Origin: Candidatus Falkowbacteria bacterium
GTDB taxonomy: Bacteria; Patescibacteriota; Patescibacteriia; Patescibacteriales; UBA12465
Assembly: GCA_037134915.1 (NCBI GenBank)
Contig: JBAXLJ010000005.1
Span: forward strand, 1-39,553
Direction: 5' to 3'
Length of the DNA: 39,553 nt
Shown here: one piece after another, positions 1 to 39,553 of the stretch
How the letters are laid out: every line of letters begins with the position of its first letter
Numbering within the stretch: position 1 is the stretch's first letter
The notes under the pieces: model-generated
What the model was told of the DNA's origin: nothing
Databases searched by the model: none
The model's input: the letters and a program-made list of their open reading frames with translations, nothing else
Translations under genes and position numbers: made by a program

Positions 1-72
1 CAACTATTAATACAGAGCCAACTATTAATACAGAGCCAACTATTAATACAGAGCCAACTATTAATACAGAGC
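1..72 (+). repeat. Perfect 18-bp tandem repeat x4 (caactattaatacagagc), coding an in-frame TINTEP hexapeptide repeat; cut by the left window edge
   Basis: Read directly: units at 1-18, 19-36, 37-54 and 55-72 are identical, and the array ends at 73 (cccttagg). Frame 3 stays open through the repeat into the 111..2825 ORF. Confidence 0.95.
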
Positions 73-2825
73 CCCTTAGGTTTAATAGTGCTGTTCTGGA
101 ATACGCCAAGATGATGGGCGTCAAATCTGAAGAGCTAGAAAAAAATCAAGAATTTACTAATCTTAATTCAGCTCAACAGGAGTTTGTTCTCGAAGTTTTA
201 AATCGGTCATCTTTAAATAAAATAAAAGTAGAGGCTAATTACAATTTTAATAATGAAAAAGCTTCTAAAAAATGGTGGCAAGTTGGTTTTGCTTTTAATG
301 AAAAATTTCATAAAAAGAAACACGAGGTTCTGGCGGCTAAAAATATCCATGAGCAGGGTTTAGAAGGTTATGGTGAGGCCGAGTTTTCTTGGCTTATAAA
401 TGTCATTAAAAATGGCCCAGAAATAAAAGTTGATCAGGATAACGATGACCAGGTCAGTGTCGACTACTTAATTCCGGAAGCCGGCGATGACGAAAAAAGA
501 CTAGAACTAATAAATATTTATAATAATAATGCTTATTATTTGTCGCAGCATCCTTCTGGAAAAATGAAAGATAATTATTGGGCTAAGGCTTTAAATAGAT
601 CATGCAATGATTTATTGGACTCAGCTAAAGATAATGATGACCAAAATGATTTAGTGGTCAGGTTGATCGAGGCTGAAAGGCAATTGAAGCTTCATCAATT
701 TTTAAGAGCAGATTTTGAATCAGAAAAGGTAATTGAAGATTTGGTTAATAATTCTTTAGGTGGCTGGGATAAATTTAAAATGATTGTTGGGGGTCACAAA
801 GATAAGGCTCAATATGCCGGAATCGGTATGGCCGCTCGAGTCGGGCTTCGAAGTGAAATCGCTACAGCCTTAATTGGTAAAGGTTTTACCTATGCCGTTG
901 GTCCAGCGGTAGCCTCGGTTATGGGTGGCGTCAGGGCTTATAATAAAGCCTATGATAGTCTAGAGGAAAAATCAGAGCTAGCTAAGTTAGGCGTTAAAGA
1001 TGATAGTAAAACCGCGGACAATTTAAATTTAGCAGCTGGCCTTAAAGAGCGTGAGGGAAAAATAATTAATTTTGGTTTAGCGGAGAAATTAGAAACTTTA
1101 TCAGATCGGTATAGCTTATTAGAGACTAAGTTGATTGATTTAAAAAAAGCGGGCGCCCTAGCGCCAGAGTTAGAAGCAGCTCAAAAGGAACTAGATGAAT
1201 TAGGTGAACGCCTCAATCAAAGAATTGAATACACGACTCAAAAAATGGAAGATGATTTGGTTTCTTTTGGCTCACCTTCAGAGAGGGCAGTTAACTATTA
1301 CAAGTTATTAAATTCACTAGAAAATGCTAAATCTCTTATTTTTAACAATTTAAGCATCTTGTATGGCCTTAGAACAGTTACCCCAGAGGTTGATAAAGAA
1401 ATGACCAAACTTACTCGGTCAAACAATGGGAAAAATGCTGAACTATTAACCGAACTTCATAAACTGAGTGTCGAGGATCGTTTAGCTAGTTTTTTAGATT
1501 ATAATGAAACTAAGCGTAAAAGTGCCGAGTTTAAATATTTAGTAACCGAAGCTGGTAAAGGTGCTGTTCTGGGTGCCAGTTTTGCCACGGCCGGCGCTTG
1601 GATTTTTGAACATACTGGTTTAGGGAATTGGACTAGTGCGCAGCTTAATAATTTAATTAAGTTTTCCCATGTTAATGATCTTCAAATCGGTCAAAACTTG
1701 CACTCCGCCTGGGAGGGTACTAAAAATCTATTTTTATCAGATAGCCAAACTGAAGTTTCTGGTGGCGCCGTTAAAAAAGCTGCTCAGGTTGCTAGTGAGA
1801 CTAATTTAGTAAACCATCCGAATGCGGAAATAAAAGCTGAAAGTCTAGCTAATTCTAGTCAGATTCAAGCTGTAGATAGTGAGCCGTCAGTTCAGCCAGA
1901 AACACCAGTTTCAAAAATTCCGCCGGTTGAAAAATCAATTGCGAAGCCAGAAATTTATAGCGATGAGATAAGAAGTGAAAACGGGAAAGGTGATTCGCTT
2001 TGGCGTTCAACTCGAGAAATATTCAAAAATCATTCAGAGGAACTAGGCTATAGTGGCGATGCTAGTGATCAAGTCGCGCTGAATCGTTGGGCGGAAACTC
2101 AGACGGCCAATGCTATTCATAATAGTGGTGAGGTGGAGAATTTGGTTCATGAGGGTAATCGGGTACTTATGTCTCAAGATGAAAATGGCTATAAAATTAG
2201 TGTTGAGCAGGGTGACGGGCTGAAACCGAGTCATTTAAATCCAGAAGTTATAAAAGAAGTGACCCCACCTAAAGTTTCTCAAAATCCTGGTCAAACTCTT
2301 ACGGGATATTCGGAGTTAGCTGTTGCTAGTAAAAATCCGGAATTAGCCAGTCTTAAAAACGCCCCGTTTATTAAGGACGTAGCTAAACTCTTTCATTTAA
2401 AGCCAGAGTCTTTTGAGGTTAGTGGTCAGAATCTAATTTATCGGAGCAGTGAAGGGCGAATTATTCTGGATTCAGCCGCTAAAACCATTAAAGAAGTTTT
2501 TGATGCTAGCAATAAGAGTGTCCCCCAAGAGTTTATTAATGAATTTAAAGGTAGAATGTCAATTGATAAATTCGCACGTCACGGCGGATTAGACAAAGCT
2601 CTTATCTCTTGGAAAAAACTAAGCCCACTGGATAAAAGTGTTTATGAAAGTCTTAAACTAGAACCAGTCAAATTGCTTAAGAAAATAACAGAGCTTTTTG
2701 GTGTTAAAACTGATAATGGTGTTTTTGTTGGTGATAAAAATTTTACTTTAGCTGGTAGCCATCGAAGTTTTGATAAGAATTTTGAGGGTATCAAGAAGCT
2801 GGCAAAATTCTTAGCTCGCAAATAA
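3..2825 (+). CDS. Large hypothetical protein, 5'-partial (at least 940 aa). It has an N-terminal TINTEP repeat tract, predicted coiled-coil stretches and Gly/Ala-rich hydrophobic segments
   Basis: The track ORF starts at ATG 111, but translating 3..110 in the same frame gives (TINTEP)x4-LRFNSAVLEYAK with no stop, so the reading frame enters from outside the window. Hydrophobic segments include GIGMAARVGL...AVGPAVASVMGGV and GAVLGASFATAGAWIF. No family recognised. Confidence 0.75.
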   Translation, partial: TINTEPTINTEPTINTEPTINTEPLRFNSAVLEYAKMMGVKSEELEKNQEFTNLNSAQQEFVLEVLNRSSLNKIKVEANYNFNNEKASKKWWQVGFAFNEKFHKKKHEVLAAKNIHEQGLEGYGEAEFSWLINVIKNGPEIKVDQDNDDQVSVDYLIPEAGDDEKRLELINIYNNNAYYLSQHPSGKMKDNYWAKALNRSCNDLLDSAKDNDDQNDLVVRLIEAERQLKLHQFLRADFESEKVIEDLVNNSLGGWDKFKMIVGGHKDKAQYAGIGMAARVGLRSEIATALIGKGFTYAVGPAVASVMGGVRAYNKAYDSLEEKSELAKLGVKDDSKTADNLNLAAGLKEREGKIINFGLAEKLETLSDRYSLLETKLIDLKKAGALAPELEAAQKELDELGERLNQRIEYTTQKMEDDLVSFGSPSERAVNYYKLLNSLENAKSLIFNNLSILYGLRTVTPEVDKEMTKLTRSNNGKNAELLTELHKLSVEDRLASFLDYNETKRKSAEFKYLVTEAGKGAVLGASFATAGAWIFEHTGLGNWTSAQLNNLIKFSHVNDLQIGQNLHSAWEGTKNLFLSDSQTEVSGGAVKKAAQVASETNLVNHPNAEIKAESLANSSQIQAVDSEPSVQPETPVSKIPPVEKSIAKPEIYSDEIRSENGKGDSLWRSTREIFKNHSEELGYSGDASDQVALNRWAETQTANAIHNSGEVENLVHEGNRVLMSQDENGYKISVEQGDGLKPSHLNPEVIKEVTPPKVSQNPGQTLTGYSELAVASKNPELASLKNAPFIKDVAKLFHLKPESFEVSGQNLIYRSSEGRIILDSAAKTIKEVFDASNKSVPQEFINEFKGRMSIDKFARHGGLDKALISWKKLSPLDKSVYESLKLEPVKLLKKITELFGVKTDNGVFVGDKNFTLAGSHRSFDKNFEGIKKLAKFLARK

Positions 2826-2848
2826 TTTATTCCTTGGAAGTTAAGCAA

Positions 2849-2875
2849 AAAGATCGATTTTTTCGGTCTTTTTTG
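2849..2875 (+). terminator. Rho-independent terminator
   Basis: An 8-bp stem aaagatcg/cggtcttt (one G-U pair) with a 7-nt loop and a T-run, 24 nt after the stop at 2825. Confidence 0.6.
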
Positions 2876-2891
2876 TTAACTAGAAACCTTG

Positions 2892-2920
2892 TTGACAAAA
2901 ACTAGATTTATTGATAAAAT
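2892..2920 (+). promoter_or_regulatory. Sigma70-like promoter: TTGACA-N17-TAAAAT with a TGn extended -10
   Basis: TTGACA at 2892-2897, a 17-nt spacer ending in tga, and TAAAAT at 2915-2920. It lies about 70 nt upstream of ATG 2993. Confidence 0.5.
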
Positions 2921-2992
2921 ATTACGATTATCTATAAGTTGTAGGTAAAGCAATTTAACAATAAAATCAGTAAAAACCAAAAAAATAAGAAA

Positions 2993-4012
2993 ATGAAAAA
3001 ACTGTTTGTTCTATTGGTGTTGACTATGTGCGGTCTAATGACTGCTTTCGGTCAACTTAAAGTAACTAATAACTTTGGCCAAGACCTAAATATTACGGTT
3101 GGCGGTCAAAAAAATTTAGTTAACTACAAAGGTATCAAGACCTTTAAAATCTCTGGTCGAACGGTCTGGTTGGAATGCCAGTCTCTCGATGGAAAAATAA
3201 AGTTTTCCATTTCCAAAGAGGTTTCTAGGCGTGGATTAGTTAGCGTTGAACCGGGAGATTTTAGCCCCCAGGCTCCTAATAAGAGCGCTGAAACCGTGAC
3301 TACAAATGTCTTGCCATCCCAAAGTACCGGAGGCACTGGTTCATTAGCGGCCATTTTAAAAGGCACTAATAAAACTAATGTTGCCGTTACAACGTCGCCG
3401 ACCCCAGTCCCTAATAATGCGGTTAACATCGTATTATCTACAGCAGTCTCCGCCGGTGAACGCATTGCCTTTGTTTATAAAGGAAGTGATCGTTTTAAGA
3501 TTTTCTCAGAAATTGGCCGAGGCTTAGAGTTTAAGGGCGGTGACAGTTTAAATGCCGAAGATAACGCGAAAAATCGTTACGTTCTAAATGTGCCTCGTAA
3601 CCAGGATCTAATTATTGGTCTTGGAATTAAAGAAGGTGAAAATCAAGCCATTTGGCGTTACGCGGAAATTCGTAAACGGGTTAATTCTTGGGATACAGCT
3701 TGTTACATTTATCAGAAGGACATTAAAAAGATGTCGACTTCGGAAAATAAATCCTTGCGTATCCGGTTGATAGCTCAGGAATACAAAATTTTCTTTGAAC
3801 CAGATTCCGGTGAACCGATTTCAATCGGCTATCGCGAAACTTCCAGGTCAATCGATGTTCCGGTCGGGCAATTTTATATTCGGGTGTCTTATACAGACCC
3901 TCGAGGCATGTTCCATCGAACTGTATTTGTGCCTAAACATGTTACAAAAAAAGACCGATACCTAGATATTACAAAAAACGATCTGGACAATTCGGTCCAA
4001 CTTAATTGGTAA
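2993..4012 (+). CDS. Secreted hypothetical protein (339 aa) with an N-terminal signal peptide
   Basis: MKKLFVLLVLTMCGLMTAFG|Q has a signal-peptide layout (basic N-region, hydrophobic core, AFG-Q cleavage-like site). A promoter lies upstream and a strong terminator downstream. No family recognised. Confidence 0.8.
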   Translation: MKKLFVLLVLTMCGLMTAFGQLKVTNNFGQDLNITVGGQKNLVNYKGIKTFKISGRTVWLECQSLDGKIKFSISKEVSRRGLVSVEPGDFSPQAPNKSAETVTTNVLPSQSTGGTGSLAAILKGTNKTNVAVTTSPTPVPNNAVNIVLSTAVSAGERIAFVYKGSDRFKIFSEIGRGLEFKGGDSLNAEDNAKNRYVLNVPRNQDLIIGLGIKEGENQAIWRYAEIRKRVNSWDTACYIYQKDIKKMSTSENKSLRIRLIAQEYKIFFEPDSGEPISIGYRETSRSIDVPVGQFYIRVSYTDPRGMFHRTVFVPKHVTKKDRYLDITKNDLDNSVQLNW

Positions 4013-4022
4013 AATATAATAA

Positions 4023-4057
4023 GGGCCTGCGATACAATTTCGCAGGCCTCTTTTTTT
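4023..4057 (+). terminator. Rho-independent terminator
   Basis: A 9-bp GC-rich stem ggcctgcga/tcgcaggcc with loop tacaatt, followed by c + T7. Confidence 0.85.
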
Positions 4058-4095
4058 ATTCCAGTCCTCTAAAAGGCTTTATTTTAGCCTTTAAA

Positions 4096-4124
4096 TTGAC
4101 CTTTTAAGATTCATCTGATATAAT
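4096..4124 (+). promoter_or_regulatory. Sigma70-like promoter: TTGACC-N17-TATAAT with a TGn extended -10
   Basis: TTGACC at 4096-4101, a 17-nt spacer ending in tga, and TATAAT at 4119-4124. Confidence 0.5.
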
Positions 4125-4176
4125 AATCACATAGGTTTCTGTGGACCTTTTTATTGTTTTTAAGATTTATATTTAT

Positions 4177-4824
4177 ATGATTATAACCTGGCTAGGGCAT
4201 TCATCTTTCAAATTGCAAGATAAAATCGGGGCTGACGGTGTAACACTAATCACTGACCCCTATGATAAGGAAATTGGTCTTAAAATGCCAAATATTGAGG
4301 CTGACATTGTTACGATTTCTCATGATCATCATGATCATAATAATGTGGAAGCTTTACGCGGTAATCCTTTTATAATTGATTGTGCGGGGGAATATGACAC
4401 TAAAGGCGTTTTAGTTGAAGGTATTGATTCTTATCATGATGAAGAAAATGGCAAGCTTCGTGGTGGCAATACTATTTATCGTATTGAAATTGATGATATT
4501 TCAATTGTTCATTTAGGCGATTTGGGCCATGTTTTAGATAATAGCCAACTCGAGAAACTGGTGGGAATTGATATTCTATTAATACCAGTTGGCGGCAAAT
4601 ATACTTTAGACGCACATAAGGCAGTGGAAGTTATTTCTCAAATTGAACCTAGAATTGTTATCCCGATGCACTATCAAACCGAAGGTTTAACAGTCGAAGG
4701 TTTAGATCCAGTTGAAAAATTTATTAAAGAATTAGGAATTGAGCCCAGTCGGGAAGAGAAGTTAAAAATTACTAAAAAAGAGCTGCCACAAGAAGATATG
4801 GAGCTCGTTATCTTAAGTTTTTAA
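4177..4824 (+). CDS. MBL-fold metal-dependent hydrolase (UPF0173/YtkL-like)
   Basis: MIITWLGHSSFKL... followed by the HDHHDH metal-binding motif (SHDHHDHNN) and later HLGDLGH. The track ORF starts at GTG 4141; ATG 4177 matches the usual family N-terminus (M-x-I-T-W-L-G-H). Confidence 0.85.
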   Translation: MIITWLGHSSFKLQDKIGADGVTLITDPYDKEIGLKMPNIEADIVTISHDHHDHNNVEALRGNPFIIDCAGEYDTKGVLVEGIDSYHDEENGKLRGGNTIYRIEIDDISIVHLGDLGHVLDNSQLEKLVGIDILLIPVGGKYTLDAHKAVEVISQIEPRIVIPMHYQTEGLTVEGLDPVEKFIKELGIEPSREEKLKITKKELPQEDMELVILSF

Positions 4825-4844
4825 AAAAAATAAAATAGAAAATT

Positions 4845-5450
4845 ATGATGTTACACCCTAAAAAAGAAAAAACCTTCGTTATCCTTAAGCCAGACGCTGT
4901 CCAACGCGGATTAATGGGGGAAATTATTAAACGTTTTGAAAGCGTCGGTCTTAAAATGGTGGCTCTTAAAATGATAATTGCCACTGAACAACAGTGCTGG
5001 GATCATTATAATAAAGATGAGGCTTGGTTTCTAAAAAAAGGGGCCAATATTATTAAAAATCGTCAGGATTTAGGTATGCCAGTTGAGAAAGAGGCACTTG
5101 AATATGGTAAAGACATTATTAGAGCTTTGGCTAAGTTTATGACCTCAGGTCCAATTGTACCAATTATTTTTGAAGGCAATCAGGCAGTCGGGATTGTTAA
5201 AAAAATTGTTGGCGGCACTGAACCTTTGACTTCTGATGTAGGAACGATTCGTGGTGATTATACGGTTGATTCTTATGAGCTCTCAAGTTACGATGATCGC
5301 GCCGTTCGTAATCTGATCCATTGTTCCGATCAAACAGATGAAGCTGAAAGAGAAATTAAAATCTGGTTTAATGAATCAGAAATTTTAAATTATAGATTAG
5401 TGGCCGAAGGAATTCTTTATGATGTTAATTTGGATGGCGTTACTGAATAA
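4845..5450 (+). CDS. ndk: Nucleoside diphosphate kinase, long form (201 aa)
   Basis: NDK signatures are present: FVILKPDAVQRGLMGEIIKRFE, FMTSGPIVPIIFEG, GTIRGDY, and the catalytic His in NLIHCSD (usually HGSD). Extra segments make it longer than the roughly 140-150 aa canonical enzymes. Confidence 0.85.
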   Translation: MMLHPKKEKTFVILKPDAVQRGLMGEIIKRFESVGLKMVALKMIIATEQQCWDHYNKDEAWFLKKGANIIKNRQDLGMPVEKEALEYGKDIIRALAKFMTSGPIVPIIFEGNQAVGIVKKIVGGTEPLTSDVGTIRGDYTVDSYELSSYDDRAVRNLIHCSDQTDEAEREIKIWFNESEILNYRLVAEGILYDVNLDGVTE

Positions 5451-5453
5451 ATT

Positions 5454-5927
5454 ATGAACCCAGACGGACAAGAATTTAAAAAACTGCTCCTAGTTAGATT
5501 TAGTCTGATTTTTATTGTGGCGGTAATTTTCTTTTTGTGGCTAGCTAACTTGCGCGGTGTTTTTGAAAGTCAAAAAATTAGCAATGATATTACTTGGCAA
5601 AAAATTGGCAGTGATTTGAACAAATCTTTTTCGGATGTCGAAAACACTTTTAGCGCCACTGCCAGTTCATCAGATACTTCCTTTGTTAAAGATTTATTGG
5701 ACAAGGCTAGTAGTACCGCAATTTCGTCTATTTCTACCACTACGGCTGCCGCCCAACTTAAACAAGAGTTATTCAATTTAACTAAAATCGCCACCTCAAC
5801 TGCGGCTACTAGCTCGCCAAAAATTATCAATTGTCCGCCATATATAAATTGTATGCCGTCGATTGGCGCCCCTAGACCTTGCGTGGTGCCCGTTGGTTGT
5901 GAAAAAATTACTCAAATTGCTTATTAA
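5454..5927 (+). CDS. Membrane-anchored hypothetical protein (157 aa): N-terminal TM helix, Ser/Thr/Ala-rich linker, C-terminal 4-Cys motif
   Basis: LLLVRFSLIFIVAVIFFLWLA looks like a TM helix. The low-complexity S/T/A region is followed by CPPYINCMPSIGAPRPCVVPVGC. The gene is tightly packed between ndk and gyrA (3-nt and 13-nt gaps). Confidence 0.6.
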   Translation: MNPDGQEFKKLLLVRFSLIFIVAVIFFLWLANLRGVFESQKISNDITWQKIGSDLNKSFSDVENTFSATASSSDTSFVKDLLDKASSTAISSISTTTAAAQLKQELFNLTKIATSTAATSSPKIINCPPYINCMPSIGAPRPCVVPVGCEKITQIAY

Positions 5928-5940
5928 ATATTAGAAGTTT

Positions 5941-8439
5941 ATGTCTAACGAGACTGAAAAGCCGGAAAAATTAGAAAATATCCGCAAACAAACTGAATTT
6001 GGTACTGTTGAGGAGCAGCCCATCGTTGATGAGATGAGCCGTTCTTATTTGGAATATGCCATGAGCGTTATCGTGTCTCGGGCTCTGCCTGATGTTCGTG
6101 ATGGTATGAAGCCGGTTCACCGCCGTATTTTATATGCGATGTGGGACATTGGTCTTCGGGCAAATGGTAAATTCAGAAAATCAGCGACGGTCGTCGGTGA
6201 AGTTTTGGGTCACTACCATCCTCACGGCGATAGTGCGGTTTACGATTCAATGGTTCGCCTGGCTCAGGATTTTTCGATGCGTTATCCTTTAGTTCGTGGT
6301 CAAGGAAACTTTGGCTCCATGGACGGTGATAGTGCGGCGGCCATGCGTTATACCGAAGCAAAACTCGCCGGTATTGCTGAAGAAATGTTATTTGATATTG
6401 ATAAAGATACCGTTGATTTTATTCCTAACTTTGATGGTTCATGCAAGGAACCAAGAGTTCTACCAGCCAAACTACCAAACTTATTACTAAACGGAACCAT
6501 GGGTATCGCGGTTGGTATGTCGACCAATATTCCGCCTCACAATTTAAGGGAGTTATCGGGCGCAATTATTCATTTGCTCGATAATCCAGAAGCGAGTATT
6601 GAAGATTTAATGGAGTTTGTTAAAGGGCCAGATTTTCCAACCGGTGGTATTATTTATAATAAAAAAGATATTTTAACCGCTTACGCCACTGGTAAAGGTG
6701 GAATTGTGATGAGAGGTAAGGCTGATATTCAAGAAAACAAAAATGGTTTTCAAATTATTATTTCCGAAATTCCTTATCAAGTTAATAAGGCAGATTTAGT
6801 GGAAAAGATTGCTGACTTAGTTAAAGACAAAAAAATAGATGGAATTAAAGCTTTGCGCGATGAGTCCGATCGCGATGGTGTTCGCGTGGTTATTGAAATG
6901 AAGAAAGAGGCTTACCCTAAAAAGATTTTAAACGCTTTATATAAACACACCTCACTGCAAACCACCTTCCACTTAAACATGTTAGCTCTGGTTGATGGCG
7001 GTATTCAGCCCAAAGTTTTAACCTTAAAGATGATTTTGGAAGAATATATTAAACATCGTGAGGAAGTGGTTAAGCGCCGTACTCAGTACGAACTTAATAA
7101 AGCTTTAGATCGGGCGCATATTTTAGAAGGCTTAATGATTGCCCTTAAAAATATTGATGAAGTGATTAAAACTATTAAAGCCTCAAAAGATAAGGAGGCG
7201 GCTAAGCAGAGTTTAATCAAGAAATTTAAATTATCTGAGCGTCAGGCGGTGGCTATTTTGGAAATGCGTTTGCAGAATTTAGCCAACTTGGAACAACAGA
7301 AAATTGAAGATGAACTAAAAGAAAAGAAAAAGCTGATTTCCGAACTGGAAACCCTACTTGCTTCATTAACTAAGATTCGAGCCCTAATTAAAGATGAACT
7401 TGTTGCTCTAACTGAAAAATTCGGCGACGAAAGACGCACGGAAATCGTTTCTCATGGCATTAAAGAATTTAACATGGAAGATTTAGTGCCAAATGAAGAA
7501 GCGATTGTGATGATGACGCGCGATGGTTATATCAAACGCACGGAACCGGATACTTTTAAAGTTCAGGCTCGAGGCGGTAAAGGAATCATCGGCTTAACCA
7601 CCAAAGAAGAAGACTCTGTTCTGTTTATGTTTACCACGCTTACCCATAATGATATTTTATTCTTTACCACTAAGGGGCGCGTGTTCCAACTTAAAGCTTA
7701 TGAAATTCCGCAGGCTTCCCGTATCGCTAAAGGCACCCCAATTGTCAATTTCTTGCAGCTTACCGGCGGTGAACAAGTGACTTCAATTTTACCACTAGAT
7801 AAAATATCAACCAGCCGTTATTTATTCTTCGCCACGGAAAAAGGCTTGGTTAAGAAAGTTGATGTCAGCGCCTTTGCTAATGTCAGACGCAGCGGACTGA
7901 TGGCAATTAAGATTAAGGAGGATGATAAATTAATCTGGGCTAAACCAACTTCTGGTAGCGACCACATTCATTTAGTCACCGCACAAGGCCAGGCCATTCG
8001 CTTTAAGGAAACCGACGTCCGTGATATGGGACGAAATGCCTCAGGTGTTAATGGTGTAAGACTTCATAAGAATGATCGTTTAATCGGTATGGGTGTGGCT
8101 AAAACTGATAAGGATAAGATTAGAAAATATCAGATTCTAACTATCATGGCTCGTGGTTACGGTAAGCGAACTGATTTTAGTTTATACAAAGTTCAAGGCC
8201 GTGGCGGCTCGGGTATTAAAACAGCCAAGATTACCGACAAGACCGGCGAAATCACTAACGCCTTCTTACTTAATTCAGAAAGCATGGAAGATCGCGATAT
8301 TGTCATTATCTCTGACAACGGTCAGGTGATTCGCGTTCCATTTAAGTCAGTAAGCGTTTTGGGTCGTGATACCCAGGGCGTTAAGATTATGAGGTTTAAG
8401 GCGGATGATGACCGGGTGGCCAGTGTTACCTGGGCTTAA
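5941..8439 (+). CDS. gyrA: DNA gyrase subunit A
   Basis: Full-length GyrA (832 aa) with [27 protein letters not shown], the AAMRYTE catalytic-Tyr motif, and C-terminal beta-pinwheel repeats. Confidence 0.97.
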
Positions 8440-8466
8440 ATTTATAGATAAATAAAAAATGATATG

Positions 8467-8500
8467 AAAAAAGCTGGCTCATTGTGAGTCAGCTTTTTTT
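8467..8500. terminator. Bidirectional rho-independent terminator between gyrA (+) and the 8548..8856 gene (-)
   Basis: A 9-bp stem agctggctc/gagtcagct (one G-U pair) flanked by an A-run on the left and a T-run on the right. Confidence 0.8.
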
Positions 8501-8547
8501 GCCGCTTTTTTGGCTGGCGTTTCTTCATGTGTCCTCCTTTCCTCTTT

Positions 8548-8856
8548 TTAGTTTTGGTTTAATAAAAATAATGATATTACCAGAATAATTGTAGCAATAA
8601 AGTAAGCCCATTTAGAAATAAATTTTCTTTCGGTTTTTTCTTTCAACAACTTTCTGGTGTCAATCGCCAGAAAGATATTTAAAACTATGGTTGCCGAAAA
8701 TAGTAACTCTAAGCCGATAAAGGAACTACTGGTTATTTTAAAATGAAAATAAGTGGCAATAGTAGCCACTATGTCGATAAGTAGTAGCAGAAAAAAAGCT
8801 GAAGACCAAAAGAGGGTTTGTCCGGTCATCACGAAGATTTCTTTCACATTTTTCAT
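8548..8856 (-). CDS. Small integral membrane protein (102 aa, about 3 TM helices), hypothetical
   Basis: Three hydrophobic stretches: TLFWSSAFFLLLLIDIVATIATYF, GLELLFSATIVLNIFLAI and AYFIATIILVISLFLL. It is convergent with gyrA across a shared terminator. Confidence 0.55.
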   Translation of the reverse strand: MKNVKEIFVMTGQTLFWSSAFFLLLLIDIVATIATYFHFKITSSSFIGLELLFSATIVLNIFLAIDTRKLLKEKTERKFISKWAYFIATIILVISLFLLNQN

Positions 8857-8883
8857 ATGATTATTTTTTGGTTGTTAATAAAC

Positions 8884-8912
8884 TTGATAAGTTAATTACA
8901 CTACATTATAAA
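8884..8912 (+). promoter_or_regulatory. Candidate promoter: TTGATA-N17-TATAAA
   Basis: TTGATA at 8884-8889, a 17-nt spacer, and TATAAA at 8907-8912, in the divergent intergenic region upstream of rmuC. The AT-rich background makes chance matches likely. Confidence 0.35.
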
Positions 8913-8989
8913 GTTGATGTCAATATGCCATAATAAGTCTAAAAGAGATATAATATAATTAACTATTAATTAAATTTTTTACATATTCT

Positions 8990-10114
8990 ATGGATACTTC
9001 GCTTATCTTTTTATTCGTCCTGGTCTTAGCCGGCTTAGCAATCGTTATTTTTATCTTGCTCAAGAAAAAAGATGCCGGAGAGGATAAATTAGCACCGTTT
9101 ATGGAACGGCTAGTCATTCAGTCGGAGCAACTTAATCAGTTAAATCGTCAAAATTCAGAGCTTCGTCAAGAATTAGACCATAAACTGTCAGAAACGCATC
9201 GAGCTAGCCAGGGGCAATTTGAGCAGACACAGCGGACCATTCAAAATATTACCGGTCAATCGGCTAAGCTGATTGCTGAGGTTACTGAGAAATTAACTAA
9301 GTTAGATGAAACTAATAAACAGGTGGTGAATTTTTCAGCGCAACTGCAGAGTTTACAAGATATTTTAAAAAATCCAAAGCAGCGTGGAGTCCTGGGAGAA
9401 TATTATTTGGAGGAAACTTTAAAAAACGTTTTGCCGCCCAAGTCTTATGAAATGCAGTATAAAATGGGTAAAGATGAAAAGACTGGCAAAGATTTAATTG
9501 TGGACGCGGTGGTGTTTGTTAAAGATAAAATCATTCCAATTGATGCCAAGTTCTCTTTAGAAAATTATGAGCGCTTACTTAATTGTTCAGACACTGAAAC
9601 TCGTAAAAAATTAGAAATTGCTTTTAAAACTGATTTGAAAAATCGAATCGACGAAACCTCAAAATATGTGATGCCTAACTTCGGTACACTAGAATTTGCT
9701 TTCATGTTTATTCCGTCAGAGTCTATCTATTATGATTTATTAGTTGGCAGTGTCGGTGGCGTTAAAGTAAATAGCCGTGATTTGATTGAATATGCTTTTC
9801 GTGAAAAGAAAGTTATTATAATTTCGCCAACTTCATTTTTGGCTTATTTACAGACGGTTTTACAAGGTTTAAAGGCGATGCAAATTGAAGAAAAAGCGAT
9901 TGAGATAAAACAAAATGTTGAGAAATTAGGTAGACATATCGTTTCTTACGATGACTTTTTACAGAAAATGGGTAACAGCTTAGCGACGACGGTTAACCAT
10001 TATAATAATGCTTCGGCGGAATTTAAAAAAATTGATAAAGACGTCATTAAAATTACGGGCGGAGTTAGCGAGGTTGAGGTTATTAAAATTGATCGACCAA
10101 AAAATGATGAATAA
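8990..10114 (+). CDS. rmuC: DNA recombination protein RmuC
   Basis: N-terminal TM anchor plus coiled coil, then RmuC core motifs GVLGEYYLEETL, DAVVFV..IPIDAKFSLENY and FMFIPSESIYYDL. Confidence 0.88.
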   Translation: MDTSLIFLFVLVLAGLAIVIFILLKKKDAGEDKLAPFMERLVIQSEQLNQLNRQNSELRQELDHKLSETHRASQGQFEQTQRTIQNITGQSAKLIAEVTEKLTKLDETNKQVVNFSAQLQSLQDILKNPKQRGVLGEYYLEETLKNVLPPKSYEMQYKMGKDEKTGKDLIVDAVVFVKDKIIPIDAKFSLENYERLLNCSDTETRKKLEIAFKTDLKNRIDETSKYVMPNFGTLEFAFMFIPSESIYYDLLVGSVGGVKVNSRDLIEYAFREKKVIIISPTSFLAYLQTVLQGLKAMQIEEKAIEIKQNVEKLGRHIVSYDDFLQKMGNSLATTVNHYNNASAEFKKIDKDVIKITGGVSEVEVIKIDRPKNDE

Positions 10115-11048
10115 TAATTACAAAGCCAATGCTCTCGAGCTTCGTGAAGCCGTTATGGAAACGCTTGTCTTTTTTGATCTTTTTAATTACCCCCTAACTC
10201 ATTGGGAGATTTGGCAGAATTTAAAATTTGAATCCAATTTGAATATTTTAGAAGATATTATAAATGAGCTCGTGGTTGAAAAAAATATTTATCAAAAAGA
10301 AGGCTTTTGTTTTTTGCCTGGCAGGGAGGATCTAATTGAAATTAGACGGGCACGTTATAATTATGCCAATTATAAAATTAAATTGGCGCGCCGTGCTTCA
10401 AGATTATTTAGGTTACTGCCAAGTGTAAAATTAGTCGCTGTTTCTAATTTAATTGGTCATCATAATTTGCGTAATGAAAGTGATATTGATATCTTTGTGG
10501 TTTCCTCGCCTCACCGCCTCTGGTTGACACGTTTATATTGCACGGGGTTAATGAAAATTATGAATAAACGCCCGACTAAGCAGTATAAACAGAATAAAAT
10601 TTGTTTGAGTTTTTATGTCAGTGTTGATGGACTATGCATGGAATCGTTACGCTTTAAACCAGACGATCCTTATTTTGATCACTGGTTTCTGGGTCTTTAT
10701 CCGATTTATGATGAGGATAGATATCTAGCTTATCTACGGTTTAAAAATCCTTGGCTAAAAAATTCTTTCCCTAATAGTTTGTTACTTAAGGAAAAGTTTC
10801 CAGATAATTATTGGCAGCGCACTTTGCTCGAAAAGATATTTTTCTGTGTCGGTGACTGGCTGGATTTTGTAGCTAAAAAAATTCAGATCGCGATTATGCC
10901 CTTAACTTTAAAAAATTTAGCTAAAAAAGAGTCAGGGGTAGTGATTACTGATTCTGTTTTACGTTTTTATTTAAACGATCGCCGAGCCGAATTCCATCAA
11001 AAATATTATGACCACTTAGCTAACTTTAAAGTTTATGAACCAAAATAA
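10104..11048 (+). CDS. Hypothetical protein with a possible Pol-beta-type nucleotidyltransferase motif
   Basis: ATG 10104 overlaps the rmuC stop by 11 nt. The track start at 10008 would lie about 100 nt inside rmuC. VAVSNLIGHHNLRNESDIDIFVV fits the hG[GS]-x(9-13)-DhD NTase pattern only loosely. Confidence 0.55.
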   Translation: MMNNNYKANALELREAVMETLVFFDLFNYPLTHWEIWQNLKFESNLNILEDIINELVVEKNIYQKEGFCFLPGREDLIEIRRARYNYANYKIKLARRASRLFRLLPSVKLVAVSNLIGHHNLRNESDIDIFVVSSPHRLWLTRLYCTGLMKIMNKRPTKQYKQNKICLSFYVSVDGLCMESLRFKPDDPYFDHWFLGLYPIYDEDRYLAYLRFKNPWLKNSFPNSLLLKEKFPDNYWQRTLLEKIFFCVGDWLDFVAKKIQIAIMPLTLKNLAKKESGVVITDSVLRFYLNDRRAEFHQKYYDHLANFKVYEPK

Positions 11049-12300
11049 ATTGAGCCAATATGCTCTTTATTTGTGGCTACTAGCCTGGCCCTGGCAAGCT
11101 AAATTAATTTTAGTAGCGGCCAGCTCTAACTATCTAGAGATATCATTTTTTTTGTCTTTGTTGCTATTGCTAATTCCAATTTTAATTTGGGGGCGGCGAA
11201 TTTTTACGGAGGATTATTTTCGTTTTAAAAAAGAACTAGATAAACCGCTCTGGTGGAGTGGCTTAATTCTGTTGGAGTTTATAACTTTTTTATCAATCTT
11301 TTGGGCTGACGATAAAATATTAGCGCTATCTCGTTACCTGATTTTAGTGCTTGGTATTTTATTATTTTATTTAGTAAAACGATCTGATTTTGTAAAAGTC
11401 ACTCAAGTGGGAAAAATATTTTTAATCGGATTAATCCCGCCGGCCATTTTAGGAATTTGGCAATTTTTTTCTCAGAGCGCTTCAGCCAATAAGTATCTGG
11501 GGTTGGCTTATCACTCAGCCGTTATTCTCGGAGATTCAATAATTGAAACTAGTGCGGGCCGTTATCTAAGAGCTTACGGCTCATTTGATCATCCTAATAT
11601 TTTAGGCGGTCTGATGGCTGTCGCTTTAATTCTGGCTCTATATTTAAGTTTGCAAAAAATTATCAGCCGTAACAATCGGCTCTTCTATTTTATTAGTTTT
11701 GCTATTTTTTATACCGCTCTGCTTCTTTCTTTTTCTCGATCGGGGATTATCGCTTTTTTTGTCAGCGCGCCTTTTTTGATATTTCATTTTTGGAGACAAG
11801 GTGTTTTTCAAAAAAAAATGATTGCTTTGTTTTTATTTTTGTTGGTTTTTATCTCGGCCATAATTATTATTCCTTATAGCGATTTATTTTTAGGAAGGGT
11901 TGATGCCTCTAGTCGTCTAGAAAAAAAATCCATTACCGAAAGAGAAACTTATTTAGGCCAAGCAACTAGACTTATTATCAAAAAACCCCTTCAAGGGGTT
12001 GGCGCTGGCAATTATGTTTTAGCTGAGCAGAAGAGTGATGATAGCAGCCACGAGACTTGGTATTATCAGCCGGTTCATAATTATTGGCTGCTCGTTTGGG
12101 CCGAGCTGGGAATTTTTGGCTTGTTTGGGGCTTTGATTTTTTGGCTGGCGATTATTAAAATTAGTGCTAAAAAATATTTATGGCCACTGGGCCTAGCCTT
12201 ATTTATTATCAGTTTACTGGATCATTGGCTCTGGACTCAGCCGCTGGGGCTGATAACATTTTTCTTGCTAGCCGCTTTGATGTTTAATGAGGATTTTTAA
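11035..12300 (+). CDS. O-antigen ligase / Wzy_C-like polytopic membrane protein
   Basis: About 10-12 TM helices, with a central FSRSGIIAF motif and an extracytoplasmic loop (RVDASSRLEKK...GVGAGNY...H..W) as seen in the O-antigen ligase/polymerase family. It overlaps the upstream gene by 14 nt. Confidence 0.65.
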   Translation: MNQNKLSQYALYLWLLAWPWQAKLILVAASSNYLEISFFLSLLLLLIPILIWGRRIFTEDYFRFKKELDKPLWWSGLILLEFITFLSIFWADDKILALSRYLILVLGILLFYLVKRSDFVKVTQVGKIFLIGLIPPAILGIWQFFSQSASANKYLGLAYHSAVILGDSIIETSAGRYLRAYGSFDHPNILGGLMAVALILALYLSLQKIISRNNRLFYFISFAIFYTALLLSFSRSGIIAFFVSAPFLIFHFWRQGVFQKKMIALFLFLLVFISAIIIIPYSDLFLGRVDASSRLEKKSITERETYLGQATRLIIKKPLQGVGAGNYVLAEQKSDDSSHETWYYQPVHNYWLLVWAELGIFGLFGALIFWLAIIKISAKKYLWPLGLALFIISLLDHWLWTQPLGLITFFLLAALMFNEDF

Positions 12301-12372
12301 TAGCTATTTACAAAATTAAATATCAGTATTAAGATACTCTGTTAACTTTGAACTTTGCCAAATATTTTGTTT

Positions 12373-12409
12373 CAGTAGTGAGTGTTTTAAATCAAAACCT
12401 TTACTACTG
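12373..12409 (+). other. 37-nt imperfect hairpin in a 160-nt leader, with no T-tract
   Basis: cagtagtgagtgtttt / aaaacctttactactg pairs at about 15 of 16 positions (including G-U pairs) around loop aaatc, 52 nt upstream of ATG 12461. Function unknown. Confidence 0.3.
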
Positions 12410-12460
12410 CAGCAAAATCAACGATGGTTTGAGAGCGGTGAATTTAAAAATTATATTGTC

Positions 12461-13096
12461 ATGAAAACGGAAAGTTCTGTTGTCGACAAGAGAAAGCTTT
12501 CCGATGAAGAAATTGGTAAATTATTTAAAAAAACTACCGAGATTATTCGTCGGATAAGCGAGGGGACTATTTTATACGAAGATTCTATCGAGATTCTTCA
12601 AAAAATAGTTATTGAAAAAACCCCCAATGAACATAAGCTTTATCTGGGGACAGCCAGGGGCACCCATCAAATTAAAGAAATTGAACACGAGGTTAATTGT
12701 GATGAGTCTCCGATGGTTATCCAGTATTGGAAAGTAGTTAATCATAAAAAAAGAGGCTTATTTAAGTTTAAACTTTCAAAGCTTTCTTTATTTAAATTTA
12801 AAAAACTATCTGGGGAAAACGAGGTCCAGTATGGTTTAAGGAAGGAGTCTATGAATACTTTGTTTTTGAACGCCAATGTTTTAGATTATTTATTGGCACA
12901 CCCTCATCTTATTCCTAATGAATGGGTGACTGAAAAAAAGATTGTTTTTCGAGGGACCGCTTATTATAATCATGATGAAGGAATCTGTTTTCGGGCACTA
13001 TCTTGGGACAGCCTAAAAGGATCTTGGGGTTGGTGTTGGATATTTTGCGCCCCCTATAATGAGGGGAAAGTAGCCGCAATTGCTGTTGCCGTTTAA
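12461..13096 (+). CDS. Hypothetical protein (211 aa), orphan
   Basis: Clean ORF followed 7 nt later by a strong terminator. It contains a lysine-rich low-complexity stretch KFKLSKLSLFKFKKLS and a Trp/Cys-rich C-terminus (SWGWCWIFCAPY). No family recognised. Confidence 0.6.
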   Translation: MKTESSVVDKRKLSDEEIGKLFKKTTEIIRRISEGTILYEDSIEILQKIVIEKTPNEHKLYLGTARGTHQIKEIEHEVNCDESPMVIQYWKVVNHKKRGLFKFKLSKLSLFKFKKLSGENEVQYGLRKESMNTLFLNANVLDYLLAHPHLIPNEWVTEKKIVFRGTAYYNHDEGICFRALSWDSLKGSWGWCWIFCAPYNEGKVAAIAVAV

Positions 13097-13102
13097 CTTT
13101 TT

Positions 13103-13150
13103 GGACCTTAGTTTATCTAACAGGTGTTATTTAAACTAAGGTCCTTTTTT
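13103..13150 (+). terminator. Rho-independent terminator
   Basis: A 13-bp perfect stem ggaccttagttta/taaactaaggtcc with a 16-nt loop, followed by T6. Confidence 0.8.
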
Positions 13151-13152
13151 AA

Positions 13153-13184
13153 TAAAAAAAACGAGCTTATTTGGCTCGTTTTTT
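13153..13184. terminator. Bidirectional hairpin terminator overlapping the stop of the 71-aa minus-strand ORF
   Basis: A stem acgagc/gctcgt flanked by an A8 run on the left and a T5 run on the right. Read on the minus strand it follows the stop at 13167-13169. Confidence 0.5.
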
Positions 13185-13382
13185 GATGTAGTAATTTTTT
13201 TGTAAATTCATCAGGTCATCATGAATCTCCGGATAACTTTCAGGCCACTTATTTTGTTTTTGATATAGAGATAAAATGGTGGCCAAAGTTCCAAAATAAT
13301 CATCGGATTCGACGTGAAATCGGATACTCTCTTCGTCATGCAATAAAAAATTATAAGACTTAATTTGATAAGAAGTTATCAT
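13167..13382 (-). CDS. Small hypothetical protein (71 aa), co-oriented with radC
   Basis: ORF 29 nt downstream of radC on the same strand, followed by a terminator. No recognisable motif. Confidence 0.4.
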   Translation of the reverse strand: MITSYQIKSYNFLLHDEESIRFHVESDDYFGTLATILSLYQKQNKWPESYPEIHDDLMNLQKNYYIKKRAK

Positions 13383-13411
13383 ACTAATTTGAAATCTGAG
13401 GGGGTGACTCG

Positions 13412-14155
13412 CTATTTTAAAGGCACACTAATAAATTTATTACCGGCAATAATTAGATGATCTAAAACGTCGATGCCAAGAACTTTTCCGGCTTCAACTA
13501 AATTAGCGGTTACTTCTAAATCGGCAGGCGTTACTTTTAAGGATCCTGATGGATGGTTGTGGGCAATAATGACGGCTACGGCGCTATATTCAAAGGCGGG
13601 CTTAAAAACTTCTCGAGGGTGGACCAAACTAGAAGTTAGACTGCCAACGGAAATTACTTCGTCATGAACTAGTTGATAGCGGCTATTTAAATATAAGCCA
13701 CGGAAATTTTCTTTGCCTAAATCGCCCATTTCTTTGAGGTGCTCAAAGGCTTGTTTGGCACTTCTAATAGTGACTGATCCATGAGGTTTTTTTAAAAAGA
13801 AACGGCGACCCAGTTCAAAGCAAGCCACGATTTGGCAAGCTTTTACTATTGGCACCTTAAGTTCCTTGGATAATTTTTCCGGATTAGACTGGCTGATAAT
13901 TGCTTTTTCGCCATATTCTTTTAACAGGCGGGAACTGAGCTCTAAAACTCCCTCTTTTTTGTCACCCGTGTTTAAAATAATGGCCAGTAGTTCGGCGGAA
14001 GATAGTTCGCTGGCGCCGCGGCTGATCATTTTTTCTCGAGGTTTGTCGGTGGTTGGCAGGTCTTTAACGCGCAAGACATATTTCTTATCACCACTCAAGA
14101 TAAGATCGTGATCGTTAATTTTGTAAGTCGCCATAGATAAAGAAGTTAGGGCCAT
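13412..14155 (-). CDS. radC: RadC-like JAB-domain protein (UPF0758)
   Basis: N-terminal helix-hairpin-helix-like region (LSSAELLAIIL), and a C-terminal JAB/MPN metalloprotease motif (REVFKPAFEYSAVAVIIAHNHPSG). Confidence 0.9.
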   Translation of the reverse strand: MALTSLSMATYKINDHDLILSGDKKYVLRVKDLPTTDKPREKMISRGASELSSAELLAIILNTGDKKEGVLELSSRLLKEYGEKAIISQSNPEKLSKELKVPIVKACQIVACFELGRRFFLKKPHGSVTIRSAKQAFEHLKEMGDLGKENFRGLYLNSRYQLVHDEVISVGSLTSSLVHPREVFKPAFEYSAVAVIIAHNHPSGSLKVTPADLEVTANLVEAGKVLGIDVLDHLIIAGNKFISVPLK

Positions 14156-14233
14156 AAGTAAATAAGTCTGGCTAGTTCCAATTATAGCAGACTTGTGATA
14201 AATTTAAAGTATAAAACTTATAATACAAATCAT

Positions 14234-15508
14234 ATGAAACAGTATAATATTAATACTTTAGATAATAAATTAGCTTATATTAGCGCGCCTCTGGCGGGCA
14301 CGAAAACTATTACCGTTTTAGTTGTTATTAAAACTGGCTCTAAATATGAAAGTCGCCGAGAAAGCGGCTTGTCTCACTTTTTAGAGCACATGTTTTTTAA
14401 GGGGACGATAAAGCGCCCCACCGCCCTAGCTTTAGCCTCAGAACTTGATAGTGTTGGCGGTGAGTATAACGCCTTTACTTCCAAAGAGTATACGGGGTAT
14501 TGGATAAAAGTTTCTTCAGAGAAAACAGAAATTGCTTTAGAGTTAGTTTCTGACATGTTGCTTAATTCTACTTTTCCGGCCGAAGAAATCGAACGAGAGA
14601 AAGGCACAATCATCGAAGAACTTAATATGTATGAAGACAACCCTTTGATGAAGATTGAAGATGTTTTTGAGACCTGTCTTTATGGCGATACCCCGGCTGG
14701 TTGGGATACTATTGGGACAATCTCTAATATTAAAGCCTTTAAGCGTCAGGATTTTATTAAGTATTTCGAGCGCCAATACGGCACCAAAAGCTCGACTTTA
14801 ATTGTAGCTGGTAATTTACCAAAAAATACTAATAACTTAGTTAAAAAATATTTTTCGCCTTTTACTAAGAATGCCTGGAAAGATAAGGTTAAGGTCAGGG
14901 AAAATCAAAAAACACCAGCACTTTTAAAGGTGGTTAAAAAAACCGATCAAGTGACTTTATCTTTAGGTGTCAGAACCTCAGCCATCGGTCATAAGGATGA
15001 ATTTATTATTAAGCTACTGGCGATTATTTTAGGTGGTTCAATGAGTTCTAGATTGTTTAGTGAGATTAGAGAGCGTCGCGGACTCGCTTATTCTGTCAGA
15101 ACGGGAACGGAATTTTATTCTGATTCCGGTTATTTAACTACAACTACCGGTATTAAATTAAATCATGAAGAAGAGGTGGTTAATTTAATTATTGATGCTT
15201 ATAAAAAAGTATCGACTGAGCTTGTTCCTGAAGAAGAATTAATTCGCGCCAAAGACATGCTCAAAGGACGTCTGGCCATTTCACTTGAGGCGTCAGATGA
15301 TTTAGCTAATTGGTACGGGCGGCAAGCGATTTTGCGCAAGAAATATATTACCCCAGAAGACTATGCTGAAGAAATTAATAAGATTACGGCCGCTGATTTA
15401 CGTCGTATCGCCAAAAAAATATTTGTCGAACATAATTTAAACTTAGCTTTAATTGGACCAATTGATGTTAAAAAGGAAGCTGTTTTAAGAAAAGCCTTAA
15501 AATTATAA
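14234..15508 (+). CDS. M16-family (pitrilysin/insulinase-like) zinc peptidase
   Basis: Inverted zinc motif HxxEH in GLSHFLEHMFFKGT, with the downstream E (EREKGTIIEE). ATG 14234 is preferred over the track's GTG 14195. Confidence 0.88.
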   Translation: MKQYNINTLDNKLAYISAPLAGTKTITVLVVIKTGSKYESRRESGLSHFLEHMFFKGTIKRPTALALASELDSVGGEYNAFTSKEYTGYWIKVSSEKTEIALELVSDMLLNSTFPAEEIEREKGTIIEELNMYEDNPLMKIEDVFETCLYGDTPAGWDTIGTISNIKAFKRQDFIKYFERQYGTKSSTLIVAGNLPKNTNNLVKKYFSPFTKNAWKDKVKVRENQKTPALLKVVKKTDQVTLSLGVRTSAIGHKDEFIIKLLAIILGGSMSSRLFSEIRERRGLAYSVRTGTEFYSDSGYLTTTTGIKLNHEEEVVNLIIDAYKKVSTELVPEEELIRAKDMLKGRLAISLEASDDLANWYGRQAILRKKYITPEDYAEEINKITAADLRRIAKKIFVEHNLNLALIGPIDVKKEAVLRKALKL

Positions 15509-15527
15509 ACCTGTGGTTGAGGACTTA

Positions 15528-18500
15528 ATGCAAAAATTAAATAGTCGTCAAAAAGAAGCCGTCACTCATGAATCCGGCCCGCTTTTAATTGTGGCTGGCG
15601 CGGGAACTGGAAAAACAACGGTGTTAATTAATCGTTTAGCGCATTTAGTTTTAGATAAAGGGCTATCTACTGAAGAAATCTTACTGCTTACTTTTACTGA
15701 AAAATCCGCTAGTGAATTAGAAGCTCGCGCTGACACCTTGCTGCCGTATGGCTACGTTGATTTGTGGATTCATACTTTTCACGGTTTTTGTGAACGTATT
15801 TTGCGTGAACACGCTTTAGATATTGGACTAGCCGCTGATTTTAAATTAATTTCGGCTACCGAACAATGGATTTTGATTAAGAAAAATCTAGCTCGTTTTG
15901 ATTTAGATTATTATAAGCCACTGGGCAATCCAACTAAGTTTATCTCGGAATTACTACGCCACTTTTCTCGTCTTAAAGATGAAGATGTCTCGGCTTTAGA
16001 TTATCTAGAAACAGCGTCTAAAAATATAGATGAAGATGAGCTGGAAGTAAAACGCTTAAAGGAACTAGCAACCGCTTATCAAACTTACAATGAACTATTA
16101 CTCGAAAATAATTTTTTAGATTTTGGCGACTTAATTGTCTTTACTCTTAAACTATTTAAAACTAGACCTAATATTTTAAGTGCTTATCAAAAGCAGTTTA
16201 AACATATTATGGTCGATGAATTTCAAGATACCAATTGGGCGCAGTATGAGTTAATTAAAATGTTAGCGCTACCAAGCAATAACTTAACTGTTGTTGGTGA
16301 TGATGACCAGTGTTTATCTGGTGACGCTTTAATTTCAACTAGAGGAAAATCAAAGAAAATAAAGGATATAAAAATTGGCGATGAAGTGACTACGGCTGTT
16401 GGTAAAGGTTATTTAAGTTATAGTCCAGTTGAATATATAAATAAAACCAAAAAGAAATGTCGCCTGATAACTTTTAAATTGAAATCTGGAAAGAAAATAA
16501 CCGTAACTGATAATCATAAACTTTTTGCTTTTACACCTCGTATTTCTATTAAGAAATATTACTACGTTTATTTGATGTTTAAACAAGAACTCGGTTGGCG
16601 CATGGGTATGACCAATGATTTAGCGACTCGTTTAAGATTAGAGCGAGGGGCTGATAGCATTATGCCCGTTGGCTGTTTTGATTCTTTAGAAGAAGCTAGA
16701 TTTAATGAAGAACTTTTATCTTTAAGATATGGAATTCCAATCTCTTGTTTTATGGAGCGTGACGGCATCATGGACAAGAAAATTTGGTCAGAAAGATTAT
16801 ATAAAGAACTTAAAGTTGATGACGGTGTTAGATTATTATCTCAAGATAAAAATTTAGATTTGAATTATCCGCCATATATTTTGCAAGGCGTTAAATGTGG
16901 TGGTAAATCCAGGATTATTATTGGTTTAGAAATGTGTTGCCGCAGTTATCGTTCTAAATATGATAAAAATGGTTTTTTAGATCATCCACAAATTTTCCAC
17001 TCACTAAGTCTAGAAACTAGCGATGCTAAAGTAATTGCTAAACTTAAAAAATTAAATTTATCAGTTACTGCCGCTAAAAAAGGTAAGCGAGTTAGAATTA
17101 CTAGCACTGATTTAGCTTATTTGGGCGCCGTGGCTAAAAAAATCCAACATGAAGTCGGTGGCTTTATTGAGGTAAAAATGAATATTGCCACCAATAAAGA
17201 AAAATATCTAAAGTCTTTAGTTATTCCTGCTAAAAATATTTTTCCTGGCATGTCACTACCAGTAATGTCCGACAAAGGTTTGGTATACGAAGAAATAATT
17301 AGCCGCAGTGAAAAAGAAAAAATAGAAACTGTTTATGATTTAGAAATCGCGCGCACCCATAATTTCATCGCCGATGGTATTGCGGTTCACAATTCAATCT
17401 ACAAATTCCGGGGCGCTTCAATTTCGAACATCATGCAGTTTAAAGATGACTACAAAGACGCCAAAGAATTAGTGCTCGTCGATAATTATCGTTCTCGCCA
17501 GGAAATTTTAGATTATTCTTATGAGTTTATTAAACATAATAACCCTAATCGCTTAGAAGAAAAATTACATATTGATAAGCAACTTAAATCAGGGGCTAAT
17601 TTTGAAACTAAAGAAGCGGCCGCGGTTAGATACTTACAATTTAATCGTGGCGAGGAAGAAGTTGGTTTTGTCTCTTCCCAAATTGCTGATTTATATCAGC
17701 AGAAAAAAGGTCAGTGGTTGGACTTTGCAATTTTAGTGCGCGCCAATGATACCGCTGATGCTTATGTTAAGGAATTAACACGACTAGGAATTCCAAATCA
17801 ATTCGTGTCGCTCAAAGGTTTGTATTTTAAAGATATTATTTTAGATTGTTTAGCTTATCTTAGACTTCTAGATAATTATCATGAATCATCAGCTTTATTT
17901 CGCGTGCTTAACATGCCTAATTTTAAAGTTAGTCATTTAGATATTATTACGATTAATAAATTTGCGAAGCATAAAGTCTGGTCATTGTTTGAAGCCTTAA
18001 AAAATATTTCGGCTATTCCTAATGTCTCTGAAACGGGTCGAAATAATATCGATAAACTACTTGAACTATTAGATAAACACTCTAAATTAGTTGCTGACTC
18101 TGAACCATCCAAAATATTTTTACGCTTTGCTTACGACTCAGGACTCGTGGCTTCTTATGATTTTGACCGTGATCAAGAAATTTTTTCTTATCTTAATCAG
18201 TTCTACCAAAAAATAAAAAAGTTTGAAGATACACTACCTGCCTCACGTCTAAATGACTTCATGCAACTGATGGATTTAGAACTTGAAGCTGGAGAAGTGG
18301 GGGCCCTGCGTTTAGATTTTTCTGATAATGACACCGTGAAAATTATGACGGTTCACGCCGCTAAAGGTTTAGAATTTAAATATGTCTTTTTAGTAAACAT
18401 AGTAGACAAAAAGTTTCCAACTATTTCGCGTTCTGAGAAAATTAGTATCCCTGATAATTTAGTTAAAGAAAAAATTGTTAGCAGTAAGGATGCTCATATT

Positions 18501-19499
18501 GAAGAGGAACGTCGTTTATTCTACGTGGCCATTACCAGAGCTAAAGAAGAATTATTTATTACGGGCGCCAAAGATTACGGCGGCGCTCGTGAGAAAAAAC
18601 CATCGGCTTTTATTGCTGAGATGGGACTTAATATTTTTGAAGTAGGCGCTGATGAAAATTTTTCTAATAAATTAGAATTAGTTCGCGACCTTGAAAGACT
18701 GGATCAAAAAGATCCTGAAAAACCAGAAAAATTAGTACTGCCTGATAAATTTTCTTTCTCGCAGTTAGCGGCTTTTTCAACTTGTCCGTTGCAGTATAAG
18801 TTTGCGTTTGTGCTTAAAATTCCGGCACCATCAGATAAAGCTTCTTTAATTTTTGGTCGTGTCTTGCATAATGTTTTGCATGACTTCTTAGAACCACTAG
18901 AATCTAGCGATTTACAAGATTCTTTGTTTGGTAAAAAAGAAGTTAAGTTAGACGAAGAAAAACTTTTGGAATTATATGAAGAACGGTGGCAAGCTGATGG
19001 TTATGGTAGCAAAGAGGAACGCGAAAAATATTATCAGAAAGGAAAAAAGATTTTGAAAACTTTCTGGGCTAATTTAGCCGCCGAAGAGTTTCCTGAAATT
19101 TTATTCTTAGAAAAAAACTTCACCTTTAAAATTGGTGACGGTGTTATTAAAGGTGCTATCGATAGAGTAGATAGATTAACTGACGGCACCTTAGAAATTA
19201 TTGATTATAAAACTGGTAATCCGAAAGAAAAATTAGAATATGCCGATAAGCGCCAGTTAATTTTATATAAAATATTTTTGGAAGAATTTTTAAAGATAAA
19301 AGTTTCTAAATTAAGTTACTATTATTTAGAAGGTACTTATAAAACTTCTTTTGAGGCTAAAGATAAGGATGTTGAAAAATTAAGATTAGAGGTTTTAGAA
19401 GAGATTGCGGAAATTAAAAAAGGTAATTTTCCTCCTAACCCAAGCGAGCTTTGTAAATATTGTGACTTCCGTGATATCTGTCAGTGGCGTTATAAATAA
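15528..19499 (+). CDS. UvrD/PcrA-type SF1 helicase fused to a C-terminal PD-(D/E)XK Fe-S (AddB/Cas4-like) nuclease; interrupted by an intein
   Basis: Q-motif/Walker A (LNSRQKEAV...VAGAGTGKTT), motif II (VDEFQDTN), a split motif III (VVGDDDQ / SIYKFRGA), and motifs V-VI (TVHAAKGLEFKYVF, EEERRLFYVAITRAKE). The nuclease domain has CPLQYKF, IDRVDR, EIIDYKTG and CKYCDFRDIC. ATG 15528 is preferred over GTG 15513. Confidence 0.92.
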   Translation: MQKLNSRQKEAVTHESGPLLIVAGAGTGKTTVLINRLAHLVLDKGLSTEEILLLTFTEKSASELEARADTLLPYGYVDLWIHTFHGFCERILREHALDIGLAADFKLISATEQWILIKKNLARFDLDYYKPLGNPTKFISELLRHFSRLKDEDVSALDYLETASKNIDEDELEVKRLKELATAYQTYNELLLENNFLDFGDLIVFTLKLFKTRPNILSAYQKQFKHIMVDEFQDTNWAQYELIKMLALPSNNLTVVGDDDQCLSGDALISTRGKSKKIKDIKIGDEVTTAVGKGYLSYSPVEYINKTKKKCRLITFKLKSGKKITVTDNHKLFAFTPRISIKKYYYVYLMFKQELGWRMGMTNDLATRLRLERGADSIMPVGCFDSLEEARFNEELLSLRYGIPISCFMERDGIMDKKIWSERLYKELKVDDGVRLLSQDKNLDLNYPPYILQGVKCGGKSRIIIGLEMCCRSYRSKYDKNGFLDHPQIFHSLSLETSDAKVIAKLKKLNLSVTAAKKGKRVRITSTDLAYLGAVAKKIQHEVGGFIEVKMNIATNKEKYLKSLVIPAKNIFPGMSLPVMSDKGLVYEEIISRSEKEKIETVYDLEIARTHNFIADGIAVHNSIYKFRGASISNIMQFKDDYKDAKELVLVDNYRSRQEILDYSYEFIKHNNPNRLEEKLHIDKQLKSGANFETKEAAAVRYLQFNRGEEEVGFVSSQIADLYQQKKGQWLDFAILVRANDTADAYVKELTRLGIPNQFVSLKGLYFKDIILDCLAYLRLLDNYHESSALFRVLNMPNFKVSHLDIITINKFAKHKVWSLFEALKNISAIPNVSETGRNNIDKLLELLDKHSKLVADSEPSKIFLRFAYDSGLVASYDFDRDQEIFSYLNQFYQKIKKFEDTLPASRLNDFMQLMDLELEAGEVGALRLDFSDNDTVKIMTVHAAKGLEFKYVFLVNIVDKKFPTISRSEKISIPDNLVKEKIVSSKDAHIEEERRLFYVAITRAKEELFITGAKDYGGAREKKPSAFIAEMGLNIFEVGADENFSNKLELVRDLERLDQKDPEKPEKLVLPDKFSFSQLAAFSTCPLQYKFAFVLKIPAPSDKASLIFGRVLHNVLHDFLEPLESSDLQDSLFGKKEVKLDEEKLLELYEERWQADGYGSKEEREKYYQKGKKILKTFWANLAAEEFPEILFLEKNFTFKIGDGVIKGAIDRVDRLTDGTLEIIDYKTGNPKEKLEYADKRQLILYKIFLEEFLKIKVSKLSYYYLEGTYKTSFEAKDKDVEKLRLEVLEEIAEIKKGNFPPNPSELCKYCDFRDICQWRYK
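16311..17393 (+). mobile_element. Intein (361 aa) inserted in helicase motif III
   Basis: The conserved VGDDDQSIYxFRGA motif is split. The insert begins CLSGDALI (block A, Cys1), has VTDNHKLF (block B, TxxH), and ends ETVYDLEIARTHNFIADGIAVHN (blocks F/G, terminal His-Asn) followed by Ser+1. It is in frame and 1083 nt long. Confidence 0.9.
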
Positions 19500-19503
19500 T
19501 TAT

Positions 19504-20166
19504 ATGAATTTATCCTGGTTTAAAATTCGTTATTTCTTTTACATGGCTATTCTTGGCTTATGGTTTATTTGGTTTGCTAACATCAAGGTGATGTCTGGCG
19601 CTAGTTATATTGCGATTGATTGTGATAAAGATATTAGTAATTATCCAATAGGGATTGTTTTAGGAGCCAGAGTGGTTGGCGCTAAGGTAATTGACGGTGT
19701 TTATGCCGATAGATTACAAACCGGAGTTAATCTTTATAATAAAAAGAAGATTACTAAAATTTTAGTTTCCGGCGATCATGGTCAAGTAAATTATGATGAA
19801 GTAAATGCCGGTAAAAAGTATTTATTAGATCACGGTGTGTCGGCTAATGACATTTTTTTAGATCACGCTGGATTTGATACTTACGATTCTATTTACCGAG
19901 CTAAAAATATTTTTAAGGTAGATCGAGCCCTAGTTATTACTCAAGACTTTCATTTGCCTCGCGCTCTATATTTTAGCCACGAACTAAATATTGATGCTCT
20001 GGGCTGTTCAGCTGATCTACACCAATACACCGAGATAAATAAAATGAAACAACGGGAAATTTTAGCCAGGGTTAAAGCTTGGCTGAGTATTGCTTTTGCG
20101 GTTAATCCTCGATATGCTGGAGAAACTTATGATATTAGCGGCGACGGTGAACAAACTTGGGACTAA
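19504..20166 (+). CDS. SanA/YdcF-like DUF218 membrane-anchored protein
   Basis: N-terminal TM helix (FFYMAILGLWFIWFA), then ILVSGDHG..YDEVNAGKKYL...IFLDHAGFDTYDSIYRAK...ALVITQDFHLPRALY, typical of the SanA/DUF218 family. ATG 19504 lies 5 nt after the helicase stop; the track start at 19405 would overlap the helicase. Confidence 0.75.
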   Translation: MNLSWFKIRYFFYMAILGLWFIWFANIKVMSGASYIAIDCDKDISNYPIGIVLGARVVGAKVIDGVYADRLQTGVNLYNKKKITKILVSGDHGQVNYDEVNAGKKYLLDHGVSANDIFLDHAGFDTYDSIYRAKNIFKVDRALVITQDFHLPRALYFSHELNIDALGCSADLHQYTEINKMKQREILARVKAWLSIAFAVNPRYAGETYDISGDGEQTWD

Positions 20167-20184
20167 GTCGCTACTTATAATTTT

Positions 20185-21192
20185 ATGGAAAAAGAAAAAA
20201 GAATCATTGATCCAAAAGGACAGGGCGACGAAGAGTCTTTTGATTTTTCTCTGCGCCCTAAAACTTTGAGCGAATATATCGGACAGAACAAGGTTAAGTC
20301 TAACTTGGAGATTGCTATTTCGGCTGCCAAGAAAAGACAAGAGCCAATTGAACACGTCTTGCTCTATGGTGCTCCTGGTTTAGGAAAAACTACTTTAGCC
20401 CACGTTATTGCCAATGAAATCGGTGCGCATATTAAAGTCACTTCCGGACCGGCGATTGAAAAAAGTGGTGATTTAGCGGCCATCCTTTCTAATTTAGAAG
20501 AGGGCGATCTTTTATTTATTGATGAAATTCATAGATTAAATAAAAATATTGAAGAGATTTTATATCCCGCTATGGAAGATTTTGCCTTAGATATTATTAT
20601 GGGCAAGGGGCCGAGCGCTCGAACTCTGCGCTTAGATTTGCCTCACTTTACGATTATTGGCGCCACGACGATGGCTAGTTTGCTCTCGGCGCCACTGCGC
20701 GATCGTTTTGGGCATATTCATCATTTGGATTTTTACGAACTCGAAGACATTGAGCGCATTATTAGGCGTAGCGCTAAATTATTAAACATCGAATTGGATT
20801 CCAAGGCTGCCACTTTAATTGCTAGCCGCTCTAGAAAAACACCAAGAATTGCTAATCGTCTGCTTAAACGAGTGCGTGATTATTGCCAAGTTAAAGGTGA
20901 TGGCTATATTGATCTAAAGGTTTGTGAAGAGGCATTTAAAATGATGGAAGTAGATGATTTAGGTTTAGACCATGTTGATCGAAAATTACTCATAACTATT
21001 ATTAAGAAATTTAAAGGCGGCCCCGTCGGACTTAATACTTTATCGGCGGCTACTGGTGAAGATATTGACACAATTCTTAACGTTTACGAGCCATATCTGT
21101 TGCAACTTGGTTTTTTAGATCGTTCGCCACGCGGCCGTTTAGTTACGGAAACCGCTTATAAGCACTTAGGTTTAGATTTTGTAGCTAAATAA
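20185..21192 (+). CDS. ruvB: Holliday junction branch-migration helicase RuvB
   Basis: [12 protein letters not shown], Walker [14 protein letters not shown], Walker [10 protein letters not shown], sensor region TIIGATT and RDRFG. Confidence 0.96.
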
Positions 21193-21202
21193 TTCTTGAG
21201 TT

Positions 21203-22240
21203 ATGAAATATAAATTAAGTGACTTTGATTATAATTTACCTTCAGAGCTTATTGCTCAACAACCAGTTAAGCCACGTGATTTAGCTCGTCTTTTGATAGT
21301 TGATAAAGAGACTAAAAAATTGGAGCATAAAAAATTTAGCGACTTGGCAGACTATTTAAAGAAGGATGATATTCTAGTAGTTAATAATTCCAAAGTTTTT
21401 CCCGCTCGCTTATTCGGTCATAAAAAAAAGACTGGGGGTGCCGTGGAAATTTTTTTGCATAAAAAAATTAGTGATAGTGAGTGGGAATGCTTATTAGGCG
21501 GAAGAATAAAAGTGGGCACGGTGATTGAGTTAGCACCTAACTTTGAAGCAGTGACTTTAGAAAACAATCAAGATGGCACTTGGCTAGTGAAATTTAATAA
21601 AACTGGTTCAGATTTTTTTTCACAGATATCTCGGATTGGCCATTTGCCTTTGCCACCCTATATTAAAAGACTCAAAGATCAAAAAGAAGATAAAAGAAAT
21701 TATCAAACAATCTATGCTAGTTCGGAAAAAATTGGTTCCGTGGCGGCGCCGACAGCCGGTTTGCATTTTACGCCGCGTCTAATTAAAAAATTACAGTCTC
21801 AAGGGGTTGTTATTGAAAATGTTACTTTGCACGTCGGGCTAGGAACTTTTTCGCCAGTCAAAACCGAGAATATTTTAAATCATAAAATGCATGCTGAGTA
21901 CGCTGAGATTGATCGGGCAACTATTTCCAGACTTAAAAAAGCTAAAATAGCCGGCCGGAGAATTATTGCTGTCGGTACCACTAGTGCTCGTACTTTAGAA
22001 TCTTGGGGGCAGGACGGTGAGCCAGATGAATTTTCCAAATGGACCGATATTTTTATCTACCCAGGTTACCATTTTGAAGTGGTGAGTGGCTTAATTACTA
22101 ATTTTCATCTGCCCAAATCCACTTTACTAATGCTAGTTTCTGCTTTAGCAGGTAAAAAACTTACGGAAGAGGCTTACCGGACGGCTGTAGCCTTAAATTA
22201 TCGCTTTTTTTCTTATGGTGACGCCATGTTCATTGTCTAA
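21203..22240 (+). CDS. queA: S-adenosylmethionine:tRNA ribosyltransferase-isomerase
   Basis: LSDFDYNLPSELIAQQP, LPLPPYIKR, YQTIYA...GSVAAPTAGLHFT, AVGTTSARTLES and NFHLPKSTLLMLVSA. Confidence 0.95.
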   Translation: MKYKLSDFDYNLPSELIAQQPVKPRDLARLLIVDKETKKLEHKKFSDLADYLKKDDILVVNNSKVFPARLFGHKKKTGGAVEIFLHKKISDSEWECLLGGRIKVGTVIELAPNFEAVTLENNQDGTWLVKFNKTGSDFFSQISRIGHLPLPPYIKRLKDQKEDKRNYQTIYASSEKIGSVAAPTAGLHFTPRLIKKLQSQGVVIENVTLHVGLGTFSPVKTENILNHKMHAEYAEIDRATISRLKKAKIAGRRIIAVGTTSARTLESWGQDGEPDEFSKWTDIFIYPGYHFEVVSGLITNFHLPKSTLLMLVSALAGKKLTEEAYRTAVALNYRFFSYGDAMFIV

Positions 22241-22284
22241 GATTAGTGAAAAAAAATTCAAAATTAGTTGTTAAATCGGGGCAT

Positions 22285-22313
22285 TTGCTTTTTTTTATTT
22301 TTGATGTTAGAAT
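22285..22313 (+). promoter_or_regulatory. Candidate promoter: TTGCTT-N17-TAGAAT with a TGn extended -10
   Basis: TTGCTT at 22285-22290, a 17-nt spacer ending in tgt, and TAGAAT at 22308-22313. It lies about 100 nt upstream of lepB in a 171-nt intergenic gap. Confidence 0.4.
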
Positions 22314-22411
22314 AGACAAAAGTTTTATTGATTTATTATCTTAAATTGAATAAAATTTTGCCTAAGATGTTAATCTATTTTAGGTTTTAGCGATCATTTT
22401 TAATTTTTGTT

Positions 22412-22978
22412 ATGTTTAAAAAAATATTTTTGTTCTTAAGGGAACTTATTAAGCTAGCGGCTATTGCTTTGGTGATTATCGTTCCGGTCCGCTATTTTTT
22501 AATTCAGCCTTTTTATGTTAAAGGCACTTCAATGGAACCAAATTTTCATAATTATGAATATTTGATTATTGATGAACTGAGCTATCGTTTTCACGCCCCT
22601 CAAAGAGGAGAGATTGTAGTTTTTCGCTACCCGCGTGATCCCCAAGAGCATTTTATTAAAAGGATAATTGGTTTGCCAGGAGAAAGCGTTCAAATTAAAA
22701 ATGGCGGAGTGTACATTTATAACAGTGAACACCCCGAAGGCTTTCTTCTAAAAGAAACCTATTTGAAACCAGGCGATGTTACTATCGCTAATAACGAAAA
22801 CGAAATCACTTTAAAATCAGATGAATATTTTGTTCTTGGGGATAATCGAAATGCTTCCCAGGATTCTCGTTTCTTTGGAGCGGTTAATAAGAGTTTTATT
22901 ACCGGCAGAGTCTGGTTACGTGGTTTACCAATTAGCGAGGCCAAAGTTTTTACGAACAATAATTTACCAAAATACTAA
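22412..22978 (+). CDS. lepB: Signal peptidase I
   Basis: N-terminal TM anchor, catalytic Ser box GTSMEPN, Lys box KRIIGLPGE and GDNRNASQDSR. Confidence 0.93.
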   Translation: MFKKIFLFLRELIKLAAIALVIIVPVRYFLIQPFYVKGTSMEPNFHNYEYLIIDELSYRFHAPQRGEIVVFRYPRDPQEHFIKRIIGLPGESVQIKNGGVYIYNSEHPEGFLLKETYLKPGDVTIANNENEITLKSDEYFVLGDNRNASQDSRFFGAVNKSFITGRVWLRGLPISEAKVFTNNNLPKY

Positions 22979-22983
22979 TCAAT

Positions 22984-24354
22984 ATGCCAAAGCAAAAAAT
23001 TGCCACTAGTTCGACTAAAGAGTCGGTCTCGGCTAAAAAAATAGAGAAGAAAAGTGCTAAAGCAATTGGCCGTCTTTTAGGTTTAAAGGATTATGTAGGC
23101 GCTGATTTCTTAAGTTGGGATTTAGCGATGACTAAGGCCTGGGAACTGGCTCGAATTTTTGGTTTTTCGCCGCTAAGAACTCCAATTATTGAAGATTTTA
23201 GCCTTTACAAGAAGTCAACGAGAAAAAATTCAGAAAAGGAATTCTATTTTGTTGATTTTGAAAGAGGCGAAAAAGCAGTCTTACGTCCTGAACTTACTCA
23301 GGGAATGATTCGCTCTTATTTAGAAAATAAGATGGAAGAACTTCCTCAACCGATTCGTTTATTTTCTGTTGGCCCAGTTTTTCGCCAGGAAAAAATGGCT
23401 AGCGGCCGTTATCGCGAATCTAATCAGTTTGACTTAGAGATTATTGGTGAGAAGAAGCCGATGGCTGAAGCGGTTTTAATAAATAGCGCTTATCGCTTTT
23501 TTAAAGAATTACAAATTAATGTTCAGGTACAAATAAATAGTTTAGGTGATACGGAAACCAGAAAAGAATATAATAGCAAACTAGCCTCTTTTTATAAGGA
23601 GCGTGGACGTCGGTCAAAGTTATGTAACCACTGTAAGAAAAATTTGCTTAAGAGTCCTTTGTCTTTGCTTGATTGCCGGGAAGATTCTTGTGTTAAAATC
23701 CGAGAAGGCGCCCCGCAAATCGCTGATTATTTATCAGCGGCTAGCCGCGAACATTTTGGTAAAGTTTTAGAATACTTAGACGAACTTAATATTCCTTATA
23801 ACTTTAATTCCTATTTAGTTCGTGGTTTAAGTTATTATAATGATACCGTTTTTGAATTTTGGCCCGTGGGCGAAGACGGCGTGGCTAATGGTAAATTAGC
23901 TTTAGCTGGCGGCGGACGTTGCGACTTATTAGTTGAAAGTCTGGGTGGCAAACCAACTCCTGGAGTCGGTTTAGCAATTGGTATGGAGCGAGCCATGATG
24001 AAGCTTAAGGAAAAAAACTCTTTTGCTGTTTATCCGGATGAAGAGGAGTTAATTTACGTGGCGCAAATTGGAGAACAAGCTAAAACTAAAGCTTTGTTAT
24101 TGTTTGAGGATTTAAGATCCTCAGGTTTTAATGTTCGTCAATCTTTTTCAGTTGATAGTCTTCGTTCTCAAATTGAAGAAGCGGGTCGCTTAAAAGCTAA
24201 AATAACTTTAGTTCTGGGCAAGAAAGAGGTTATGGATGAAACGATTTTAATGAGAGATATGGAGTCAGGTGTCCAGGAAATTGTGGCTCAAAAAAAGATT
24301 AAAGAAAAATTAAATAAGAAAATAATTAGAAAGGTAGGTGTTATTTATGGCTGA
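22984..24354 (+). CDS. hisS: Histidine--tRNA ligase
   Basis: Class II motifs: LRPELTQGMIR, FRQEKMASGRYRESNQFDLEIIG, the His-specific GGGRCDLL, and a C-terminal anticodon-binding domain. About 30 aa of basic N-terminal extension make the exact start uncertain. Confidence 0.9.
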   Translation: MPKQKIATSSTKESVSAKKIEKKSAKAIGRLLGLKDYVGADFLSWDLAMTKAWELARIFGFSPLRTPIIEDFSLYKKSTRKNSEKEFYFVDFERGEKAVLRPELTQGMIRSYLENKMEELPQPIRLFSVGPVFRQEKMASGRYRESNQFDLEIIGEKKPMAEAVLINSAYRFFKELQINVQVQINSLGDTETRKEYNSKLASFYKERGRRSKLCNHCKKNLLKSPLSLLDCREDSCVKIREGAPQIADYLSAASREHFGKVLEYLDELNIPYNFNSYLVRGLSYYNDTVFEFWPVGEDGVANGKLALAGGGRCDLLVESLGGKPTPGVGLAIGMERAMMKLKEKNSFAVYPDEEELIYVAQIGEQAKTKALLLFEDLRSSGFNVRQSFSVDSLRSQIEEAGRLKAKITLVLGKKEVMDETILMRDMESGVQEIVAQKKIKEKLNKKIIRKVGVIYG

Positions 24355-24580
24355 TTTTAAAAGAAAAACTGGAGAGAGTTTTGAGAGTTTCTTAAGAAAA
24401 TTTAAGAAAGCTTTGAAGAACGGTAAACGTCTTGAAAAAGCTCGCGAGAAACAACACTTAGTTCCTAAAAAAACTAAGCGTCAACAAAAAAAGTACGCCC
24501 TCACCAGCTTAAAACTTAAAAAAGAAAAAGACTTCTTACGTAAAACTGGTAAGTTACCAGAAGAAGAAATGAGAAGATAG
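24347..24580 (+). CDS. rpsU: 30S ribosomal protein S21
   Basis: Small, very basic protein (ESFESFLRKFKKALKNGKRLEKAREKQHLVPKKTKRQQKK) with the S21 pattern. ATG 24347 is preceded by aaggtagg (SD-like) and overlaps the hisS stop by 8 nt. Confidence 0.8.
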   Translation: MADFKRKTGESFESFLRKFKKALKNGKRLEKAREKQHLVPKKTKRQQKKYALTSLKLKKEKDFLRKTGKLPEEEMRR

Positions 24581-24584
24581 TTTT

Positions 24585-24620
24585 AAAAAAAGAACTCCGT
24601 TAATTCGGAGTTCTTTTTTT
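24585..24620. terminator. Bidirectional rho-independent terminator between rpsU (+) and rel (-)
   Basis: A 9-bp stem agaactccg/cggagttct with loop ttaatt, flanked by A7 and T7 runs. Confidence 0.85.
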
Positions 24621-26085
24621 ATTTTTTGATTCCTGGGATAAAACGTTTGATATTTTCGAGCGTTGATTTTTTGGCGTATTGTTTGATATGATCTCTGGCT
24701 CTTTTAGTTTTAGCAAATTTAATCCAGTCCTTGCTGGGGTGTTGTCGTCCTTTTTCGATCACAATTTCTACCAGGTCACCATTTTTAAGCTCTTGGTCTA
24801 AACGTCCTTGTCGATCATTAATAATCGCCCCTGAGGCGTGATTGCCGACATTACTATGGATAGCGTAGGCAAAATCAATTGGCGTTGACCCCTCAGGGAG
24901 TTCAAAAACATCTCCTTTGGGTGAAAATACAAATATTCGGTCACGAAAAACGTTGAGTTGAACATTTTTAATAAACTCTGAAGTGTTGGTAATTTCTTTT
25001 TGAACATCGGCAATTTCTTGTAGCCATTTCGGTTGTTTGTCAAACTCTTTGTTACTCTGAGCCTTGTAGTACCAATGAGCTGCCAAACCGTAAACGGATT
25101 CTTCCTGCATTTCCTGAGTTCTGATTTGAAATTCCACCGCCTTGCCTTCGGGTCCAAAAACCGTGGTGTGCAGCGATTGATAACCATTGGGTTTGGGTAC
25201 GGCGATATAGTCTTTAAAACGATTAGGTTTAGGTTTCCAAATAGTATGAATGATGCCCAGGACTTTGTAGCAGTCATTAATATTTTCCACAATTAAGCGC
25301 AACGCAAAAACGTCATAAATTTCGTCAAAACGGCGATTTTTATTTTGCATTTTTTTCCAAATACTGTAGAGATGTTTAAAGCGAACCTCAATTTCATATT
25401 TTACTTTTCCTTCTTCAAGTCGCGGCGCCATGATATTTCTGACTTTTTGAAAAAACAAATTTCGTTCGGCTTTTTTTTCAACCTCATATTCTTGTTCTAA
25501 GGTATCGAACTCCTCGGGGTAAAGAAATTTAAAACACAAATCTTCCATTTGCCATTTAAGACGCCAAATTCCCAACATACCAGCAATCGGGGCATATATT
25601 TCCAGGGTTTCTTTGGCGATGCGACGCCTCTTTTCCTCTGGTAATGATTCGAGAGTTCTAAGGTTATGTAAACGATCGCAAAATTTAATAAAGACAATCC
25701 GAATATCGCTGGTCATAGCCAAAAACATCTTTTTAATATTTTCTCTATAGCGTTCGATGCCGCGATACTTTAATTTTCCTAATTTGGTAACACCGCGAAC
25801 TAAACTAGCAACTTCTTCACCGAAATTCTTTTCTACATCTTCAATAGAGTATTCGGTATCCTCGGGAACGTCATGAAGTAAGCCGGCGGTTACCGTGGCT
25901 AAGTCGGCTTTCATTTCGGTTAGCAAATAGGCGGTGTGCAGAGGGTGATTAATATAAGGTTCACCATTTTTTCTAAATTGTTCTTTATGAGCTTCGTTAG
26001 CAAAATCATAAGCCAACCACAAAATTTCCGCATCGATTTGAGGATGATTTTCTTTAAACTTTTTGACGATGCGATCGATGGTCAT
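24619..26085 (-). CDS. rel: RelA/SpoT-family bifunctional (p)ppGpp synthetase/hydrolase, short form (HD + synthetase + TGS, no C-terminal ACT/RRM region)
   Basis: HD hydrolase motifs (HPLHTAYLL, LLHDVPEDT), synthetase motifs (RFKHLYSIWKKM, DVFALRLIV, YQSLHTTV, EFQIRT) and TGS (IFVFSPKGDVFELPEGSTPIDFAYAIHSNVG). The protein ends about 50 aa after TGS, at 488 aa. Confidence 0.9.
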   Translation of the reverse strand: MTIDRIVKKFKENHPQIDAEILWLAYDFANEAHKEQFRKNGEPYINHPLHTAYLLTEMKADLATVTAGLLHDVPEDTEYSIEDVEKNFGEEVASLVRGVTKLGKLKYRGIERYRENIKKMFLAMTSDIRIVFIKFCDRLHNLRTLESLPEEKRRRIAKETLEIYAPIAGMLGIWRLKWQMEDLCFKFLYPEEFDTLEQEYEVEKKAERNLFFQKVRNIMAPRLEEGKVKYEIEVRFKHLYSIWKKMQNKNRRFDEIYDVFALRLIVENINDCYKVLGIIHTIWKPKPNRFKDYIAVPKPNGYQSLHTTVFGPEGKAVEFQIRTQEMQEESVYGLAAHWYYKAQSNKEFDKQPKWLQEIADVQKEITNTSEFIKNVQLNVFRDRIFVFSPKGDVFELPEGSTPIDFAYAIHSNVGNHASGAIINDRQGRLDQELKNGDLVEIVIEKGRQHPSKDWIKFAKTKRARDHIKQYAKKSTLENIKRFIPGIKK

Positions 26086-26109
26086 AGCTTTTTCTTTTTT
26101 ATATTTTTC

Positions 26110-26118
26110 TGTTATAAT
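26110..26118 (+). promoter_or_regulatory. Extended -10 element TGTTATAAT upstream of the giant surface-protein locus
   Basis: tgt+tataat at 26110-26118, 38 nt upstream of ATG 26156. There is no convincing -35, and the background is AT-rich. Confidence 0.3.
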
Positions 26119-26155
26119 TATTATAACATAGTCAGTTAATTATTATAAATAAAAG

Positions 26156-28849
26156 ATGAAAAATCCAGCTTCTTTTTTTAGGAAATTTGGTCTGCCTATT
26201 TTGGCATTTTTGGCCAGTTTTTTGTTATTCAAAATCGCTTTAGCAGCTGGTGATGTTAACGTGGGAATTGCCCCGGTAGATAGCAGTATTATTCTGAGTA
26301 ACAGTTCGCCTATTGTTATTATTGGTCGCATAATTCAAGTACTTCTGGGACTATTATCGGTTATTGCTATTAGTATTGTAATTTATGCCGGTTACTTATG
26401 GATGACTTCCATGGGTAGTGAAGATAAAATTAAGGAGGCGCAAAGATTATTAAAAAATGCGACCATTGGCATTATTATTATTTTGTCAGCTTGGGGGATT
26501 GTTTTATTTGTCTTATCAAAGTTAGTTGGTGTGACCACCGGTAATATTTCCAGTGACCAAACAACTAATAATTTTAAGAATTTAAGTTTAGGAGCTTTGG
26601 GTTCTTGTTCAGTGGAAACTGTTTATCCGCAGCCCGGTAGCAAAGAAGTGGCTCGTAATACTTCTATTTTAATTACTGTTAAAGAGCCTTTGCAGTTGGA
26701 CACAGTTTGTATCAATAAAAATACTAAAGCCGCTTGCGCTTGCGACAATACCTCTAATTGTAATCTAATCAATCCTAAGAATATTCAAATATATAAAACT
26801 TCTGATGGTAATTCTTGCGTTTCCGGCAATTGTTCGACTAATGTTTCGGACGTCGAAGTGTCCGTGCCGACTGGCAATAAAACTTTAGTTTTAAGACCAC
26901 TAAGTTATTTAGGAAATTCCAGTGGTAACGTCGAGTATGGAGTCCATCTAACTAACGATATTAAAAAAAATGGTGGGCAAGCTTTATTTTCTACTTGTTC
27001 TTCAGATTTTTTGGAATGGATTTTTGAAACTAGCAGTAATCTAGATTTAGAACCACCTCAAGTTTTGGCCTCGGGAATCTTTCCTCCAGTAGATAGTGCC
27101 GCTGATACTATTTCTTCTAATTCAGTGGCTAAGGCTGCTCAAGCTCAAATAGTTGTCACCGGCTGTCCGCAAACTTATTTGCCGGCCAGATTAATTAGCG
27201 TCCAGAAAACTGGGAACTCTTCTGATGCAGCCGTGACAGTTGATCCTAATTATTCTGGGGCGATTACTAATTTTACCATCGACTTGTCGGAAAGCGTCAA
27301 TAAGATGCGTTTATTTAGTGGTAGTAATTTATTAGGAGCCAGTGATGTAGTTAATAATCAGGCGACTTTTACTGGTTACTTTACGGTTAGCATTACTAAA
27401 GCGACCCAAGGTGATTCTTGGAATGTGGTTGTTAGCCCAGCTCAAGCAGCTGAAAATTTAAGCGTCGGCTCTAATTCCTATATTTTTGTCAGTACAAAAA
27501 CTAATAGTGGTAATGAAATTTTAGTTCCTAGTTCTTGCTCTCCGGCGGAAATGGCGGCCAACATCTCTATTGCCTTAAGCGGTAATAGTGATGTGGTTAC
27601 TACTGCTTCTGGTGGAACCCTAACGCTCTTTGCTAAGACAGCTGGGGTGGCGGGAAATAGCCTAACCCTGTCATCTAATGGGCAAGGTTTGTTTTTACAA
27701 AAGTTTGCTGGTGGAGCGGAGAAATCCGATACTTATACAATTGTAGGGCTTCAGGATAAACCGATGAATTCAATTATTCAAGTTAACTTTAATGAGGCGG
27801 TTAACCCCATGACTTTATCTGGTTCGGCCGATGAGGTTAAATCTTATATTCAGCTGGTTAATGCTAATAAGGTAGCGAGAACAAGTGGTCAGGCTTGTAG
27901 CTTGAATAGTGACTGCCTATCATATAACTGCCAAGCCTCGGCTTGCGTGGGTAATTATGTTGGCGGAAAATTTGTACTCAGTAATGTTTATAAAACTTTG
28001 GAATTTATCTCTGATAAGGAATGTGGCGTTAATAGTTGTGGGGAAATTATGTATTGTTTGCCGGCCAGCAGCCATTTATCACTTAAAATAAATGCGGCAA
28101 CTTTAAAGGCTTGCAGCACTTCTTCTGATTGTCAGGCTTTTGCGCCTTATTCAACCTGTACTTCTGGCATTTGTCGCGACACCGCTAATAATGTTAATTA
28201 TCCGATGGCGGACACTTTAAATTTAAATGGCGTCGTTGATCTAGCTTTTAATTCTTTGGACGGTAATCGTGATAAGAAGGCCGATGGTCCAGTTCTAACT
28301 GTTTATCCTTATTTTGTGGAGGGAGAAGCTAATTTAGACAAACGGGATGGTTTTGAATTTTCATTTTTTATTAGTAATCAAATCAATTCAACCCCACCAA
28401 CCATTTCTTTAACTTCACCTCGGCTTTTAGAAACTGGAGTTAGAGTTACTAATCCGGTAGTGATTGATTTTAATGATTTGATGATGAATAGCACCTTAAG
28501 GACGGGGAGCGCGGATATTAATAATGGTTTAGTAAACGCCAATCATAAACTGCTTAATTTACGCAGTTCCAGCAATAATCCTTTAGGTTATTGGATTGAA
28601 AGCGACAATAAGGAGCGAGGGGTTCCCAATGGTGAGCCAGATTATACTTCTTCGCGAATTATGCATTCGGATTTTTTTGAATCAGTTACTTATGTTTCAC
28701 AAATCGGTTCGGGTGTAAAAAACATTTATCAAAATTGTTTTAAACCTAGTGTCGGACCAGCTTGTTTAAGTTTAAGCGAATCAAACCCCTCCTGCTGTTT
28801 TGGTTCACCGACTAATGCTTTAGACTCTAACGGTAATTGTGTTAATTAA
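26156..28849 (+). CDS. Large Cys-containing surface protein (897 aa) with an N-terminal T4SS-pilin-like (TrbC/VirB2-type) two-helix module and Ig-like (Big_5/SbsA-like) segments
   Basis: Signal-like N-terminus, then a hydrophobic helix / WMTS-x-G-SE-x-KI / hydrophobic helix hairpin (residues about 55-125). Downstream come VETVYPQPGSKEVARNTSILITVKEPL and IIQVNFNEAVNPMTLSG (Big_5-like) and Cys clusters (CSLNSDCLSYNCQASAC). Confidence 0.85.
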   Translation: MKNPASFFRKFGLPILAFLASFLLFKIALAAGDVNVGIAPVDSSIILSNSSPIVIIGRIIQVLLGLLSVIAISIVIYAGYLWMTSMGSEDKIKEAQRLLKNATIGIIIILSAWGIVLFVLSKLVGVTTGNISSDQTTNNFKNLSLGALGSCSVETVYPQPGSKEVARNTSILITVKEPLQLDTVCINKNTKAACACDNTSNCNLINPKNIQIYKTSDGNSCVSGNCSTNVSDVEVSVPTGNKTLVLRPLSYLGNSSGNVEYGVHLTNDIKKNGGQALFSTCSSDFLEWIFETSSNLDLEPPQVLASGIFPPVDSAADTISSNSVAKAAQAQIVVTGCPQTYLPARLISVQKTGNSSDAAVTVDPNYSGAITNFTIDLSESVNKMRLFSGSNLLGASDVVNNQATFTGYFTVSITKATQGDSWNVVVSPAQAAENLSVGSNSYIFVSTKTNSGNEILVPSSCSPAEMAANISIALSGNSDVVTTASGGTLTLFAKTAGVAGNSLTLSSNGQGLFLQKFAGGAEKSDTYTIVGLQDKPMNSIIQVNFNEAVNPMTLSGSADEVKSYIQLVNANKVARTSGQACSLNSDCLSYNCQASACVGNYVGGKFVLSNVYKTLEFISDKECGVNSCGEIMYCLPASSHLSLKINAATLKACSTSSDCQAFAPYSTCTSGICRDTANNVNYPMADTLNLNGVVDLAFNSLDGNRDKKADGPVLTVYPYFVEGEANLDKRDGFEFSFFISNQINSTPPTISLTSPRLLETGVRVTNPVVIDFNDLMMNSTLRTGSADINNGLVNANHKLLNLRSSSNNPLGYWIESDNKERGVPNGEPDYTSSRIMHSDFFESVTYVSQIGSGVKNIYQNCFKPSVGPACLSLSESNPSCCFGSPTNALDSNGNCVN

Positions 28850-28878
28850 TTTTTTTGACGATAATACCAGATATAAAT

Positions 28879-31800
28879 ATGCTAAGCAAATTTAAACGCC
28901 TAATACTTTTTATTTTAATTTTTGGCACTGTTTTTTTGGTCGCTCAACAATCTTTAGCGGCGACTGTTGATGTCGGAACTGGCGCTGTGGACAGTGCGCT
29001 CGTTTTAAATAATACCAGTCCGTTTACCGTGGTCACTAATATTATTAATTTTTTATTGGGACTTTTAAGTTTATTAGCGCTTTGTTTAATTCTCTGGGGC
29101 GGTTTTATCTGGATGACCTCAAACGGTAGTGAAGAAAAGATTGAAACCGCTAAGAAAATTTTAAAAAACGGTGCCATTGGGTTGATTATTATTTTATCAG
29201 CTTGGGGCATCGCTTTCTTTATTTTAAGTAAATTAGTCGGTGTCACGGGCGGGATTGATAATGGTCTAGGGTCTTGCACTAGTGGATCGGTCACTTCTTG
29301 TGGTTGCGGCGGCGCTCAAACTTGTAATGGCGGCAGCTGGGGCCCATGTCTTAATTCTAGTTGTTTAATTGATAATAAAACTAGCTGCGATGGTAATCTA
29401 TCTCTAGCTTCTTGCCAGGCTGACAATAGCTTGTGTGGTGCGGATTATTTATGTGGCCCAGATTGTCTGTGTACACCAAAAGCTGGTTTAGGGGATTCCT
29501 GTAATGCAGATGCTAGTGGTAGTACTTGTAAGGCTGATGATAATCTATGCGGGCCTTATTTAAAATGTGATTCCAGTAGTTGCATCTGTGTTGGTCCGCC
29601 AGTAATTACTGGCGTTAGTCCAGCTGGTGGTTTTTGTGCTAACGATCAAAATCGCGGTTGTAATTTGGATACTGATTGTTTGGGAGGGGCTAAATGTGAC
29701 GTTAATACTCCAAATGGAACCACTAATAATTTTATTACAATTTATGGTTATAATTTTGGCACAACTTCTCAGTTGGCCGAAAATATTTTAGTTAAAAATG
29801 ATTTTGAACAGAGTGCCTTGGGTTCGATTCCGGCTAACTGGACGGCAGTAACCCAAAAACATTCTAGTGTAGGAATTTCGGGTACCGATTTTAAGTCAGG
29901 AAAACAGAGTATTAAATTACACCAGGATGCTAATTTGAGTTATCCAGGAACCTGCAGCAAAATAACCTGTCAGGACTTAAGTACTTGTACTTGGAGTGCG
30001 GCTGATGGCACCTGTCATTTTACGGGCAGTGATGCTGCTCACTTAAGCGGGCCGGCGGTTTATCGTCAAGGGGAATCTCTAGTTGGGGTTAATTCTTATA
30101 ATGTGATGCTGGCCGATTTAAAATATAATTTTGCCCCTCTGAATTTAGTAGTCGGTGAGACTTATTCAGTTAGCTTTTATTACAAGGGTAACTCAGCTTC
30201 GGATATTTCTGTTTCAGCTGGGCCGTTGAATATGACCTCAATTCCTGGGGGCGTAACTAACGATTGGACTCTTTATTCTTATAGTTTTCAATACACTCCA
30301 GAAATGGATAATTGGCTCGATAGTCTTGGTAATAAGACTAGAGAGATTAGTTTTTTAGCTGACTACAATACGACCGGTAAGGGGACCGATTTGTATGTGG
30401 ATGATTTTTCTCTAGTTAAATTAAGTAATAATGGTCAGGTTACTTTTTTGGGTAATGGAGTTGGCCAAGGGCAACCAGCTAATAATCCTAGTTTGTTAAA
30501 TCCCAGCTGCATTAACTCATGGACGGATCGCCAGATTATTATTGCTGTGCCTAGTGGAGCGCTTACTGGCCCCATTGAGGTTCAGCGTGAAGGTAATTTC
30601 GCGAACAACATCGATAAAACAAATGATGCGGTGGGGCCCAAAATTCCTGATTTTATAAAAAATAGTATTTCTCGTCCGGGTCTATGTCTAATTAATCCGG
30701 TGCAAGGATTACTAGGATCAAAGGTGGTTTATCAGGGTATAAATTTAAAAAATAGCACTGCTTATTTTGGAGCTTATTCTAATGCTTTTGCCGGAATTAA
30801 TTCTAATTTCTTAAGTGATAATTTATCTGGTCAAACTTTGGCGCCCAGTATTGCTGCTGGACTCACAACCACCTTTGTGGAGCAGAGCTTGCTTGGGATT
30901 AATCAAAAGAGTAATGCCCTTAACTTTACTAAACAGCAAGATCCGGCCGCTGGTCCTTATATTTCTTCTTTTTATCCGGTAACTGGTCAGGCTGGTCAAT
31001 ATGTCACTATTTCTGGCAATGGCTTCGGTAATATGAGGGGTAGCCGCCAGGTATTTTTTGGTGACAAAGAAGCCTCTTACACTTTTCCTGAAGTTTGTGC
31101 TAACTCCGTTTGGAATAATAATCAAATTGTGGTTAAGGTTCCAGAAGGTTTAACTTTAGGTAGTTACAGTCTTAAAATAGATTTGGGCGATAATTTAATT
31201 ATTAATACCGATTTACTTAGCCCCAATAACACTTTTAAATTTAATCCGGCCGAGTCTCTAAAGACTAGTCTGTGTAAAATTGATCCGATTCGTGGACAAA
31301 TTGGGGATAAAGTTTCTTTATGGGGTGAATATTTTGGCAATACGGGGACTGACATTTTAACTGTCTTTAGCCGTGGTGTTAGCACCTCTTCTAAAATTAT
31401 TAAAGATGGCTTAGCTGACAGAGTTGATACCGTGGTCCCGATTGATACCAGTAAAACGCCAGCAGTACCGGCCATTACTGGTCCGGTTCACGTTATGAAA
31501 AATGGTGAGTGGGGCAATGAACTTAACTTTGTGGTTGGTAAATGTGCCAGTAACAGTGAATGTGGCGCCTCTAGTCCAGTTTGTTGTACGGATAATACTT
31601 ATAAATCTGGTTCTTGTGCCGCCTCTCTCTTGTCCTGTTATTTTGATGTTCCTAATTCGGTTTATGAAACTAAATTTAATACTTCCTTAACTAGCACCAC
31701 TACCGGTCAATTCGATAGTTGTATCGGTATGGCGGCTTTTTTCGGCGCTTGTCAGACTGGTCAATTCTGTCCTAATTCACCAGGTAAGTGTTCGCCTTTT

Positions 31801-34800
31801 AGTCCGACTAAACCAGAGATATCTGGTGATTGTGGTGGAGCGACTTCAGAGTGCGGGGCTCTCGATTATTGTAATAGCAATGTCGGCGCTTGTACTTATA
31901 ACAAAACTAGCGATGCTTGTGAGACTAAAACCTGTCAATTGGAAAATAATTTAGAGTATGTTTTGAGCGGGGCTACTACTAAGTATACGGGAACTCTCAG
32001 TTGTCGAGCTTATAATAATAAAGTAACGGGTAAAACTACTTTTGTTAAGGAACTAAAGGTAAATACTTCCTGTCCTAGCGGTTGGGTGGCGGCCGATAGC
32101 GGATATTGTGTTAATACAACTCCAGTTGCTTGTGAGCCTTGCCCAGCCAATTTTAAATGTACTGATAATGGCGCTGGTAACGATTTAGGTATTTGCCAGT
32201 CTAGTAAAATTTGTGAGCTAGGCGCTTCTTGTGGCGTTAATCCAGATATTCCTTCTAAATTTTCTTGCCTTAAGGCCGAACAAAAAAAGTGCGATTGCTG
32301 TTGTGAAATTGGTCAGGATGCCAGAGATTGCTGTGCTCCTCTAAAATGCGGCGGCACTTGTGGCAGTGACACCACTAATGATGGCGTTGGCTTAGGTCTT
32401 TGCTCGGGTTGTGCTGGCGTAGGAACAACAGCCACAGAACACGATGCCGCTTGTAACTGTAGCACCGCCAGTGGCAAGTATTGTCAAATTGATGCTAAAA
32501 ATCCTGGCGGGGCTTGTGTTGATTGCGCTTCTTTAGATGCTGCCGGTTGTTCTTTGCACTCGCAACAGTGCTGTTTTGATGCCGCTAGAAATACTTGTCA
32601 GGGTGGTGATGGGACGATTCTTCCCGGAGGTAAATGCGCTTACTATGACTGCGACGCCTCTGACAAAACTAAATGCAATAATAATGCCACTACTACTGGT
32701 CAATTTTTAGCTACTTCAACTTGTGCTACCACCTGCGCCAGTAATCCTTTATCGGTTTGCGATTTAGCGGGCGCGGATTCTACAAAGTGTTCGACTTATG
32801 GTTCTTGTTGTTTTGATTTTAAGAATAATAAATGCACAGACGGCTTAGATAAAATTAGTTCGGGCGGAATAAATTATTGTACTTATTATAACTGTGATAC
32901 GACTAATAAAATTTGTGATATCGGCTCGGCTAGTACCACTGGAAAATATTTAGGTGTACCAAATTGCCAAATCGGTTGTTCTTCGATTATAACCTCTCCA
33001 GGATCTACTTGTGCTTCAGCTAATATCAATACTTGTAATACTAGTTTTTGTGGTAATCCTTATTCATGTCGAACTGATGCTGGTGCGCCGCCAAGTATTG
33101 GTGATTGCGGGGTTTGCTGCTGTAATCCCCAAGACGCTAATGCTTGCTCTGATACTGACGGTTTAAAATGCTTACCTAACAAATCGCCTTGTGGCGGGGA
33201 TAAGCGAGGCTTGTGTTGCGGTTGTAAATCAGACAGTCAATGCGGCAATAGTGCTAGTCAGGGTTGCGGTGGTGACACTTGCTGTCATGGTCGCCCTAAC
33301 GTAATTAGCACGTCTCCAATTAATGGCCAGGATAAAGTATGTCGCAATAGCCAGATCGTCGTTAACTTTGACACGGTAATGGATAAAGCTACTTTAGCCA
33401 CTAATATTTTATTAGTGGAAGAAAAAGAATACGGCAAAGATACTTGCCAAAATGGAACCACTCTTTCTTTTAGTAATGTCAAACCTAAATCGCTTAATAT
33501 TTTTGTGAGATTGTACCAAAATGTGACCAGTAGTTTTAGACATATTCTAGGAATTAGTGATTATCGAGCCATTGCTGCTAACCCCTCTCCTGATAAATTA
33601 TATTGTGTCACCCCCATCGCGATTGACTCTCAGCCGGCTTTTACTCCGACCGGGGCCTCTTCAACCGTAGTTTATATCCAACCGTTAAAAGTTCTAAGTG
33701 CACTTACTAACTACTTCGTAGTAGTTAAAGGTGACGAAAATTTGGATAGCAATTCAGGTGTAATGAGCGCGGATAAAATTGGTTTAAATGGTAGTGGATC
33801 AAGCCCGATTGCTAATGCCGCCTTCAATCAAGTAGTTTTCAAAAATTCTTATACTTTTGGATTTACGACGATGGATAATAATAGCGGTAAAAATGGCTTA
33901 TGTACTATCAGCGATGTTGTAGTTAATCCTAGCTCATTCTTAATTAATGTCGCCGACAACGATCCTAGTGATGACAATCCTGGCACTCAATCTTTTGATA
34001 CTAAAAATGATAACGATCGCGCGTTAATGGCTTTAGCCTATAGCGTTGACAATCAATTACTACAACCAGTTACTGGGTATTACTGGAATTTCGATTGGAA
34101 GATTGCTGATGCAACCGTGGCTAAAAATCTAAATACCGTTGGGCTTAAAGCTAATCAAATAGTGATAGCGGCCATGACAGGGGTAGTTGATAAGAGTACG
34201 CAGATCAGTGCGACGGTTAACATGACTAATTTTAGTAGCGCCGGTGGCTGCGTCGCAAGTAATTGTTCCTGTAGTGGAGTCAATTGTTCTAATAAATGTT
34301 GTAATGCTACTTTAGATGGAGACGGCACCATGGGCGATTCGACTCTTTATGTTTTCCTGTGCGCCAATCCTTGGCCGATGGAAAAAAATGGAATTTGGAC
34401 TCCTTGGGCTGATAAGTGTACTAATGCCGCCGGTGGTCAGATTCCTCAATGTGTTAATTATAATTATAAATTTTATTACTGTCGTGATGCTGGTGATCCG
34501 GGTACTTTTGATGATCTGCCAGCCGTGGTGGATCCCGCTCTAATATTAGGTTCATCTAATTTAGTTTGTAGCACCGATGGCACTTCATGCGCTGTCTCTG
34601 GGGCAGCTTGTGGCACGGGTGGTACTTGTATTTGGGATGTTCTTAAAGAGTCATATTTCTTCAGAGAAGCAATTCCTCAGGCCGGAGAAATAACCCAGAT
34701 TACTAGTACTGGTGTTGGCGGACAAGTAGTTTTAAGCTGGTATTCACCAATTAGCACTTCGACCACAGTGACCGCCTTTAAAATCTATTATGGCTTAACT

Positions 34801-35298
34801 TCGGGGTCAGCTAGTTCTTATGTCACCTCTTTGACTCTTCAGGAAGCTTCTTGTAACGCTTCACAAGGGAAAAATTATTGTTCTTATAAAGTTAATAATT
34901 TAATTGACGGCCAAAATTATTATTTTAAAGTTTCTTCAGTGTCTGATAAAAAAGCAGAAAGCCCATTAACGGGCAGTAAGGAAGTTATTCCCACTGACAC
35001 CACTGCACCAGCTGCTCCGACCGGTCTTACAGCCCAAGTTTTAAATGGTCAAATATTAATTACTTGGCAGGCTAATACTGATGACGCACTTTTTTATAGA
35101 TTATTCCACGGACTTTTTAGTGGCAAGATAGCTGATTCGGTCGATTCCCCTAATGGAGTTACCAGTCTACAGTTTGATCAGAGTCTTTATCGCGCCGGAG
35201 ACCACTTCTTCTATTTATCAGCGGTTGATAAAAGCGGTAATGTTAGTCCGATGTCTAGTGAGGTTAAATTGACCGTACCAGTTGTTAGTGCTCAATAA
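28879..35298 (+). CDS. Giant Cys-rich surface protein (about 2139 aa). Order: T4SS-pilin-like N-terminal module, Cys-knot-like repeats, IPT/TIG-like domains, CBM-like jelly-roll, dense Cys-rich core, Big_5-like domain, two C-terminal FN3 domains
   Basis: ATG 28879 is preferred over the track's TTG 28855. The N-terminus is paralogous to 26156..26542. IPT-like: PPVITGVSP...ITIYGYNFG, PYISSFYPVTGQAGQYVTISGNGFG and LCKIDPIRGQIGDKVSLWGEYFG. CBM-like: NDFEQSALGSIPANWTA...LYVDDFSLVK. FN3-like: APAAPTGLTAQVLNGQILITWQAN. Confidence 0.88.
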   Translation: MLSKFKRLILFILIFGTVFLVAQQSLAATVDVGTGAVDSALVLNNTSPFTVVTNIINFLLGLLSLLALCLILWGGFIWMTSNGSEEKIETAKKILKNGAIGLIIILSAWGIAFFILSKLVGVTGGIDNGLGSCTSGSVTSCGCGGAQTCNGGSWGPCLNSSCLIDNKTSCDGNLSLASCQADNSLCGADYLCGPDCLCTPKAGLGDSCNADASGSTCKADDNLCGPYLKCDSSSCICVGPPVITGVSPAGGFCANDQNRGCNLDTDCLGGAKCDVNTPNGTTNNFITIYGYNFGTTSQLAENILVKNDFEQSALGSIPANWTAVTQKHSSVGISGTDFKSGKQSIKLHQDANLSYPGTCSKITCQDLSTCTWSAADGTCHFTGSDAAHLSGPAVYRQGESLVGVNSYNVMLADLKYNFAPLNLVVGETYSVSFYYKGNSASDISVSAGPLNMTSIPGGVTNDWTLYSYSFQYTPEMDNWLDSLGNKTREISFLADYNTTGKGTDLYVDDFSLVKLSNNGQVTFLGNGVGQGQPANNPSLLNPSCINSWTDRQIIIAVPSGALTGPIEVQREGNFANNIDKTNDAVGPKIPDFIKNSISRPGLCLINPVQGLLGSKVVYQGINLKNSTAYFGAYSNAFAGINSNFLSDNLSGQTLAPSIAAGLTTTFVEQSLLGINQKSNALNFTKQQDPAAGPYISSFYPVTGQAGQYVTISGNGFGNMRGSRQVFFGDKEASYTFPEVCANSVWNNNQIVVKVPEGLTLGSYSLKIDLGDNLIINTDLLSPNNTFKFNPAESLKTSLCKIDPIRGQIGDKVSLWGEYFGNTGTDILTVFSRGVSTSSKIIKDGLADRVDTVVPIDTSKTPAVPAITGPVHVMKNGEWGNELNFVVGKCASNSECGASSPVCCTDNTYKSGSCAASLLSCYFDVPNSVYETKFNTSLTSTTTGQFDSCIGMAAFFGACQTGQFCPNSPGKCSPFSPTKPEISGDCGGATSECGALDYCNSNVGACTYNKTSDACETKTCQLENNLEYVLSGATTKYTGTLSCRAYNNKVTGKTTFVKELKVNTSCPSGWVAADSGYCVNTTPVACEPCPANFKCTDNGAGNDLGICQSSKICELGASCGVNPDIPSKFSCLKAEQKKCDCCCEIGQDARDCCAPLKCGGTCGSDTTNDGVGLGLCSGCAGVGTTATEHDAACNCSTASGKYCQIDAKNPGGACVDCASLDAAGCSLHSQQCCFDAARNTCQGGDGTILPGGKCAYYDCDASDKTKCNNNATTTGQFLATSTCATTCASNPLSVCDLAGADSTKCSTYGSCCFDFKNNKCTDGLDKISSGGINYCTYYNCDTTNKICDIGSASTTGKYLGVPNCQIGCSSIITSPGSTCASANINTCNTSFCGNPYSCRTDAGAPPSIGDCGVCCCNPQDANACSDTDGLKCLPNKSPCGGDKRGLCCGCKSDSQCGNSASQGCGGDTCCHGRPNVISTSPINGQDKVCRNSQIVVNFDTVMDKATLATNILLVEEKEYGKDTCQNGTTLSFSNVKPKSLNIFVRLYQNVTSSFRHILGISDYRAIAANPSPDKLYCVTPIAIDSQPAFTPTGASSTVVYIQPLKVLSALTNYFVVVKGDENLDSNSGVMSADKIGLNGSGSSPIANAAFNQVVFKNSYTFGFTTMDNNSGKNGLCTISDVVVNPSSFLINVADNDPSDDNPGTQSFDTKNDNDRALMALAYSVDNQLLQPVTGYYWNFDWKIADATVAKNLNTVGLKANQIVIAAMTGVVDKSTQISATVNMTNFSSAGGCVASNCSCSGVNCSNKCCNATLDGDGTMGDSTLYVFLCANPWPMEKNGIWTPWADKCTNAAGGQIPQCVNYNYKFYYCRDAGDPGTFDDLPAVVDPALILGSSNLVCSTDGTSCAVSGAACGTGGTCIWDVLKESYFFREAIPQAGEITQITSTGVGGQVVLSWYSPISTSTTVTAFKIYYGLTSGSASSYVTSLTLQEASCNASQGKNYCSYKVNNLIDGQNYYFKVSSVSDKKAESPLTGSKEVIPTDTTAPAAPTGLTAQVLNGQILITWQANTDDALFYRLFHGLFSGKIADSVDSPNGVTSLQFDQSLYRAGDHFFYLSAVDKSGNVSPMSSEVKLTVPVVSAQ

Positions 35299-35325
35299 TT
35301 TTTTTGTTTTTAAAATATAAAAACT

Positions 35326-39553: not shown

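What the first reader, a model, noticed from the sequence alone, without database searches (positions are those of the whole stretch)
16311..17393. Intein splits helicase motif III of a UvrD/PcrA-type helicase-nuclease
The near-universal SF1 motif III, VGDDDQSIYxFRGA, appears as ...LTVVGDDDQ + 361 aa + SIYKFRGASI.... The insert has every hallmark of a class 1 intein: Cys1 (CLSGDALI), block B TxxH (VTDNHKLF), block F/G (VYDLEIARTHNFIADGIAVHN) with terminal His-Asn, and a Ser at the +1 extein position. The Gln just before the insertion is part of the nucleotide-binding network in PcrA/UvrD, so the helicase should be inactive until it is spliced. The insertion is in frame and is the only mobile-element-like sequence in the window.
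Basis: partly seen in the sequence, partly recalled or inferred. Interest (0 to 1): 0.7.

Follow-up and report, generated by a model that had tools for sequence, protein, structure and literature searches.

The report
Helicase intein carrying GIY-YIG-like nuclease
A self-splicing protein insert (intein) does interrupt the ATP-site motif of a DNA-repair helicase in this ultra-small (Patescibacteria-type) bacterium; in place of the usual LAGLIDADG or HNH homing nuclease it carries a conserved nuclease-like module that matches no curated family and most resembles a GIY-YIG enzyme.

Summary
Window 16311-17393 encodes a 361-aa class 1 intein inserted between Gln and Ser of SF1 motif III (DDDQ|SIY) in a 1328-aa UvrD/PcrA-type helicase fused to a Cas4-like PD-(D/E)XK nuclease. 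Curated intein models score above threshold, the Hint fold is recovered, and the spliced extein aligns without a gap to PcrA (Q254|S255). The site is already occupied by a known relative, the annotated intein of Bacillus phage SPO1 helicase gp34.33, so the intein itself is a new member of a known kind.

They match no Pfam, NCBIfam, PHROG or PDB sequence and contain no LAGLIDADG or HNH domain. They form a large family (591 clusters at 50% identity), almost always inside inteins at this helicase site. A confident model (pLDDT 90) shows two parts: a beta-beta-alpha-beta-alpha subdomain whose structural neighbours are phage GIY-YIG nucleases, and a beta-beta-alpha-beta-beta-alpha-beta subdomain that may bind DNA. 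Invariant Tyr/Arg/Arg/Glu/Glu follow I-TevI spacing. dN/dS is about 0.05, like the helicase.

Best reading: an in-frame GIY-YIG-like homing endonuclease. The papers I could search say this is unknown for inteins. GIY-YIG membership is unproven, and no activity has been tested.

The parts
15513..19499 (+). Host gene: precursor of a UvrD/PcrA-type SF1 helicase fused to a C-terminal Cas4/AddB-like PD-(D/E)XK nuclease (1328 aa with the intein, 967 aa spliced)
   Evidence: Pfam UvrD-helicase 4.3e-73, UvrD_C 1.2e-50, PDDEXK_1 7.5e-38. TIGR00372 cas4 scores 65.7 against a cut-off of 65. PcrA 1pjr E 1.4e-92.
15513..16310 (+). N-extein (266 aa), ending in motif III ...VVGDDDQ; the last residue aligns with PcrA Q254
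16311..17393 (+). Class 1 intein, 361 aa (Cys1 ... His360-Asn361)
   Evidence: The AF2 model's Hint part matches the Mtu RecA mini-intein 2in9/3ifj, TM 0.80 on the target.
16311..16538 (+). N-terminal half of the Hint splicing domain: block A (CLSGDALI) and block B (T66-D-N-H69)
   Evidence: TIGR01445 covers residues 1-72. T66, D67, N68, H69 are invariant in A1 and T66/H69 are 46/46.
16560..16847 (+). GIY-YIG-like putative nuclease subdomain (intein residues 84-179; beta-beta-alpha-beta-alpha plus two helices). Candidate catalytic residues: Y87, R97, R107, E111, E133.
   Evidence: AF2 model pLDDT 89.8. BFVD structural neighbours are GIY-YIG proteins. Sub-threshold Pfam GIY-YIG-clan hits in 8 of 39 family members. 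Invariant residues. dN/dS 0.053.
16917..17180 (+). Second subdomain of the insert (intein residues 203-290; beta-beta-alpha-beta-beta-alpha-beta). Putative DNA-binding module; R260 is nearly invariant.
   Evidence: AF2 model. Only weak fold matches: MotA DNA-binding domain prob 0.77, SUI1/eIF1-like, BMC shell proteins. Absent from the SPO1 and Javan558 relatives. dN/dS 0.073.
17217..17393 (+). C-terminal half of the Hint domain: blocks F/G (VYDLEIARTHNFIADGIAVHN)
   Evidence: TIGR01443. PDB sequence matches to the PhoCDC21-1, Pho RadA and Ssp DnaB inteins over residues 305-361.
17394..19499 (+). C-extein, starting with the +1 Ser of SIYKFRGA: rest of motif III, helicase domains 2A/2B, and the PD-(D/E)XK nuclease (about 18750-19484)
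16287..16310 (+). Upstream half of the putative homing site. The intein-less target would be ...GTTGTTGGTGATGATGACCAG|TCAATCTACAAATTCCGGGGCGCT..., with the downstream half at 17394-17417.
   Evidence: An intein-less allele in L085 reads GTAGTGGGTGATGATGATCAG|TCTATCTATAAGTTTAGAGGAGCT. The consensus of 58 intein-bearing loci is conserved at codon positions 1-2. Inference only; cleavage has not been tested.

Best explanation
This is a bifunctional class 1 intein of the 'SF1-helicase motif III' allele, the same site as in the phage SPO1 gp34.33 helicase. It sits in the chromosomal UvrD-type helicase-nuclease gene of a Patescibacteria (CPR) bacterium.

Supported by sequence and predicted structure: the Hint domain is intact and has every splicing residue. 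After translation, Cys1 should attack its own peptide bond, the +1 Ser should take over the N-extein, Asn361 should cyclise, and the restored DDDQ-SIY motif III should give an active helicase.

Inferred: until then, the Gln that contacts ATP is separated from the rest of motif III by 361 residues, so the precursor is probably inactive.

The 225 residues inserted in the Hint domain are neither LAGLIDADG nor HNH. They form two subdomains. The first is a beta-beta-alpha-beta-alpha unit with invariant Tyr87, Arg97, Arg107, Glu111 and Glu133, most like a GIY-YIG nuclease in which the second Tyr is replaced by Arg. The second is a beta-beta-alpha-beta-beta-alpha-beta unit that I take to be the DNA-binding part.

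Inferred mechanism: the excised intein, or the precursor, binds the very conserved motif III coding sequence of an intein-less allele and cuts it. Recombinational repair from the intein-bearing copy then copies the intein in, bringing the Ser codon at +1 with it. Recurrent homing, together with mostly vertical descent, keeps the whole element under purifying selection. Lineages where homing stops lose the nuclease or the whole intein.
For: Intein:
- Curated models score above their cut-offs.
- The Hint fold is recovered by Foldseek, TM 0.80 to the Mtu RecA mini-intein.
- The junction is seamless against PcrA/UvrD.
- Splicing residues are 46/46 conserved.
- The C-extein has dN/dS 0.02, so the host protein is still needed and must therefore be spliced.

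The interior is a real, selected domain:
- The alignment-based AF2 model has pLDDT 89.8 and pTM 0.74, and its secondary structure agrees with the independent whole-intein model.
- dN/dS is 0.053 (N-subdomain) and 0.073 (C-subdomain) against 0.055/0.023 for the exteins.
- An exhaustive profile search finds 591 clusters at 50% identity (278 at E<=1e-10). Of 160 domain hits among the best 150 proteins, 124 lie downstream of a motif III Gln (GDxxQ|C), and the listed C-termini mostly read HN|[S/C]IYxFRGA.

Nuclease-like character:
- Seven residues are invariant across 39-42 sequences at <47% identity: Y13, M15, R23, G25, R33, E59, P69. E37 is nearly invariant.
- The spacing Y-x9-R-x9-R-x3-E...E parallels I-TevI Y6-x10-Y17-x9-R27-x3-H31...E75 (I-TevI sequence verified).
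- After three homologous phage proteins, the BFVD fold neighbours are dominated by GIY-YIG proteins: Mycobacterium phage Yoshi GIY-YIG E 1.1e-3 prob 1.00, Pithovirus group I intron GIY-YIG endonuclease, NUMOD3 protein, GrpIintron_endo, T5orf172, MUG113.
- The commonest weak Pfam hits among members are GIY-YIG (4), T5orf172 (3) and MUG113 (1).
- hhalign puts YVY on GIY, RIG on YIG and R33 on R27.

Behaviour of a mobile module:
- The same N-subdomain sits in inteins at other sites and in another host protein: after helicase motif II and in motif V of giant helicases, and in an adenine methyltransferase of S. suis prophages, HMM E 4.6e-21.
- Intein-less orthologues are common at every level of divergence: 115 of the 120 best extein hits, up to 67% identity.
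- Decay products exist: L070 is a 165-aa mini-intein at the same site, and L067 lacks the GIY-like part.
- Some host pairs have inteins much more alike than their exteins, e.g. L055/L059 at 74% against 54%.
Against: - No activity has been measured for splicing or for cleavage.
- GIY-YIG membership fails at the sequence level. The window protein has no Pfam hit, family members hit only below threshold, a family profile finds nothing in PDB sequences, and hhalign against a 13-sequence I-TevI-type profile gives P 0.012 and probability 3.5%.
- Foldseek against solved structures gives nothing significant. The best matches are LAGLIDADG meganucleases at E 0.02 and TM 0.2; the GIY-YIG-family protein 1zg2 reaches only E 0.21.
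- The canonical second Tyr (YIG) is Arg in every member, and no counterpart of the conserved Asn was identified.
- Intein and extein identities track each other (r 0.68; 91/94, 81/84, 66/67%). This fits long vertical co-inheritance at least as well as frequent homing.
Confidence: 0.6

Rival explanations
1. Domesticated or regulatory intein. The element is no longer mobile. It is kept because conditional splicing at the ATP-site Gln works as a post-translational switch for the helicase-nuclease, and the inner module has been retained for a host purpose such as DNA binding or damage sensing, not for homing.
For: dN/dS of the whole intein equals that of the helicase. Intein and extein divergence are correlated and nearly 1:1 relative to the window. 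Length is uniform at 359-377 aa in about 57 species. Novikova et al. 2016 (PMC4760082) argue that clustering of inteins in ATPase motifs points to function beyond parasitism.
Against: Close orthologues without the intein are abundant, so the host does not need it. Mini and partly deleted derivatives occur. The same nuclease module appears in unrelated host genes and at other sites, which is the behaviour of a mobile module. Some pairs show intein identity well above extein identity.
Confidence: 0.15
2. The inner module is not a nuclease. It is a non-catalytic DNA-binding or structural domain, or a dead endonuclease. The GIY-YIG resemblance is only a shared small alpha/beta topology.
For: There is no significant sequence or solved-structure match to any nuclease. 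The YIG tyrosine is missing in all members. The beta-beta-alpha-beta-alpha topology is simple and could recur by convergence.
Against: The invariant residues are Tyr, two Arg and two Glu in one subdomain, with I-TevI-like spacing. That is an active-site-like set, not a structural core. Purifying selection is strong. Multiple GIY-YIG-clan signals come from two independent methods. Sporadic distribution with intein-less alleles is hard to maintain without a homing activity.
Confidence: 0.2
3. The inner module is an extremely diverged LAGLIDADG-type endonuclease, the usual intein partner.
For: The top nine Foldseek PDB matches are monomeric LAGLIDADG meganucleases (I-OnuI, I-SmaMI, I-LtrI, I-PnoMI) aligned over about 260 columns. 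The C-subdomain has a beta-beta-alpha-beta-beta-alpha unit like a LAGLIDADG half-site.
Against: Those matches have E 0.02-0.05, probability about 0.2, TM about 0.2 and rmsd 15-18 A. There is no LAGLIDADG Pfam hit in the window protein, and none appears among the 25 families most often matched by the 39 members. All invariant polar residues lie in the N-subdomain, which lacks the leading LAGLIDADG helix.
Confidence: 0.04
4. A conserved non-splicing insertion domain of this helicase lineage.
For: None found.
Against: All splicing residues are conserved 46/46. Hint models score above their cut-offs. Orthologues lacking the block are contiguous. The insert would separate the motif III Gln from the rest of the motif.
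Confidence: 0.01

Closest known systems
Intein of Bacillus phage SPO1 DNA helicase gp34.33 (and phage CampHawk UvrD helicase intein, PMC3868849)
   Same: Identical insertion point: LVGDDDQ|CQPAGE...LVTHN|SMYSFRGA. Class 1 residues. Homologous inner N-subdomain (AVYLM...FRVG...RNQKADKAWVL...EEASLMES...YGIATIPF), family HMM E 1.5e-18. Annotated as an intein in RefSeq NC_011421.
   Different: The SPO1 intein is 275 aa and lacks the second (beta-beta-alpha-beta-beta-alpha-beta) subdomain. Its host is a phage helicase of 978 aa, not a CPR chromosomal helicase-nuclease. I found no paper that discusses its inner domain.
UvrD/PcrA inteins catalogued by Novikova et al. 2016 (PMC4760082)
   Same: [quoted passage not shown]
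   Different: No CPR/Patescibacteria cases are listed. The main text gives no insertion site or endonuclease type for UvrD. The supplements were not available to me.
Bifunctional LAGLIDADG inteins (PI-SceI, PI-PfuI, Mtu RecA intein)
   Same: Same architecture: a Hint splicing domain interrupted after block B by an in-frame endonuclease/DNA-binding insert. Same presumed homing life cycle. The Hint part superposes.
   Different: The insert is not LAGLIDADG by sequence, and the fold match is only spurious.
I-TevI and other GIY-YIG homing endonucleases
   Same: Predicted beta-beta-alpha-beta-alpha catalytic fold. Tyr in strand 1. Arg about 10 residues after the strand 2 motif. An acidic residue in helix 2. 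A bipartite layout of catalytic domain plus separate DNA-binding domain. Structural neighbours in BFVD.
   Different: Known GIY-YIG homing enzymes are intron-encoded or free-standing, not in-frame intein domains (PMC1564403, PMC2677866). Here YIG is RIG and the His is Glu, no NUMOD or helix-turn-helix DNA-binding region was detected, and no sequence-level significance was reached.
'Fractured genes': split inteins with a free-standing GIY-YIG or Vsr-like endonuclease gene between the halves (Dassa et al. 2009, PMC2677866)
   Same: An association of a GIY-YIG-type nuclease with an intein locus, in DNA-metabolism genes including helicases. Those authors proposed this as a route by which inteins could acquire new endonuclease types.
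   Different: There the nuclease is a separate ORF and the intein is split. Here it is one continuous reading frame and a cis-splicing intein.

Membership tests
Intein (Hint superfamily), class 1 | N-terminal nucleophile Cys/Ser at position 1 (block A) | tested here: met
   Cys1 in CLSGDALI; Cys in 46/46 complete relatives
Intein (Hint superfamily), class 1 | Block B TxxH | tested here: met
   T66-D-N-H69; T66 and H69 are 46/46; T66, D67, N68, H69 are invariant in A1
Intein (Hint superfamily), class 1 | Blocks F/G ending in His-Asn, followed by a Ser/Thr/Cys +1 extein residue | tested here: met
   VYDLEIARTHNFIADGIAVHN|S. H360 and N361 are 46/46. +1 is Ser in all loci with a readable junction, and Ser or Cys across the wider family. 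Intein-less alleles have Ala or Ser.
Intein (Hint superfamily), class 1 | Curated profile matches above threshold, and Hint fold | tested here: met
   PF14890 54.7 bits against 35.8; PF01079 34.2 against 29.7; TIGR01445 and TIGR01443 above cut-off. Foldseek TM 0.80 to the Mtu RecA mini-intein.
Intein (Hint superfamily), class 1 | In-frame insertion whose removal restores a contiguous host protein | tested here: met
   Gapless alignment across the junction to PcrA 1pjr and UvrD 4c2u. 115 intein-less orthologues read DDDQ[A/S]IY.
Intein (Hint superfamily), class 1 | Protein splicing actually occurs | not testable with these tools
   Needs expression plus western blot or mass spectrometry. Indirect support only: the C-extein is under strong purifying selection.
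SF1-helicase motif III intein allele (SPO1 gp34.33 type) | Insertion directly after the motif III Gln, and homologous intein sequence | tested here: met
   SPO1: GDDDQ|C...THN|SMYSFRGA. E. coli phage ESCO32 helicase: GDEFQ|C...SHN|CIYQFRGS. N-subdomain HMM E 1.5e-18 and 5.1e-28.
GIY-YIG nuclease superfamily | About 90-100-aa alpha/beta fold with a three-stranded sheet in the order beta1-beta2-alpha1-beta3-alpha2 | tested here: inconclusive
   The predicted topology fits. BFVD neighbours named GIY-YIG reach E 1e-3 to 8e-2, probability up to 1.0. Against solved structures only 1zg2 appears, at E 0.21. This is a predicted, not an experimental, structure.
GIY-YIG nuclease superfamily | Tyr of the 'GIY' motif in strand 1 | tested here: met
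   Y87 (YVYLM) is invariant in 39-42 diverse members and 46/46 CPR inteins. hhalign puts it on I-TevI Y6.
GIY-YIG nuclease superfamily | Tyr of the 'YIG' motif in strand 2 | tested here: not met
   The position is an invariant Arg (R97, 'wRIG') in all members.
GIY-YIG nuclease superfamily | Conserved Arg in helix 1 about 10 residues after YIG | tested here: met
   R107 is invariant. It aligns with I-TevI R27.
GIY-YIG nuclease superfamily | Metal-binding Glu in a later helix, and a conserved Asn | tested here: inconclusive
   E133 is invariant and lies in helix 2, but hhalign did not align it to E75 reliably. No conserved Asn was identified.
GIY-YIG nuclease superfamily | Significant match to a curated family model (PF01541 or clan members) | tested here: not met
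   No hit for the window protein. 8 of 39 family members hit GIY-YIG, T5orf172 or MUG113 only at E 0.03-1. hhalign probability 3.5%.
LAGLIDADG / HNH intein endonucleases | LAGLIDADG or HNH motif and profile match | tested here: not met
   No such Pfam, NCBIfam or PHROG hit for the window protein. Neither is among the families most often matched by the 39 members. The LAGLIDADG fold matches have TM about 0.2.

The most novel reading that the evidence does not exclude
The inner module is the first recognised in-frame, intein-borne GIY-YIG-type homing endonuclease, or else a nuclease fold not yet described. On this reading it is a widespread (at least 591 clusters at 50% identity) and actively selected enzyme family specialised on the motif III codons of SF1 helicases, able to move to other intein sites and hosts (helicase motifs II and V, adenine methyltransferase), and also existing as free-standing Hint-nuclease genes. 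It would add a new endonuclease class to inteins and a new natural scaffold that recognises a near-universal helicase sequence.
Probability: 0.4. Interest if true: 0.7.

Novelty: new variant of a known kind. Interest (0 to 1): 0.5.

Why it matters
The intein itself is ordinary. Inteins in UvrD-type helicases are catalogued, and this exact site is annotated in phage SPO1.

What matters is the interior. The papers I could read describe in-frame intein endonucleases only as LAGLIDADG or HNH, and say that GIY-YIG enzymes are not found in inteins (PMC1564403; PMC2677866). If the module is an active GIY-YIG-like nuclease, three things follow.
- The modular 'splicing domain plus any nuclease' picture of intein evolution gains a widespread natural example.
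- It supplies the end-product predicted by the fractured-gene model.
- It offers a compact nuclease that targets one of the most conserved coding sequences in bacteria.

The equal selective constraint on intein and helicase across CPR lineages also bears on a long-running question: are inteins in ATPase motifs pure parasites, or have they become regulators? This family has many intein-bearing and intein-free orthologues, so it could be used to test that.

Tried and rejected
- Pfam, NCBIfam and PHROG scans of the inner 242 and 115 residues found nothing usable. PUL and phrog_3635 hits at E about 0.01 were treated as noise.
- Sequence searches of the PDB found only Hint-part matches for the intein and nothing for a 42-sequence profile of the inner domain.
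- Foldseek of the whole-intein model was dominated by Hint domains and said nothing about the insert.
- Foldseek of the insert against the PDB gave no match at E<=0.001. I considered and rejected the LAGLIDADG lead (TM 0.2).
- hhalign of the family profile against I-TevI alone gave 0.2% probability. Against a 13-sequence I-TevI-like alignment built from annotated phage genes it gave 3.5%. The register was suggestive but the score was not significant.
- The search for homologous proteins with I-TevI returned only 9 near-identical fragments, which was useless for building a profile.
- The first word-index search with the intein found just 8 fragments and under-reported the family. The genome scan and the exhaustive HMM search corrected this.
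- The cluster look-up gave no organism names for distant members.
- The supplements of Novikova et al. are not held.
- GC content of the intein (0.30-0.35) is not distinguishable from the host gene, so composition says nothing about recent transfer.
Full report

Yes, exactly as described. The window holds one long ORF, 15513..19499 on the + strand, encoding 1328 aa. Translation across the reported coordinates reads NLTVVGDDDQ|CLSGDALI ... VTDNHKLF ... VYDLEIARTHNFIADGIAVHN|SIYKFRGASI. A script places the insert at 16311-17393, 361 codons, in frame.

The host protein scores as follows:
- Pfam UvrD-helicase, E 4.3e-73
- UvrD_C, E 1.2e-50
- C-terminal PD-(D/E)XK nuclease, E 7.5e-38
- NCBIfam Cas4 model, 65.7 bits, which just reaches its cut-off of 65

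The insert scores above the curated cut-offs of four intein models: Pfam Intein_splicing (54.7 against 35.8 bits), Hint (34.2 against 29.7), NCBIfam intein_Nterm and intein_Cterm.

With the 361 residues removed, the protein aligns to G. stearothermophilus PcrA (E 1.4e-92) and D. radiodurans UvrD with no gap at the junction. Counting along that alignment puts the insertion between PcrA Q254 and S255, inside motif III.

An AlphaFold model of the whole intein is mediocre overall (pLDDT 65), but its Hint part matches solved mini-inteins, with TM 0.80 to the Mtu RecA splicing domain.

**2. Surroundings**

The window is an ordinary chromosomal stretch of a low-GC bacterium (GC about 0.30-0.40 across 14000-20500). 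It encodes GyrA (no intein), NDK, RmuC, RadC, an M16 peptidase, the helicase, a DUF218 protein, RuvB, QueA, signal peptidase, HisRS, RelA/SpoT, and giant surface proteins with T4SS-pilin-like N-termini.

The nearest relatives of the helicase and its intein are metagenome-assembled genomes of Patescibacteria/CPR. Intein GC is not distinguishable from that of the host gene. I found no second intein signature, transposase or integrase. Four ORFs have no Pfam match, so 'the only mobile element' is only partly verified.

**3. Relatives of the intein**

A scan of one genome per species found 70 loci. In 59 of them the intein's C-terminal junction could be read, and 57 carry a complete intein of 359-377 aa at the same DDDQ|C ... 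HN|S position, in helicase-nuclease genes whose full-length reading frames run about 1310-1650 aa. The hosts are mostly CPR groups: Falkowbacteria, Nealsonbacteria, Buchananbacteria, Paceibacterota, Saccharibacteria, Komeilibacteria and others. A few are Rokubacteria, Elusimicrobiota, Aerophobetes and Omnitrophota.

In the 46 complete copies that I aligned, Cys1, Thr66, His69, His360 and Asn361 are invariant. Every readable junction has Ser at +1.

Orthologues without the intein are plentiful. Of the 120 best matches to the spliced junction region, 115 read DDDQ[A/S]IY contiguously, the closest at 67% identity. That is as close as some intein-bearing relatives, for example L004 and L005 at 67% extein identity. 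The distribution is therefore sporadic.

The intein-less alleles often have Ala at +1, which could not support splicing. Intein-bearing alleles always have Ser or Cys.

**4. The site is already known**

A tblastn search of deposited phage genomes shows that the Bacillus phage SPO1 helicase gp34.33 has an intein at exactly this point: LVGDDDQ|CQPAGE...LVTHN|SMYSFRGA. RefSeq annotates it as an 'apparent intein' of 275 aa. Phage CampHawk is reported to have the same (PMC3868849).

E. coli phage ESCO32 helicase also carries one, GDEFQ|C...SHN|CIYQFRGS, annotated only as 'DNA helicase'. Novikova et al. 2016 list 16 UvrD inteins in five bacterial phyla (PMC4760082).

As an intein, then, this is a new member of a known kind.

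**5. What is inside the intein?**

Intein residues 77-302 match nothing in Pfam, NCBIfam or PHROGs and no PDB sequence, even when searched as a profile. There is no LAGLIDADG or HNH domain.

The region is nonetheless a real, widespread domain. An exhaustive HMMER search of 1.84 billion representative proteins with a 7-sequence profile found 591 proteins at E<=1e-3, 278 at E<=1e-10 and 33 at E<=1e-30. I located 160 domain hits among the best 150 proteins:
- 124 lie downstream of a motif III Gln of some SF1 helicase (GDxxQ|C). The listed C-termini mostly read HN|[S/C]IYxFRGA.
- 3 follow motif II (DEAQDLNK|C...HN|CQH), and a fourth, left unclassified by the script, reads the same way (P0131, VDE|CVSG).
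- 1 lies in motif V of a giant helicase that carries three such inteins.
- 18 are N-terminally truncated and the rest are unclassified.

The N-terminal part of the module also sits in an intein of an adenine methyltransferase of Streptococcus suis prophages (HEP|C...THN|CLYGWK; HMM E 4.6e-21). At least one free-standing 362-aa gene has both Hint halves and the module but no Cys1 and no exteins.

**6. Structure of the module**

With a 39-sequence alignment, the module folds confidently (pLDDT 89.8, pTM 0.74), and the secondary structure agrees with the earlier whole-intein model. It has two subdomains:
- Intein residues 84-179 form beta-beta-alpha-beta-alpha followed by two helices.
- Intein residues 203-290 form beta-beta-alpha-beta-beta-alpha-beta.

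All seven invariant residues (Y87, M89, R97, G99, R107, E133, P143) and three of the four nearly invariant ones (E111, Y140, F147) lie in the first subdomain. R260 is the one nearly invariant residue in the second.

**7. Is the first subdomain GIY-YIG?**

Evidence for:
- The topology is that of the GIY-YIG catalytic domain.
- The spacing Y87-x9-R97-x9-R107-x3-E111...E133 mirrors I-TevI Y6-x10-Y17-x9-R27-x3-H31...E75. I checked the I-TevI sequence against PDB 1mk0/1ln0.
- Foldseek against predicted viral structures returns three large homologous phage proteins (a 924-aa protein with no name in the tables at hand, a DNA 3'-5' helicase and an adenine methyltransferase) and then a run of GIY-YIG-superfamily proteins. 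These include Mycobacterium phage Yoshi GIY-YIG (E 1.1e-3, probability 1.00), a Pithovirus group I intron GIY-YIG endonuclease, a NUMOD3 protein, GrpIintron_endo, T5orf172 and MUG113.
- When each of 39 family members is scanned against Pfam, the commonest weak hits are GIY-YIG (4), T5orf172 (3) and MUG113 (1). I know all three, from memory, as members of the same Pfam clan.
- hhalign against a 13-sequence I-TevI-type alignment puts YVY on GIY, RIG on YIG and R107 on R27.

Evidence against:
- None of the sequence comparisons is significant. hhalign gives P 0.012 and probability 3.5%, against P 0.28 for the C-subdomain control.
- Foldseek against solved structures finds nothing below E 0.02. The top hits are LAGLIDADG meganucleases with TM 0.2 and rmsd about 17 A, which I regard as spurious. 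The GIY-YIG-family protein 1zg2 appears only at E 0.21.
- The diagnostic second Tyr is Arg in every member, and I could not identify the conserved Asn.

My position: the module works like, and probably descends from, a GIY-YIG nuclease (about 55-60%). Membership in the family is not established.

The second subdomain has only weak fold matches (MotA DNA-binding domain, SUI1/eIF1-like, BMC shell proteins). It is missing from the SPO1 and prophage methyltransferase inteins. By analogy with bipartite GIY-YIG homing enzymes I take it to be a DNA-binding domain. That is inference.

**8. Selection and mobility**

Between the window and its closest relative L001 (dS about 0.6-1.5), dN/dS is:

| Region | dN/dS |
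|---|---|
| GIY-like subdomain | 0.053 |
| Second subdomain | 0.073 |
| Hint halves | 0.060 and 0.034 |
| Exteins | 0.055 and 0.023 |

Comparisons with L002 and L003 give similar values. The whole intein, nuclease module included, is therefore as constrained as the helicase.

Intein and extein identities to the window run nearly 1:1, from 91/94% down to 38/38%. Over 1035 pairs they correlate with r 0.68. This points to largely vertical co-descent.

There are also signs of a homing cycle:
- Some pairs have inteins far more alike than their exteins (L055/L059 74% against 54%; L007/L011 66% against 47%).
- Intein-free orthologues are abundant.
- One copy is a 165-aa mini-intein at the same site that has lost the module (L070). 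Another has lost the GIY-like half (L067). One to three copies carry substitutions at each candidate catalytic residue while keeping all splicing residues.

The presumed target, the spliced junction GT.GT.GG.GA.GATGA.CA.|TC.AT.TA....TT..G.GG.GC, is conserved at first and second codon positions in 58 loci and in an intein-free allele.

**9. Mechanism**

Supported by sequence, profiles and predicted structure: an intact class 1 intein in frame in motif III, carrying a conserved two-part insert.

Inferred from established intein chemistry:
- N-S acyl shift at Cys1
- transesterification to Ser+1
- Asn361 cyclisation
- O-N shift restoring DDDQ-SIY

Inferred from PcrA mutagenesis, which I recall (Dillingham et al. 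1999): the precursor should be uncoupled or inactive, because Q254 links ATP hydrolysis to unwinding.

Inferred from the anatomy and the distribution: the insert is a homing endonuclease that cuts intein-less motif III DNA and is copied in by recombinational repair.

The rivals are a domesticated regulatory intein (0.15), a non-catalytic insert (0.20), a diverged LAGLIDADG (0.04) and a non-splicing insertion (0.01). Each is set out with its refuting experiment in the Rival explanations section.

**10. Novelty**

The papers I could search state that GIY-YIG enzymes occur in group I introns and as free-standing genes but not in inteins (PMC1564403). [quoted passage not shown] I found nothing on the inner domain of the SPO1 or UvrD inteins.

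My verdict is that the intein is a new member of a known allele, and its endonuclease module makes it a new variant of a known kind. Two caveats apply. The GIY-YIG assignment rests on a predicted structure and sub-threshold signals. Subscription literature and InBase could not be searched.

Noticed in passing
L087:577-1665 (protein P0068, ENA contig k141_251276): A free-standing 362-aa gene has both Hint halves and the same nuclease module but no Cys1. It ends ...VVSN followed by two stop codons, and no helicase extein is visible in any frame of the 2-kb contig. It looks like a stand-alone descendant of this intein family, comparable to yeast HO. P0054, P0062, P0075, P0116 and P0142 may be similar, or may be fragments.
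   Followed up: partly
P0091, P0093, P0111, P0131 (giant 1872-2536-aa helicases from metagenomes): Single helicases carry two or three inteins with this module: one after motif II (DEAQDLNK|C...SHN|CQH), one at motif III, and in P0131 a third in motif V (GTCH|C...VVHN|STKG). P0039, P0050 and P0085 combine it with a different, longer intein in the P-loop.
   Followed up: partly
L083:1454-3565 (Streptococcus phage Javan558, annotated 'adenine-specific methyltransferase'; 15 S. suis prophage records): A ParB-like/N6-adenine methyltransferase is interrupted at WQHEP|C...IVTHN|CLYGWK by an unannotated intein of about 290 aa that carries the same GIY-like subdomain without the second subdomain. Various records annotate it as methylase, ParB-like nuclease or hypothetical protein.
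   Followed up: partly
L084:1571-4345 (Escherichia phage vB_EcoM_ESCO32 'DNA helicase'); H41 Klebsiella phage KP13-16 'hypothetical protein': Cultured coliphage and Klebsiella phage records hold full-length relatives of this intein that are not annotated as inteins. I confirmed the ESCO32 junctions; I did not inspect KP13-16.
   Followed up: partly
P0168-P0287 compared with L001-L070: Intein-free orthologues frequently have Ala at the +1 position (DDDQAIY), while every intein-bearing allele has Ser or Cys. Homing into an Ala allele would need co-conversion of the +1 codon.
   Followed up: partly
window 18750-19484: The helicase ends in a PD-(D/E)XK nuclease that just reaches the NCBIfam Cas4 cut-off (65.7 against 65). 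It has Cys residues near both ends of the domain (FSTCPLQY ... CKYCDFRDIC), which suggests an AddB/Cas4-type iron-sulfur cluster. This single-chain helicase-nuclease layout is shared by the CPR relatives.
   Followed up: no
window 26156-28849, 28855-35298, and about 35.3 kb to the window end: Three consecutive giant ORFs (897 aa, 2147 aa, and more than 1413 aa running off the window). The first two have an N-terminal T4SS_pilin-like domain followed by Big_5, and the 2147-aa one also TIG and fn3 repeats. They are probably CPR cell-surface or attachment proteins.
   Followed up: no
window 111-2825, 2993-4012, 10008-11048, 12461-13096: Four ORFs (904, 339, 346 and 211 aa) have no Pfam match at E<=1e-3. 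The 346-aa ORF overlaps the RmuC gene (8990-10114) by about 100 nt.
   Followed up: no
L001, L004, L005, L009, L012-L015 and others: Many MAG records titled 'uncultured Gammaproteobacteria bacterium' (and one 'Clostridia', one 'Pseudomonadales') carry helicase-intein genes up to 91/94% identical to this CPR-type window. The record titles look like taxonomic mislabels.
   Followed up: no
window 19405-20166: The listed TTG start of the DUF218 ORF overlaps the last 95 nt of the helicase gene. The true start is probably further downstream.
   Followed up: no
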